Shown here piece by piece: positions 1 through 64,000 of a stretch of DNA of 64,000 nt; the first letter of the stretch is position 1; each line of letters begins with the position of its first letter. The notes under the pieces are model-generated. The model saw only the letters and a list, made by a program, of their open reading frames with translations, ran no database searches and was not told the DNA's origin. Made by a program: the position numbers and the translations under genes. The stretch spans positions 512,001 through 576,000 of the forward strand of contig CAWJYV010000007.1 in NCBI GenBank assembly GCA_963847185.1, given 5' to 3'. This stretch comes from an uncultured Methanosarcinaceae archaeon. Its GTDB lineage: Archaea; Halobacteriota; Methanosarcinia; Methanosarcinales; Methanosarcinaceae.

Positions 1-798
1 CGTGCTCGTCCCTCCTACATCTATTACAGCGCAGGTATCCAGTCCTGAAAGGTGAGAAGCCCCCATGATACTTGCCGCAGGGCCTGAAAATATGGTTTCA
101 ATAGGGCGCAATTTTGCTCCTTTTATATCAATGACTGAACCATCACATTTCAACATAAGGATTTTTGCTTCAAGATTTCTTTCCTTAATCTCACTTATTA
201 TGGAATTGATAAACTGATAGGTTATGGGAATAAGCTGCGCATTTAAAACTGCGGTTGCTGCTCTTTCATAGGCCCCCAGTTCCTGGGAGAGTTCATGTCC
301 GCAGACCACAGGATGCCCTGTCAATTTAAGGATTATTTTCTTAATTTTAAGCTCATGTTCCGGATTTCTGGTACTGAAATAGGAAGACACAGCAAATGCA
401 GAGACTTTCTTTTTCAGGCTCACTGCAAATTGTTCTACAGCGGTGATATCCAGAGGTTCCAGTTCATCTCCGTTGTTGTCATGTCCTCCTCTAACAGTAA
501 TGCAATAGTCGGCCGGAAGTTCTCTTGGGATAGTATAGTCCCCTACAAGAATCAGGCCAACAGGATATCCTGTTCTTTCGAGAATCGTGTTTGTTGAAAG
601 AGTTGTTGATACCGATACCAGTTTTACTTTGCTCAGGTATTCAGGATTTAATTTATCAATTGCATTTCGAATCCCGGTCATAAGGTTTGGATAGGTAGTA
701 ATTGCTTTGCTAGTATCAAGGATCCGACTGTCCGAATCTCTCAATATTACAGCATCGGTATAGGTACCACCTGCATCAATACCCAGACTATATTGCAT
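1..798 (-). CDS. Hydantoinase/oxoprolinase A-family protein (5' part; runs off window start)
   Basis: Manual minus-strand translation from ATG at 798 gives MQYSLGIDAGGTYTDAV... and later ETIFSGPAAS...AVIDVGGTST, matching the adjacent paralogue. Confidence 0.85.
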   Translation of the reverse strand, partial: MQYSLGIDAGGTYTDAVILRDSDSRILDTSKAITTYPNLMTGIRNAIDKLNPEYLSKVKLVSVSTTLSTNTILERTGYPVGLILVGDYTIPRELPADYCITVRGGHDNNGDELEPLDITAVEQFAVSLKKKVSAFAVSSYFSTRNPEHELKIKKIILKLTGHPVVCGHELSQELGAYERAATAVLNAQLIPITYQFINSIISEIKERNLEAKILMLKCDGSVIDIKGAKLRPIETIFSGPAASIMGASHLSGLDTCAVIDVGGTST

Positions 799-946
799 GT
801 CAAAACAGCCCCATTTTTATTTTATATCGGGAAATTTATACCCTTTTTTTAGCTGTATATATCCCTTTTTATCCAGATTTTTGAAATTATACATCAAGTC
901 TTATTATAACCTGCAGCTACTGACATCTCGATCCGTCTTTCTTCTT

Positions 947-2953
947 TCACATAATTGTTTTTTTCGGGATCCCTACGCCTACAAAAACAAGTTTTGTTTC
1001 GAGAGGTGTATCTGTCCAGCCACTGGGTGCCAGATGTTTTCTGCTCACATCTATTCTTATGTCCTCTTTCCCAAGCCCTGCACTGATCATGTAATCCATA
1101 ACTAGTTGCTTTCCGAGATTCTCTGCGTATTCGAGCGCTTCGCTATATGCATCAAATTTCTTCCTTTCAGAAGGAGAAAAGACAATAAATTCTTTTTTAT
1201 TTTCACCCTGCAAAACAGCTTCTACAACGCAGCTTTCATGAGCTTCTGGATCTACACTTTCAATTTCAGACTCGCGAGATTTAGGAATAATCCTTGTTTT
1301 TATTAGAATCTCCACTCTTTTTATTCCTTTCCCCATAAGAGCGCCTACGGCATTACCTACATCGGCATGTTCAGGAACTATGAAATCTGCATTAATAAGT
1401 TTCCTCAGATCCTCACCATATGCTTTTACAGGCCCTCCGAGGAGAACCACGGGAATTTCTACTCCAATACGGGTGAAATTTTTTCCCATAAGAACCCTGT
1501 CAATCTCACTCCTGGGCATTCCTTCTATAAGATAAGCAATCAAATCTTCTGCAATATTGCGTGCAACTCTGTTTTTTACTTCCGCACTAAACGCTTCAGG
1601 GCTTTGCTTAAACGCTCTTCCAAGCATGGAAGCTCCTATTTTTGCGGCTTCAGCATCCCACTCAGTATATTCTCCAAGCACGTGAAGGGCATCTGTAGGT
1701 GTAAAACCAATTGCCTGAATAAGCCTCTTCTGGATCAATGAGTCCAGCATTGAAGGGGATGGGCGTTTTTTCAGCGCCACTAGCAGGTCACCAAAAGAAG
1801 CAGGTTCATTTCCTATTTGTCGGTAGATTTCCTTCTCGCCTACCTTCAGTTCAATAGGTCTGAAGCTTGTCCTTACAAAGAATTTCGTCAACTGAATATT
1901 TTCGCAAAGGTACCCCTTTGCTACTTTGTTATGTTTCAATTTATCCCTGAAACCAGGATATATAGCAGAAGCCCTGCAGAGGGGGATAACCCTGCGGGGA
2001 CCCACATAAACTCTGTCACCTTTTATCCACACGTGACTATCTCCGCCAGTTGCTGAAGTTTCCATGCGAATGGCTTTTACACGGGTCTGCCAGCCTCCTA
2101 CAACGGCGCCCGAGTTGCTGAGCTGCGGGAGCCCGCTCTGCATCATGGCTACATCAGTACTCGTGCCTCCAACATCAATAACGGCACAGGTACTGAGCCT
2201 GCTCAGGTGAGAAGCCCCCACAAGACTCGCGGCAGGTCCTGAAAATATTGTTTCAATTGGTTTTTCCAGAGCTTCTTCTATTCCTACAACCGACCCATCA
2301 CATTTTAACATCAGCAGATTTGCATTAATTCCTCTTATTTCAAATTCTTCGATTATTGACTGGATGAACTTATGAGTAATGGGAATTAGCTGGGCATTCA
2401 GAAATGCAGTTATAGCCCTTTCATAGGCTCCAAGATCCTGGGAAAGTTCATGCCCGCAAACTACAGGATGACCTGTCAGTTCTTTTATAGCTATTTTGAC
2501 AGCAAGCTCATGCTCAGGGTTACGGTTACTAAAATATGAAGAAACCGCAAAAGCTGAAACTTTATCTTTTACCCTGGAAGCAAATTTTTCCACAGAATCG
2601 AGATCAAGGGTTTTTAGTTCTTCGCCGTCACTATTATGCCCGCCAGAGACAGCTATCCAGTATTCCGTAGGGAGTCTTTCAGGAATGACATAGTCCCCTA
2701 CCATTATTAACCCCACCGGAAAGCCGGTACTTTCGAGAATTGTATTTGTAGACAGAGTAGTAGATACGGATACAAGATGGATATCTTTAAGGTATCTAGG
2801 ATCAACCTTGTCAATAGCATTTTTAATTCCTTCAAGAGGATCTGGATAGGTGGTAAGGGCTTTGCTGGACTCTATCACCTCTCCATCAGAATCTCTTACA
2901 ACCACAGCATCAGTGTAAGTGCCACCTGCGTCTATTCCAAGACTAAAATGCAT
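947..2953 (-). CDS. Hydantoinase/oxoprolinase A-family protein (ASKHA ATPase fold)
   Basis: 668 aa; motifs GIDAGGTYTD, SGPAAS, DVGGTSTD, GNAVGA. Confidence 0.9.
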   Translation of the reverse strand: MHFSLGIDAGGTYTDAVVVRDSDGEVIESSKALTTYPDPLEGIKNAIDKVDPRYLKDIHLVSVSTTLSTNTILESTGFPVGLIMVGDYVIPERLPTEYWIAVSGGHNSDGEELKTLDLDSVEKFASRVKDKVSAFAVSSYFSNRNPEHELAVKIAIKELTGHPVVCGHELSQDLGAYERAITAFLNAQLIPITHKFIQSIIEEFEIRGINANLLMLKCDGSVVGIEEALEKPIETIFSGPAASLVGASHLSRLSTCAVIDVGGTSTDVAMMQSGLPQLSNSGAVVGGWQTRVKAIRMETSATGGDSHVWIKGDRVYVGPRRVIPLCRASAIYPGFRDKLKHNKVAKGYLCENIQLTKFFVRTSFRPIELKVGEKEIYRQIGNEPASFGDLLVALKKRPSPSMLDSLIQKRLIQAIGFTPTDALHVLGEYTEWDAEAAKIGASMLGRAFKQSPEAFSAEVKNRVARNIAEDLIAYLIEGMPRSEIDRVLMGKNFTRIGVEIPVVLLGGPVKAYGEDLRKLINADFIVPEHADVGNAVGALMGKGIKRVEILIKTRIIPKSRESEIESVDPEAHESCVVEAVLQGENKKEFIVFSPSERKKFDAYSEALEYAENLGKQLVMDYMISAGLGKEDIRIDVSRKHLAPSGWTDTPLETKLVFVGVGIPKKTIM

Positions 2954-3143
2954 TTTTTTACTAACCTCTTTGCGAATTGGATATAAGTTCCTGTTATTTC
3001 TGTATTATAACCAACATCTGTATTGTGACCGATATATGCTGAAAATTGATATTCGGAATGGGTGAGTCCCGGTATTGATTAACTGTTATTTGGGTAAGAC
3101 TGAATAGTTGTTAAACATGTAGTAGTTAAATGGATATCTATAA

Positions 3144-3194
3144 GACTAAATCTTATCGAAAACTAAATCTTATCGAAGACTAAATCTTATCGAA
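3144..3194. repeat. 17-bp tandem repeat x3, (G/A)ACTAAATCTTATCGAA
   Basis: Three adjacent copies read directly from the sequence. Confidence 0.9.
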
Positions 3195-3241
3195 AGTGAA
3201 TTTGTATCCTGAGATTCATTCTCTGGCTGATTTCCTAACAC

Positions 3242-3316
<75 letters not shown>

Positions 3317-3322
3317 CTGTTT

Positions 3323-4291
3323 TCACATTTTTATTGGTGTTTTTCTCTTTCCCTCTTCAGATGGCGTATTCCTATTATGGAGTGTGAGGGTTTTTAAGGT
3401 ATCAGGTTCCACTTTTATAAGAGTATATGCATCTTCCCCAAATGCCGCTTTCAATTTTTGTTCTACAATGTCTGTGATTTTTGCAGCATCCTGAATACTC
3501 AGGGAATTGTCCACACTGATACAGGCATTAATAGCTATTCCTTTTCCTATCTTCCGGGTTTTAAGTTCTTTGGACTCAGTTACCCCTTCAATTCCATTTA
3601 TTATTTCCCTGATTTTACAGTTCGTCTCTTCATCAAGGGAAGCTTCTATAAGCTCATTTACAGTGCCATAGAAAAGGTTGCCTGATGCCAAGAGGAGATA
3701 AAGACTCAAAATAACAGATGCAAATGAATCAGCAATATGCGTATATCTTCCTGAAAGGAATGTACATCCTATGCCAAGAATAACAAAACCGGAAACGAAT
3801 AATTCTTTTATATGTGGATAACCTTCTGAAGAGATATCCATAGTTTTTAATTCCGTAATTTTTTTATCCCCTATAACTATAAAAATGATATCTTTTAAAA
3901 CGAAGGTTAAAACTACTGCAAAGAGTGCAATTAATTCTGGTGTTTTTAATTCTTTGCCCTGTATATACATAAGAAGTTGCTCTGAACCCATATAAAGGAT
4001 GTAAAGACATGCACAGAGAATTATAGACGCTCCTGCCCCTCTACAGAGAGTCTCAATCTTTCCATGTCCATAATTATGGCTTTTATCTTCAGGTTTATCT
4101 TCAATAGAAATGTTCAGTATCTTTATACATTCGTTGATAAATTCTGAGAAAGAACGAACCGCATCGGCAAGGAGTAATGTACTGTTCCCTAAAAATCCCG
4201 CCAGTAATTTGAAAAAAGTGAGTAAAAAACTAAGAGCAACTTTTGTGTATGATATGTTTCGGGATTTGCCCGATTTTTTGTCCGCTTTCAT
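3323..4291 (-). CDS. Cation diffusion facilitator (FieF-like) family transporter, divergent metal site
   Basis: 322 aa; KPEDKSHNYGHGKIE motif, several TM helices and a C-terminal ZT-dimer-like domain. Confidence 0.85.
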   Translation of the reverse strand: MKADKKSGKSRNISYTKVALSFLLTFFKLLAGFLGNSTLLLADAVRSFSEFINECIKILNISIEDKPEDKSHNYGHGKIETLCRGAGASIILCACLYILYMGSEQLLMYIQGKELKTPELIALFAVVLTFVLKDIIFIVIGDKKITELKTMDISSEGYPHIKELFVSGFVILGIGCTFLSGRYTHIADSFASVILSLYLLLASGNLFYGTVNELIEASLDEETNCKIREIINGIEGVTESKELKTRKIGKGIAINACISVDNSLSIQDAAKITDIVEQKLKAAFGEDAYTLIKVEPDTLKTLTLHNRNTPSEEGKRKTPIKM

Positions 4292-4589
4292 TCGAAGTTC
4301 ACCTTCTATATATTTTCTGGTCCTCCTTCGTAAAGCGAACCTTTTCGAAACCGGTCCGATAAAACAAAAACGGCGTTAATCCAAAAATAAAAAGTTTTCA
4401 AGTCCTATAATCGAAGAGAGTTGAATAAATGAAAACACAGATTTGAAACCTGCGTTTTCACTAGCTGATATTCATTTGGGCTATCTTTTATGTTTTTGCC
4501 CTTTCGTTTTTATGGTTTTCTTATAGGTCGTTAGATTGGCGAAGGTTTCTCACCAGATTTGCGGGTGTAATGTTGTCATTACTTTTTCT

Positions 4590-5174
4590 TCAGATCGGAA
4601 GAATTGTTTTCCCATGGATTTCATTCATTACCATGGCTAAAGCTGTATACAGAGATCCGAGGCCCATAATAAGTCCTACGTATCCGGCTATTACAAGTAG
4701 TCCTGCATTCCCGGTTGCATTTACAACGGCAAGCAGCATAAATAATATAAATAATGTCACAAATACGAACTGAAGAGCTTTAACTCCGATTTTCATTGTA
4801 ATAAGCAACATAACAAAAGTGTACGCACCCCAGATGAAGAGATATGCAGCCATTGCAGTTCCAGAAGAGGCTTCAGCCCAACCGATTGCGGGCATGATGA
4901 TCAGTCCGGCCAGTGAGAACCAGAAGAGGCCGAAAGCTGAAAATGCAGTCCCTGCAAAGACATCTCCTTTTTTCCAGGCCATGATTCCTGCAAATACCTG
5001 TGCGAATCCTCCTAAGAATATTGCCATAGAGACAATCATAGATTCAACAGGGTATACGCCGATGTAACTAAGACTCAACAGGACTGCAGAAAGACCCAGG
5101 CCAGTAAAACCAAGTGGGGCAGGGTTTGCGGTCTTGTCGATTATTTCGGTAGTGGTTCCTGCGTTTTCGCTCAT
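4590..5174 (-). CDS. satP: Acetate uptake channel, GPR1/FUN34/YaaH (SatP) family
   Basis: 194 aa, about 6 TM; signature ANPAPLGF and AFGLFW. Confidence 0.9.
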   Translation of the reverse strand: MSENAGTTTEIIDKTANPAPLGFTGLGLSAVLLSLSYIGVYPVESMIVSMAIFLGGFAQVFAGIMAWKKGDVFAGTAFSAFGLFWFSLAGLIIMPAIGWAEASSGTAMAAYLFIWGAYTFVMLLITMKIGVKALQFVFVTLFILFMLLAVVNATGNAGLLVIAGYVGLIMGLGSLYTALAMVMNEIHGKTILPI

Positions 5175-5228
5175 TTTTTATCCCCTGAAGCCATTTAATT
5201 TAAAAAAATAAAAAAAGAAGTTTAGGGC

Positions 5229-6614
5229 TTAAAGCCCGTAGTTTTCAGGTCTGAAAACTGCAACTTCTTGTTTGAATTTGGTCAAGTTGTCGCTCATGAA
5301 CTTGTCTGCATCGTCAGTGAGGGCTTCAAGGTCAGCTTTAACCTTTGCAAGAGCATTGGTTTCGAACCTTGTGAGTCTGAGTTTGCCGGAGTTGGCTCCC
5401 TCTTCGACAATCTTACAGCATTCGATTGCTGCATTCTTGGAACGGAGGTAGTTGTTGGTTCCGTCCTTTGCGATTGCCTGTCCTACCTTGTAGGCGTTGT
5501 CGTATGCAAGCACATAGCCCTGTGGGTCTCTGTATTTGTCAGAGAGCACGAGAATGTCCCTGAGGTCTTTTGCTTTGCCGGTCTTGAGTGCAACGTTCAT
5601 CATGGAACAGTCGTATGCAAGGGTTTCGGACCAGCACTGAACTGTGGTACCACCGAATTCACCGTGGTATTCAACAGACTCGTTGGACCAGAGGTCACAG
5701 CACTGCATGACAAGGTTACCCATCAGGTCAGAGTGGGCACAGGTTGAGGTCTTACCTTCCTGGGTGATTGGGACACCAGCAACGGACTTTATGATGGAGT
5801 TTTCGTAACCACAGTCTTTTCCAGGGCCTACTGCGCCTGCTTCATATGCACAGAGGGACCTTGCTGCAGAGATTGCTCTTGCAACGATTGCAGTTGTGTG
5901 GGCCAGGTTCTTGTCAAGCAGACCGCCTGCAATGAACATTGCAGTGTTTGCCTGAGCACAGTCTGTGTCACCAGCTGCAACAGTTCCGGTTCTCTTTGCG
6001 ACTGCTGCAATGTCTTTCCAGACCATTTCCATGTCCATGCTGCCGAGCACACCGATACCGAAGAGGATACCTGCAGTGTCGTTTCTCAGAATGGAGTAGT
6101 CGAATACTTCCTTACCACCCATGCTCTCTACTGAAAGCAGGTCAGCACCGTTCTTGGCGACTTCTTCGAAGGCTTCCATGAAGGTGTTGTATTTGTCTCC
6201 TCTGAGCTGGAGGTAGTCACGGTCTTCACGGATGTCACCAATTGTGTGGCGAAGTGCGCACTTTATGCCGTATTCATCGTGGTATTCTTCCATGATGGTC
6301 TTCTGGGCGTGTGCAACAGCTCCTCCCCAGGCGGGGTGGTTGGACATCTGCTGGACGTGTTCTGTTTCGAGTACGACTGAAGGAGCTCCGATCTGAACCA
6401 TTCTTGCCATGATGTCAGTGGTGATCCTTTCGTATTCTTTTACGAGTTTGTCTTTAGATTTGCCTGCCTCAGGTCTTGGAGCATAGTTAACTTCAGGGGA
6501 TGTGTAACCTGCACCAATCTCGAGTCCGAGGCCTGCCTTTACTGGGAATTTTGAGTTACCAAAAATAAGTTCATCTGCGCTAGCGTAAGCCATTGAAGTG
6601 TATTTCTTTACCAT
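5229..6614 (-). CDS. mtaB: Methanol:corrinoid protein methyltransferase
   Basis: 461 aa; ESMGGKE, DTDCA, GPGKDCGYEN motifs and FRPENYGL terminus; directly downstream of mtaC. Confidence 0.96.
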   Translation of the reverse strand: MVKKYTSMAYASADELIFGNSKFPVKAGLGLEIGAGYTSPEVNYAPRPEAGKSKDKLVKEYERITTDIMARMVQIGAPSVVLETEHVQQMSNHPAWGGAVAHAQKTIMEEYHDEYGIKCALRHTIGDIREDRDYLQLRGDKYNTFMEAFEEVAKNGADLLSVESMGGKEVFDYSILRNDTAGILFGIGVLGSMDMEMVWKDIAAVAKRTGTVAAGDTDCAQANTAMFIAGGLLDKNLAHTTAIVARAISAARSLCAYEAGAVGPGKDCGYENSIIKSVAGVPITQEGKTSTCAHSDLMGNLVMQCCDLWSNESVEYHGEFGGTTVQCWSETLAYDCSMMNVALKTGKAKDLRDILVLSDKYRDPQGYVLAYDNAYKVGQAIAKDGTNNYLRSKNAAIECCKIVEEGANSGKLRLTRFETNALAKVKADLEALTDDADKFMSDNLTKFKQEVAVFRPENYGL

Positions 6615-6626
6615 TTTGCTTCCTCC

Positions 6627-7403
6627 TTAGTGCTTGTGGAATTCCTCTCTTAAGGCCGCGATATCTTTGATGCCTGAAACGATTGCGTCAGCAATCTTGG
6701 GGGCATCTGCAGCTTCTTCACCGTATACACCAAGGTCATACTGGGATACGAAGTCCTGGTTAACTGCTCCGCCACCACATGCGAATGGGACTTTTATTCC
6801 CTTCTCAAGGAGTTTGTCGTTAACTTCCTTGAATGCATACATTGTGGTTGTCATGAGGGCAGTACCTGTGACCAGGATTGGCTTCTCTTTTACAACTGCA
6901 GTGATAACTTCGTCCACTGGAACATCTCTTCCAAGGTCAACTACATCATAGCCGTTTGCTCTCAGGAGGGCAACAACAATGTTCTTTCCGATGTCATGGA
7001 CGTCACCTTCTGCAACGTGGCAGACGACTTTGCCCTTTGATTCGGGAACTTCTGTTGTCTTGGTTTTGCAGTAGTCGATACCTGCCAGCATTGCGTCAGC
7101 AGACATCATAACGTTAGGGAGGAAAATGATACCATCATCGTAGAGTCTGGTGACAACTCCCATACCTATCATAAGGGCATTGTCAATAAGGTCGATTGGC
7201 TTTTTGCCTGCGTCGATTGCTGCCTGGAGTGCGTCAACGACGTCATCTTCTTCACCCTCGTAGATTGCTTTTGCAATTGGGTAAACGAGTTCATCCTTCG
7301 GGTAAAGCTCTTCTGCGGCTTCGTCAGGTGTCATTTCCTTTTCGAGGGCGACGTTGTAGCGTACTAATATGCCATCGATGTCTTCCAGTTTAAAATCCAA
7401 CAT
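6627..7403 (-). CDS. mtaC: Methanol corrinoid protein
   Basis: 258 aa; B12-binding GDVHDIGKNIV and GGGAV motifs; GGAGG RBS upstream. Confidence 0.96.
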   Translation of the reverse strand: MLDFKLEDIDGILVRYNVALEKEMTPDEAAEELYPKDELVYPIAKAIYEGEEDDVVDALQAAIDAGKKPIDLIDNALMIGMGVVTRLYDDGIIFLPNVMMSADAMLAGIDYCKTKTTEVPESKGKVVCHVAEGDVHDIGKNIVVALLRANGYDVVDLGRDVPVDEVITAVVKEKPILVTGTALMTTTMYAFKEVNDKLLEKGIKVPFACGGGAVNQDFVSQYDLGVYGEEAADAPKIADAIVSGIKDIAALREEFHKH

Positions 7404-7470
7404 ATTTTAACCTCCATTTAGTAAAAAGGATCCAGATTGCTCAGATCTTTGATCCCTCAAGTTACATTTC

Positions 7471-7636
7471 CCTGGAGTTCCAGACATAATTTTTGCAGGA
7501 TACTGAATGCAACGAGAATGAACTCGAAAACCTCCATAATCGAATTCATCCCATAACCTGGAGTTTCCAAGCATAATTTTGCCAGATACTTCTCTAATAC
7601 AATGAGAATGAACTCGAAAACCTCCATAATCGAATT
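7471..7636 (-). promoter_or_regulatory. Duplicated ~90-bp element in the mtaCB leader, forming two hairpins with UUAUGGAGGUUU loops
   Basis: Plus-strand GAGAATGAACTCGAAAACCTCCATAATCGAATT occurs twice, 90 bp apart; stems were paired by eye on the minus strand. Confidence 0.6.
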
Positions 7637-9206
7637 AGTCTCATTGTGGGGGATTTGGATAACTTCTTGGTGATGTACTTATCAGCTAGCAGCTAAAAAT
7701 TAAGTCATTTTTTCGTTTTTCTGTTTTCTACTGCTTGCGGATTTTCTCTTCCCAGTTAGTTAAGAGATGTACTCACTTTTGTATCCGGGAACGAACTTGC
7801 AAGTCAAAATTATATTTACTTGCTTATACCTTCACCGATGCTAATTTTTGCGCCACTATAATTTTATAATTATCCCTTCAATTTTCTCTGCAAATGATTT
7901 TATAAAAAAGAATTCTTTTTTTGTTGTCATTGTTCTAATCAATGGCATCAAAATTTATACGGTAATTGTCCTGTTTTCTGGGAATTGTTTGCTTGCAGAG
8001 TATGGATATATAGCAGGCTTTTGTTTGAGCTTTAGAGGTTATCAAGTTGATTTGCTTTTAGAGGGAATTTAAAGCTGGCAAAATAAGATTCTTGTGCTAC
8101 TTTTTTTTGAAGCACACAAGTAATGTGAATATCCCTCTCCATTTTCTCCGGAATTCTAAGGATTTCCTGTTTCTTCCGAAAAAAGGATGAAAGTTTTCAA
8201 AACTCAGTTGTTTTAATTTTTCTCTGAGTTTATTTCAGTCCTAATTTTGCCGTTTTTTATTCAATTTTGTGGCAGAGCCGAATTTTTCCCCCAGTAAGTT
8301 TTCATGTCTCTGTCTTAATTTCTTTCTTGGATAAACTTCCGAGCACCTGTCTGGAGTTACATTGTTACATTGAAGCCACGTTCTTCTGGAAGTTTGAAAA
8401 AGAACTCTATCTTTCTACCTTAGAAGTTCTTTTCGGATAAATATCGATGATTATTTTAATCTATATAAGGTTTATGTATGTCAGGACATGACTGTCCTCA
8501 ACCGGAAATAACTTTCCTTCAGAAGTCTCTTTTCGTAAGATGGTATTACTCTTGCCTTAGCACTCCCGTGCGCGCTCCCGTCTTTTTTTTCGAAAGTACT
8601 GCTTCTGTTCTCCAGCTGTTTTCCTATTGCCAGATTCATAGTTTCAGTGAGTTATTATTTTGTTATTGATGTCACCTCAGCTAGTGCCTCTGACCCTGGA
8701 AATGAGTTCATTTCTCTTTTAAGAACTCTGTGTTGGTCTTTTTGTGTGCTGAAGTACACTGCAATTTACAGTTTTTCCTTTTTGGGTACTAATCCAGGGT
8801 GCTCTATATAATAGTATCAAGGATTTAGACATCAGACTTAAGCGATGGCAAGATTTCTCAGGATATATTCATGCTGATTCTACGAAGGATGCACAGACGT
8901 TTGTAATCTTCTCTAGACTATTTCGTATACCTGAGAGGGTATTCCTCGTAACTCTCGTGAATAATTCAATGAACTGATCCAGTTGAACTTGTCCAATATT
9001 ATATAGATTGCTCACTAAAATCCATTTTAAAAATAGCTGACATAGAAATATTTCCTGGTAAAATTAACGGGAAATTTGTGGAAGCTTTGAAAGAAGAGTT
9101 TTCAGGATAATCAATGAAGATTTGCTGGAGCTTTGAAAAAATTTTAGAAAATGGTGTTTAAGGGAAATATCTCACTTTAAGCACCTTTTCCTTTCGTCTC
9201 ATTCTT

Positions 9207-10385
9207 TCATTTTTTAATACTCGTGATTCTCTGCACTTGTTCGGGATGTTCATGCTCGTGATGCCCATGTTCAGAGTGCTTATGTTCATGATTATGGCTT
9301 TTTTCCATTTTATGAACTACTATCCCCGATTTTTTGAAGGTTTCCTGAACAGAGCTTTCAACTGCATCTTTAAGGCATCCCTTTTCAACGTTTGAGACTG
9401 CTGAGAGAATTTTGAGCGTTGGTAAAGCTCCTTTCTTTGATTCGATAATATCTTCCTGAGGCTCTTCGTAGTAGATAGTAACGCTTTGTTTCACGGTTTC
9501 GAACCCATTGTCAAGAAAGAGTTTTATATGTCCCACAAATTCGGGATTTAATCTCAGAGCCTTTGCTTTTATTTTATTCATTAATTCATTTGTGAGCTTC
9601 CGGGAAGTTTCAGTGTCTATATTCTCGTTTCCTATGGCAAATTCTGCAGAATAACTGCCAACCCCGGAGGCTTCAATTGAATCCTCTGTTTCCTTAGGGC
9701 CAGAAAGACTGGACTTTACTTCTGGTGCGGTTTCTGGGGGTTTTGCTGGTTTTTCTTCGAGGTCCGGAAGCAATATTTGCATGAAACTTTCAAACCTTTC
9801 ACCCATCTCTTTTCCTGAGAGCAGAACTATTCTGGCTTTTGGATTCAGCTGCTGCACAGAAGTTTCGATAATTGGAAGCCTGATAGGTTCAATAAGGTCT
9901 ATCTTGTTTATTCCAAGGATTTCAGCATCTATAATCTGCCTCATGGCAAATTCTTTTACTTCTTTCATCAGGTACTTAAAGCGGCTACCATCGATTAGAG
10001 TCACCAGAGGAGCTATTTTTACTTGTTCCCCAAGGTTCATAAGCTCAACTTCATTTCTGATTACATTTGGAAAAGCAATCCCTGTGGGTTCTATCATAAG
10101 AATATCAGGTTTGTATTCTTTCATAAGAAGGGTGATTGTTGTCCTCAACCCCACTTTCAGGGAGCAGCAGATGCAACCGCTTGTGATCTCCTTGGTATCG
10201 AAACCGAACCTTTTGATCACATCTCCGTCAATTCCTATTTCTCCGATCTCGTTCACTATGATGGCAACTTTTTTCTCTTTTTCTGCCAGGTATTTACCCA
10301 TGTTGATAATGGTGGTCGTCTTCCCGCTTCCCAGGAAACCTCCCACAACAATCACTTGCATGTACTTTCCTCCGTTTTCTGCCAT
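9207..10385 (-). CDS. CobW/COG0523-like GTP-binding metallochaperone with His-rich tail
   Basis: GGFLGSGKTT, NEIGEIGIDG, GCICC, EPTG, NKID; C-terminal HNHEHKHSEHGHHEHEH. Confidence 0.88.
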   Translation of the reverse strand: MAENGGKYMQVIVVGGFLGSGKTTTIINMGKYLAEKEKKVAIIVNEIGEIGIDGDVIKRFGFDTKEITSGCICCSLKVGLRTTITLLMKEYKPDILMIEPTGIAFPNVIRNEVELMNLGEQVKIAPLVTLIDGSRFKYLMKEVKEFAMRQIIDAEILGINKIDLIEPIRLPIIETSVQQLNPKARIVLLSGKEMGERFESFMQILLPDLEEKPAKPPETAPEVKSSLSGPKETEDSIEASGVGSYSAEFAIGNENIDTETSRKLTNELMNKIKAKALRLNPEFVGHIKLFLDNGFETVKQSVTIYYEEPQEDIIESKKGALPTLKILSAVSNVEKGCLKDAVESSVQETFKKSGIVVHKMEKSHNHEHKHSEHGHHEHEHPEQVQRITSIKK

Positions 10386-10786
10386 TTTTCGCTTATGTTC
10401 CTCTTCTTATACAGAACGTTGTGTAAAACTTTTCTACTTTAACTAGGCGTATTGTGTCAACTTTTCTATTCTCAAAGTATATTTTTCTATCTATGAATTG
10501 GAGCCTATCAAAACAGCTTGTAGCAAAAAAGAATGTTAAAAGTTAATTCAGGTTGAACCTTCAGGCTCTTAAATACTGGATAAAAGTAAAACAGATATGA
10601 ACAAATCTATTATTTTGGGGTTCAAAAAAGATCGGGAAATCCTTACAATGGATGAGCTGAGATACTTTATATAACAGAGTAAGGGTAAGCTCTTAAGGAG
10701 TAAGCAATAGTTTACAGTATTATAATAGAAAACCCGCAAACTTCAGTTCACGGGTTATCTACTACTTTGGATAAGTTTCTTTCCTT

Positions 10787-12406
10787 TTAGATGCCTGCTA
10801 CTGTCAGGTTTTCCCATTTAAACCTGTCATCAGGACAGGCGTGAAGGCAGCGCTGGCAGTTTGCTCCATCACAGAGGTCGGTTCTGATCTTCACAGTTCC
10901 GTTTTCCTCCATCCTTAGAGCTCCATTGGGACAAACCTTTACGCATTTATGACAGCTTTCGCAGTCTTCAATGACCATTGTAAGATAGGTCCCGACTTTT
11001 TCAAGCACTTCAAGTCCTTCGTTTCCGATATCCGGAATATCTCTTTCAACCCTGCGATCAATTTCCAGAATTGCTGATGGTTCATCAATCATCGGGAGTT
11101 TTTTCTTTTTCAGGAACTTCTGAAGCATCTTGAAAGCCATGCCTTCATTCCAGTAAGCAAGTTCAAGTAAATAGGCTTCTTTAAATGCCTCGGAGGTTGC
11201 AAACATTACATGAGTGCCCAGTATTTCCTTTGCAATTGCCTGCAGTTCCCAGAGTCTTTCTTCTGAAAGAAGGATTTCCCGAGCAACAATCAGAGAAGTA
11301 TTCCCTATCTGAGATACATAATGTGTATTGTAAGGGATCATTCCCACATGATGAGCTTTTGCAGCGTCCATGTAGGTTCCGGCAGCTCCTGACATGTGAG
11401 CTATCTTGAGATCTTCCATCTCGATCCCTGCAGCTCCACAGAGAGTAATATGTCCTGCCCGAAGTGCACCTATGGCTCTTCCGGCTGCAATGAGGTCTTT
11501 CTCTGTAAACTTGATTCCGTCCTGGAGGTAGATAATTCCCTCCGGAGTCTGAATTTTCGGCAGAACTATGAGCTTATTTCTCATCCCTGCTTCGATAAGG
11601 GCAATGACTCCTGTTCCTGTGATACCTTTTGCAGTGACCTCTCCTTTTTCTATTACTTCTCCAGTCTTGGGGTTCACAAGGTCTCCGACAACAGTCTTCA
11701 TGCTCTTGTCAAGAACGTAACAGCGCAGGTTTTCTCCTTCAAATTCTACATCACTGATTGTGTGAGGGGAAGCGATAGATCCGTATTCAATTTCCTGACC
11801 TTCAAGGGCAGGCCCTGCAGCAGCTGATCCAGTGTAGATGATTCCATTTGATTTCAGGGCCATTTCTGCATTTGTCCCGTAGTCAGTTGCAATCGCAATT
11901 TCATCACTCTCGATCATGCCTGCTTTTACAATAAGGGCAAGGGCGTCGGCTCCAACTTCGTGTTTAATTGAGGGGGGCACGAGGATTTTACAGTTTACGG
12001 CTTCTTCAAATCCCTCTATCTCAGTTATAGGTATAATCCGAGCATCTCTATTTTGCTCTTCAATATGATATTTTTGCTTTTTACGCTCTCCTGCATATGC
12101 CAGATCCTCGATAGGGATTCCCTGGAATATTGATAGCTGGATAGGGTTTCCACAGATTGAAAACTTTTCCATTTCAGCGAGGTTTACTCCAAGTTCTGTG
12201 AGAATGTTTTTTACCGCTGTTGCTGAGAGCCCATGGGCTTTATCAAGTCCGTAATGGATTGCAAAGTCAAGATGGTCCATTACGTTTGCTCCAGGCAGAG
12301 GATTCCGCAGCGTTATGACGGTTTTCTTGATTTCGCCGCTTTCCAGATCGATTTTCTGGGCCCTAAAACCACTGGTTCCCAGATCAATTGCAACTCCTGT
12401 TCTCAT
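10787..12406 (-). CDS. ramA: Corrinoid protein reductive activase (RamA family, methanol-linked)
   Basis: 539 aa; N-terminal AIDLGTSG and DYGTNAE (ASKHA), C-terminal ferredoxin-like CxxCxxCxxxCP plus a second Cys cluster; next to mtaA. Confidence 0.9.
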   Translation of the reverse strand: MRTGVAIDLGTSGFRAQKIDLESGEIKKTVITLRNPLPGANVMDHLDFAIHYGLDKAHGLSATAVKNILTELGVNLAEMEKFSICGNPIQLSIFQGIPIEDLAYAGERKKQKYHIEEQNRDARIIPITEIEGFEEAVNCKILVPPSIKHEVGADALALIVKAGMIESDEIAIATDYGTNAEMALKSNGIIYTGSAAAGPALEGQEIEYGSIASPHTISDVEFEGENLRCYVLDKSMKTVVGDLVNPKTGEVIEKGEVTAKGITGTGVIALIEAGMRNKLIVLPKIQTPEGIIYLQDGIKFTEKDLIAAGRAIGALRAGHITLCGAAGIEMEDLKIAHMSGAAGTYMDAAKAHHVGMIPYNTHYVSQIGNTSLIVAREILLSEERLWELQAIAKEILGTHVMFATSEAFKEAYLLELAYWNEGMAFKMLQKFLKKKKLPMIDEPSAILEIDRRVERDIPDIGNEGLEVLEKVGTYLTMVIEDCESCHKCVKVCPNGALRMEENGTVKIRTDLCDGANCQRCLHACPDDRFKWENLTVAGI

Positions 12407-12724
12407 GTCTTAACCTCCTCCAAAACAGTTTAAGACTTATTCAACGATGTACTGTAAATATATTTAGTTTTTATATTTAGTTTTTAACAAAATTCAATAA
12501 GTTTTATGCTGGATAAGCTATCTTTGTGAATTTTGCTCAATCATTCACTAGGCTAAACCTCCTGAACTGACAGCCTTTTTGGACTGGATCTGGATACTAT
12601 AATTCTTGAGGTTTTTCCTGGCAAATTCTAAAAAACATGAAACGGGATAGGATATTCCGAAGCTCTAATTATTCTAGAATTTCGGAATTTACCCGTGAAA
12701 AAATAAAATAATCTTGGTGCCTTT

Positions 12725-13753
12725 TCAGGCGTAGAATTCGTCTCTTGTTGCGACCATTGCTTTGATGTTTTCGAGTGGGGTCATGGGTGCAATACCACAG
12801 CCTGGTGCGAGTACATCAATGCCGCCTTCAAGAGCTTCTCTTGCTTCAGCTTTTATCTTGTCAATAGGTCCAGGCAGAAGAGTGAAAGGACTGGATACAT
12901 TTCCTACTAATCTTGCTCTGGTTCCGATTACTTCTTTTCCCTTCTTTACGCTGCCTATTTTTTCTTCAACGCTAAGACCTTCGAAGCCACAGTCTGCCAT
13001 GTAGCTGAGAATCGGGTTAACATTTCCGCAGACGTGGAGGATGGTTACTGAGTTCACACTTGAGGAGAACTTCTGCAGTCTTGCCTTAAGGAACTGCTTG
13101 AAGGAGTCAGGGCTCATGAGGTCAGGGGAACAAACAGGGTCTGCAATAGCAATAATGTCTGCGCCTGCTTCTACCATTGCATTTGCATACATGATTGAAG
13201 CTTCTGTGGCAAGGTCAAGAACCTGCTGGAAGAGGTCAGTCTTTTTAAGGGACCATTTCATGAAGGATTTTACACTTACCAGGTCGGAAGCGACTGTGAC
13301 AGGGCCTTCCATACCGCCGATAATTGGCACATCAGGACCTACTTTTTCCCTGACAATCTTTATGGCTTCGAGTACTGCTGGGATTCTGCCTTTTTGCAGG
13401 AGGTCTGCAGGAATGGATGCACCTTCAAGGTCCTTGGGGTAAGGATGAGCAGTGACAGACGGCTGTCTGTTCTTTGTACCCATGTTGATTTCACAGCCCA
13501 TGGCTTCAACAAGAACGGTAAGACAGTATGGGAGCCTTACAGCTTCAAGTCCGCTGAGCTCATAGTTGGCAATTGCCAGCTTTGCCATAAGTTCGGGGTT
13601 TGTGTGGGATTCGGGCCATGGTGCACCTACTGTGTCCATAAGCTCCACAATTCCGGTCTGGGTAACGGAGCAAACAGGTACTTTGTCGACAGGTTCGCCT
13701 TTGAGGGCAGCTAAAAGTCTTGTTTTAAGTGTAAATTCACTCATATCGGTCAT
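12725..13753 (-). CDS. mtaA: Methylcobamide:coenzyme M methyltransferase
   Basis: 342 aa UroD fold; zinc motif HVCG and APGCG. Confidence 0.92.
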   Translation of the reverse strand: MTDMSEFTLKTRLLAALKGEPVDKVPVCSVTQTGIVELMDTVGAPWPESHTNPELMAKLAIANYELSGLEAVRLPYCLTVLVEAMGCEINMGTKNRQPSVTAHPYPKDLEGASIPADLLQKGRIPAVLEAIKIVREKVGPDVPIIGGMEGPVTVASDLVSVKSFMKWSLKKTDLFQQVLDLATEASIMYANAMVEAGADIIAIADPVCSPDLMSPDSFKQFLKARLQKFSSSVNSVTILHVCGNVNPILSYMADCGFEGLSVEEKIGSVKKGKEVIGTRARLVGNVSSPFTLLPGPIDKIKAEAREALEGGIDVLAPGCGIAPMTPLENIKAMVATRDEFYA

Positions 13754-14239
13754 ACCTTTTCATTTTTATCTTGATAGATTTATTTTTAATACGCTTTTAT
13801 TGTCTACTTAGCAATATTATATAGACCTTTTCTATCCAAAATGTTTCTAATCTCGGATAGGGTCTCCAGATTTTCGAAACATATTTAAAAAATTATTAGG
13901 TTGTGCTTGAAATCGACAATACCTTTGAGTCTTCTTTACGCCTCGCTTAGAGCATGGATGAGAATAACAATTCTAAAAACAATTCTCAAACCCCTTGCGA
14001 TTGCGTTAAAACGCGACATTTTTTTAGTTACCAAATTATAAAAGCTATTTGTTGGATATTTTTTTCTCTCTTTTTTTTGATAAATGGGCTCATAATTTTT
14101 GAGCTCATTATTCTCTCTTTCTATTCTATCAAGATTATGTATCGAAAGAGTCGTTCACTATTTTATTTTGATTTTGAGGAGCCGAATGATCAACATTAAG
14201 CTTCTTATTCTTATGCTACATTGAATCATAGGGGTTTCG

Positions 14240-17086
14240 ATGGAGAAGAAGCTGGCTGGCAGTAAAAGCAAGATTTGCTTTCTTCAAGGCAACGAACATA
14301 GTATTTCTTTTTCCGAGTTTCTTCAAAGGTTAGGAGTTGATGAGAGAGGACTTAGCGATCAGGAAGCCAAAAAGAGGCTTCAGGACTGTGGACACAACGC
14401 CCTCGAAGAAACAGGAAAGGAGAGTATATTAAAAAAGTATGTCCGACAATTCAGAAATTTTTTTACTATCTTACTGGCTATAGGAGCTCTTCTGGCTTTT
14501 CTCGGAGAATATCTCGATCCGGGAAAGGGGAATCTTTATATAGGAATTGCTCTCGCCGGAGTTGTAATCCTTAATGGAACTTTCACATTTGTGCAGGAGT
14601 ATCAGGCTGAGAAAACAATGGAAAGTTTTCGGCAGCTTCTCCCTCCTCACGCAAAGGTTCTGAGAGATGGAAAAGTAAAGGATATCCTGGCTTCGGAACT
14701 TGTTCCAGGAGATGTTATCCTTCTTGAAGAGGGAGATAAGGTTCCGGCAGATGGGCGTTTAATCGAAGTCAATGCTTTGAAAATTGATAATTCGGCTATC
14801 ACAGGCGAATCAGAACCTCAGCTGCGCTCCCTTGAATGCACTCATCCTAATATACTGGAGTGCAGGAACATGGTTTTTTCAGGAACGCTGGTACAGAGCG
14901 GAAACGGAAAAGCTATCATCTTCGGAACAGGGCAGAATACCCAGATTGGAAACCTCGCAACACTTACAGGACAGATTTCAAATGTGGATACTCCCATTCG
15001 AAGGGAACTCAATCATTTCATAAAAATAATCTCTGCAATTGCTATTTTTCTGGGAGTAACTTTCTTTATTCTCGCTTTTCTTCTTCAGGATGTCTTTCTT
15101 GCAAGCCTTATTTTTGCAATTGGGATTATTGTTGCCAATGTTCCTGAGGGGCTTTTGCCCACGGTCACTCTTGCACTTAGTCTGGCTTCGAGACGAATGG
15201 CTTCGAGAAATGCCCTTATTAAACAGCTTGAATCTGTAGAAACTCTGGGCTCAACTACTGTTATCTGTACGGATAAAACCGGGACTCTTACTCAGAATAA
15301 GATGACAGTCAATAGTCTTATGCTTGGATTTGAATGTATCGTTCTTGAGAACCCTCTCAGCTCTAAAAAACGGAATATGGAGCAGAAGATAGAAGATATG
15401 AACAGGGGTGCTGCTAAAGAAACTGCAGACTCAGGGACCGAAGGATTTTGTCTTATAGAAAAACCTGTGTGGAAGCCAGAAATATTATCATCTGTTCTCA
15501 TAAGAGTTGCAGGACTCTGTAATAACGCAAAACTTAGCGAGTTGCCTCCGGGATATACTGGTGATCCAACTGAAGGGTCACTCCTTGTTTTTGCGAACAA
15601 TATTGAAGACATAAAGCAGCTCAAGAGTGAATATCCAAGGCTTGAAGAGTTTCCTTTCGATTCTCTTACCAAAAGAATGGAAGTTATCTGCCGTACTCCT
15701 GGAGGAGAACTCGAAGTTTATCTTAAAGGCGCTCCGGAGGTAGTTGTGAAGATGTGCAGTTCAGCCACATATTCAGGAGGAATTAAGAAACTGAATGAAG
15801 CTGAACAACAGGAGCTTCTTGACCGGCACCTGAGACTTGCAAAAAAAGGAGAACGGATTATTGCTCTTGCTTACAGGCAGGCAGAAGAACAAAAGGAGTA
15901 TAACGGTGATTTTATTTTTCTTGGATTTATCGGAATTGTAGATCCCCCACGTCCCGAAGCTAGAGACGCTATTGCAAAATGCCACGCAGCCGGGATCAAA
16001 GTTGTAATGATCACCGGTGATCACCCTGTCACTGCAGAGTCAATTGCAAAGGATGTGGGACTTGCAGATTCCGGAAGCCTTGAAATTATTACGGGAGACG
16101 AGTTGAATTCACTCTCACGTACAGACCTTGCTTCAAGATTAAAAAACCCAAGCATTGTATTCGCCCGCACTTCTCCTGTGCAAAAATTAAAAATAGTACA
16201 GCTTTTCCAGGCTGAAGGGGAGATCGTAACTATGACCGGAGACGGCGTTAACGATGCTCCTGCAATCAAGAACGCAGATATGGGGGTTGCCATGGGCAGC
16301 GGCACGGATGTAGCACGCGAAGCTGCAGATATGATTCTTCTGGACGATAATTTCGCTACGATTGTAAACGCTGTTGAAGAAGGAAGGACAGTTTTCGATA
16401 ATATAAAAAAGTTCATTGTATACATTCTTGCCAGTAATGTTCCTGAGATCCTGCCTTTCATAGCTTTTGTTCTTTTTGCCCTGCCCCTTCCTATGCCTGT
16501 ACAGCTTATTCTTGCAATTGATCTGGGTACTGATATGCTGCCTGCGATTGCTTTAGGGCAGGAAAAAGGAGAAGGAGACATTATGAAAAGGCCTCCCAGG
16601 CACAAAGACGAAAAGTTGTTAACGCCTCCGATTCTTTTTACAGCTTATGGAGTAAAAGGGCCTATAGAAGCCGCTGCAGGCTTTTTCTGTTATTTTGCTG
16701 TACTTTTTGAAGGAGGCTGGAGTTTCGGCGAACAGCTCTCAAGTAATAATCCTCTTTATATGCAGTCAATAACTGCTTTCTTTTCAGCAGTTATTATCTG
16801 TCAGATTGCTAATGTTTTTGCTTCTCGAACCCGGTTCCAGTCAGTCTTCACAATGGGATTATTCAGCAACCGTATGGTTCTTCTGGGAATTGCATCTGAG
16901 CTGTTGATTCTTGCTCTTATTATCTGGAATCCATTTGCCAATCTTATTTTTAACACATCTCCCCTTGACCTCAAATATATCTTGCTTTCTGTTCCTTTTG
17001 CAGTCTTCCTGCTTGGAATTGATGAATTGAGAAAATATTTATTGAGAAAGAATGTTAGCTGGGCAGAGAGGTTCTTTAAGTGGTAA
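14240..17086 (+). CDS. Cation-transporting P-type ATPase (type IIC, Na/K-ATPase-like)
   Basis: TGES, VANVPEGL, DKTGTLT, KGAPE, TGDGVND, SNVPEI, IDLGTD. Confidence 0.92.
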   Translation: MEKKLAGSKSKICFLQGNEHSISFSEFLQRLGVDERGLSDQEAKKRLQDCGHNALEETGKESILKKYVRQFRNFFTILLAIGALLAFLGEYLDPGKGNLYIGIALAGVVILNGTFTFVQEYQAEKTMESFRQLLPPHAKVLRDGKVKDILASELVPGDVILLEEGDKVPADGRLIEVNALKIDNSAITGESEPQLRSLECTHPNILECRNMVFSGTLVQSGNGKAIIFGTGQNTQIGNLATLTGQISNVDTPIRRELNHFIKIISAIAIFLGVTFFILAFLLQDVFLASLIFAIGIIVANVPEGLLPTVTLALSLASRRMASRNALIKQLESVETLGSTTVICTDKTGTLTQNKMTVNSLMLGFECIVLENPLSSKKRNMEQKIEDMNRGAAKETADSGTEGFCLIEKPVWKPEILSSVLIRVAGLCNNAKLSELPPGYTGDPTEGSLLVFANNIEDIKQLKSEYPRLEEFPFDSLTKRMEVICRTPGGELEVYLKGAPEVVVKMCSSATYSGGIKKLNEAEQQELLDRHLRLAKKGERIIALAYRQAEEQKEYNGDFIFLGFIGIVDPPRPEARDAIAKCHAAGIKVVMITGDHPVTAESIAKDVGLADSGSLEIITGDELNSLSRTDLASRLKNPSIVFARTSPVQKLKIVQLFQAEGEIVTMTGDGVNDAPAIKNADMGVAMGSGTDVAREAADMILLDDNFATIVNAVEEGRTVFDNIKKFIVYILASNVPEILPFIAFVLFALPLPMPVQLILAIDLGTDMLPAIALGQEKGEGDIMKRPPRHKDEKLLTPPILFTAYGVKGPIEAAAGFFCYFAVLFEGGWSFGEQLSSNNPLYMQSITAFFSAVIICQIANVFASRTRFQSVFTMGLFSNRMVLLGIASELLILALIIWNPFANLIFNTSPLDLKYILLSVPFAVFLLGIDELRKYLLRKNVSWAERFFKW

Positions 17087-17370
17087 CTTTAAATAACTAC
17101 TATTATTTTTTTACCTGGCAATGTTGAAATTTATTTTGACTTTTAGGCCCTCATTTAAGATTCTTTTCTTGCATAAAAGGCTTAAAAGCTCTATTTTGGC
17201 CAAAAAGAAAAAAATTAATCCTATTTATCTAAAATTCTAAAAAAATTATTTTATTATGAGAACAATAGAAAACTTTTATATAGGATTCTAATTTAATTTT
17301 ATCTGTTGAATTTCTGTTATAATATTTTCCTGTTCATTCCAATCTCCAACCCATCGTCAGAGTTTAAAGT

Positions 17371-20300
17371 ATGAATGTTAGTAAAAAGATCCTTGTTATT
17401 ATTTACATTATTTTTGCTCTTCTTACTTCAGTTGTTATTTTCGCGTCTCAGAATATCCTTTATTCAAGTTTTTCTTCCCTTGAGGATGATGAGGCAAATG
17501 ATAGCCTGGAAAGTGCAAGAAACTTCCTCGATTTTCAGGTTATGCAATTAAATGAGACTAATTCCGTGCTTTCCTCAAGGGAAGATGTCAGAGCTTTTAT
17601 GTTCAGTCAGGACCCTGGAGATCTCAGCAGGATTTCTTTCACAGATCTTTTCTCCCTAAGTGGATGTGACTTCATTTTTCTTGCGAATAGTTCAGGAAAT
17701 ATAATTTATAAGTTTTCGGGATCAAATAATACCAGTGATGCCCTGATATTTTCCGAGATCACAAGAAAAATAGATGGTGGAAATCTCCTTTGCAAGGACG
17801 CAAAAAGTCCTCTAAGTGGGCTTCTTACAATAGGAAGCAACTTTTCAATCGTTTCTTCTCACCCTGTACTTGCGGCACCCAATAGTGAAGAGATGATCGG
17901 GACAGTTATTCTGGGTAAGAATCTGGAACCCGATTTTACCTATTCTTTGCGCAATATTGCAGGAAATCATGTTTCGCTTTTTACTGAGGAATCAGCACCT
18001 GATTATTTGCAGCAAGCATTTCTAGACAATAAAAGCGAAAGTGTCTCATATACTGTCACAGCAAATGGAGTATCTCGAAATTATTGTATTCTCAAAGATA
18101 TCAATAATGAAACAGCTGCTGCGGTCCAGATAGACGCTAACAGTGATATAAGTGCAGTAGGCCAAGAATCTCTCAGGTACATTGTAATTTTCCTTTTGTT
18201 TGCAGGTCTGATGATTGGGGCAGGCTGTAAACTTCTACTTGATAAAGAAGTAGCCTCGAGGATAGTAGCAATTGATAATTTTGTGGAAAAGGTCGGAAAG
18301 GATGAAAATTCTTCTGAACGCTTCTCCATGGATGGAGACGATGAACTTTCACGATTGTCAGAGGGAATTAACCAGATGCTTGACCGTCTGAAAACGACTT
18401 CTGATAAAATCAAAATTCAAGAGCGTGAAAAAAACGTAATCCTCAATTCTCTCAGTGAGATGGTGGTTTTTATGGATCCAGACTTGAAGATCCTCTGGAT
18501 GAATAAAGCCTCTCTGGGCCACCTAAATCTAAAGTTTGAGGGCATAGTCGGACACCGTTATGAAGAGATCTATAGCTTATATCATAAGAATCCGGGTAAA
18601 TCTCCTGTACTGAAGGCAATAGAGTCCGGAAGCGAAGAGCTAGGGGAAGTCGTTACTCCTGATGGAAAGGTATGGATGATTCGTGCGAGCCTTGTGAAGG
18701 ATGAAAATGGTAAAATTACCGGTATTCTCCAGACAGGTCTCGATATTACCGAACATAAGCGTTCAGAAGAAAAGCTAATTCAGGCAAAACTGGAAGCTGA
18801 AGCTGCCAACCGTACAAAAAGTGAATTCCTCGCTAATATAAGTCACGAATTAAGGACGCCTCTGAATTCTGTCATCGGATTTTCGGATATCCTGCTTGAA
18901 AGGGTTTTCGGAGAGCTCAATGATAAACAATTAAAATATATAAATAACATCTCTACCAGTGGGAAGCATTTACTAAAACTCATAAATGATATCCTCGATC
19001 TCTCCAAAGTAGAAGCCGGAAAAATGGAACTTCATTACAGTGAATTTTCTGTTGATTCAGTTTTTGAGGAGGTTAAAGTAGTTCTCATCCCTCTCGCTCA
19101 GACAAAATCACTTGAGATTTACTTCAACGTAAAATCCGAGTTTACAACTCTTGAGGCTGACAGAAGCCGCCTGATTCAGATCCTTTATAACCTTGCAAGC
19201 AATTCAATCAAATTTACTCCCGAAGGGGGAAAAGTCACCATTTCTTGTATAAAGAGTGGAAGCTTAGCGTTAATCTCAGTAACAGATACCGGCATAGGAA
19301 TTTCTGCTGAAGACCAGAGAAAACTTTTCCAGCCTTTTACCCAGATTGATGCTTCCTCATCCAGACAGTATTGTGGAACAGGACTCGGACTAGCTCTTGT
19401 GAAAAAAATTGTAAATTTACATCAGGGAGATATCTGGGTTGAGAGTGATATTGGAAAAGGCAGCACTTTTACATTTTCAATTCCTCTTAGAAAACCGATC
19501 GATTCCAGGAAAGCTAATGAATCAGAACTCGAAGATGTTGTCCTGAATTTCGAGACGAACAAAGCGGAGGCGTTCTCAAAAGAATCTGCCGATGATCTTC
19601 AGGCCGATATAGAGATACTTGAAAGTTATCTCCCTGAAACAGAAGGTGGGAATCAGGGGCTTGTTCTTGTAGTTGATAACGATAAAAATTCCAATGATCT
19701 CCTTTCTATTGTATTAAGAGAGGCAGGGTATAGTATAGCTTCTCTTTTTAATGGGAAAAGTGTTCTGGAGACTGCAAGGAGGCTCAAACCTGATATTATT
19801 ACTTTTGATGTCCTCCTTCCAGACATTGATGGTTGGATTGTTTTGAGACAGCTCAGAAATGATCCTCAAACTGCCTCAATTCCGATACTTATTATTTCTT
19901 CGACAAATAATAACGAACTTGGAATTGTTCTTGGAGCGACATATTCCTTTACAAAGCCAGTAAAAAGATCAGAGATTGTGGGTTCCCTCAAAGAAATCAC
20001 CGGTAAATTACGGTTTGAAAATCCAAGAATTCTCGTTGTCGACAATGATGAAAATAACGTAGAACTGTTGAGTTCTATGATCGAACCCGAGGGTTTTGAG
20101 GTGGTCAAAGCTTATAGCGGAAGAGAAGGTCTGAAAAAGCTCTTTTCAGAAAAACAGCCTGATGTAGTAATCCTTGATCTTATGACGTCTTGTGTTAGTG
20201 GTTTTGATGTGATCTCAAGCATGAGGGCACATTTAAGCACAAAAAATGTTCCTCTTATTGTCTGCACGTCTGGGCAACTCACTGAGAAAAACATTAAAGA

Positions 20301-20436
20301 ATTGAACAGTAAATTGAAAGAGCATTTTATTTCTATTTTGAAAAAAGGCACTTTCGGAAGAAAAGAGTTAATTAATAGGATAAAACAATTAGCTATGCTG
20401 AAGAGGCTTAACGATGAAAGAAATTCTGATTGTTGA
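17371..20436 (+). CDS. Membrane hybrid sensor histidine kinase (CHASE4-like, HAMP, PAS, HisKA, HATPase, two REC domains)
   Basis: 2 TM segments; SHELRTPLN H-box, N/G1/F/G2 boxes and two C-terminal receiver domains. Confidence 0.92.
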   Translation: MNVSKKILVIIYIIFALLTSVVIFASQNILYSSFSSLEDDEANDSLESARNFLDFQVMQLNETNSVLSSREDVRAFMFSQDPGDLSRISFTDLFSLSGCDFIFLANSSGNIIYKFSGSNNTSDALIFSEITRKIDGGNLLCKDAKSPLSGLLTIGSNFSIVSSHPVLAAPNSEEMIGTVILGKNLEPDFTYSLRNIAGNHVSLFTEESAPDYLQQAFLDNKSESVSYTVTANGVSRNYCILKDINNETAAAVQIDANSDISAVGQESLRYIVIFLLFAGLMIGAGCKLLLDKEVASRIVAIDNFVEKVGKDENSSERFSMDGDDELSRLSEGINQMLDRLKTTSDKIKIQEREKNVILNSLSEMVVFMDPDLKILWMNKASLGHLNLKFEGIVGHRYEEIYSLYHKNPGKSPVLKAIESGSEELGEVVTPDGKVWMIRASLVKDENGKITGILQTGLDITEHKRSEEKLIQAKLEAEAANRTKSEFLANISHELRTPLNSVIGFSDILLERVFGELNDKQLKYINNISTSGKHLLKLINDILDLSKVEAGKMELHYSEFSVDSVFEEVKVVLIPLAQTKSLEIYFNVKSEFTTLEADRSRLIQILYNLASNSIKFTPEGGKVTISCIKSGSLALISVTDTGIGISAEDQRKLFQPFTQIDASSSRQYCGTGLGLALVKKIVNLHQGDIWVESDIGKGSTFTFSIPLRKPIDSRKANESELEDVVLNFETNKAEAFSKESADDLQADIEILESYLPETEGGNQGLVLVVDNDKNSNDLLSIVLREAGYSIASLFNGKSVLETARRLKPDIITFDVLLPDIDGWIVLRQLRNDPQTASIPILIISSTNNNELGIVLGATYSFTKPVKRSEIVGSLKEITGKLRFENPRILVVDNDENNVELLSSMIEPEGFEVVKAYSGREGLKKLFSEKQPDVVILDLMTSCVSGFDVISSMRAHLSTKNVPLIVCTSGQLTEKNIKELNSKLKEHFISILKKGTFGRKELINRIKQLAMLKRLNDERNSDC

Positions 20437-20779
20437 AGATAATCCAATGAATATGGAACTGATTCTGGATCTTCTGGAATTCTATGGGCACAACGTAACA
20501 GAAGCTGAGGACGGGATAAAAGCTCTTGAACGCCTTGCTGAGAAAAAGTTTGATCTCATCCTGCTGGATATGCAACTTCCAAAAATGGATGGTTTGGAAG
20601 TTCTGGATCGAATAAAAAAGAATCCTGCAACTGCGGCTATCCCTGTGATAGCTGTTACAGCCCATGCTATGAAAGGTAGTGAAGAGCATTTCATTGAAAT
20701 GGGCTGCGTGGATTATATTTCCAAACCCCTTGATATCCACAAGTTCAGGGCTTTGATTGATAAATATCTGGGAGAATAA
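20414..20779 (+). CDS. Single-domain response regulator
   Basis: 121 aa; VEDN, LLDMQLP, VTA, YISKP; overlaps the kinase 3' end. Confidence 0.93.
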   Translation: MKEILIVEDNPMNMELILDLLEFYGHNVTEAEDGIKALERLAEKKFDLILLDMQLPKMDGLEVLDRIKKNPATAAIPVIAVTAHAMKGSEEHFIEMGCVDYISKPLDIHKFRALIDKYLGE

Positions 20780-20878
20780 TCACCTGAGAAAATAACCGCC
20801 TGAGAAAATAATCGTCTGAGAAAATAATCGTCTGAGAAAATAATCGCCTGAGAATAATTCCCCGGAGAATAATCACCT
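20772..20878. repeat. Degenerate 14-16-bp tandem repeat x7 (GAGAAAATAATCGYCT)
   Basis: Seven adjacent units between two convergent genes. Confidence 0.88.
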
Positions 20879-20894
20879 GGCTTCATAATTAAAA

Positions 20895-21689
20895 TTATAT
20901 TTTCTCAATACGTCTGGACATCTCTTTATAATATACGAAGAGCTCTTCGCACCATCTAAGTGCGGTTTCGTCAAAACTCATCAGACGTTGATGGTCAAAC
21001 TTTCCCTTTTTATCGAAAAGTACAAGCGAACAAAAACGTTCTGTTACAACATCTTTAAGCGTTACGTTTTTGTCACAGACGTATATTTCAATGTTTTTCG
21101 ACTCTACAAGAAATTTCAGACTCTCGTAGTAGTCTTTTTTCATCCTCTCAAACACAGACTCTGTCAGGATGAGACATATTTCAGCTTCCTTTCTTACGAG
21201 TTCAGAGTAAATCTCAATGTAAAGGGGGTTGAAATAAGAAAGAAACATTTTTATGTGCTTTGATTCTAGAAGGTTATTCTTAAAATCTTCAGGCACCTCA
21301 AAAAGCCTGTTAAGATCCGCCTCAAGCATGAAATAGTTTCCCAATTCATTAATCCTGTTAAGAAGATGTTCGGGAATTGCAGTAAAATCATGGTTTGTCC
21401 AGTAATCGTAATTTTCCTCAAACACCCTTACGGTATCCAGCAGGGGCTCCATCTTTTCTACTACTATCTCCCCCATTTCAGAGAGTTTGTAGGTGTTTCT
21501 GTCATCCTGCACTATTAATCGTCCCTCTTTTAATTTTTTTATCTGGGGCATGATAGAAGTCGAATTGACATTAAGGGCAGTTTTGATTTCATCTCCAGTT
21601 TTAGGTCCTTCCTCAAGCAGGAGCAGCACATCTTTTCTTTTTTCTGATAAAAATGCCAAGTCAATAAGTGATATTTTCATTTTATCCAT
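20895..21689 (-). CDS. ArsR-like winged-helix regulator with DUF1724-type C-terminus (Msr-like family)
   Basis: FLSEKRKDVLLLLEEGPK...PQIKKL HTH and ALRWCEELF terminus; start placed at ATG 21689 or 21680 rather than 21761. Confidence 0.82.
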   Translation of the reverse strand: MDKMKISLIDLAFLSEKRKDVLLLLEEGPKTGDEIKTALNVNSTSIMPQIKKLKEGRLIVQDDRNTYKLSEMGEIVVEKMEPLLDTVRVFEENYDYWTNHDFTAIPEHLLNRINELGNYFMLEADLNRLFEVPEDFKNNLLESKHIKMFLSYFNPLYIEIYSELVRKEAEICLILTESVFERMKKDYYESLKFLVESKNIEIYVCDKNVTLKDVVTERFCSLVLFDKKGKFDHQRLMSFDETALRWCEELFVYYKEMSRRIEKI

Positions 21690-22349
21690 CTCCCCGGAAA
21701 CTCTTGAATGTACCTGAAAAAGCTCTTCTCTTTTATCTCTTGGAAAACAATAATATGACAATAGTCCTTTCTATTTTCTAAAGAATATAATTGAGGGGCT
21801 TTGCGAAATAATACTACACTATTTTTCAGTTGATTCCTTATATTTTTTTCCAAAAAAACTTATTTTTTATATAAATTCCTTTTTCACTCTTTTTTTCTTT
21901 TTAGAAATTTTCTTTAAAAATTACTTTCCGTCAATTACTTCTTTATTCAAAGTTTTAAACTTCTTTTTGACTTTTAGGCAATTTTTTAGTTCCTTCCCTA
22001 ATTTTTCTCTATAATATCAAGCTGTAATTTCCGTTCTGGGGTTAAATGTTGTTTTTCTCAGTCCTTGAAAAGTATCTGATGCTCTCTTTGAAAATTCATC
22101 TTTAAGGATTCTCTTTTCAATTTCTCCATGTGGGATAACCTAACGTCTAAAATTATGTACTATTATTTATATTTTTTCCAGTATCTTAATTGGCTTTGTT
22201 TACGTCCTCATAAAACTGAAGATAAAAGAGATCGGTCTGAAGATATATTTTTATAAGAAAAATGAGATAAAACCAGAGAAAAGGTAAGAGTGAAGTGAGG
22301 AATAAACGAAAAAGGGATTTTCTGCACGGGGCAGAAAAAATTTCATAAA

Positions 22350-22862
22350 TTATTTTGAGGCTTTTTTTACAAGAGCAAGAATTCCGCGCAGGATTTCTTT
22401 CGGTGAGGGAGGGTTTCCCGGAATCTTCATATCAACTGGCAGAATCTTATCAACACCTCCGAGAACGGCATAAGAACCTTTATAGATCCCGCCGTCGCAG
22501 GCATCGTCTCCTGCTGCGACCACAAATTTTGGAGAGGGCATGGCTTCATAGGTTTTTCTGACTGCTTCAGCCATATTCAGGGTTACTGCACCTGTGACTA
22601 GCAGGATATCGGCATGTCTCGGAGAAGCTACAAAAGATATCCCGAATCTTTCAACATCATAGTAGGGTGTTCCCAAATTCGAAATTTCAATTTCAGTTGA
22701 ATTATCGCTTCCGGAATCCAGCTCGCGGATTGCAAGGCTGCTCCTGAAAACTTTCGGGATTTCCTTCTTTATTTCCGCACCAAGGGTTTCTAATTCTTCA
22801 TCTCGAAATTCAAAGGTCTCAGTAACTTTCGGACGGAGGAATAGGGAAAGAGGATTTACCAT
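22350..22862 (-). CDS. Ehr/hydrogenase-4 small subunit (NuoB-like) lacking the Fe-S cysteines
   Basis: SPRHADILLVTG and TYEAMPSPKFVVA conserved; the Cys motifs read SDNST, GDDA and PGNPP. Confidence 0.85.
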   Translation of the reverse strand: MVNPLSLFLRPKVTETFEFRDEELETLGAEIKKEIPKVFRSSLAIRELDSGSDNSTEIEISNLGTPYYDVERFGISFVASPRHADILLVTGAVTLNMAEAVRKTYEAMPSPKFVVAAGDDACDGGIYKGSYAVLGGVDKILPVDMKIPGNPPSPKEILRGILALVKKASK

Positions 22863-22903
22863 AGTTAAGCCTCGCATGTTTCTTTATTTTTTCATCATAA
22901 TAC

Positions 22904-24506
22904 TCAAAGGTCGGTTCCTGCATACGAAAGGTTAAGACTCTTATTAATCAGGGGGAAGTCAGGAACAATATTTCCGAGCACTGCATGTTCTATGGCCTGC
23001 CAGTTGCAGAATGAGGCAGTCCTTACCTTATAACGGTCAATGATCCCGTCTTTCAGGTAAACCCAATGCAGGTTCTGTCCTCTTGGAGCTTCTATCAGGG
23101 CAAGAGAGTAGCCGGTGGTCCGCATGTCGGAGTCATATTTAGCAGCATACACAGGCCCTCCAGAAACTCTTTCTATAAGCTGCAGGATAAGTTTTAAGGA
23201 AGCCCGAATTTCATCGGCTTTTACCTCAAACCGGGAGAATACATCTCCTTTTTTTCGAACTGAGGATTCAGGAGCAAATTTTTTGTAGGCTCCATAGGGC
23301 TTATCAATCCTGGTATCTGCAGGACAGCCCGAAGCTCTTGCCAGGGGGCCTGTGAGGTTAAGTGGGGAAATAAGCTCTTTTTTTATTACTCCCTGTCGTT
23401 GCAAATCTATCAATAAGGGAAGATGAGGACATAGCCCTCTCAAAAGCCTGTTCAAATACCTTGGAGAATTTTTTCAGGAAAGCAGGAAGTTCATTTAGGG
23501 ACGTATCTGATAAATCTTTTTTAAGCCCGCCAGGGGTCATAATTCCTCTTAAAAACCTTGAACCTGTAAGCTTTTCGTTTTGTCTCAAAACCTCTTCTCT
23601 TAATATCAAGAAAGGGCTTGCTACAAGAGCAAAACCTACATCTACAGCCATGCCTGCGAGGTCCCCAAGTAATGAGTAAATCCGTTCAAGTTCCAGTACC
23701 ACTGCTCTCAAATGTTCTGCTCTTTCCGGCACTTCTATTCTATAGATCTGTTCCACAGCCATGCAAAATCCTGCTGCATTTGCCGCACTTTCGTCCCCAC
23801 TTACGGCCTCGGCAAGAGGGACACACTCCAGGGGAGTCTTTCCTTCAGCCAGTTTTTCTATGCCCCTGTGCTTGTAAAACAACCGGATTTCCAGGCTGAA
23901 AATGGGTTCTCCTATTACACTGAACCTGAAATGTCCGGGCTCAATAATTCCTGCATGGACAGGCCCTACAGGAATCTGGTACACACCTTCTCCTTTCACC
24001 TGCCTGAACCTGTATTCTGTACTGGAGGACTCGGCAGGAAGGATGGGCCCATTTTTGAATCCTTTTTGCAGGGGATGGAAGTCTTCAGGATAACATTCAT
24101 GCAGGAAGAGTCTTCTGTTATCAAACGCTCCTGCAAACTCCAGTCCGAAGCCATCTCTTATTTCCCGCTCAAACCAGGAAGCTGAAGGGAAAATCTCAGC
24201 AACTGAATGAATCTTTTTTTCTTTCCTGGTTTCAAGGACAAGAACCAAAATATGCGCCCTACCGGCCTGCTTGAAAACATAAAAAAGATTAAAATCAGTG
24301 TTTTTCTCAAAAGCTTCTGCGCAGAAGAGCCCTATAAGGCTGAAGCTCCTTTCTGCGAGGATTTCAGATACCTTTCGAAGTCCGGTTTCCGAGATACCAA
24401 TATATGTCTCGTTTTCGCGGGTATTGAGGAGTGTTGCCTCTTCTTCTGCAATACTCGAAATTTTTGAAACTATTTCAATTGCACTTATGTTAGTTTTCAT
24501 ATCCAT
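22904..24506 (-). pseudogene. Ehr/hydrogenase-4 large subunit (NuoC+NuoD fusion) split by a +1 frameshift near 23392
   Basis: Removing one base from the CCC at 23391-23393 joins ...DRFATTG to VIKKELISPLNLTGPLARASG; GPVHAGIIEPGHFRF and EAPRG motifs present; no NiFe CxxC motifs. Confidence 0.8.
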
Positions 24507-24517
24507 GTACAAACCCC

Positions 24518-26065
24518 TCACAAATATCCAAGCTCAAGAATTATTGAATCAAGCAGATTTCTCAAAGGTTCTGGGAAATAAAGTCCCAGAACAAGGGCAA
24601 GGACCAGCAGGAAAATTGTCGGGATCCTCATTCCTCTCCTTACATTATAAGGTGAAATCAAATTACTTTTTTTGTGGCTGATTTTTTCAGTGAGTTTTTC
24701 AGTGAGTTTTTCAGATCCCGTTCTTTCAGAAGCCAGGGATTTGTTCTCATGTCCTTCTTTTCCTTCCTCGAGAGAAACTCTTGAGAAAGCTTTTAACAGG
24801 AAGTTTGCAAAGGATGCGGATGCAAGGATAAGCATTAGCAGCAGCGCCAGGGTCAGATAGGGTGAAATTTTTGCGCTCTCCAGAAGAATAAAAAACTTCG
24901 CCGGGAAAAGAGGGAAAGGCGGCATCCCTACTATGGCTATGCTCCCCAGAATAAGAGTCCATGCTGCACGTGGTTGGAGTTTAAATACATCCTTTATATC
25001 TTCACGCATGTTGCTTCCGTACTGCCTGTGCAGGACACCTGCAGAAAAGAGCAAAATTTCCTTTATCAGGACATGGCCAAGCATATAAAAAAGAACCCAG
25101 AAAAGAGCAAGAGGAGTTCCTATTCCTATCCCTATAAGAAGAAGTCCCATGTGCTCGACACTTGAAAAGGCTATCAATTTCTTCAGGTTTCTCTGCTGAA
25201 GCATACTGAATGAAGCCAGAGCAATTGAGAAAACTCCTGCTGCTATCAGGATTAAAGACGCCTGTGGAGCTACCTCACTCTCTTTAAGCAGAGCATATAT
25301 CCTGATAATGCCGTAGATCCCCAGATTTTGCATGAGCCCTGAGAGAATTGCACTTACTGATGGGGCTCGTGCGTAAGCATCCGGAATCCATGTATGGAAA
25401 GGAGCTATTCCTGCTTTTGCTCCGAAACCTATGAAGACAAAGGTAAAACTCGCAAGGAGGAGGGGAGGTGAAAAACTTGATGCATTCGCTGCAAGTTTTG
25501 TCCAGCTAAGAGTTCCTTCCCCTAGAGTTAGTTCCGAAAGAGTGAAAAGGAAAATCAACCCAAGGAACGCAAAAAGCATGGATCCGGAGACTATGAAGAC
25601 ATATTTTAGGGCGGCATCTATGTTTTCTCTTGCGGAAAGGATTGCTACAAGTACGGCAGCGCAGACTGTCGTAAGCTCTACAAAGATCCAGAAAAGCGCC
25701 AGATTATCCGAAAAAAGCGCAATAGTAGCCGTGACAAGCAGGAGGTTAAAAGCAAGGTAGAAAGTTTTCAGGTTTTTGGGGTCAAGATCTCCTGCTTCCA
25801 TAAGGCTGTCGGTATATCCCTTGGCATAGAAGGCTGCTGCAGAGAATCCAAGTGCAGTTATCAATTCCACATAAAGGTTGAGGTGGTCCAGGTAAAGATA
25901 GTCTCCATACCGGGCAGGCAAATCAAGGACTAGTAATGCTGCGCAGGTTAGAACAAGATGCAGCAGGGCATTGCCTGCGGCAAGGAAATTCATGAGTTTG
26001 TGGGATTTTGGAATAAGGCCCAGAGCCAGAAAAATTCCCATTGTTAAGAGGTAGTAACGGATCAT
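24518..26065 (-). CDS. hyfF: Proton-conducting antiporter-like subunit (HyfF-like)
   Basis: AKAGIAPFHTWIPDAY, KKLIAFSSVEHMG; ATGA overlap with the upstream gene. Confidence 0.85.
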   Translation of the reverse strand: MIRYYLLTMGIFLALGLIPKSHKLMNFLAAGNALLHLVLTCAALLVLDLPARYGDYLYLDHLNLYVELITALGFSAAAFYAKGYTDSLMEAGDLDPKNLKTFYLAFNLLLVTATIALFSDNLALFWIFVELTTVCAAVLVAILSARENIDAALKYVFIVSGSMLFAFLGLIFLFTLSELTLGEGTLSWTKLAANASSFSPPLLLASFTFVFIGFGAKAGIAPFHTWIPDAYARAPSVSAILSGLMQNLGIYGIIRIYALLKESEVAPQASLILIAAGVFSIALASFSMLQQRNLKKLIAFSSVEHMGLLLIGIGIGTPLALFWVLFYMLGHVLIKEILLFSAGVLHRQYGSNMREDIKDVFKLQPRAAWTLILGSIAIVGMPPFPLFPAKFFILLESAKISPYLTLALLLMLILASASFANFLLKAFSRVSLEEGKEGHENKSLASERTGSEKLTEKLTEKISHKKSNLISPYNVRRGMRIPTIFLLVLALVLGLYFPEPLRNLLDSIILELGYL

Positions 26066-26748
26066 AAGTATCTGCCTCCTGTCCATATCTGCAGTTTTCT
26101 AAATTTCTGCCTGTACTCCTCAATACTTGAATCCATTCCTACAGCCAGGATAGTTGTTAGCATTACCAGTATCACAAGGTCAATTATTATCAGGACTTCT
26201 ATTATGAAAGGAATTTCAGTGACAAAGAGTCCGAACATCAAGACTCCATTTTCCATACTGAGGTAACCCAGAGCTTTTGTAATTACTCTCTTCCTGCTGA
26301 AAATGACAAGCATCCCCATCAATGTTAAAGAAACTCCTATGACAGCCCCGAAGAAGAAGAGCTTTGAGAGGGAAAGGTCTTCGAAGATCCGGGAAAGGAA
26401 AGAATAGGAAAGCAGGATAAGGCCTATGCTTAACAGAAGAGAAGTTGTAGGTTCGAGATAGGTAAAATGCAAATCTCTTCCGATTTTGATTTTTTCTTCT
26501 ATCCTGGAGATAAAGTATGGGATTAAAATCACTTTACTTGTCAGGGTCAGGCCTGCCAGTAGCAAAAGCTGTCCCTTCCCGTCTATAAGGTAGAGAAGGA
26601 CCGAGACTGCAGCAAGCAGGAAGGATTGGATGGTATATGTGGTCAGAACTGAACTAAGGTTACGGGTTGAGATGATCAAACCTGCACTGATGAGGACAAA
26701 AACAAAAAGGATCTTGATTAGACCTTCAATAAAGAGGGGGTCAATCAT
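26062..26748 (-). CDS. hyfE: HyfE-like membrane subunit
   Basis: 228 aa hydrophobic protein with GYLSMENG motif; position in operon. Confidence 0.82.
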   Translation of the reverse strand: MIDPLFIEGLIKILFVFVLISAGLIISTRNLSSVLTTYTIQSFLLAAVSVLLYLIDGKGQLLLLAGLTLTSKVILIPYFISRIEEKIKIGRDLHFTYLEPTTSLLLSIGLILLSYSFLSRIFEDLSLSKLFFFGAVIGVSLTLMGMLVIFSRKRVITKALGYLSMENGVLMFGLFVTEIPFIIEVLIIIDLVILVMLTTILAVGMDSSIEEYRQKFRKLQIWTGGRYL

Positions 26749-27686
26749 GCAAACACCTCTATAAGAATTGTAAGGGCTGAGAAGAAAAATGCCATCACGT
26801 AAAAAGCAGGAAGCCTGAAGAGACGCATCTTTGCGAGGGATGACTCAAAGAGTCCTATAATGATGGCAAGCAGCCCGGCTTTCAGAAGAAAGAGGACAGC
26901 TGAAACTGCAATTTTTCCTGAATTTAACTCAGTACTGAGTCCTATCGGAATAATAGTATTGATTAATATTCCCATCAAAAGTAACTGTTTGAGAGCGTGG
27001 GCAAGCTCGAGTAGGGCCAGATTCTTTCCAGTCTGTTCCAGTATCATGGCCTCATTAATCATTGTTAACTCAAGATGGGTTGCCGGGTTGTCGACAGGCA
27101 GCCTGCCGGTCTCCACAATAAGAATTATAAAAAGAGAAATTGAGACCAGGACAAGTGTAGGGTTCAGAGGAAGAATCTTGCTTGCTGTCAGCGCAAACAT
27201 TTCATGCATATTCAGGCTTTTAAGGACAAAAGCAAGGGCTGCAAAAGATACCACCATACTTGGTTCTATTACGGCTGCCAAGCTCATCGAACGGGAACTT
27301 CCCATGCCCCCAAAGGCACTTCCTGCATCAAGTCCTCCAAGTGCCGTAAAGAAACGCTCCAGTGCCAGGAGATAGAGGAAAACGATAACATGGCCGAATC
27401 CTCCCACGGGTTCGGGTACAAACACCAGGGGAACAAAGAGGGAAGCAATGAGCAGGGTAGAAAGATTAAGGTATGGAGTAAAACGCATAATCCAGGAGGA
27501 TGTAGGAGAATAAACTGTCTCTTTGTGCAGAAGTTTCCTCAAATCATAATATACCTGGAAAAGTCTTGGCCCTTTTCTTCCCTGGGCATATGCTTTTACT
27601 TTCCTTATAAGAGCCATATACAGAGGGGCTGCCAGTAAAGCGAAGATGGGATTTAACACGGCGAAGAGCAGAAAGGAACTGTTCAT
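26745..27686 (-). CDS. hyfC: NuoH-like membrane subunit (HyfC/HycD)
   Basis: QGRKGP, GMGSSR, ETGRLPVDNPATHLELTMI. Confidence 0.87.
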   Translation of the reverse strand: MNSSFLLFAVLNPIFALLAAPLYMALIRKVKAYAQGRKGPRLFQVYYDLRKLLHKETVYSPTSSWIMRFTPYLNLSTLLIASLFVPLVFVPEPVGGFGHVIVFLYLLALERFFTALGGLDAGSAFGGMGSSRSMSLAAVIEPSMVVSFAALAFVLKSLNMHEMFALTASKILPLNPTLVLVSISLFIILIVETGRLPVDNPATHLELTMINEAMILEQTGKNLALLELAHALKQLLLMGILINTIIPIGLSTELNSGKIAVSAVLFLLKAGLLAIIIGLFESSLAKMRLFRLPAFYVMAFFFSALTILIEVFA

Positions 27687-29614
27687 ACGAGACCTCCGGT
27701 CACGAGAATCAGGATGAGAACTGCAATAAATGCATAGAGGACATAACTGTCAAGTTTTCCGTTCTGCAGTTTTGAGACCATCTTTGAAATACTGTCGATT
27801 GCATATGCAGGTGGAGTATAGAGATACTCCTCAAAAATGCGAAGCAGGCGAATTTCCACTTTTCCGTTTTTGAAAAGACTTTCCTGCATATCAAAATATT
27901 CAGGTTTATGTACTATTCTTGTTCTGTAGATACCTTTGAAAATCATTACAAGCGGTTCGGAGAAACCCGCAGAGCTGTATTCCATTGAAGAAGTAAGGGC
28001 TGGAATTCCACAGCCCCAGGTTTCGCTGATTCGGGCAGGGTTCTTTGAACGCATTATAAGGAAAAGAGCCGTGTATGTCAGACCAAGCAAAAGTCCGAGC
28101 AGGAAAAGATCCGGAAATTCTAAGTTCAGGCCTGCAAGGGAAAGGAGCTGTTTTGAAAAGAGTCCTGTAAGGATGCAGAGGACTGCAGGTACGGCCGGGC
28201 CAAAAAGCATGGGGTTTTTGACTTCTTCTGCCATTTTGCTTTGTTCCGAACGAGGAATGGCCAGACATGTAATCCCGAAAAGTTTTACGAATAGGACAGC
28301 TGCAAGAGCACCTGTAAGAGCAAAACTTGAGAGTGCGATTATTAAAAGCACGGTAAGCAGGGGTTCGGTAAGGGCTGAAGACTGTAGAAAAGCCTGGTAG
28401 AGCAGGAGTTCTCCGGCAAAACCGTTTGTCGGAGGAAGAGCTGCAATAGAAATTGACCCTATCATGAAGAGAGCCGAGGTTGAAGGCATGCTTTTTACAA
28501 GGCCTCCGAAAGCTTCGATGTTTCGCGTACCTGTAGCATGGACTATTGAACCTGCACAGAGGAAAAGGAGACTTTTGAAAAGGGCATGGTTAAAAGAGTG
28601 GAAACAGGCTCCTGCGAGGCTTAATAGGGCTAGAGCTTCCAGCCCCTCTACTTTAAATATTACATACATGCCTATCCCGATAAAAATGATCCCTATGTTT
28701 TCGATACTGCTGTAGGCAAGCAGTCTTTTTATGTCACTTTCTTTAAGGGCGTAGATCACTCCCAATAAAGCCGTGACACAGCCTCCTATAAGAATGAGCA
28801 CTCCCCACCAGAGTTCGGGGACGGAAACAGAGAGTAAAAAACGTAGAAAGCCGTAGATTGCAACCTTTAGCATGACACCTGACATAAGAGCTGAGGCGCT
28901 GGAAGGAGCTGCAGGATGGGCATATGGAAGCCATTTGTGGAAAGGTACAATCCCTGCTTTGATCCCAAAACCAGTGAAAAGGCAGAGGAAGGGCAGAGCC
29001 AGGGAGCTTGCCGGGTAATCCAGCTGTCCGAACTCAGCAGAACCGGTAAGCCTGAAAAGGCTTATAAAACCCAGGAAAAGAAAAGTTGTACTCAGGCTTG
29101 TCATTACAAAGTAAAAGAAACCTGCTTTTTTGTTTTCTTCCGAGGAATAATTATGGAGCACAAGAAGCAGGGAGGAAAGGGACATTATCTCCCAAAAAAA
29201 CAGGAAGCCTACCATATTTCCTGCAAGCACCACAAGGAGCATTGCAAGAATAAAAAGATTTGTGAGGGCTGTTTGCAGGTTCTTTCTGGCTTCGCTTTCA
29301 GCATGTTCCACGTATTCGACCGAATAAATTGAAACTCCGGGTATAACTGCTGCAATTAGCAAAATGAAGCCTGCTGAAAGTCGATCTGCAGCAAGAGTGA
29401 AATTCAATCCGGGAAGATATCCGAAGGTTGGAAAGGCAGGCTCTTTTCCTGTGTAAAGAATAATGCCTGCAAAAGCCAGGAGCAGGATTGAAGAAATTAA
29501 AGATAGGCCGAAGGAAGCCTTTCTTGTGTTTTTAGTGCGGTACAGAAGGGGGAGGAAAGTTCCGGATATCAGGGCTAAAACAGCGCTGTAAATAAAGGCT
29601 TCGAGCAAATACAT
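27683..29614 (-). CDS. hyfB: NuoL/MrpA-like antiporter subunit (HyfB)
   Basis: KAGIVPFHKWLPYAHPAAPS, KRLLAYSSIENIG, WGCG. Confidence 0.88.
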   Translation of the reverse strand: MYLLEAFIYSAVLALISGTFLPLLYRTKNTRKASFGLSLISSILLLAFAGIILYTGKEPAFPTFGYLPGLNFTLAADRLSAGFILLIAAVIPGVSIYSVEYVEHAESEARKNLQTALTNLFILAMLLVVLAGNMVGFLFFWEIMSLSSLLLVLHNYSSEENKKAGFFYFVMTSLSTTFLFLGFISLFRLTGSAEFGQLDYPASSLALPFLCLFTGFGIKAGIVPFHKWLPYAHPAAPSSASALMSGVMLKVAIYGFLRFLLSVSVPELWWGVLILIGGCVTALLGVIYALKESDIKRLLAYSSIENIGIIFIGIGMYVIFKVEGLEALALLSLAGACFHSFNHALFKSLLFLCAGSIVHATGTRNIEAFGGLVKSMPSTSALFMIGSISIAALPPTNGFAGELLLYQAFLQSSALTEPLLTVLLIIALSSFALTGALAAVLFVKLFGITCLAIPRSEQSKMAEEVKNPMLFGPAVPAVLCILTGLFSKQLLSLAGLNLEFPDLFLLGLLLGLTYTALFLIMRSKNPARISETWGCGIPALTSSMEYSSAGFSEPLVMIFKGIYRTRIVHKPEYFDMQESLFKNGKVEIRLLRIFEEYLYTPPAYAIDSISKMVSKLQNGKLDSYVLYAFIAVLILILVTGGLV

Positions 29615-30347
29615 TCACTCCTGAAGTCGGAATTTGGCTGTTGAATCAAAATATGAAAATAGGTTTTCAGTCCGGGTGGAGAGTAAAGACTCTCCAGTTC
29701 GCATCCCACTTAAAGCGAGATTCTTGAAACTGTCCTCTGTATATGAGATAATGGGAATAGTTCTAAAATTCGTATTTACATTCCACCGTAAATTTCTATT
29801 TCAAGGATCATTTTTCCCGGAAACGTTTTTGCCTAATACTTATCAATATTATATAGGTTTACATTATAAAGTTTATTGTACGCTTATGTAACTATTATTC
29901 ATTATTCTTATTTTTTAACAATGAAAATGGTATAAAGTTCAAAAATCCTTCAAAAAAGATTTTCTTTCTCTTTTATGTCCTAAATTCCTCTTTATTTCAT
30001 CCTCTTTTCTATGGGTGAAATATATATAATTATCACGATTTTTAATGGAAATAATTTTAACTCTTTGATTATTTTTACATTATTCCACTAACTTATTCTA
30101 AAACTTACCTCTAACTTCTAAAGATTTTAAATCCATTTAGTGTAATTTATTCAAATTATGATCTGTGATTTTTTTCTTTCGTCTGTATTCTTTAATCAAA
30201 TGTGGTTAAGAGGATCTAAAAAAATGTCATTTTCAAACTTTCAGTTCCATAAAATACATAGACTTCTTTTAGAATAGGATCAATAATGAAAAAGAAATGT
30301 TAATCTCGGAAAGACCCGAGGTATATATTTTAAAATTCCAACTTCTG

Positions 30348-31367
30348 TTAATCAGATTCTTCATGTGTAATTTGGTATAATGTCTTCATAAGGGAATACT
30401 TTTTGGTGTGTAGGGTTGCAGTGTAGTAAGGCACAACTTCTGGAGAAAAACCCATTATGAAATCCGCAAATCTGGCAATGTTTGCTGCCATCACGTTCAT
30501 GTGATCGAAATTTCTGGATTTCAGGTCAAGAAACTCATTATAATACAGCAGGGAGTTGGCACCCGTCCGACCAAAGGCAGGGTTAAGGGCTGAAGACCAG
30601 GTAACCGTACATCCCTTACCGTACAGGTTTAGATGGGATGCAATGGCTTCTCCTTCGGGAGTTTCCGTGACAAACATATATCCTACGTCTTTCTCCTGAA
30701 TCAACTTAAATACTCTTTCAAAAAATTCTTTTGGAACAGGAAGTGCTAGATTTTGCTTTTCATAAACCATGGAAAGTAGATGGTAATAGATCTCGGGATC
30801 GTTTGATATTCTCGTTTTGAGTCCTGCCTCTTCTGCGGATTTAAGCTCCCTTCGGATCTTTCTTGAGAGGTTGCCATCTACATCTTCCTTGAGATTTAGA
30901 TAATGGGTATAGCGCACACTGGAGTCCCATCCATTCCATGTAAAAGGTCTTATATCCTCAATTCCCGGAGAAAATGTCAGATGAATACTCTCAAATCCCT
31001 GTTTGCAGAGAAACTCTCTGAGAGCATTAAAGACTTCATGAGTTTCCTGAACTTTTTTACTTGCTTTGGGGCTTGCTCCCTCTTTTATAAGGGGGCCGCA
31101 ATAGTCAGTCATATTACAGGTAGAAGATGCCACTTTCATAATTCCTTTCAAATTTTTAATGAATATAGGACACCCTCCCACAAGCTCATCTTTTCGGAAA
31201 CAACCATAAATCTTGAGCTCTCTCGAAAGAACATCCCTGCAGATTCCCAGCCAGTCACTCATGTGAAAGAGTGTCCCAGGTTGAGCTTTTTCTACAAGCA
31301 GGTCCCATTCCTTATATTCGGATGGCAGTAATTCTCTAACTTCAATTTCGTCCATTTTAAGCCCCAT
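30348..31367 (-). CDS. GNAT/FemAB-like acyltransferase
   Basis: EWDLLVEKAQPGTLFHMSDWL...CGPL...RYTHYLNL, typical of GNAT proteins in polysaccharide loci. Confidence 0.72.
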   Translation of the reverse strand: MGLKMDEIEVRELLPSEYKEWDLLVEKAQPGTLFHMSDWLGICRDVLSRELKIYGCFRKDELVGGCPIFIKNLKGIMKVASSTCNMTDYCGPLIKEGASPKASKKVQETHEVFNALREFLCKQGFESIHLTFSPGIEDIRPFTWNGWDSSVRYTHYLNLKEDVDGNLSRKIRRELKSAEEAGLKTRISNDPEIYYHLLSMVYEKQNLALPVPKEFFERVFKLIQEKDVGYMFVTETPEGEAIASHLNLYGKGCTVTWSSALNPAFGRTGANSLLYYNEFLDLKSRNFDHMNVMAANIARFADFIMGFSPEVVPYYTATLHTKKYSLMKTLYQITHEESD

Positions 31368-31383
31368 AATGATTATTCATTTC

Positions 31384-31462
31384 TTAAGCGTGGATAGATA
31401 GCTTCGTATCTTAGTGTGGATAGATAACTTCGTACCTTAACGTGGATAGATAACTTCGTATC
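31384..31462. repeat. 26-27-bp tandem repeat x3 (TTA..GTGGATAGATARCTTCGTAYC)
   Basis: Three adjacent imperfect copies in an intergenic gap. Confidence 0.88.
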
Positions 31463-31501
31463 TTTATAAGTTATAGGAAAACATAAGACAGATCAGTTTT
31501 T

Positions 31502-32740
31502 TCAGTCCTGAAGTTCTGCTTTGCAGACTCTGTCAACTTGTTTCGCAACGCTGTACCAGCTGTAATTTTCAGTAACATAACTTAAACCTTTTGAACCCAT
31601 TTTCTTACTTAATTCAGAATTTTCAAGCAGTTTTAAGATAGCTTCTGCAAGCTCACCAGGATTTTCCGGAAGGACAGGGATGCCTCCCTCGGAAGCTTCA
31701 AGTGCATCTGAAACACCGCTTATATTGCTTGCAACAACTGGTTTTCCGCAGGCCATGTACTCATATAGTTTTAAAGGAGATAAGCCAATCTTTGCATTTC
31801 TGGCAAATATGAAGGGGGCAACACAGGCATCGCTTGCGTTAATGTAGCGAGGTACTCGCTCGTAAGCAACTACACCTGTAAAAATGAACCTTTTTTCAAC
31901 TCCAAGTTCTTTCGAGATATTAATAAGTTCATTTTTCATTATCCCATCTCCAACAATCAGAAAATAGCATTCTGGAAATCGGGAAAGTACGGACGGAGCT
32001 GCCTTTACCAGATACTCAACCCCCTGCCAGGGAGCAAGGTTTCCCACAAAACACACATATGGAACTCCAGGGTTAAGATTCAGTTCTTTTCTGCAGGCCT
32101 CCTGTTCCAGTGGTTTAAACAGGGAAGTATTTGCCCCATTGGAAACTACAACTATTTTTTCTCCTGGAATATTGTAAAGATTCTCCAGACTTGATTTTAT
32201 TCCAGGGGTTACAGCAATTATTCGGTCCGAAAAACTCAAAGCTTTCTTGAGGACAAATAGTTTTAATCTGGCATGTGCAGAGAAGTATTGTTTTGAAAGT
32301 ATTCTTGGGAGTGAAATGCCCGTATTTTTTCCTGGATTATAACATTTACCTTCTTCGCACTTTTTCTCGAGGTTTTTTTCATCCTGCGAAATCCCATTTA
32401 ATTCATAAACCATCTTTTTGTATCTGCTTTTTCCAAAGATTCCCACAAGGAAGCCAAAGTTAGGATTGCGGGTATATACAACATCAAAAGTTTCTGAGTT
32501 CAAAAGACTTATAAGATTTCTAAAATAGTTGACAGTAAGAGTAAATAGGCTTCCAGGTGGGACGTAACGGCAGTGGATATTAGCAATGTTTGAAAGACAG
32601 GCCCTATCAGTGGTAAATATATGAATCTCGTTATCCAGTCGGGCCAGGTTGCTTACAAGCTCGTACCTGTGAATAAGAGACCCATCTGCTAGAGAAAGTG
32701 GCCATACCATATCCAGAAAAAGCAACTTCAAAAATATCAC
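31502..32740 (-). CDS. Glycosyltransferase family 4
   Basis: SNGAN, FVGNLAPWQG, SPLKLYEYMACGKPVVAS. Confidence 0.9.
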   Translation of the reverse strand: MIFLKLLFLDMVWPLSLADGSLIHRYELVSNLARLDNEIHIFTTDRACLSNIANIHCRYVPPGSLFTLTVNYFRNLISLLNSETFDVVYTRNPNFGFLVGIFGKSRYKKMVYELNGISQDEKNLEKKCEEGKCYNPGKNTGISLPRILSKQYFSAHARLKLFVLKKALSFSDRIIAVTPGIKSSLENLYNIPGEKIVVVSNGANTSLFKPLEQEACRKELNLNPGVPYVCFVGNLAPWQGVEYLVKAAPSVLSRFPECYFLIVGDGIMKNELINISKELGVEKRFIFTGVVAYERVPRYINASDACVAPFIFARNAKIGLSPLKLYEYMACGKPVVASNISGVSDALEASEGGIPVLPENPGELAEAILKLLENSELSKKMGSKGLSYVTENYSWYSVAKQVDRVCKAELQD

Positions 32741-32776
32741 CTTTTAGATACTGTTTTTTAGAATATTTTATAAGTT

Positions 32777-33676
32777 TCAATGCTCTCTTTTGTGTGCATT
32801 TCCTGTATTCCGGCCAAAGGTTCCCGTAATCCTGGAATATATTCCTGAAAGACCCTGATTTTTGTAGTAAGCTCTTATTTCAGGGTCAGAAATTTTTTTC
32901 TCCTTTTTGATAGCCGATCCGATATATCCGCAGCAGTATGCAGCTCCTGTATAGAAAGGAGGTTTTACAGTGTAGTAAAGTACATTTCCCAGGGCAACCA
33001 AAGGGTTTTTGCCAAGATAATATGCCATCCATCCATTTTTGATATATCCATGCCAGAGTCCATTAGCTGCACTTGTTTGACGTTTCTGGATCTGGATAGC
33101 ATCGGGATATTGCATGAGTTTCCAGCCTCGAAGTAGGGCCTTTATATTGGAAATGGAATCAGGAGACGGCTCAATCTGGTACCCCCCAGTCTCAATGAAA
33201 CACTCTTTTTTCCAGAGTCTTCCGGTCCCACGAGGAAGGTTTTTATCTGTCATTTCCCTGGAAAGTTTCCCTCCGGTATCATAATAAACTCCTCCGCTTA
33301 CAACTCCGAGGGTATCGTCCTTTTCAAACTCAATTAGAAGTTTTTCGAAGTAGTTTTCTTCCAGCACCGTATCCGCATCAAGAAGGCCTATACATTCGAA
33401 TTCTATTTTATTTTCCCTGCAGTACTCAAGAACATAATCAAATCCCTGTTTGCAGACATAGCTGTAGTGAAAGGTAATGTCTCGTGGCTTGGGAGGGAGT
33501 CTTATACTCTGAATCCATGAGTTACTGGCCTTGAGATTTTCTATGATTTGTGGAGTCTCATCCGTACTCCCATCATCAACTATTATCCATAGAATCGGTT
33601 TTACTTTCTGTCCTGTTACAGACTTTGAAACATCAGGCAGATTCTCTTCTTCGTTTCTTGCAGGCGTAACCAGCAC
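32777..33676 (-). CDS. Glycosyltransferase family 2
   Basis: VTPARNEE, VDDGSTD, LDAD; the true start may lie a few codons upstream. Confidence 0.88.
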   Translation of the reverse strand: MLVTPARNEEENLPDVSKSVTGQKVKPILWIIVDDGSTDETPQIIENLKASNSWIQSIRLPPKPRDITFHYSYVCKQGFDYVLEYCRENKIEFECIGLLDADTVLEENYFEKLLIEFEKDDTLGVVSGGVYYDTGGKLSREMTDKNLPRGTGRLWKKECFIETGGYQIEPSPDSISNIKALLRGWKLMQYPDAIQIQKRQTSAANGLWHGYIKNGWMAYYLGKNPLVALGNVLYYTVKPPFYTGAAYCCGYIGSAIKKEKKISDPEIRAYYKNQGLSGIYSRITGTFGRNTGNAHKREH

Positions 33677-33692
33677 GTATTTTCCCTTTAGT

Positions 33693-34745
33693 TCAGGATC
33701 TATCTTCCCACCACCTGTAAATTTCTTCCCCGCTTGTTATCCAGGCCCCTTTCCCGGAACAATATTGCAGCGCCTTTTCATATAGTTTTACCCAATCCTT
33801 TCGGAAACTGCAGCTGAAAACAAAATTATGCCATAGCAGGGTAATGACACCGTTAAGTCTTGATGTTGTATCTATCAGATTTTTTGTGTACTCCCAGGCT
33901 TCCTCAAAAGATTTTGAAGTCGCAAAAAGAGCAACATCCATAATGACAAGTGGAATTTCGAGAATTTCTATCTCTCTATCTTGGTTCAGGTTATATGGTT
34001 TGAAAGGGTGACACATGCCGTTTCTGAATCCAACTGATCTACTGTACCCGAAAGTGGAATCATATTTGAAGCCGGCATTTTCAAGTATTTCCCAGGAGTC
34101 GGGAGTTTTGAATCTCAGGTAATGATTGCGAAAACCCAGAACTTTATTCCCCAGAGCATTCTCCAATCTTTTTTTTTCGTTTTTTATTGCTTCCAGGTTA
34201 TCATATGAATAGTAGCCTCCGTGAAGCCCAACTTCCCATCCTCTGTCTGAAACCTCCCCTAAATTGTGTCCTATATCCTCTACATTGTACCTGAATCTCA
34301 TGGGGTCGGTTTCTGCAGTTATAAAGTAAAAAGAGGACTTTGCTCCATAGTTTGCCTCAAGATCCATAATTTCTGCAAGGTTAATGTAAGGGGAGTGTTC
34401 CTTTCCTCTTAGCTTCCAGAGTAATTGGGCTGCAGAACCCTGGAAATCCAGACCCTTCAGACAATGGGCTGAGGAAAGTAAGCTGTGGGAAAGAGGTGGG
34501 TAAATGTCATCCACATCATGGGTCAAACAAACTGCAAAGGTTTTGTTTTCCGGGAATTCAACCTCCATCCCCTCATGTTCTGTCAGGTATTTGGAAACTG
34601 CGGGTTCAAAGGCTCTTTTGAGGTCGCTGTCAGCACAGAGGAAACGGTCGTGTTCATCCAGCTTTTCAGGTGAATATTCCTCTTTTCGAGTGAATAAATC
34701 CCATATTTCCTGGTTTTGCTTCAAAAGCTCATGCATAAGTCTCAT
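33693..34745 (-). CDS. Polysaccharide deacetylase family protein
   Basis: LTHDVD, EVGLHG, GFRNHYLR, YDST, LLWH. Confidence 0.85.
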   Translation of the reverse strand: MRLMHELLKQNQEIWDLFTRKEEYSPEKLDEHDRFLCADSDLKRAFEPAVSKYLTEHEGMEVEFPENKTFAVCLTHDVDDIYPPLSHSLLSSAHCLKGLDFQGSAAQLLWKLRGKEHSPYINLAEIMDLEANYGAKSSFYFITAETDPMRFRYNVEDIGHNLGEVSDRGWEVGLHGGYYSYDNLEAIKNEKKRLENALGNKVLGFRNHYLRFKTPDSWEILENAGFKYDSTFGYSRSVGFRNGMCHPFKPYNLNQDREIEILEIPLVIMDVALFATSKSFEEAWEYTKNLIDTTSRLNGVITLLWHNFVFSCSFRKDWVKLYEKALQYCSGKGAWITSGEEIYRWWEDRS

Positions 34746-35802
34746 CCGAAACCAAAGGTAATGAAACTCCAGATTTCTTCTTAGGAAGGCTTTCTATAAG
34801 CTTAACCATAAAGTCCGTCACATCGATCTTGTCCCTGAGAAGAGCAGATCTTTTTAAGCCCCATGTTTTTTTAAGTTCCGGATCTTTGAGAAGTTCTATG
34901 GCTTTTGTGAGGGCAACTTCTGAATCACTGTAATTAAAGAGCAAGCCATATTTATCTTCAAGTTCCGAAAAATTCCCCATAGTTCCTGCAAGACTAGAAA
35001 TATAGATCGAAGGAGTTCCCAGAAGTGCGCTTTCAACAGCCATAGTTGCCCCTTCGCCAACGTACAGGGTAGCATAGTTAAGCACATGGTGAATTTTTTC
35101 AGATGAAATCCGAATTCTATATTTCTCAAATTTTTCTTCCAGTGGCCCTTCTGAAGTGATAAATACTTTTCCGAATTTTTCAAGTTCCTGAACAAGCGCC
35201 AGTTTATTTTCAATTCCATGCTGTCCTACATCATGGTGTGCTCCCCATGAAACAAAGCGCAGGATTACAAAAGGTTCTCCTACGTTTACTCCAAGCTCTT
35301 TGAGAACTTCAGGACGTGGAGTAAAATATGATGGGTGAAGATAAGCCAGCTCATGGTAGCCACTATACCTTATCTGCTTTTTTCCTTCATCCTTTAGATA
35401 ACATGAAGGAGTACATATTATATTACAGAAAGGATAGGTTATTTTCTGAGCTATCACTGCATGTTCGGTGTCGTTAAATATTATTGATTTTTTCCGCAAC
35501 ATCCAGGATATCTGAGCTGCAGTTGGAGAAAGAATACCCATAAGAACATCAGGGTCAAATTGTCTTGCGATTTTAAGAAGTTTGTATTCCCGTATAAACC
35601 ATTCTTCAAACAAATGGATTTTTCCCGGCTTTACTTTGCTTAAAACTGTATGTGGTATTTTATAGGCATCCAGTAGTTCTACAACTACGTCTTTATCCCG
35701 CGAGACCACCATTACTTTATGTCCTTTTTTTTCCAGATTCCAGATAGTGTTTTTAAAAAAATGAACATGGGCTGGATGCCCTATATCAATAAGGACTCTC
35801 AA
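34729..35802 (-). CDS. DUF354-family GT-B-like protein
   Basis: IDIGHPAHVHFFK, DTEHA, GYHELAYLHP, GATMAVESALLGTP; TTG start after GGGGAGTG. Confidence 0.78.
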   Translation of the reverse strand: MRVLIDIGHPAHVHFFKNTIWNLEKKGHKVMVVSRDKDVVVELLDAYKIPHTVLSKVKPGKIHLFEEWFIREYKLLKIARQFDPDVLMGILSPTAAQISWMLRKKSIIFNDTEHAVIAQKITYPFCNIICTPSCYLKDEGKKQIRYSGYHELAYLHPSYFTPRPEVLKELGVNVGEPFVILRFVSWGAHHDVGQHGIENKLALVQELEKFGKVFITSEGPLEEKFEKYRIRISSEKIHHVLNYATLYVGEGATMAVESALLGTPSIYISSLAGTMGNFSELEDKYGLLFNYSDSEVALTKAIELLKDPELKKTWGLKRSALLRDKIDVTDFMVKLIESLPKKKSGVSLPLVSDETYA

Positions 35803-36382
35803 TATATTCACTCCCCTATTTATTCTAATATAATTATAATACATCAAGAGAGATAAACAGTATGCTGATATGAAAATGCTCCAGCCAGCTGAAGGTTAAA
35901 TCCCAGCCTCAAAAGCCTATATGAAGGCTTACGAGAGAAGGTAGTACCAATGAATAGGGAATCTTTCTGCCCTTCTTTTTAGGGTATACAATCGACTCCT
36001 GTTTTTCCTTCAAACTGGTTCCGACCATTAACTTTCAGAAAATCTTTTTTCATCTCCCTCTGACCTACAACAGGCAGTAACTATTCAGGTCCCGCGGCTA
36101 GGCCGCCCCCCATAGTATCATTCTCTTGAAGCTTAAATTTTCACTTCAGATAATGCTACTTACTATTACAATTATGATAAGATGATAAATTATTCAAGAA
36201 TAAATACTTATCGGAATGAAGTTTCTTAATTGATATTTATAATATCTTTTGTATTGTGAATTTACAGGGCATTTTAGGGTTTTAATCTGAAAAATATTCG
36301 TTATTATCTCTTTTATATTTTTTTCGTAACTTAATTAATAATTATATAAAAAAATTTGTAAAATCTAAAAAATTTGCAATTA

Positions 36383-36673
36383 TTATGGAGTCAACTGTGC
36401 TAACATTATACTAAACCCTACCACAAAGAAGTTTGCAATAAAACATATTAATAAAGGATAGATTCCCATATCCATAGAATCTATTGATAGATGATCTTTT
36501 CTCGCAGATACAAGTATCATTTCCTTCATCCCGACTAAAGCGATAAGTCCGATGGCAATAATCTGATAATATACAGGTATTCCATAATCTGTGTAGAGGA
36601 AACATATCCCAGAACCTGGAAAAGAACTTCCTGTCACAAATCCTTCAGCATCTATTGAAAACATTGATAACAT
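36383..36673 (-). CDS. Small two-TM membrane protein (paralogue of 59440-59736)
   Basis: 96 aa, GGGGGA RBS; shares IPV...VS...S[LM][DN]MGIxPLLxxF with the other copy. Confidence 0.65.
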   Translation of the reverse strand: MLSMFSIDAEGFVTGSSFPGSGICFLYTDYGIPVYYQIIAIGLIALVGMKEMILVSARKDHLSIDSMDMGIYPLLICFIANFFVVGFSIMLAQLTP

Positions 36674-36931
36674 TACAAATCCCCCAAAATCTCTGTAAAG
36701 GAGTTTGTCAGAACATATACTAAATCCTGATTGTAGTAAGTATTAGCAATTAAACTATTAGTAAATATAGACAGTTAAACTATTTAAATATATAAATTGA
36801 GATGAAAGAGTCAAATATAAGAAACCAGAAGAATTATCAGTTTCATGTTATTAGAGCTTGTAATAACTCATCAAAAAATAAATATAAATTGTATTGATTT
36901 TCTCTGTAAATCCAGAAAAGAGGTTTAATCT

Positions 36932-38215
36932 ATGAAAGTTTCCGTAATAGGTTCAGGATACGTGGGGTCAGTCACAGCGGCATGCTTTGCAGAAATAGGG
37001 CATGAAGTTGTCTGTGTAGATATTGACAGAAAAAAAATGGAGCAGATAAACGCAGGTATTCCTCCTATATATGAAGAAGGACTTGGGGAACTTTTGCTAA
37101 AATATGCGGGAAAGAGGCTTATTGCAACTGATGATTATGAATTTGCAGTTATGGAAACAGATCTTTCTTTTATCTGTGTGGGTACTCCCTCAGCTGAAGA
37201 CGGAAGTATAGATCTCTCAATTGTCCGAGCAGCTGCAACAAGTATTGGGAAAGTCCTTGCAAAGAAAAAAGGGTACCATGTAGTAGTCGTAAAAAGTACA
37301 GTTGTACCCGAAACAACAGAAAAGTTTGTACTTCCTATTCTTGAAGAAGCATCAGGAAAAAAAGCTGGAAAGGATTTCGGAGTTGCAATGAATCCTGAGT
37401 TCCTCAGAGAAGGAAAAGCTGTCCACGATTTCATGCACCCTGACAAAATCGTTGTGGGGGCAATAGACCGAAAATCAGGAGACCTTGTATCAGAACTTTA
37501 TCGGACCTTTGAATGTGAAGTTACCCGTACGAATCCAGCAACAGCAGAAATGATCAAGTATGCAAACAATTCCCTGCTTGCAACCAAGATCTCTTTTGCC
37601 AATGAAATCGGAAATATTTGTAAAAAGCTTGGAATAGACACCTATGAGGTTATGGAAGCCGTAGGTAAGGATTTCAGAATATCTCCAAGGTTTTTAAATT
37701 CCGGAGCAGGCTTTGGAGGGTCCTGTTTCCCAAAAGATGTAAAAGCCCTTATAGGGAAGGCAAAAACGATAGGATATTCGCCTGTGCTTCTGGAATCCGT
37801 AATCGCTGTAAATGAAAAACAACCACTTCTGATGATCGAAATTCTTCAGAGGAAAATAGGAGATCTTAATGGCAAAAAGATTGCAGTCCTCGGCCTTGCC
37901 TTTAAAAATGAGACCGATGATATAAGAGAATCCAGAGCTATCCCTGTCATTGCTGAACTCCTGAGGCTTGGGGCAAAGATTTCAGCCTATGATCCTATGG
38001 CAATAGAGAACATGAAAAGAATCTTTCCGACAATAGAATACTATGGAAAGGCTGAAGATGCACTTAAGGATGCTGATGCCTGCCTTATAATGACAGAATG
38101 GGATGAATTCAGGCGGCTTGAGTCTGAATTTGAGAACATGAAGAAAAAGATTGTAATTGATGGAAGAAGGGTAATTAACGCGAAAAAAATAGATTATGAA
38201 GGGCTCTGCTGGTAA
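36932..38215 (+). CDS. ugd: UDP-glucose 6-dehydrogenase
   Basis: GSGYVG, KSTV, NPEFLREG, GFGGSCFPKD. Confidence 0.92.
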   Translation: MKVSVIGSGYVGSVTAACFAEIGHEVVCVDIDRKKMEQINAGIPPIYEEGLGELLLKYAGKRLIATDDYEFAVMETDLSFICVGTPSAEDGSIDLSIVRAAATSIGKVLAKKKGYHVVVVKSTVVPETTEKFVLPILEEASGKKAGKDFGVAMNPEFLREGKAVHDFMHPDKIVVGAIDRKSGDLVSELYRTFECEVTRTNPATAEMIKYANNSLLATKISFANEIGNICKKLGIDTYEVMEAVGKDFRISPRFLNSGAGFGGSCFPKDVKALIGKAKTIGYSPVLLESVIAVNEKQPLLMIEILQRKIGDLNGKKIAVLGLAFKNETDDIRESRAIPVIAELLRLGAKISAYDPMAIENMKRIFPTIEYYGKAEDALKDADACLIMTEWDEFRRLESEFENMKKKIVIDGRRVINAKKIDYEGLCW

Positions 38216-38313
38216 AACCGGCAGAAATTGCCTTCTTTTATGTTCCGTACTATTATGATCTGTAATTCGACTACAAGTCTGATTATAGTCTGATTATCCT
38301 TATTTTCAAGGAT

Positions 38314-39201
38314 TTACTCATCTTTAGTCTTTTTTTCCGTAGCCGTAATTTCTCTCAAGTACTCAAGTACATCTTCCTTCAAGTTTTCATTTTCAAGGGC
38401 AAAGTCTACTATGGCCTTTACATACCCTAGCCTGTCTCCGGTATCAAATCTCTTTCCTTTGAACCTGCAGGCATAGATCATCTGAGATTTGTTGAGAACC
38501 CTGATCCCGTCTGTAAGCTGAATTTCACTTCCAACCCCTGTACCTGCATCCTTTATGCAGTCAAAAATTTCAGGGGTGAAAACATAACGCCCAATTGCCC
38601 CTATATTAGACGGAGCAACTTCAGGTGACGGTTTCTCAACGATATCTTCAAGTACGTAAAGAGAGTCATCAATAGGCCTACCTTTTATTATCCCGTAACT
38701 GCTCAGTTTTTCGTAAGGTACTTCCTCTACTGCGAGAGTAGATCTTCCATATTTTTGAAAGTTCTCAATTAGCTGGGCGGTACAGGGTTTGTCATTTACT
38801 ATTATGTCATCTCCAAGGAGCACGGCAAAAGGCTCGTCTCCAATATGCTTTTCTGCTCTAAGAACTGCGTCCCCAAGTCCATTTGGCTCCTTCTGACGGA
38901 TATAATGAATATCCACAAGAGAAGAAATATCCCGCACCAGTTTAAGAAGTTCGGTGTTGTGCTTTTTTGCGAGATACATCTCAAGTTCAGGGGAATCGTC
39001 AAAATAGTCCTCAATTGCCCTTTTGCCCCGGCCTGTGATAATGATAATATCTTCGATCCCTGAAGCAATAGCCTCTTCTACAACGTACTGGATAACAGGT
39101 GTATCAATGATAGGAAGCATTTCCTTTGGCATTGATTTGGTGGCAGGCAGGAAGCGAGTTCCAAGGCCAGCCGCCGGAATAAGTGCTTTTTTGATGGTCA
39201 A
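38314..39201 (-). CDS. galU: UTP--glucose-1-phosphate uridylyltransferase
   Basis: PAAGLGTRFLPATKSMPKEMLP, VEKP. Confidence 0.94.
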   Translation of the reverse strand: MTIKKALIPAAGLGTRFLPATKSMPKEMLPIIDTPVIQYVVEEAIASGIEDIIIITGRGKRAIEDYFDDSPELEMYLAKKHNTELLKLVRDISSLVDIHYIRQKEPNGLGDAVLRAEKHIGDEPFAVLLGDDIIVNDKPCTAQLIENFQKYGRSTLAVEEVPYEKLSSYGIIKGRPIDDSLYVLEDIVEKPSPEVAPSNIGAIGRYVFTPEIFDCIKDAGTGVGSEIQLTDGIRVLNKSQMIYACRFKGKRFDTGDRLGYVKAIVDFALENENLKEDVLEYLREITATEKKTKDE

Positions 39202-39394
39202 ACTAAACTCTCCGGAAAGGAAATTCTATAAGAACGATTCTTGCAATGACTTTAAGTATTTTTCACTCACGTCTTTAATATTTCCCTTATATTTTTTCCC
39301 AGCCTGACCTGAAGTGGGGCAAAAGTGTTTTTCTAACTACCAGGGAACAGTGTAAGATATTAATAAGGAAAGATAGATTATTGAAGGATTTTCC

Positions 39395-40345
39395 ATGCCT
39401 GCAAAGAATAAAATACTTGTGACAGGGGGAGCCGGCTTTATAGGGAGCCACCTGGTAGACCGGCTTATCTCAAAAGGAAACAGGGTTACCATCTTTGATA
39501 ACCTGAGTTCGGGAAAAATGGAGTTTATAAAGCATCATTTTGAAAATCCTGACTTCACGCTGATAAAAGCAGATCTTCTTGATCAGGATGCAATAGAGAG
39601 AGCTTGCAAAGATATCAACAGCGTTTACCATGTAGCTGCAAATCCGGATGTCAGGCTTGGGACCTCAGATACAAGAGTTCATTTTGATCAGAATATTCTG
39701 GCAACTTATAATCTTCTGGAAGCCATAAGAAAAAACGATGTTAAAGAGATCGTATTCACCTCAACTTCTACAATTTATGGGGAAGCATCAATTATACCTA
39801 CTCCTGAAGATTACGGTCCTCTTATTCCCATATCCCTCTATGGAGCTTCCAAATTGGCCTGTGAAGCTCTTATTACCTCATACTCTCATACCTTTGACAT
39901 AACCGCATGGATTTTCCGTTTTGCAAATATTGTCGGTCCTCGCAGCACTCATGGAATTACTGTAGACTTTATCAACAAGCTGCGGGATAATTCTGCCCAG
40001 CTGGAGATTCTTGGTGACGGTAAGCAGGAAAAGTCCTACCTTCATGTATCGGAATGTGTTGATGCGATACTGTTTACAGTGGAAAATAGCAAAGAAGACG
40101 TAAATATTTTCAATATTGGCTCAGAGGACACTATAAGCGCCACTGGAATAGGAAAAGCTGTCGTGGAAGAGATGATACTTTCTAATGTCAGTTTTGTCTA
40201 TACCGGAGGGAGCAGAGGCTGGAAAGGGGATGTCCCAAAAATGAGGCTAGATGTTGAAAAATTAAAGAAATTAGGTTGGAAGCCTGCCTATACATCAGAG
40301 AGAAGCGTGAGGGAAACAGCTAGATCCTTGCTTGGGAGAAATTAA
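39395..40345 (+). CDS. NAD-dependent sugar epimerase (GalE-like SDR)
   Basis: TGGAGFIGS, YGASK. Confidence 0.88.
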   Translation: MPAKNKILVTGGAGFIGSHLVDRLISKGNRVTIFDNLSSGKMEFIKHHFENPDFTLIKADLLDQDAIERACKDINSVYHVAANPDVRLGTSDTRVHFDQNILATYNLLEAIRKNDVKEIVFTSTSTIYGEASIIPTPEDYGPLIPISLYGASKLACEALITSYSHTFDITAWIFRFANIVGPRSTHGITVDFINKLRDNSAQLEILGDGKQEKSYLHVSECVDAILFTVENSKEDVNIFNIGSEDTISATGIGKAVVEEMILSNVSFVYTGGSRGWKGDVPKMRLDVEKLKKLGWKPAYTSERSVRETARSLLGRN

Positions 40346-40402
40346 TTAGAAAACTTCGCTAGATATTATTTCTTTCTCTCACTAATTTAAAAATTCTGAA
40401 AA

Positions 40403-41005
40403 TTATTGATTTTTTTTTAGGGAATTATTTAAGATTTCTGTTGCTCTTGCAACTAATTTTTCAGAACCTTTATCATTTATTTTTTTAGCTGGAATCCCCG
40501 CAATCCCTATATTTGGTTCTGTAAATGACTTATTTACAACTGAATTAGCTCCTATAGCTATTCCATCTGCAATCTCTATATCGCCAAATATTTTAGCTCC
40601 AGGTCCGATGTAAACATTATTTCCTATTCTTGGTGTCACATCTCCATATCCAGCTTTAGTTCCGATGACAGTGCATACATGTATCCTGCAATTCGCACCT
40701 ATTCTTGCACTTCCGTTGACAACAATCGTACCTGGATGACTTATGGATAAGCCCGGGCCAAAAACATTTGGCTTAATATGAAAACCAAGAAATAGACTTA
40801 ATAAATAAAATTTTAGATAAAGGTAGTAATAGTAAGGGCGGTAGAAGACAGAATTTTTACAATTTTTATAGTATTCAACTTTTCTTAATAATCTCTGAAA
40901 TACCCATACTTCATCAAAAAAAAACATCGGTTTTTTACTTTTTTTACCTAAGGCTATTCTGTCTGCTTCTAGATAATACTTATAGTCCTGTTTCGACTTT
41001 ATCAT
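40403..41005 (-). CDS. Hexapeptide-repeat O-acetyltransferase (CysE/WcaB-like)
   Basis: GPGLSISHPG, IGNNVYIGPGAKI, IGANSVV. Confidence 0.82.
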   Translation of the reverse strand: MIKSKQDYKYYLEADRIALGKKSKKPMFFFDEVWVFQRLLRKVEYYKNCKNSVFYRPYYYYLYLKFYLLSLFLGFHIKPNVFGPGLSISHPGTIVVNGSARIGANCRIHVCTVIGTKAGYGDVTPRIGNNVYIGPGAKIFGDIEIADGIAIGANSVVNKSFTEPNIGIAGIPAKKINDKGSEKLVARATEILNNSLKKNQ

Positions 41006-41245
41006 AAAATATTCCCAGGTTACAAAATTTTAATTTTTAGTCAATATCAGGTTTAATAATGAATTTTATTGGTCAATTTTTGTAAAAGAAATCTATTTCC
41101 TTAATACATTCAGATTTTTATAACATTTTCTGTTTACTAATTAATTTTTGGAAGTCTTTATCCTTATAAATATAACTTTTAATATGGTTACTTGTTTAAA
41201 TTTTTATTTTAAAAATAGATTCTCATGCAGTATGCTAAATTATAA

Positions 41246-42700
41246 TTATAATCTTGGAGGGGTGTACTTTTTTACAGCAGAAAGTTCGCACTTGCTGAAA
41301 CCGCCTATTATAAACATTAAGGAAATATAAACAAATACTCCCATTGCTGCTATTCCAAAGAGTCCATAGACAGTTGAAATCGAGAAGCGAGAGACAAATA
41401 GATACATCACAAAAGAGGAGAATATACTTTTTGCAATGTCATAATAATAATAATCAAACACAATGTGTTTCATAGATATATGGATACAGAGTACAATCAT
41501 TAAAAAATAGGATATTAGAGTCGATAGTGCTGCTCCGATAATGCCAATCGAAGGTATAAGCAAAATATTAAGCAGCACGTTCGAAACTGCAGCAATCACG
41601 TTGATATAAGTCGCAGATTTCGTTTCTTTTACAAGAAGCATTATATTGACAAAAATTTGAAAGATTCCTACCAATAGACCTGAGAGTGCAATAATTGGAA
41701 TTACAAGCCAGCCTGAAAGGAAATCTTGAGTCGTAAATATTCCAAGAAGAGGTTTTGCAAGAGCGGAAAGCCCAAAGACTGCAGGAATGGTAATAAGAAG
41801 GAAATATCTTAGTGAATGTGACAAGTAGGTCCTTACCTGGTCGGTTTTATTCTCATCAAACAATTTTGAGAGCTCAGGAAGGAGAATTAGCTGGAGAGGG
41901 CTTACAAAAAGCTGGATAAGGCTTCCTATTGAATAAGCTGCTGAATATACACCCATACTTCCCAGGCCGAGAAAATATGTAACCAGATATCTATCGCTTG
42001 ATTCCGTAACCCATCTCACAAGAGCACTGGGGGTTAAGGGAAGAGAAAACTGCAGGTATTCCTTTATGTAAGTAAATCGAGGAATAACAAATCCTATCTG
42101 TGACACGATCAACAGAAGAGATATTAAAATAATGATGCTCTGCACCAATAATGTGGCTGTAATCACGCCAAGAAGCCCGTATCCCATTTTGAGGAGAATT
42201 ACAATTAAGAATAACTTCCCAAAAGTCTCAAAAAGAGTAAAATAAGAGAATTTTTTTATCTGTCTGAATGCTCTGAAATAATAAAGAGATATAGGCTCGA
42301 TTACATTCAAGAGAATCAAAAGGGAGCCTGCCTTGATAAAATAAGTTGCCTCGGGATCCCTGAAGCCGAAAGTTGCAAGAGGCTCTGCAAATGTATACAG
42401 AAATAGAGAAGCCAGAATGCCGGAGATTGTCACAAAGAAAAGAATTGAATAAACGGCTTCTTTTATTGTTTTCTCTTCTGTTTCAGAAGATAGAAACCTG
42501 ACGAAGCCCATTGAAAGACCCATAAGTGCAATAGAAGAGATTAAAGATACCGTAATATTGATCTGTGCCCAGAGCCCGTAATCATAAGTCCCAAGGGTTT
42601 TTGTGATAATTGGAAGTAAAAAAAAAGTGCCCAGACTCGTAAGTATCTGAACTGCTCCAATGAAACCAACATCCCTTGCAAACTTTTGATATGACATCAT
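41246..42700 (-). CDS. Polysaccharide flippase (Wzx/MOP family)
   Basis: About 14 TM; PIITKTLG...YG, DRYLVTYFLG, GVYSAAY. Confidence 0.88.
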   Translation of the reverse strand: MMSYQKFARDVGFIGAVQILTSLGTFFLLPIITKTLGTYDYGLWAQINITVSLISSIALMGLSMGFVRFLSSETEEKTIKEAVYSILFFVTISGILASLFLYTFAEPLATFGFRDPEATYFIKAGSLLILLNVIEPISLYYFRAFRQIKKFSYFTLFETFGKLFLIVILLKMGYGLLGVITATLLVQSIIILISLLLIVSQIGFVIPRFTYIKEYLQFSLPLTPSALVRWVTESSDRYLVTYFLGLGSMGVYSAAYSIGSLIQLFVSPLQLILLPELSKLFDENKTDQVRTYLSHSLRYFLLITIPAVFGLSALAKPLLGIFTTQDFLSGWLVIPIIALSGLLVGIFQIFVNIMLLVKETKSATYINVIAAVSNVLLNILLIPSIGIIGAALSTLISYFLMIVLCIHISMKHIVFDYYYYDIAKSIFSSFVMYLFVSRFSISTVYGLFGIAAMGVFVYISLMFIIGGFSKCELSAVKKYTPPRL

Positions 42701-42919
42701 ATCTCCTTAAAAATAATTTTACATTTATGATTCCCTGAAAAATTGCGAAAACAATTTCACGAAAGCTTATTGTGTGAGTTAATTTCATTACAACCCAAAA
42801 ACAGGTGTTTAAGTTTTTTAGGCAATGATTTTTTAATAAGGTTCTTTCTCCTTAGCAGTTCTATTATATACACATTATAAGAGTAGTGTTTTTTTATGTA
42901 AGTAGGCGTAAATTCCTAT

Positions 42920-43141
42920 TCAGGCGGCTCGGAAGTATATACACATATTCAGCGTTAACTTTAAGTTTTTTTCGGTAGCGTTATCTTCAACAAAATTCAT
43001 GATCTGGCTCGGCGCAGTAAGAGATTCATACAAGGGATAAAAGTCTTTGTGTTCAGGTAATTTTTTATAAAAGTTTCTCACGCATGTAAATTCTTCTCTT
43101 GAAAAGGCAAAACAGAGTATGTAAGGAAGAACAGAAATCAA
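42920..43141 (-). other. Short ORF, possibly a C-terminal fragment of a transposase or other gene
   Basis: 73 aa with no clear RBS, isolated in an AT-rich gap; family not recognisable with certainty. Confidence 0.25.
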
Positions 43142-43453
43142 ATATAATTGGAAAATTCTACAAAATAGAACGATATAATTAAGAGCTTAACACAAATGAT
43201 TAACATAAAATATGAAATCTATTCTTATTTTGAAATTGGATTTTTCGTAAATGATAAGATGCTTCGTATCTGGAAATAATTAAACTTGAATCGGAAAAGA
43301 GAATAGAAATTGTTAATACATTCATTTTAAAGGATTCCTTTACAAGAAAGTCTTACTATATACCTCCTAAAAATGAGATTTTCCCATAAATCCAGTGAGT
43401 AAAGGTTTGATAATTTTCTGGAATTATGGAAGATCTCTTTTAAAAATCCAATC

Positions 43454-46400
43454 TTATCTGTAAGTTAAACTCAACTTTGGCATTAGACTAGCGTTTCCAC
43501 AATCTGAACTGTAGAATGCGATATAATTGTTGTTTTCATTTCTGGCTTTTATAAGGAAGCCTGTGTTTGCGTACTTTCCGGTTGCATATTCATTTACAAG
43601 ATCAGTTACGTCAAGCTCACAGTATTTTTTGTTTGCTAAAGTACTGGCTTTAAAAGTTAGCGTGGCATACGGAGTACTTCCATGTAAAACTCCGTTTTTA
43701 TCATACCAGTCTCCTCCAGGCTTGTTCCAGGGAATCCCACTGTCTTTTCTGTTCCAGCTCACATAACTGGAATTCCAGGAGGAAGCAGGCCTATAAACCT
43801 CAATAACAGTATCATTTTGCCGGACGCTATTTGGATAATACCAGAAGAGGGAAAGAGCAGCATTGCTCACTTCTGTTGCGCCTTTATATTTGCTGAGGTC
43901 AAACAGTATTAGATCCCTATACTTGCTACTGCCAAGTCCTCCAACATCGAGAAATACCTTACTCGAAAAGATGGTCCCAGGAGACGATTCGCGAATAAGA
44001 TTATCTTTTGCGCCGGTAAGGGTTGCGTTTACAACCGGGTTAGAAGTTACTTTTTTGGTGACATCAAGCTTCGGAACTTTGCTTGAGTTTCCAAAATCTG
44101 AACTGTAGAAAGCAACGTAATTGTTGTTTTCAGTTCTAGCTTTAATCAGGAAACCCGTGTTTGGATATTTCCCGCTAACATACTCCTTTACAAGGTCAGT
44201 TACGTTTAGCTGGTAATATCTGTTACCTGGCAAACTGCTGGCTTTCAGGGTTAAAGTGGCATATGGAGTGCTGCCCTGCAAAATCCTGTTTTTATCATAC
44301 CAGTCTCCGCCGTTTTTATTCCAGGCAATACCGTTATCTCTCTTATTCCAGCTCACATAACCGGGATTCCAGGCTGAAGCGGGTCTATAGATTTCAATAA
44401 CAGTATCATTTAGTCTCGAATTGAGTGGATAATACCACCACAGAGAGAGGGTAACGTTACTGATTTCGTCTTCACTGGTGTATTCGCTCACATTAAACCA
44501 TATCATGTCTCTGAAATTGCCAGAACTGCTCGTTCCTCCTACACCAATGTACGAGTCTTTCTGAAAGATACCAGTAGGGGAATACTCACAAAGGCGGTTG
44601 TCATACACCTTTCCAGAAAGACTCATAGAGTTGTCATTCTCTATCACACTTATGCTTATAATCTCCGAATCACTGGAACTACCATCACTTGCCTTAAAAG
44701 TTACTTCATAAGTTCCTTTTTGTCCGGTAGTAGGAGCCCAGCTGAAGAATCCCGATTTGTTGTTCAGAGATGCACCTGTAGGAAGGCCTGAAGCAGAGTA
44801 AGTAAGGCTGTCTCCATCAGCATCAGAAGCTTTCACCGTAAAATTAAGATTTTCTCCTATTTTTACTGTAGAATTTGAAATGGAAGTAATTACTGGAGCA
44901 TTATTCTTCGATACATTTGATTTTGATGCATAAATTGTATTTCCATATCTTCCGATGTTGATTCTGTTCCCATTGTCTTCAGGTTCATTTGAATAATCAG
45001 AAGAAAGATATCCTGCATCAATGCATGGAGAGCTTACACTGTCCTTTACCCACGTTTTTCCGTTCCAGCGGCCTGCTGCTGACTTCAGATGATAGTCATG
45101 GTTTTTCCGGTTTACAAAAAGTGGGTCTACGTAAATATCTGTTGTCGATGTACAGTTTTTATATTTGCCTGCTGAATTATTGTAAAGGCAGTTATTTTGA
45201 ATCTCAAACTTATGTGTGCTAGGAAGGTTATTAATCACTCCATATCCTCCGCTAGGGTCTGCTTTACACTTAAGAGTGTTTACAATTATGTTGTTGCGAA
45301 TTATAGTTACGTATCCGCCTTTCGGAGAATAAATAGAGGAATAACCAGGCATATACATGTGGATAATGGCAGCATTGTATGCACCGTCAAAGACATTGTT
45401 TTCAATGGTCGTGTTATTGAATCCTCCTGCTAAGATTCCTCCTATCCATGCAATTCCAGAGTTAGTGCCGGTATTGTAGAAAATGTTATGATGGATGTAG
45501 ACATCTTTACCCTGGTCTCTGGTAGTAGAAGAAGTATCATAATTGAAAATCCAGATTCCAGGACCATATGTGTTGTTGAAAGTATTATTGTAGATCTCGA
45601 TATTATCCATAATAGCTGAACTTTTTTCTATCTGAATACCTGGTCCACCAGTACTCATATAGTAGAAAGAATCCATTTCGTTGTCATGGAACTTTACATA
45701 ATTTGAGTTCCAGGCTCTAAGACCACTATTGGTCCTGCAGGTGATGGTATTATTCCAGGCTTCTATATTATTACACTCAATTGCAAACAGACCATCGTGG
45801 CCCAGTTTTGAAATTCTGTTGTTGTAAAACTGAATGTTTTGGCTATTTCTTATTCTTAGTCCGTCCCCATGTCCATCATGCATGTACATATTGTATACTT
45901 TTACGTTATTACAACGTATGAAGTAAATTATGTTGTAGTACCCTTTACCCTTAGAAATTCCGGAGTTCCCATCGTGATTTACATTAACTTCAAAACCCCT
46001 TACTGTGATGTTATTATTTCCTGCGCTGCTCATCTGCTGAATAAGAGGTTTCATAGTAGCCCAGCCCGCATTATTGGCAAGCTTTATCACAGCATTAGAG
46101 TCTCCTTCAAGAATTGTGTTGCTGCCAATTAAAAGAGTATCGTCAATAATATAGGTAAAAGGTCCTTTAAGGTGGACAGTTGTATAACTTGGATTTTCTG
46201 CAACAAACTTTAAAGCCTGGTTAATCTGTAAGTGGTCATCTTTTCCGTCGCAGTTAAAATCCCCACTTCCATCTCCTGCAACATAAACTGTCGGTGCGGG
46301 ACTTCTGCATGAAACAGCAGGAACACTTACAAGAATAAGGCAACCTACTAAAAAGAGGATTCCGAATTCCTTTTTCATCATTGATATCACCTGGAAGTAA

Positions 46401-46543
46401 TCAGATAAAAAACAGTTATACTTTTCTTCAGACAGAGTGTGTTGCGGTGATCCTCTTCTGTCTCTAAAAAAATTTACATACATTGTCAAAGATTTTAATT
46501 GATTTGTTAATTTGTTTCCCACAAAACGGATCGAATTTTGCAA
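43454..46543 (-). CDS. Secreted disaggregatase-related protein: parallel beta-helix, Ig-like domain and two DNRLRE-type repeats
   Basis: Signal-like segment from ATG 46381; VAGDGSGDFNCDG, beta-helix repeats, DADGDSLTYSASGLPTGA, DNRLCE and DNLIRE repeats. Confidence 0.85.
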   Translation of the reverse strand: MQNSIRFVGNKLTNQLKSLTMYVNFFRDRRGSPQHTLSEEKYNCFLSDYFQVISMMKKEFGILFLVGCLILVSVPAVSCRSPAPTVYVAGDGSGDFNCDGKDDHLQINQALKFVAENPSYTTVHLKGPFTYIIDDTLLIGSNTILEGDSNAVIKLANNAGWATMKPLIQQMSSAGNNNITVRGFEVNVNHDGNSGISKGKGYYNIIYFIRCNNVKVYNMYMHDGHGDGLRIRNSQNIQFYNNRISKLGHDGLFAIECNNIEAWNNTITCRTNSGLRAWNSNYVKFHDNEMDSFYYMSTGGPGIQIEKSSAIMDNIEIYNNTFNNTYGPGIWIFNYDTSSTTRDQGKDVYIHHNIFYNTGTNSGIAWIGGILAGGFNNTTIENNVFDGAYNAAIIHMYMPGYSSIYSPKGGYVTIIRNNIIVNTLKCKADPSGGYGVINNLPSTHKFEIQNNCLYNNSAGKYKNCTSTTDIYVDPLFVNRKNHDYHLKSAAGRWNGKTWVKDSVSSPCIDAGYLSSDYSNEPEDNGNRINIGRYGNTIYASKSNVSKNNAPVITSISNSTVKIGENLNFTVKASDADGDSLTYSASGLPTGASLNNKSGFFSWAPTTGQKGTYEVTFKASDGSSSDSEIISISVIENDNSMSLSGKVYDNRLCEYSPTGIFQKDSYIGVGGTSSSGNFRDMIWFNVSEYTSEDEISNVTLSLWWYYPLNSRLNDTVIEIYRPASAWNPGYVSWNKRDNGIAWNKNGGDWYDKNRILQGSTPYATLTLKASSLPGNRYYQLNVTDLVKEYVSGKYPNTGFLIKARTENNNYVAFYSSDFGNSSKVPKLDVTKKVTSNPVVNATLTGAKDNLIRESSPGTIFSSKVFLDVGGLGSSKYRDLILFDLSKYKGATEVSNAALSLFWYYPNSVRQNDTVIEVYRPASSWNSSYVSWNRKDSGIPWNKPGGDWYDKNGVLHGSTPYATLTFKASTLANKKYCELDVTDLVNEYATGKYANTGFLIKARNENNNYIAFYSSDCGNASLMPKLSLTYR

Positions 46544-46756
46544 ATAGTATCCACTCCCCGAAATTGAAGATTATAGATCTAACTACAGAGAAATTCCCAG
46601 TCACAGAGGATATTGATATTACAATTACAACAAAATATTTCAAACAAGTTTTCCCTGTATCTCAGGTCAATTTCTCAAATTTGTACTAATCCCCCTGGAA
46701 GCGTGAGGAATATATGTGTAGTTAATCTCTAATTATATTTCTATAGTCATTACCAT

Positions 46757-46782
46757 ATTAGATCATTATATTATAAAAGTAT
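46757..46782 (-). promoter_or_regulatory. Putative TATA-box block, identical to 49127-49152
   Basis: 26-bp exact match ATTAGATCATTATATTATAAAAGTAT upstream of both paralogues; reads TTTATAATA on the minus strand. Confidence 0.6.
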
Positions 46783-47299
46783 TTACGCAATAATCTTAAA
46801 TTTATTTCTAAGTATTTGGAAAATATGGGGGCCACAGTAGATTTTTTGGAATAAAAACTTAAATATGGATAGATTTTATTTAATTTCAGTATAAATTAAT
46901 TTTCAAATAAATATTCAAATTTTCCTAAAGATTATTTATCTGAAAACTGGAGAAAAATCTTAGTATCGCGTCAATCCTGAAGGATTCAACGATTCAGATT
47001 GTCTTAACCGATTTTATATGTCCTTTTACTATTTACGTGACATTAGCCTTTATTTTTGTCTCGATATAGAATCAAATAATTCGAATAGACCTATAATTAT
47101 TAGAATCAGAATACTAGACTAAGTTGAACAAAAAATAGAAGATTAGATCAAGTTGAATAAGAAATATAAAGAGACTCCCAAATCTTCAAAAGTAAAAATC
47201 TATGGAAGTTAAACCTTTGCCTTTGTGTAGGCTACTCCCATATGTGTCACAATTTTGGAAATATGATCTACTGAAGGTACAGACCAGAAATTAGTTGTT

Positions 47300-48943
47300 T
47301 CAACTTTTTGATTTTGATGCATATATAGTATTTCCATATCTCCCTATATTTATCCTATTGCCGTTATTTTCAGGTTCCTTTGAATAATTTGAAGAGGGAT
47401 ACCCTTTATCAATACATGGGGAGCTCACTTTATCTTTAACCCAGGTTTTGCCATTCCAGCGTCCTGCTATCGACTGCAGATGGTAATCGTGGTTTTTCTG
47501 GTTTGCAAATAGAGGATTTACGTAAATATCAGTTGTCGATGTGCAGCTTTTATAGTTGCCTCCTGTGTTATTATAAAGGCAATTATTTTGCAGCACAAAT
47601 TTATGGTTCTTAGTTAGCTCATTGACCGCTCCATTCCCTGTTCCGCTAGGACTTTTTATACGCTTCTTCGTGTTTACAATTATATTGTTACGCAAAATTG
47701 TTGTGTATCCTGTTTTTGATGTATAATTTGGAGAATAACCACTGGGATACGTGTGAACAACTGCAGCGTTGTATACCCCGTCAAAAACATTGTTTTCTAT
47801 TAGAGTGTCGTGGAATCCACTCAATATAATGCCCCCTACCCAGGTAATTCCGGTATTAGTGCCCGTGCCATAGAAAATATTGTGATGAATTTTGATATTT
47901 TTGCCCTGTTCTTTTGTGGTAGAAGAGGTATCATAGTTGAACATCCAGATCCCAGGACCATAAGTATCATAAAGCGTATTATTGTATACTTCTAGAGTAT
48001 CCATAACGCCGCTACTTTTTTCTATTTGTATGGCTGCTCCGCCTGTACACCGGTAGTAAGAAGATTCAATCACATTATCGTGAACTTTTACTTTATTAGA
48101 GTTCCATATCCTTATTCCGCTGTTAGTTCTGCAGGTTATTCTGTTATTCCAAGCCTCTACATTCTTACACTCGCTTGCAAACAGGCCGTCATGTCCAAGT
48201 TTAGAGATTTTATTGTTGTAGAATCGAACGTTTTCACCGTACTTTACTCTCAGCCCATCACCATGCCCATCGTGCATGTACATATTGTATACTTTTATAT
48301 TATTAGAGTGAGTAAAATACATTATATTGTAATACCCTTTACCCAGGGAAATCCCGGGGTTCCCAGCATAGTTTACGTTAACTTCGAAACCCCTTACCGT
48401 GATGTTATTATTTCCTGCGCTGTTCATCTGGCGTATAAGGGGTTTCATCGTAGCCCAGCGTGCATTATTGACAAGCTTTATCACAGCAGTCGAGTCTCCT
48501 TCAAGAATTGTATTGCTTCCGATTAAAAGAGTCTCGTCAATAACATAGGTAAATGGTCCCTTCAGGTGAACGGTTGTGTATGCAGAGTTTGACGCAACAA
48601 ATTTTAAAGCCTGGTTAATCTGTACGTGGTCGTCTTTCCCGTCGCAGTTAAAATCTCCACTCCCATCTCCTGCAACATAAATTGTTGGTGCGGGACTTCT
48701 GCATGAAGCAGCAGGAATACTTGCAAGAATAAGGCAACCTGCCATGAAAAGGATTAGGAACCCTCTTTTTATCATTGATATAATTTGAGAGTTATAATCA
48801 AAAAACTCGCTTTCATATTTCTTAGATAAATATTTATGTGGTAATGTATTCACATCTTCACAAAATTTCAGGTCCGCATTAAAAAGTTTAAATAGGTTTA
48901 TTATTCTGTATCTGGTGTAAATACTATATACTCCCGAATGCAA
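47300..48943 (-). CDS. Secreted disaggregatase-related beta-helix protein (no C-terminal repeats)
   Basis: Closely similar to the N-terminal ~545 aa of 43454-46543; signal-like segment from ATG 48775. Confidence 0.85.
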   Translation of the reverse strand: MHSGVYSIYTRYRIINLFKLFNADLKFCEDVNTLPHKYLSKKYESEFFDYNSQIISMIKRGFLILFMAGCLILASIPAASCRSPAPTIYVAGDGSGDFNCDGKDDHVQINQALKFVASNSAYTTVHLKGPFTYVIDETLLIGSNTILEGDSTAVIKLVNNARWATMKPLIRQMNSAGNNNITVRGFEVNVNYAGNPGISLGKGYYNIMYFTHSNNIKVYNMYMHDGHGDGLRVKYGENVRFYNNKISKLGHDGLFASECKNVEAWNNRITCRTNSGIRIWNSNKVKVHDNVIESSYYRCTGGAAIQIEKSSGVMDTLEVYNNTLYDTYGPGIWMFNYDTSSTTKEQGKNIKIHHNIFYGTGTNTGITWVGGIILSGFHDTLIENNVFDGVYNAAVVHTYPSGYSPNYTSKTGYTTILRNNIIVNTKKRIKSPSGTGNGAVNELTKNHKFVLQNNCLYNNTGGNYKSCTSTTDIYVNPLFANQKNHDYHLQSIAGRWNGKTWVKDKVSSPCIDKGYPSSNYSKEPENNGNRINIGRYGNTIYASKSKS

Positions 48944-49126
48944 ATCGTATCCACTCTCCGAAGTTCAAGACTATAGAATACCTCTGAGAAATTCTCTGCA
49001 CAAGAGGCTAATGAATCACAAATATGCGACTCAGGTAGCTTCTCGAATTCTCATAATCCCCCCGGCGAAACATGAGAAATTAATTACTTCTCTATTTCTA
49101 ATTTAATTTCTACAGTCTACATTGTA

Positions 49127-49152
49127 ATTAGATCATTATATTATAAAAGTAT
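49127..49152 (-). promoter_or_regulatory. Putative TATA-box block, identical to 46757-46782
   Basis: Exact 26-bp match to the block upstream of the paralogue. Confidence 0.6.
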
Positions 49153-49274
49153 ATATGCAGTATTTTTGAACCTGCAAATATTTTATATCCTTAAATGAAA
49201 AAAATAGTAATATAAAGTCCCTTTTAACTGTTATAAAGTCTCTATTAACTGTTTACATTTTTGTTAGAATAATG

Positions 49275-50459
49275 TCAGATTATATCGTTGCATATGTCCA
49301 GAATTTTTCTTGCGACACCATTCCAGCTATGATTTTTAAGGACATATTTGCGACCTTTCTCTCCCATAAGAGTTCTAGTATTTTTATCTGAAATCAATTT
49401 TACTACGGCAGCCGCAAGTTCTTTGGGATTCTCAGGAGTTACTGAGATGCCTCCTCCTGAAGATTCAATCAAATCTTTAACTCCGGGAATACTGCTTGCT
49501 ACTATAGGTTTTCCACAGGCAAGGTATTCATAAGTTTTCAAGGCTGAAAGTCCTATTTTCGAGTTTCTTTCCATAATAAAAGGAGCAACGCAAATATCAG
49601 ATGCGTTAATGTACAGGGGGACACTTTCGTAAGGGACTCTTCCAGTAAAAATGAATTTATCTGAAAGCCCCAATTTGGAAGCCATTTCTATTAATCTGTC
49701 CTTCATAACTCCGTCTCCAACAACAAGAAAACGAACATCGGGACATTTCTCCAGAATTAAAGGTGAAGCATGAATCAAAAACTCAACTCCCTGCCAGCCA
49801 GCAAGATGCCCAACAAAGCATACGTATCTTTTTGAGTCTTCCAGCCCAATTTTGGCTTTTATCTGTTTCTGATCCATAGGCTTGAACAGATCGGTATTTG
49901 CTCCATTATTAATAACAAAGATTTTTTCCTGAGGAACAGAGTAAAACCTTACAAGTTCATCTTTGAGTTTATCCGTGACAGAAACTATCCTGTCGCAATA
50001 TCTGTAATTCAGTTTTTCGGAACTGAGTGCCAGATAAGAAAAAACTCTATATGCAAATGATTTTGAGTCTGGGTTTACCTTTAACTCGTCTAAAACCAGC
50101 CCGTTAACCTCTACAATTGAAGGAATTTTCAAAATCTTGCACAGAATTATTGGAAAGAAAGGAAAGGAATTCTGGCGGAGATAAAGTACGTCAGGTCTCT
50201 TTGTTATACATGAATACAAAAGGTAAAAAGAAAGCATGAATTCATACGAAGGCTGTACAAGATATTTGTTGTCAATTACAGGCACGTATTTTATTCCGGT
50301 AAGAGAACGATTCGCACTCTTCTGGCCAGGTGCGAAAAGAACAATATTTGTATATTTCTTCAAGTTTCCAAGGAGCTCAAGGATGTGTACGTTCGAACCG
50401 GATTTAGTATTGAAAGAGCCGTAATAAACCAGGAAAATATTATTTACTTTTTTAGACAT
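49275..50459 (-). CDS. Glycosyltransferase family 4 (paralogue of 31502-32740)
   Basis: NNGANTDLFKP, FVGHLAGWQG, LKTYEYLACGKPIVAS. Confidence 0.9.
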   Translation of the reverse strand: MSKKVNNIFLVYYGSFNTKSGSNVHILELLGNLKKYTNIVLFAPGQKSANRSLTGIKYVPVIDNKYLVQPSYEFMLSFYLLYSCITKRPDVLYLRQNSFPFFPIILCKILKIPSIVEVNGLVLDELKVNPDSKSFAYRVFSYLALSSEKLNYRYCDRIVSVTDKLKDELVRFYSVPQEKIFVINNGANTDLFKPMDQKQIKAKIGLEDSKRYVCFVGHLAGWQGVEFLIHASPLILEKCPDVRFLVVGDGVMKDRLIEMASKLGLSDKFIFTGRVPYESVPLYINASDICVAPFIMERNSKIGLSALKTYEYLACGKPIVASSIPGVKDLIESSGGGISVTPENPKELAAAVVKLISDKNTRTLMGEKGRKYVLKNHSWNGVARKILDICNDII

Positions 50460-50660
50460 GATTGTCGTTACCAGAATAGTGAAAGTAGTTAATTAGTTTA
50501 TCCCATAACTCTGGTTATTATTTTCAAAGAGTTATAAATATGCTTTTTAACATTAATCCGATGACTGAAAATTCAATACTTTTTTAGGAGAGGTATTTAT
50601 AGGATTAATTCTCTCCTTTGTCTGTTTTTGAGACCTCAAATTCAAAAAAGGTAAAAAGTT

Positions 50661-51863
50661 ATGAGAGTACTGGAAGTATGTCAGGAATTTCCTAACAGGT
50701 ATTATCCTCAACTCGGGACATTCATAAAACAAAGTATTGATTCAATTGCAGATCAGAGTATAGACGTTACTGTCATTTCTCCAAAGCCTTTCGTGCTCCC
50801 TTTTTCCATGTTTCCATATCACAATTTTTGCAAGTTGCCACATCTTGAGCACACTGAGAAATATGATCTTCATTATCCACGCTATGTTTATACTGTTCCT
50901 AAAAAGTATTTTTATCCAATAACCGGAACTTCCTATTCTCACTTTGTCTCCAAATATGCAATCAAACATATAAACCCAGAACCAGATCTTATCCATGCAC
51001 ACTTTTCATATCCTGATGGTTATGGGATGATGGGATTAGCAAAGAAATGGAAGGTCCCACTAGTTATAAGTGCACTTGGAACAATAGAACGAAAAGTTGC
51101 CTATGAAGGCTCCCATACTTCAAAGAAGATTATAGAAGCTATGAATTTCGCAGATAAGATTCTTTCTGTCAGTGAAGACCTCAAGCTTCACATCATGAAT
51201 TTGGGGGTGCCTGAAAATAAAGTCCATGTGGTTCCAAATGGTGTTGACACTGAGAAGTTCAAGTCTGTCGGCAAGGAATATGCAAGGAACCTGTTAAATC
51301 TGCCTCAGGATAAGAATATTGTTTTATTTGTAGGGGCCCTTAGAAAAATAAAAGGAGTGGACTACCTGATAGAGGCTGCAAAAAACTTTGTGGATATTGA
51401 TACTGAGCTTTATATGGTAGGCAGAGATGACGGATTGGGAAAAAGTCTGGAAAAAAGGGCACGAGAGCTTAAAATCACCAATTCCATTAAATACACTGGA
51501 CCCGTAAATCACGATGATATCCCTCTGTGGATCTCAGCTTCGGATATTCTTGTGTTGCCTTCCCTTTCGGAGGGGAGGCCAAATGTAGTGCTCGAGGCTC
51601 TTTCCTGTGAAGTACCTGTTGTAGCAACAGATGTGGGTGGAATTCCGGAACTAATGGTCGATGGGGAAACAGGCTATCTCGTACCTGCAAAAAACCCTGT
51701 GGAGTTAGCTGAAAAAATTAATAAGCTTTTAGAAGACGAAAGTAAGAGAGAAAAGATGGGGCAGTTTGGGCGTAAAAGCATAATCCAGAGAGGTTTGACA
51801 TGGGAAGCTCATGCAAAAAAAACTGTGGATATATATTCAAAGCTTTTGCAGAAGACAAAGTGA
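50661..51863 (+). CDS. Glycosyltransferase family 4 (TuaC-like)
   Basis: IHAHFSYPDG, EGRPNVVLEALSC, VGGIPE. Confidence 0.9.
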   Translation: MRVLEVCQEFPNRYYPQLGTFIKQSIDSIADQSIDVTVISPKPFVLPFSMFPYHNFCKLPHLEHTEKYDLHYPRYVYTVPKKYFYPITGTSYSHFVSKYAIKHINPEPDLIHAHFSYPDGYGMMGLAKKWKVPLVISALGTIERKVAYEGSHTSKKIIEAMNFADKILSVSEDLKLHIMNLGVPENKVHVVPNGVDTEKFKSVGKEYARNLLNLPQDKNIVLFVGALRKIKGVDYLIEAAKNFVDIDTELYMVGRDDGLGKSLEKRARELKITNSIKYTGPVNHDDIPLWISASDILVLPSLSEGRPNVVLEALSCEVPVVATDVGGIPELMVDGETGYLVPAKNPVELAEKINKLLEDESKREKMGQFGRKSIIQRGLTWEAHAKKTVDIYSKLLQKTK

Positions 51864-51901
51864 TTTTATAAATTTTTACTATTTTATTATATTGGGAGCT
51901 C

Positions 51902-52052
51902 CGAGGTCATGAATACCTGACCTTTTAGGTCAAGAGTGAGGGAACCCTCGACTCTTATTTAGTTTTTTAAACCTTCCTGTCTTTTCTTCTTTGTAAATAG
52001 GCTTGTTATCATCTAATTCGTCTGGAACGCAACATACATTATGAAGATCCTG
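51902..52052 (+). mobile_element. Probable IS200/IS605 left-end relic with a decayed tnpA fragment
   Basis: Subterminal hairpin TGACC-TTTTA-GGTCA inside CGAGG...CCTCG; downstream YHL/VWNATYIMKIL resembles TnpA YHxVWxxKYRxKIL. Confidence 0.45.
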
Positions 52053-52115
52053 TTTTTTCGATACTAAACTATTCACAAGAAACCATGCAAGTTGTCCAAA
52101 TAATTATTTCTGGTC

Positions 52116-54167
52116 TTAATAACTCTGGCTTTCAGAACCACCGTTTTGCGTCGTTTTCTCTTGTTTGGCGTTTACTCCAAGCTTTGGAATGAAGATATCT
52201 ATAGACGGACTTGAGTAAATTTTACTAAGAACTGCAAGGTTATCCTCTAATTCTAGTTCATTTTCGGGATTCCTTTCGTAGAAATAGTTGGCAGTATCCT
52301 TGAGAGTACTTTCCTCACTGCCGAAATACAATCCACTTCTTAGAAACTCCCTGGTTCTGAGAACTACATAGCCTCTATATTGTGAGAGTTTGTTTACATC
52401 ACCGATTCTGTAATTATCATAAGATGTAATATTCATCTCTGCAGAACTTGAAGGTATTAGTGGAAGATAAAAGAACCTTGAAGCGTAATAGTCGGTATAA
52501 ACGGAGGAGTTTACAGGAACATAATTGATAACATGTTCAAATCCACTTAATTCATTGGAAGTGAAGTATTCATGCTTAGCGTCCTTTCCAAGGAAATCCG
52601 GGTCTCCAACACTGAAAACCGAAGAAACTAATACAAATCCTGAGAATAGCAAGAGCACTAAAAAGAAGGAATTTACCTTTTTCGAGGTATATTTGTCCAT
52701 ATAATTCCAGAATATATATATTCCATACCCCATTATGAAAGCCATAAATGGACTGACAAAAAGCATAAATCTGTCAGTTCTAAAAAGAACTCTAAATTGC
52801 CAAATAGTATTTACTGGATTTGGAACATAGAAAACGAGGGTCAAAAGGGCAAATAATCCAAATACAGCAGCGTAGTTCTTTTTATAGTTTTTCAGGAGAA
52901 AACCTATTCCTATCAAGGCAAAAAATAAAAAGATGGATTTGTCTAGAAGTCCTACTAAATTAATCAAACTTTCCTGAAGTACTTCTGTACCGCCGGCAGT
53001 TAAAACTATAGACTCCCATAAATGGCTTTGTAAACGGGGAGTCAGACTCCTTTGAACAAAGACGTATGCTACAAAAAACCAGTATGAAGTGAAAGTCACA
53101 TTAAGCAGTAAGAAAAAGGGTTTACTTATATAGCTACCGCTGCCTACTACGTATTCCGAGGCGAAAAGAATGACAAGCAATAGGACTAGCTGAGGAAGAG
53201 AAACATTGTGAACCAGAGTTAAAAAGATTGCTACAAGAACTGAAAGTGCTTTTATAGGCAGTTTTTCCTCTTTGAAATTCACTACGTAAATCAGGTAAAG
53301 CAATATAATGAACATAATGAATGACATTGTGCGAGTGATTACATTTGCTCCATAATAGAGCACAGTGGAACTCACTGAAAACAGGATGCAGGAAATTAAC
53401 GAAATTTGCCTGTTATTTGTTATGTAGTTAAAAAGGTAGTAAAGAAAGATTACGGTTGTTGCATAGAGTGGGGCAGTTACCAGAAAAAGTGAAGTTTTTA
53501 TGCTTATATTAAGAAGTTCAGAAGTTTCTGCAATAAGTACATGGTATAGGGGAAAATATGCATAATCACTTAAGGACGTTGAAATTGTCTGCCCTAAATC
53601 AGCAGTAAGTTGCGAGAGGAAAATATGAGGCAGGATATCTGTGGTTCCTACGTAAAAATCATAATTCAACGTAACACTGTAAATCAAATTAGTCATGATT
53701 AAGAAAGACTCTGCCACAATCAGAGAAGGGCTTGCCTTTTTAGAGAATATTTGCAAAAATACCGAGAGGTAAAGTACTAAAATAAATGCGAAATAGTACC
53801 AGGGCCTGCTTCCCTGGGATAAAAGGAGTGAGACCAGGGAACCGATATAAAATATTCCAAATAGATAGGTAAGGGATTTTATGTTTAGAGATGGTAAAAC
53901 ATCTATGTCATGCAGACTTACATCTTTTTTGTAAACAAAGAGTACAAAAATACAGGAAAGAAGTGCAGGAACTCCTGTAAACAGTCCCCTAAGTGCATAA
54001 CCCAACTTTTCAGTTGCGAACATCCATAAAAACGTAAATATTACTGCGAAAATTATAGCTAAAGGAAACAGAGAATAAATTAACTTCATTAAACGGTTAT
54101 TACCTCGCCTCTGTCCTGTCTCTTCACTTAATTCTAACATACTATCTCCATGATCTTTAATAACCAT
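52116..54167 (-). CDS. Polytopic membrane protein, GT-C-like (DUF2206-like)
   Basis: 683 aa, about 14 TM; loop GTTDILPH...YAYFPLYH and C-terminal soluble domain with VYTDYY. Confidence 0.65.
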   Translation of the reverse strand: MVIKDHGDSMLELSEETGQRRGNNRLMKLIYSLFPLAIIFAVIFTFLWMFATEKLGYALRGLFTGVPALLSCIFVLFVYKKDVSLHDIDVLPSLNIKSLTYLFGIFYIGSLVSLLLSQGSRPWYYFAFILVLYLSVFLQIFSKKASPSLIVAESFLIMTNLIYSVTLNYDFYVGTTDILPHIFLSQLTADLGQTISTSLSDYAYFPLYHVLIAETSELLNISIKTSLFLVTAPLYATTVIFLYYLFNYITNNRQISLISCILFSVSSTVLYYGANVITRTMSFIMFIILLYLIYVVNFKEEKLPIKALSVLVAIFLTLVHNVSLPQLVLLLVILFASEYVVGSGSYISKPFFLLLNVTFTSYWFFVAYVFVQRSLTPRLQSHLWESIVLTAGGTEVLQESLINLVGLLDKSIFLFFALIGIGFLLKNYKKNYAAVFGLFALLTLVFYVPNPVNTIWQFRVLFRTDRFMLFVSPFMAFIMGYGIYIFWNYMDKYTSKKVNSFFLVLLLFSGFVLVSSVFSVGDPDFLGKDAKHEYFTSNELSGFEHVINYVPVNSSVYTDYYASRFFYLPLIPSSSAEMNITSYDNYRIGDVNKLSQYRGYVVLRTREFLRSGLYFGSEESTLKDTANYFYERNPENELELEDNLAVLSKIYSSPSIDIFIPKLGVNAKQEKTTQNGGSESQSY

Positions 54168-54354
54168 AACTTTATAAATTTATCAAAATATGGTTTTCAA
54201 ATTTTTGTATTTGAAACCAAAAGAGAGTTACAATCAGGACGATATTAATTAAAAATATTTTGCCCCAAAAAGTCTCAGATATCTATTCTAAAGTTTTGGT
54301 CATTTTTTTCAATTACTATCTTTTCTAATATCGTGATCAATAAACTCTTGGTTA

Positions 54355-55365
54355 TTAAATATCCGAACGAGACTTTTTTGAGATAATGAGGGAATTCGCA
54401 AAACTATACAAAAACCCAAGTCCATAGGTAACGTGTTGTATAGGAATTACAAGCAGGGCAAAAAGACCGTATTTAGATCTCATTTTGTAAATTACCTGAA
54501 TTGAGGTGACGAATACCAGAGAAAAATATATTGCCCCAAGTGCAAGTAGAAACAGTATTGGAGTGAAATATATGATAGAAGCGATAAGTAAAGCCACTGC
54601 AAAGATTATTGCAATCGATGGCAAAAATGCATACCAGCGAACGAATTCCCCATGTTTTTTGAAAAGCTCCGCCATCCACATCCCATATTTAAACATTCTT
54701 ACCGAAAAAGACTTGGGAGTTCCTCTTCTATGATGCAAAACCTGTGCTTCAGGGATGTATAAAAACTTACGTCCTCTTTTACCTATTCTATAATTTAAAT
54801 CTCCATCCTGACCTACAATAAATTTCTCGTCAAAGCCTCCCACTTCCTGAATGGCGTATTTTTTATACATGGCATTGCAGTTTGGGAGAGAGCTAACATA
54901 ATGTTTTTTTGTTGAATTTTTGGATTGAGCCGACCCTCCGGAACCCAAAAAGGTTTCCTGAGTATATCCCACTACTCTGCCAAATACAGGATCAGTGTCA
55001 AAAATCAGGTTAGGGCCTCCAACACACACCACATCATCCGGGGCGTTTTGCATTTCGCGGACAAGCACCTTTAACCATTGAGAGTCAACTTTACAGTCTC
55101 CATCAGTAAACGCAACAAGATCTCCTGTGGAGTTCTCTACTCCAAGATTCCTTGCCGCAGCAACATTCTTTCTTTCATTTAAAAGAAGCCTGACAGGATA
55201 TTTTTGTACCAGGTCCCTAGTTTTATCTGTGGACATCCCATCGACAATAGTAATTTCATAAAAATCTTTAGGGTAGTCTAGCTTAAGAAGTGATTCAATA
55301 CATTCTTCAATGAACCTCTCTTCATTACGAATACCTACTACCACTGAAACAAAAGGGCATTCCAT
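54355..55365 (-). CDS. Glycosyltransferase family 2 with C-terminal TM helices
   Basis: RNEERFI, VDGMSTD, AARNLG, FTDGD, GGFDE. Confidence 0.9.
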   Translation of the reverse strand: MECPFVSVVVGIRNEERFIEECIESLLKLDYPKDFYEITIVDGMSTDKTRDLVQKYPVRLLLNERKNVAAARNLGVENSTGDLVAFTDGDCKVDSQWLKVLVREMQNAPDDVVCVGGPNLIFDTDPVFGRVVGYTQETFLGSGGSAQSKNSTKKHYVSSLPNCNAMYKKYAIQEVGGFDEKFIVGQDGDLNYRIGKRGRKFLYIPEAQVLHHRRGTPKSFSVRMFKYGMWMAELFKKHGEFVRWYAFLPSIAIIFAVALLIASIIYFTPILFLLALGAIYFSLVFVTSIQVIYKMRSKYGLFALLVIPIQHVTYGLGFLYSFANSLIISKKSRSDI

Positions 55366-55387
55366 ACAAATTTACCCCATTTTAAAG

Positions 55388-56287
55388 TTATTGTTTTCGA
55401 ATATGCTCATTTAGAAATATCATCCTTGATATGGCATGCAGTATTATTCCTGTAAACACCATGAAGGCTCCTATGATTGTCAGCATCACCATAAGAAGGG
55501 TAGGGCCGAAGCGCAGGTAACCTCCCAAAAGGTAATCCTGCAAAAATTTCAATCCCATAAGAATGCCTGTAGATGCCATAATCAGCCCAGGTACGGCAAA
55601 GTAGTATAGAGGTCTTCTATATTCCATATCCTTCAGAATTCTAAACAGAACCCTGGGCCCATGTATGAAAGGATGTTCACTTGAGCAGTCCTCAAGGTCA
55701 TATCTACAATGAATTTCTACTTCAGTAAACCTCAGGTTGTAATCTTTTGCCTGAATAAGGATTTCGGAGCCTGCAGACATATCTGTGCCATTCAAGTTTA
55801 TATTTTCAATGGCTTTCTTTCCATAAGCCCGAAAACCGCTCTGGGAATCTGTTACCTTCAGACCCCCTGCCATTACAGTTGCGACGTCAAGGACCTTCAT
55901 TCCAAATTTACGATAAATGGGAACATTTTTCCCATTACCGTTGACAAACCTTGAACCTATTACGAGATCAAATCCGTTTTTCAGGGGTTCAAGGAGCTTA
56001 GGGATCTCGGATGGGTCATGTTGACCGTCAGAGTCGATTATGACCATAGCACTTACGTCGAGCTCGCGAGCGGTTTCAAAACAGTCCCGGAGAGCTGCAC
56101 CATATCCTTTGTTGGTCTCGTGGCGGACTACATATGCACCTAGTGATTTAGCGATATCAACAGTGTTGTCAGTGCTTCCGTCGTCCACAACCACTACTTT
56201 ATCGACATATCTTCTGCAGCCTTTAATGACCTCTGCAATGGCATGGGCTTCATTATAGGCAGGCATGGCTGCAATCGTAACGGTCAT
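55388..56287 (-). CDS. Polyprenol-phosphate glycosyltransferase (DPM1/AglJ-like GT2)
   Basis: PAYNE, DDGSTD, NKGYGAA, DSDGQH, GSRF, DSQSGFRA; 2 C-terminal TM. Confidence 0.88.
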   Translation of the reverse strand: MTVTIAAMPAYNEAHAIAEVIKGCRRYVDKVVVVDDGSTDNTVDIAKSLGAYVVRHETNKGYGAALRDCFETARELDVSAMVIIDSDGQHDPSEIPKLLEPLKNGFDLVIGSRFVNGNGKNVPIYRKFGMKVLDVATVMAGGLKVTDSQSGFRAYGKKAIENINLNGTDMSAGSEILIQAKDYNLRFTEVEIHCRYDLEDCSSEHPFIHGPRVLFRILKDMEYRRPLYYFAVPGLIMASTGILMGLKFLQDYLLGGYLRFGPTLLMVMLTIIGAFMVFTGIILHAISRMIFLNEHIRKQ

Positions 56288-57181
56288 GTTTAATCATCTA
56301 CCTCTTCGACAACAAGACTCAATAGTCTCCCGAATAAAGTGATTTGTTATAAAAGAATCGATAAAAAGTTTGAATTCGGTAAACATATTTTTCAGAGTCA
56401 TCGCTCCATAATTTTTAAAGGGTTTCAAAATATCTTCTATAGCTGTATTTACAGAACTTGATTGGGGGATCTTAGTCCTCCTTTTTGACAAAAAGAAGGA
56501 GCATAGATGCTCTGTAAACAAGTCACGGCATATTATCTAAGACGTGTATTTGTTTTAATATACGAGCTATATAAGCATTTAGATACAAAAAATAATTATG
56601 CAGTTTTCTCTATAAAAATTTATTAAGAATTTAGCTAATGTTTTTTTGTATTGGATAGAAGTTGCATTGCATATATTCATATTTTATATAAAGTTATTTA
56701 TTTTGGGAGAATTGTGCTCTATGGGTTTCAAAAAGTTTTCATGATGTCTTTTAACGTTCTAAATGTTACATTCCCAACTTAAACTCAGTTCAAAAAATGG
56801 ATGAGTGAATATTTTAAAGGTCGCAAATCTTCTCAAAAATACTGTAAATAGGGAAAAGTATTTGACATAACAAGCAGGAAATGGGAAAGATATTTTATAC
56901 AACTAAGTAATTAGTAGGTCGGGTTAAGAACATCCCTGGAAAAGGATAAAACCCATGAATATAAGTGCTGCTAAATCCAAAGATGTTTCCTGGATCGAAA
57001 CTAGGATAGTTTACTTTTCGGGATTAATTCTTCACATTCACCGATGAAAGCAGATACATTTGAGAGATAAGGAGATTTTTGGAATGCCTCAGAAGAGGGT
57101 ACAGAAATCGTAAATTAACCCGATAATATGAAAGAAACTGGAAAGCCAGAAAAACATTAAAATCGTTTTATGAGGAGTCAT

Positions 57182-58069
57182 ATGGCCGGAAACCAGAAGT
57201 TTCCATCTGATCTGTTGCTTGTAGCAGGCCTTGTAATTATTACGGATATTTTCGTACTTATTCCTGTACTGAATGAAAGTTTCATCCGTACGGCTCTTGG
57301 TCTACCTATGGTACTTTTCCTTCCAGGGTACGCACTTATAGCCATGTTTTTTCCGAAAAAAAGCGGACTTGAAGGGATGGAGAGAATAGCTCTTTCTGTT
57401 GGGATGAGCGTTGTAATTGTACCTCTTATAGGGCTTGCACTTAATTTTACAACATTGGGAATACGAGAAATTCCTCTTCTTATAAGCCTTTCAGTATTTA
57501 CTCTTATAGTGTGTGGAATGGCCTATATAAGAAGAGTTCGACTTCCAGAAGACAAAACATTTGGTGTTCCTTTAAAAGCTTCTGTTCTCAGTCTGATTGC
57601 TGGAGTCCTTGAAAAACCGGAATCAAAAACTGAGGGCATTCTCAGAATATTTCTAGCCCTTTCTGTCCTTATTTTGATTGGAACTGTAGCTTATGTTGCC
57701 TTAGTACCTCCGGAAAAAGAACCATTTACGGAATTCTATATTCTGGGGGCTGACAGGATAGCTGAGAATTATAAAACAAACTATATACAGGGAGAAAGTG
57801 GGACTTACATTATAGGAATAGCAAATAATGAATATAAAACAATGAACTACACAATGGAAGTAAGGCTTGAAAATAAAACTTTACCGCTTCCTGAAAACCT
57901 GCAAAATATAAAACTTGATCATAACACAACTCTTGAAGAGCCTGTTGAAATCACACCTTCTATTGAAGGAAAGAATATGAAGCTCGAGTTCCTGCTTTTC
58001 AATGAGACTGAAAAGAACATACCTTACAGAGACCTGCGCCTCTGGATAAATGTTACGGAGGAGGTCTGA
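57182..58069 (+). CDS. DUF1616-family membrane protein
   Basis: LFLPGYAL, ERIALSVGMS, EPFTEFYILG, PYRDLRLWINV; GAGGAG RBS before ATG 57182. Confidence 0.85.
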   Translation: MAGNQKFPSDLLLVAGLVIITDIFVLIPVLNESFIRTALGLPMVLFLPGYALIAMFFPKKSGLEGMERIALSVGMSVVIVPLIGLALNFTTLGIREIPLLISLSVFTLIVCGMAYIRRVRLPEDKTFGVPLKASVLSLIAGVLEKPESKTEGILRIFLALSVLILIGTVAYVALVPPEKEPFTEFYILGADRIAENYKTNYIQGESGTYIIGIANNEYKTMNYTMEVRLENKTLPLPENLQNIKLDHNTTLEEPVEITPSIEGKNMKLEFLLFNETEKNIPYRDLRLWINVTEEV

Positions 58070-58070
58070 G

Positions 58071-58919
58071 ATGGTAACTTCTAAGAGTATAAATATGGAA
58101 ACCATTGAAGCGCCTGAGAATCTGAGGATAGAAACATTTGAAAATTCCAGAAAAAAGTCTGAGGTCAAAAACAAATGGTTTTATCTGGGAATGCCTGCTG
58201 TAGCAGTTGCTTTTGCGGAAATATGTGTTTCTTCGGGAAGATTAGTAGAAGCTGCAATAATATATGCAGTGATCCTGCTTGGACTTTCCTTCTCCATAAT
58301 GTTCATAAAAAATGAAGAAATCCAGAAAACATACCAGGTTCTTATTCTCCTGCCTATCCTGCGTCTGATAAATCTTTCAATGCCAGTTTTCTTTGAGTCT
58401 ACACTTGACTCATTTATTTTTATATATTGTCTCATGTCAATTCCCGTAAGTATTGCAGCTGCTCATCAGGATTTTACTCGCACACAGCTCGGGTTAACTT
58501 TTAATAAGTTAATCCTCTATATCCCACTTTCACTATTTCTGGGTGCAGTATTGGGGGCAGGAGAATACCTGATTATCGGAACTAATAATCTTATCCCAGA
58601 TCTTTCGGTCTTTAATATCGTAAAGCTTAGCATAGTTATGATCTTTTTTGCAGGTCTTGTGGAGGAATTAATTTTCAGGTCAATCCTTCAAACCAGGCTT
58701 CAGATAGTACTCGGGGATAAGAAAGGATTGATATTTACGGCCATTTTGTTTGGACTTATGCATTCAGGATACGGGAGTTTTAGTGAAGTGCTGTACGCAT
58801 CCTTTGTAGGTCTCTTCATAGGATCACTTTTCTACAGAACACGTAGCCTTCCTCTGGTCATGATGATCCATGGCTTCATAAACATCTTTGTTTTCGGGAT
58901 CTTCCCCTTCCTTCTCTAA
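58071..58919 (+). CDS. CPBP (CAAX protease-like) intramembrane glutamic endopeptidase
   Basis: EELIFR, FGLMH, HGFIN motifs; GGAGG RBS; ATG 2 bp after the DUF1616 stop. Confidence 0.88.
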   Translation: MVTSKSINMETIEAPENLRIETFENSRKKSEVKNKWFYLGMPAVAVAFAEICVSSGRLVEAAIIYAVILLGLSFSIMFIKNEEIQKTYQVLILLPILRLINLSMPVFFESTLDSFIFIYCLMSIPVSIAAAHQDFTRTQLGLTFNKLILYIPLSLFLGAVLGAGEYLIIGTNNLIPDLSVFNIVKLSIVMIFFAGLVEELIFRSILQTRLQIVLGDKKGLIFTAILFGLMHSGYGSFSEVLYASFVGLFIGSLFYRTRSLPLVMMIHGFINIFVFGIFPFLL

Positions 58920-59053
58920 CTCCTTTCGCAGATCCACAAAAAATAAAAACAAGTTAAAAAGCAGATGCTGAAGATTAGTTGAAAGTGATGTTCCTAACTA
59001 CTTCTTCAAACTTCAAAAATATAATGCATAATCCCGAACGTTAAAAATGTATC

Positions 59054-59186
59054 CATCTGGATTCGGTTAACGAATTTTATGCACAACTTCGGATATCATG
59101 TGTAGTGATTTTCCAAGAGAATTCTCTTAAATGTTGCATAAAAAATAGCATTTTTTGATTTTTTGTTCCTTAACCGAATCCAAATG
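59054..59186. mobile_element. 133-bp MITE, IS4 family (ISH8-like) ends
   Basis: TIRs CATCTGGATTCGGTTAA / TTAACCGAATCCAAATG (16/17 match); 10-bp TSD AAAATGTATC at 59044-59053 and 59187-59196. Confidence 0.88.
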
Positions 59187-59439
59187 AAAATGTATCCAGT
59201 TTTGGATAAAAGCACAAGAATAAATTCATTAATTAATCTGCTTGAGCGAACGAATCGAGTGAAACAGACCCTGCGCTATTGTGATTATATCGTAACTCCC
59301 CGAAAATTTCCTATTTTTCTGTGATCCCTAAGCAGATCTCGGGTGGAGAAACAGACGGAGGTTCACGAATCATAATTCGGAAGGCTCAATGGATAAACAA
59401 AAAAACTGAAAAAATATAATAATTTATGATTATTTGCCT

Positions 59440-59736
59440 CTAGAAGAGATCTACAATCTTGTAAAGGACGATTGCACAAAACGAAAACAATAGTGGAATA
59501 ATTCCCATGTTTAATGAAACTTTCACCGTATCTCCCCAATGCTTTGATACAGGAAGGAAATCCCTTAGTAAGAGCAGTAGAAGTAAAGCTACAGTAGCCA
59601 CTGATGCACCTACAGGGATTTCTGGTATGCTGGTAATTGAGGGAATACCTGAAGAAACTGAACTTGACGAAAGTAAACTTATAAGCGTAGTTAGGACTCC
59701 TTGAGTTGATTCGCGTATTTGAGGAACAAATGTCAA
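59440..59736 (-). CDS. Small Ser/Thr-rich two-TM membrane protein
   Basis: 98 aa; SSSSVSSGIPSITS segment then a TM hairpin; homologous to 36383-36673; start uncertain. Confidence 0.65.
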   Translation of the reverse strand: MTFVPQIRESTQGVLTTLISLLSSSSVSSGIPSITSIPEIPVGASVATVALLLLLLLRDFLPVSKHWGDTVKVSLNMGIIPLLFSFCAIVLYKIVDLF

Positions 59737-60463
59737 TATGATATAAAAACCCTCCTCCTACTACTGAAAAAGTATAAAAAGATCTAATGTATAACTCATG
59801 CCTTGGATATGAGTCCAGAGGGTCAAACGATTACGAAAATAATACTGAGCTTATCTGGTTTGAACGAAGGATAAATTAAAACTCCATTACAATAAAGGAT
59901 TTAGATATTAAAAAGAGCCGTTTTCTAAACTTATTCGATATCTCAATTTTCCGGAAAGTTGGAAGCAAAAAAGAAGGACATGTTTAAAGACCAATATTTT
60001 ATTTATCATATTTTTTCTATGAAAATTATTTATTCATGAGACATTTGAAACTTCATAAGTTATAAATTTTTTATATAAGTATTGTCTATAATAGTATTGT
60101 AAATATAAGTTTTTAAAACACTTTATAATTATTGATATATGAGTGATGTTATGAATTGAATAACTCCGTTAGAAAACATAAAATAAACAGTCGATAATGA
60201 AATAAACCAAATCACTTAAATAATTATACAGTGTATTCATTTAAAAAATTAAGATAGTTGCTAAAATAGTTACAAAGATCAATGGGAGTGAGCATCGGGA
60301 AGGAATATATCGTAATCGTCTTCGAGTTTACCTCGAAATTATGAGTTGGCCTTATAGGCGGGAACGAAAGAACCGAAAACGACGTAAAAAATGATCCGAA
60401 AATTTTTATGAATCAAAAGAGTGCAGCTATCATGATGAAAATCCAGAAAAAACGGGGGGAACA

Positions 60464-61132
60464 ATGAACTCTACCGAATTTAAAATCCACAATTCTTCTA
60501 AAATATACGGTACCTCTGTAATAGGGAAAGATACGGTAATAATGGAAAATGTGATTATCGGGTATCCTGAACACAGGACCCTGATGGAAATTTTGAAACA
60601 AAATCTTGAAATTGAAGATTTTGATTTTCCAGGTTCTACTATAGGCTCGAATTCGATTGTAAGAGCCGGGTCAACGATTTTCTCCAACGTGAAAACCGGA
60701 AAAAACTTCAAAACCGGGCATAATGTATTGATCAGAGAAAACACTGAAATAGGAGATAATGTTCTTATTGGAACAAACGTCATTATAGACGGGCATGTGA
60801 AGATAGGAAATAACGTCAGTATTCAGGGCAATGTCTACATTCCTACAAACGTCATCATTGAAGATAACGTGTTTATAGGGCCCTGCGCGGTTCTGGCTAA
60901 CGATAAATATCCTATTAGAAAAAAATACGAACTGAAAGGTCCTGTTTTGAGAAAAGGCGCATCTGTCGGTGCAAATGCTACTCTGCTTCCTGATGTTGAA
61001 ATCGGAGAAGGGGCAATGGTTGCCGGAGGGGCACTTGTGACAAAGAACGTGCCCGCATGGAAACTTGCAATTGGTGTGCCTGCAAAGATTCAGGAACTTC
61101 CGAAGGATTTAAAGGAATTGAATAAGATATAA
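60464..61132 (+). CDS. Hexapeptide N-acetyltransferase (WbpD-like)
   Basis: Left-handed beta-helix repeats, IEDNVFIGP...ANDKYP, GVPAK. Confidence 0.85.
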
Positions 61133-61196
61133 ACTTACTAAAACCAATAGTAAGTTAAAAAAAAGTTTATTGGAATTATTAAAAAGAGGTCCGAAA

Positions 61197-62279
61197 ATGA
61201 TCCCAATCGCCAAGCCCTTATTGGGCAAGGAAGAGATTGATGCCGTAACAGAGGTTCTGAGTTCAGGAATGATTGCACAGGGCCCTAAAGTAGATGAATT
61301 TGAACTTGCTTTTTCCGAGTACACTGGCTGTGAGTATGCAGCAGCTGTAAATTCCGGCACTGCAGCCCTACACATTGCACTTCTCGCCTACGGCATAGGA
61401 AAGGGAGATGAAGTGATTACGACTCCCTTCAGCTTTATTGCTACCGCAAACAGCATCCTTTATACTGGGGCAAAACCTGTTTTTGCAGATATAGAGCCAG
61501 ATACCTTCAATATAGACCCTGAAAAAATTCAGGAAAAAATCACTTCCAAGACTAGAGCAATTATGCCTGTCCATCTCTATGGACACCCTGCAGATATGAA
61601 GGCCATAATGGAAATTGCAGAGGACAAAAAGCTTATTGTGGTTGAAGATGCCTGTCAGTCTCATGGTGCAGCATTACATGGAAAAAAAGTAGGAAGCTTT
61701 GGAACTGGAGCATTTAGCTTTTACCCTACAAAAAATATGACAACTAGTGAAGGTGGAATGCTCACCACAAACGATAAAGAAATCGCAGAGAAAGCAAAAA
61801 TGATCCGGGCCCATGGTTCCAAGATCCGCTACCTGCACGAAATGCTGGGTTTCAACTTGCGTATGACTGATATTGCGGCTGCAATAGGCCTTGTACAGCT
61901 CGGAAAACTAAATGAATTCACCATAGCAAGACAGAAAAACGCAGAAATTCTGTCATCCGGACTCAAAGGCATACCAGGACTCATACCATCAATTACAAAA
62001 GCCGGGTGTACCCATGTATTCCACCAGTATACCATCAGGGCCAAGAAGAGAGATCAACTGGCAGCCTTCCTTAAAGAAAATGATATAGGGACAGGAATTC
62101 ACTACCCGATACCTATCCACAAGCAGCCAGTCTACAAAGATCTTGGATACAAAGACTCTCTTCCAGTCTCGGAAAAGGCAGTAGAAGAAGTTCTCTCCAT
62201 TCCTGTACATCCTGCATTGTCCAGAGCCGACGTACAGGCGGTAGTCAAAGCGATCAAAGAATTTTATGCACAGGCTTAA
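61197..62279 (+). CDS. DegT/DnrJ/EryC1/StrS aminotransferase (WbpE-like)
   Basis: [30 protein letters not shown]. Confidence 0.92.
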
Positions 62280-62317
62280 GTAATTTTTCTAGATGCTGCA
62301 TTTTTCAAAATCAGGAA

Positions 62318-63265
62318 GTGAGATTTTTGATTAGAGTAGGAGTTATAGGTACAGGTGCCATGGGACAGAACCACGTCAGGATCTATAGCGAGATGGAGGG
62401 TGTAAAACTTGCCGGAATCTCAGATGTAGATCAGAGTCGTGTAGATGCCTTGGCTGCACAGTTCAAGACAAAATCTTTTACAGATTATAAGAAAATGTTC
62501 GCCGAAGGACTTGATGCGGTAAGCGTTGTTGTACCCACGAAACTGCACAAACAGGTTGTACTTGACGCTCTTGACGCGGGGATACATGTCCTTGTAGAAA
62601 AACCGATTGCAGATACGACTGAAAATGCTGATCTGATGATTGCAGCTGCAAAAAAAGCTGGGAAAGTCCTTATGGTTGGTCACATTGAGCGTTTTAATCC
62701 TGCAGTCATAAGACTCAAAGAGATAATAAACTCAGGCACTCTGGGCAAGATAGTTTCAATATCGACCAAGCGTGTGGGTCCATATAACCCGAGGATCAGA
62801 GATGTAGGAGTCATTCTGGACATAGGGGTGCATGATATAGATATTATCTCGTATCTTTATGGAAAGAAAATAAAGGGTGTTTATGCCATTGCAGGCGCGG
62901 ATATTCATTCATTTGAGGACCATGCCTCAATTATTCTGCGGATGGACCATAATTTTGCAGGAGTCGTGGAAACAAACTGGCTGACTCCTCATAAAGTAAG
63001 ACAGTTGACAGCTATCGGAATTAAAGGCGTTGCCTATCTGGATTACATTAATCAAACAGTAGAATTGCATGATAACGGATGGATCAGAAAAGCAAAAGTA
63101 GAGCCAAGTGAGCCCCTCAAAAATGAACTATCCTACTTCATAGATTGTGCTGCAACAGGTAAAGACCCTAATCCTTGCGGAGAAGATGGAAAACACGCTC
63201 TGGAAGTGGCAATGGCAGCTATAAAGTCCTACGAAGAAGAAAGATTAATTGAGGTAGGACAATAA
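62318..63265 (+). CDS. Gfo/Idh/MocA oxidoreductase (UDP-GlcNAc(A) 3-dehydrogenase, WbpB-like)
   Basis: GTGAMG, VEKP, GHIERFNP, DIGVHD. Confidence 0.88.
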   Translation: MRFLIRVGVIGTGAMGQNHVRIYSEMEGVKLAGISDVDQSRVDALAAQFKTKSFTDYKKMFAEGLDAVSVVVPTKLHKQVVLDALDAGIHVLVEKPIADTTENADLMIAAAKKAGKVLMVGHIERFNPAVIRLKEIINSGTLGKIVSISTKRVGPYNPRIRDVGVILDIGVHDIDIISYLYGKKIKGVYAIAGADIHSFEDHASIILRMDHNFAGVVETNWLTPHKVRQLTAIGIKGVAYLDYINQTVELHDNGWIRKAKVEPSEPLKNELSYFIDCAATGKDPNPCGEDGKHALEVAMAAIKSYEEERLIEVGQ

Positions 63266-63343
63266 ACCGGAATAAAATCCTGACAAATATTCCAAAATTT
63301 CTGGGAATATAAAATATTTGAAAAACAATTTGGAGTGATGATT

Positions 63344-64000
63344 ATGAGTAAATTAGAAAAGCTTCTCAAGGAACACGGTCCGATTAAAAAAATAGGGGTC
63401 CTTGGAATGGGCTACGTAGGTATTCCTGCAGCTGTCCTTTTTGCAGATTCCTCATGTTTTAATAAAGTTCTCGGTTTTCAACGCAATTCTAAAAGCTCAA
63501 GTTACAAAATCGACATGCTTAACCGTGGAGAAAGCCCTCTCAAGGGAGAAGAGCCAGGGCTTGAGGAACTTATTAGCAAAGTGGTGAAGGCTGGAAAATT
63601 CGAATGTACTCCTGATTTCTCAAGGATTTCCGAGCTTGATGCAGTTACCCTTGCAATTCAAACACCTTTTGCAAATCCTAAGGATTTAGAACCGGACTTT
63701 TCTGCACTCATTGAAGGAATCAGAAACGTAGGAAAATACCTCAAACCAGGAATGCTCGTAGTACTCGAGTCTACAATCACTCCTGGAACAACCGAAGGCA
63801 TGGCAAAACAGATTCTTGAAGAGGAATCAGGCCTGAAAGCAGGAGAAGACTTTGCTCTTGCCCATGCTCCTGAAAGAGTAATGGTCGGCAGACTCTTGAA
63901 AAATATTAGGGAACACGACCGGATCGTAGGAGGTATTAATGAAGCAAGCACTAAGAGAGCAGTTGAACTATATTCCCCTGTATTGACTGTCGGAAAAGTA
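63344..64000 (+). CDS. Nucleotide-sugar 6-dehydrogenase (WbpA/WecC-like), runs off window end
   Basis: Manual translation MSKLEKLLKEHGPIKKIGVLGMGYVGIP...LESTITPGTT...HAPERVMVG. Confidence 0.88.
   Translation, partial: MSKLEKLLKEHGPIKKIGVLGMGYVGIPAAVLFADSSCFNKVLGFQRNSKSSSYKIDMLNRGESPLKGEEPGLEELISKVVKAGKFECTPDFSRISELDAVTLAIQTPFANPKDLEPDFSALIEGIRNVGKYLKPGMLVVLESTITPGTTEGMAKQILEEESGLKAGEDFALAHAPERVMVGRLLKNIREHDRIVGGINEASTKRAVELYSPVLTVGKV

Follow-up and report, generated by a model that had tools for sequence, protein, structure and literature searches.

Operon content and gene order

The window analyzed here is a 64,000-nucleotide stretch (positions 512,001 to 576,000 of contig CAWJYV010000007.1) from the genome assembly of an uncultured Methanosarcinaceae archaeon (GCA_963847185.1). 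Its minus strand carries a complex-I-like operon in the order N1 (NuoL-like), H, E, N2, L, S (Table 1), the span of which, 22350-29614, had been placed exactly by a first-pass annotation made from the letters of the window; S occupies 22350-22877 and N1 starts at 29614. All six subunit types are matched consistently by Pfam, NCBIfam, and PDB. The gene order is kept in 80 of 80 loci drawn from Methanosarcina, Methanoregula, Bathyarchaeota, Altiarchaeales, and DPANN genomes, and 68 of these loci contain the full set of seven query pieces. N1 and N2 score well above the NCBIfam cut-offs (993 bits against 794 for NF006418 and 740 against 511 for NF006427, respectively), and E matches NF008556 (“hydrogenase 4 membrane subunit”) at 1.1e-16 and 61 bits, below the cut-off of 136. 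The gap between L and S is only ~41 nt. S, which probably starts at M6 (22862), exceeds the cut-offs of both PF01058 (94.9 bits, cut-off 27) and NF005012 (132 bits, cut-off 116); its predicted fold is that of the NuoB/HycG 20-kDa subunit (AF2 pLDDT 93), with Foldseek matches to NuoB/PSST, HycG (7z0s_G), and MbhJ (6cfw_J) at TM scores of about 0.69-0.86.

Judged from these sequences, the operon encodes an Ehr (Ech/energy-converting-hydrogenase-related) complex of a fully cofactor-free subtype, with six subunits and no ferredoxin subunit. The Ehr family is already known, and it is a functionally unsolved kind of complex. A Pfam scan of the seven operon ORF pieces detected neither a Fer4 domain nor any NuoE, NuoF, NuoG, NuoI, or FpoF gene. 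The earlier description of a six-gene operon lacking a NuoI-like ferredoxin is therefore right about the ferredoxin but needs amending for this assembly, where L is split by an extra base and seven ORFs are read.

Table 1. Features of the Ehr-type operon and its downstream neighbor (window positions)
Feature	Position	Strand	Evidence or detail
FilR1/DUF1724-type HTH regulator	20895..21761	-	Pfam PF08350, 3.8e-38, and PF25213
S: NuoB/HycG-like small subunit, EhrS-like	22350..22877	-	Pfam PF01058, 4.1e-27
S codon N155	22413..22415	-	AAC
S codon D125	22503..22505	-	GAT
S codon T61	22695..22697	-	ACT
S codon D58	22704..22706	-	GAT
L C-terminal piece: second half of NuoD/HycE-like domain, other frame	22904..23455	-	Pfam PF00346, 1.6e-28
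L codon G180 (C-terminal piece)	22916..22918	-	
L codon S177 (C-terminal piece)	22925..22927	-	
L N-terminal piece: NuoC domain and first half of NuoD/HycE-like domain	23358..24521	-	387 aa to premature stop; Pfam PF00329, 3.1e-19, and PF00346, 1.2e-07
Extra base (G within ACAGGGAGTAAT) shifting the L frame	23389..23393	-	Read in sequence
L codon E244	23790..23792	-	
L codon S241	23799..23801	-	
N2: HyfF/NuoN-like antiporter-like subunit, EhrD-like	24518..26086	-	522 aa; Pfam PF00361, 1.3e-48
E: HyfE-like membrane subunit, EhrC-like	26062..26748	-	228 aa; no Pfam match
H: NuoH/HycD-like subunit, EhrB-like	26745..27686	-	313 aa; Pfam PF00146, 1e-34
N1: HyfB/HycC/NuoL-like antiporter-like subunit, EhrA-like	27683..29614	-	643 aa; Pfam PF00361, 7e-62

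Cofactor ligands and channel residues

At the four [4Fe-4S] cysteine positions S carries D58, T61, D125, and N155, in the motifs GSDNSTE, GDDACDGG, and PGNPP, where Cys-complete relatives read GSCNGCE, GxCxxxGG, and PGCPP; as first annotated, every one of the four codons is two changes from TGT/TGC. S lacks the proximal [4Fe-4S] cysteines of group 4 [NiFe] hydrogenases, which are complete (CCCC) in 100 of 154 aligned small-subunit rows, including the Ech paralogues of the same genome. The premise that NuoB-type small subunits normally keep their cluster is only partly true, because Cys-less forms are widespread: among the 150 nearest cluster representatives (50% identity), 30 have at most one Cys at the four positions. 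In these 30, the first position is D in 16, S in five, and N in three, and the third is Gly in nine and Ala in three. C127 is indeed the sole Cys of S, but the alignment marks it as ancestral rather than new, since the same column is frequently Cys in all-Cys relatives (e.g., GACACSGG).

Among 17 Methanosarcina copies of S the D/T/D/C/N columns are invariant, and their codons vary only synonymously (GAT/GAC, ACA/ACG/ACT, TGT/TGC, AAC/AAT). Over the wider set of 80 loci, D58 is kept in all and D125, C127, and N155 in 79 each, and the residue at position 61 is T (51 loci), A (19), P (seven), or V (three). Because position 61 varies in this way, a conserved site of four oxygen donors, as originally proposed, is not supported; in other Cys-less lineages the third position, too, is often Gly. 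At least 97% conservation is reached by 67 of the 175 columns of S (38%), and the pocket residues are thus not exceptional.

L reads S/E/S/G at the four NiFe-cysteine positions. S241 and E244, in the motif AEAVSGDES, align with the first CxxC (CGIC) of EchE from the same genome, and S177 and G180 of the C-terminal piece, in the motif NKSLNLSYAGTDL, align with the second pair (CISC). The S/E and S/G pairs, as well as D243 next to E244 in the former NiFe motif, are invariant in 66 of 66 orthologues, which bears out the reported absence of both CxxC motifs. The four NiFe-ligating cysteines of group 4 [NiFe] hydrogenases are missing from L, as is a NuoI/HycF-like 2x[4Fe-4S] subunit from the operon. 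Loss of both NiFe motifs from the large subunit is the feature by which Ehr is defined (PMC10284858, PMC6349859, PMC7304191); the portions of the published accounts available to us describe this NiFe loss, whereas in the window Ehr the Fe-S ligands are lost too.

Although it has no cofactor ligands, the complex has kept the ion-channel residues of its membrane arm. In both N1 and N2, 85-89 of 88-89 orthologues retain the TM5 Glu, TM7 Lys, TM7 His, and TM12 Glu/Lys (N1: E142 and H226 88/88, K219 and E402 87/88, and additionally K250 86/88; N2: E137 and H231 89/89, K224 88/88, K397 85/88). The TM8 position of N2 is N, S, T, or M, not Lys. Across 60 sequences of H, conservation reaches at least 97% in 84 of 313 columns, with E141, E192, R195, D199, H204, E206, E212, E217, and E227 among the conserved residues; those of E include K72, D92, R152, E166, E184, and D190. 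The initial view that the complex holds no recognizable redox cofactor seems sound, while both antiporter-like subunits retain their channel residues.

Selection, distribution, and genomic neighborhood

Strong purifying selection acts on all six genes and on the ligand replacements, with median pairwise dN/dS values of 0.04-0.085 (S), 0.04-0.08 (H), 0.045-0.07 (E), 0.08-0.11 (N1), 0.10-0.11 (N2), and 0.09-0.14 (L). No other subunit is as well conserved as S, which is 82-90% identical to copies from a second Methanosarcina subgroup (N2, 52-56%) and 65-73% identical to those of other archaeal lineages (N2, 37-57%). The small-subunit alignment that the first-pass annotation had proposed shows D/T/D/N to be a conserved Methanosarcina set (17/17) with low dN/dS, and neither retained cysteines in close orthologues nor neutral decay was seen. 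Its claim that the replacements were selected rather than decayed is supported by this, and also by D58, D125, and N155, which 79-80 of the 80 loci retain although several archaeal phyla are represented. Orthologues also occur in MAGs labeled Nanoarchaeota and Aenigmatarchaeota. We reject, as very nearly impossible, a decaying hydrogenase remnant at the level of the family; the loss of every cofactor ligand would fit decay, but the dN/dS of all genes (0.04-0.14), the invariant ligand columns with synonymous variation, and the gene order and open frames kept across archaeal phyla do not.

The FilR1-type regulator lies ~590 nt downstream of S on the same strand. An orthologous cluster follows S in 19 loci, all of the Methanosarcina type and hence synteny within one genus, and the regulator may or may not belong to the Ehr system. 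No conserved redox-partner gene was found beside the operon, no flanking family occurring in more than 20 of the 80 loci. Ten loci have a beta-carbonic anhydrase gene (PF00484, 9.4e-50) upstream and on the opposite strand; all ten are of the Methanoregula type and count as one event because the synteny is within one lineage. No carbonic anhydrase was found in the 39 scanned ORFs of the window, and none of the beta type, the only type searched for there, in the flanks of Methanosarcina-type loci.

A frameshift in the large-subunit gene

In this assembly, L consists of two overlapping ORFs in different frames because of one extra base, a frameshift that the first-pass annotation missed, and the six-subunit operon therefore reads as seven ORFs. 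The base is missing in nine of nine aligned genus relatives, and both L pieces share a single frame in 16 of 16 genus loci. One base at 23389 is also lacking from the metagenome contigs that cover the site, which are about 98% identical and come from runs X1, X3, and X4 of two studies; X2 has no cover there. Two explanations are left for the extra base, an error in sequencing or assembly and an inactivation of very recent date.

That the frameshift is real, making the window copy a strain relic of an operon that functions elsewhere in the family, is a serious possibility to which we give somewhat less than an even chance. The extra base is the sole indel over 1701 nt relative to a 97.8%-identical contig and lies outside any long homopolymer; another hydrogenase-type small-subunit gene of the genome is likewise split between two frames, and none of 47 strong ABC_tran matches is split. 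The operon is also dispensable, being missing from 11 of 39 high-quality genomes of the genus. Against inactivation, the remaining operon genes are all full length, and comparing the window copy with relatives gives the same dN/dS as comparing the relatives with each other. Frame breaks in L occur in six of 78 public loci, all from one MAG assembly series that has breaks in other genes too and that therefore points to assembly error. With L frameshifted, the window copy may make no complete complex, which lowers its value.

Relation to known systems

The same six subunit types make up ehrABCDLS of Geobacter sulfurreducens (GSU0739-45; PMC7894505) and Methanospirillum hungatei (Mhun_1817-1822; PMC4704411), where, in the sections of both papers available to us, the subunits are named EhrA (NuoL-like), EhrB, EhrC (HyfE-like), EhrD, EhrL (large), and EhrS (small). 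The best solved relatives are in Escherichia coli formate hydrogenlyase (FHL-1, 7Z0S; Hyf/FHL-2, hyfBCEFGI), with matches of N1 to HycC (7z0s_C) at 9.5e-66, of H to HycD (7z0s_D) at 6.6e-38, and of S to HycG at 7.9e-30, and NCBIfam names the window proteins as subunits B, F, and E of hydrogenase 4. However, four parts of formate hydrogenlyase are missing from the window complex: the NiFe site, the Fe-S small subunit, the ferredoxin subunit HycF/HyfH, and the formate dehydrogenase module. In Pyrococcus furiosus MBH (6CFW), MbhJ is 43% identical to S (TM 0.86), and MbhH and MbhM match window subunits at 1.2e-58 and 3.3e-24; unlike the window complex, MBH is a ferredoxin-oxidizing hydrogenase with three Fe-S clusters, a NiFe site, and a Mrp-like Na+ module.

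Fpo of the same genome, and complex I in general, are homologous through NuoB, NuoC, NuoD, NuoH, and NuoL/M/N. Fpo reduces methanophenazine. It has FpoI and FpoF, and its FpoB retains the cluster cysteines, whereas window S does not and the operon lacks FpoF; neither the NuoB cluster N2 nor an electron-input module is present in the window complex. The Mrp antiporter, a redox-free ion translocator of NuoL/M/N-like subunits (N1 against MrpA, 7.6e-44), lacks NuoB, NuoD, and NuoH homologues, and Ehr lacks MrpB, MrpE, MrpF, and MrpG; of the MrpA-G set only antiporter-like and HyfE-like subunits are present. The Mrp marker PF03334 was not found in the source genome. Ehr small subunits occur in 11 of 12 Methanosarcina genomes with that marker, against 29 of 47 without it, and this co-occurrence means that Ehr and Mrp are not substitutes.

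A sister Ehr-type operon from other Methanosarcinales families (loci L029-L032) provides the closest contrast. It has the same gene order, proteins 40-54% identical to those of the window, and an L that also lacks NiFe cysteines (VSGDNS, SLSYSGNDM). Unlike the window type, it encodes a 112-aa 2x[4Fe-4S] ferredoxin between L and S and a Usp protein after S, and its S is all-Cys (GSCNxCE, GSCACxGG, PGCPP). Thus, the ferredoxin subunit and the cluster ligands of S are either both present or both absent.

Possible functions

Ehr complexes are widespread in anaerobes, and what they do is a question two decades old. The Methanosarcina/Methanoregula type holds no redox-center ligand, yet its genes are among the most constrained of the neighborhood, which argues for a redox-free relative of complex I and bears on how the coupling machinery of complex I can operate when no electrons are transferred. 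Redox-free ion translocation is, on sequence grounds, the most likely function. The complex would be unable to pass electrons and would act as a redox-independent cation or proton translocator, Mrp-like in principle, and its cytoplasmic L/S cap, lined by conserved acidic and polar residues (D58, D124, D125, C127, and N155 of S; S241, D243, and E244 of L), would seal or gate the NuoH-type channel; we put this model slightly above an even chance. Several points count against a translocator: Ehr is no replacement for Mrp, N2 lacks the TM8 Lys, L of the window is frameshifted, and conservation of the pocket is unexceptional. Why an antiporter should need an L/S cap is not obvious, yet S is better conserved than any other subunit, which hints at a specific function there.

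On the first-pass reading, the former cluster pocket of S (D58, D125, and N155, with C127 and D124) would now hold a different metal or a small ligand by which the complex is gated or powered. We think this unlikely, although the near invariance of D58, D125, C127, and N155 across archaeal phyla, the preference of other Cys-less lineages for D, E, N, or S, the gain of D243 and E244 by L, and the conservation of S as a whole are consistent with it. The variation at position 61 would leave at most three or four ligands, Gly or Ala at the third position in other Cys-less lineages speaks against a family-wide site, C127 is ancestral and frequent among all-Cys relatives, and more than a third of the columns of S are equally conserved. 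Equally doubtful is a candidate in which these five residues, together with S241, D243, and E244 of L, form a new ion- or ligand-binding relay that would drive or gate ion translocation in a machine shaped like complex I but without redox chemistry.

A redox enzyme supplied with electrons by ferredoxin, or by a dehydrogenase that docks to it, via an unrecognized cofactor is improbable. The single Cys of S, the missing CxxC pairs of L, the lack of the ferredoxin subunit that the sister operon has, and the lack of a conserved adjoining redox partner all weigh against it. On the other side, genome literature, in the part available to us, counts Ehr as ferredoxin-reducing hydrogenases, with ehrABCDLS of M. 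hungatei among enzymes that “likely reduce Fd” (PMC4704411); Geobacter Ehr subunits are reported to be up on formate (PMC7894505), and for Margulisbacteria an FDH-Ehr complex has been suggested (PMC6349859). Less probable still is a non-redox, chemically coupled pump, for example for energy-coupled CO2/bicarbonate conversion by analogy with cyanobacterial NDH-1 with CupA or DAB, for which the carbonic anhydrase of the Methanoregula-type loci, one lineage and one event, would speak, and the absence of any carbonic anhydrase from the scanned window ORFs, and of the beta type from the Methanosarcina-type loci, would not. Preferring redox-free translocation, we suggest that metabolic reconstructions of methanogens should leave the Methanosarcina/Methanoregula-type operon out of their hydrogenase counts. 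The operon is found in several named Methanosarcina isolates, and because these cultured organisms are genetically tractable, Ehr function is directly testable in them.

Absence of cofactor ligands from the Ehr operon

The cofactor loss in the energy-converting-hydrogenase-related (Ehr) operon at 22350-29614 is real and selected, and the operon belongs to a known kind of Ehr. The operon lies on the minus strand of the window (C7:512001-576000, from a genome of 4.04 Mb on 10 contigs, assigned to Methanosarcina by the names of near-identical proteins and loci in databases), and its ORFs are translationally coupled, with neighbouring pairs mostly overlapping by a few bases. The closest solved structures are those of HycC, HycD, and HycG of Escherichia coli formate hydrogenlyase and MbhH, MbhM, and MbhJ of P. 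furiosus, and the AF2 model of the NuoB-like small subunit, S (pLDDT 93), has a fold that matches NuoB, HycG, and MbhJ. No Rfam family reached its gathering score across the whole window.

The first-pass annotation had reported that S lacks the four Fe-S cysteines, that the NuoCD-like large subunit, L, lacks the NiFe CxxC motifs, and that the operon has no ferredoxin subunit, and alignment, codons, and Pfam searches show this observation to be correct. When S was aligned with its 150 nearest 50%-identity cluster representatives and with the Ech and Fpo small subunits of the same genome, the four cluster-ligand columns read C/C/C/C in 100 of 154 rows (GSCNGCE, GxCxxxGG, and PGCPP). The corresponding motifs of S are GSDNSTE, GDDACDGG, and PGNPP, and the codons at the ligand positions are GAT (22704-6), ACT (22695-7), GAT (22503-5), and AAC (22413-5). 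The whole protein contains one Cys, and since Cys is also frequent at the Cys127 column of all-Cys relatives (GACACSGG), Cys127 is ancestral. At the columns of the CGIC and CISC motifs of the genome's own EchE, L has S..E and S..G, and Pfam detected no ferredoxin domain in any operon ORF.

Features of the window. dN/dS ranges are median pairwise values (Nei-Gojobori, own script) across 17 copies, namely the window copy plus 16 relatives from the genus.
Feature	Position	Strand	Description	dN/dS
N1 (NuoL-like)	27683-29614	minus	643 aa, PF00361	0.08-0.11
H (NuoH-like)	26745-27686	minus	313 aa, PF00146	0.04-0.08
E (HyfE-like)	26062-26748	minus	228 aa; without Pfam match; sub-threshold NCBIfam "hydrogenase 4 membrane subunit"	0.045-0.07
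N2 (NuoN-like)	24518-26086	minus	522 aa, PF00361	0.10-0.11
L (NuoC+NuoD/HycE-like), two pieces	23358-24521 + 22904-23455	minus	Pfam and NCBIfam matches	0.09-0.14 (both pieces)
S (NuoB-like)	22350-22877	minus	PF01058	0.04-0.085
FilR1/DUF1724-type regulator	20895-21761			
Response regulator	20414-20779		Single-domain	
Hybrid histidine kinase	17371-20436		CHASE4-PAS, two receiver domains	
P-type cation ATPase	14240-17083			
Methanol methyltransferase cluster	5232-13753		MtaB and corrinoid protein MtaC; CobW-type GTPase with His-rich tail; RACo/RamA-type activase; URO-D-type methyltransferase	
Stretch without long ORFs	7404-9206		1.8 kb, upstream of mtaC	
Two tandem hydantoinase/oxoprolinase-like genes	1-2953		Each Hydant_A_N + Hydantoinase_A; first cut by window edge	
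Surface-polysaccharide region	30351-64000		Large; many glycosyltransferases, sugar-nucleotide enzymes, flippase	
Two disaggregatase-related proteins	43457-46483 and 47303-48775		Inside the surface-polysaccharide region	

Distribution and selection

One genome per species was scanned, which gave 80 loci with S identities of 65-94%; their labels are Methanosarcina, Methanoregula and other Methanomicrobiales, Bathyarchaeota, Altiarchaeales, Thermoplasmata, Nanoarchaeota, and Aenigmatarchaeota. Gene order was consistent in all 80, and all seven query pieces were present in 68; the remaining 12 are mostly cut at contig ends, and one locus (L090) consists of S only. Columns 58/61/125/127/155 of S read DTDCN in 50 loci, DADCN in 19, DPDCN in five, and DVDCN in three, with DTECN, DPDIN, and DPDCD found once each. 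Thus, the suggestion that D/T/D/N forms a conserved set holds for D, D, and N, which are essentially fixed together with Cys127, and fails at position 61, which is variable. The S/E/S/G columns of L and its motifs AEA[VI]SGDE[ST]xANA and NKS[LMF]N[LM]SYAGTDL vary hardly or not at all across the 66 full-length orthologues.

The Ehr family of this type is clearly kept up by selection. That the replacements were selected rather than decayed, as first proposed, is upheld by the low dN/dS values (equal for the window copy against its relatives and among the relatives themselves), by the invariance of D58, T61, D125, C127, and N155 in 17/17 genus copies with codons that vary synonymously, and by retention over the 80 loci. 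S is the most conserved subunit, with 82-90% identity to a second Methanosarcina subgroup, compared with 52-56% for N2. In all, 67 of its 175 columns reach 97% conservation or more, so high conservation by itself does not set the pocket residues apart. The operon is dispensable in the genus, being present in 39 of 58 other Methanosarcina genomes and, with the genome of the window counted, in 28 of 39 high-quality ones.

S identity is 65-73% where the operon occurs in MAGs bearing the labels Bathyarchaeota, Altiarchaeales, Thermoplasmata, Nanoarchaeota, and Aenigmatarchaeota (loci L056-L112); such a high level across phyla points either to transfer among lineages of archaea or to extreme constraint. 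A tree of L places Methanosarcina in one clade, Methanoregula in another, and the remaining lineages in a mixed group. The beginning of a second operon (N1-H-E-N2, L060:14290-19187) lies in one Altiarchaeales MAG, ~3.8 kb downstream from its first S.

Repeated ligand loss and a ferredoxin-bearing sister operon

At most one Cys occupies the four ligand columns in 30 of the 150 nearest cluster representatives, in patterns that include DADN, DAAD, SEGD, NEGD, DVDD, DEDS, and SAES. The few Cys-poor representatives that bear names are from Chloroflexota/Dehalococcoidia and from metagenomes. In a poorly resolved small-subunit tree (139 rows, ligand columns masked, 129 columns only), Cys-less rows are scattered among all-Cys rows, and parsimony counts 18 changes, while well-supported branches force at least four. 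Because the tree has few columns and little resolution, we propose only cautiously that the cluster cysteines of S may have been lost repeatedly.

Among all-Cys relatives whose gene context is known, the nearest is the sister operon of other Methanosarcinales families (loci L029-L032). It shares the gene order of the window type and an L without NiFe cysteines, but differs in having an all-Cys S, a Usp gene, and, between L and S, a gene for a 112-aa 2x[4Fe-4S] ferredoxin; an example is L031:1394-9314, with the order N1-H-E-N2-L-ferredoxin-S-Usp. The sister operon appears to stand between hydrogenases and the cofactor-free type as an intermediate that still bears Fe-S, and its combination of ferredoxin and all-Cys S with an L lacking NiFe cysteines suggests a three-step series, from hydrogenase, to Ehr with an Fe-S chain, to Ehr without the ferredoxin subunit and the S cluster.

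In the accessible portions of the published accounts, the Ehr of Geobacter sulfurreducens and M. hungatei match the window operon in six-gene composition and NiFe-less large subunit (PMC7894505, PMC4704411), and the survey definition of Ehr fits it as well (PMC10284858, PMC6349859, PMC7304191). The same portions mention NiFe loss alone (PMC7894505, PMC4704411, PMC10284858, PMC6349859, PMC7304191), and the M. hungatei paper handles ehr as a ferredoxin-reducing hydrogenase (PMC4704411). No statement of Fe-S ligand loss in the Ehr small subunit was found in the accessible text of the literature searched. New from the window are a contrast to the sister operon with its ferredoxin gene, the cross-phylum D-x-D-C-N signature, and the occurrence of the operon in cultured Methanosarcina.

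A frameshift in the large subunit gene

The two pieces of L lie in different frames through one extra base in ACAGGGAGTAAT, near 23389-23393, a shift that the first-pass annotation had overlooked. Both pieces share one frame in all 16 fetched genus loci, and the extra base is missing in 9/9 relatives placed by motif search (seven of the 16 could not be placed and are excluded). Contigs from three metagenome runs of two studies, ~98% identical, have exactly one base fewer at 23389, the sole indel over 1701 nt; the fourth run does not cover the site. A programmed frameshift was rejected because the relatives compared all lack the extra base.

The extra base stems either from an error in assembly or from a mutation of very recent date, with near-even odds. 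An error, about an even bet, would fit the intact state of the remaining operon genes and their unchanged dN/dS; L frame breaks also occur in six of 78 public loci, all from one MAG assembly series in which other genes are broken too. For a real and very recent mutation, whose chances we put at close to half, speak the lack of any other indel in the comparison with a close relative and a position outside a long homopolymer. In the same direction, none of 47 strong ABC_tran domain matches in the genome is split, a sample too small to decide, and the genome has another hydrogenase-type small-subunit gene that is divided between two frames. Overlapping out-of-frame ORF pairs number 120/Mb in the genome and 359-538/Mb in reference loci, a heuristic too noisy for this purpose.

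The second split gene encodes a Vht/Vhx-type periplasmic hydrogenase small subunit (G000:C10:613742-614264), with PF01058 positions 1-68 and 60-127 on separate, overlapping ORFs, and has an intact paralogue at C10:607970-608488. In one genus relative (L013, on G019:C35), a single frame break divides N1 (query residues 3-112 in one frame, 111-639 in the other), and the operon is intact apart from this.

Proposed function

Channel residues of N1 and N2 were picked by motif, following work on NuoL/M/N, and we take them to be the proton carriers of complex I, Mbh, and Mrp. They are kept almost throughout the orthologues, in N1 (E142 88/88, K219 87/88, H226 88/88, K250 86/88, E402 87/88) as in N2 (E137 89/89, K224 88/88, H231 89/89, K397 85/88), with N, S, T, or M instead at the TM8 Lys position of N2. 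H retains dense conserved acidic residues. From sequence, we infer that an Ehr complex of the window type cannot transfer electrons. It is probably a redox-independent cation/proton translocator, in which the L/S cap, lined with conserved Asp, Glu, Asn, and Ser, would seal or gate the NuoH-type channel. Against a simple antiporter stand the status of S as the most constrained subunit and the co-occurrence of Ehr with the cation/proton antiporter Mrp, which it does not replace: among the genomes of the genus, Ehr is present in 11 of the 12 that have the Mrp marker (PF03334) vs. 29 of the 47 that lack it. This co-occurrence also led us to drop the reading of Ehr as an Mrp substitute.

Flanking genes

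The flanks of the operon are lineage-specific, with no flanking family common to separate lineages; when 1266 flanking ORFs of the 80 loci were clustered in search of a conserved partner gene, no non-core family exceeded 20 loci. Methanosarcina-type loci carry the FilR1/DUF1724-type regulator after the operon and, farther out on the other strand, the response regulator, the histidine kinase, and the P-type cation ATPase; the gene set at 14240-21761 is syntenic with the operon in 16-19 such loci, a synteny within one genus. Upstream of the operon in Methanoregula-type loci are ferritin, glutaredoxin, and a ferredoxin:thioredoxin-reductase-rubredoxin fusion, and in 10 of these loci also a divergent beta-carbonic anhydrase (e.g., L057:1615-2193, minus strand). 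Neighbours of this beta-carbonic anhydrase also include a 112-aa protein without a Pfam family. In other Methanosarcina, the upstream neighbours of the operon are RibD_C and an ABC-2 transporter, not the polysaccharide region found in the window.
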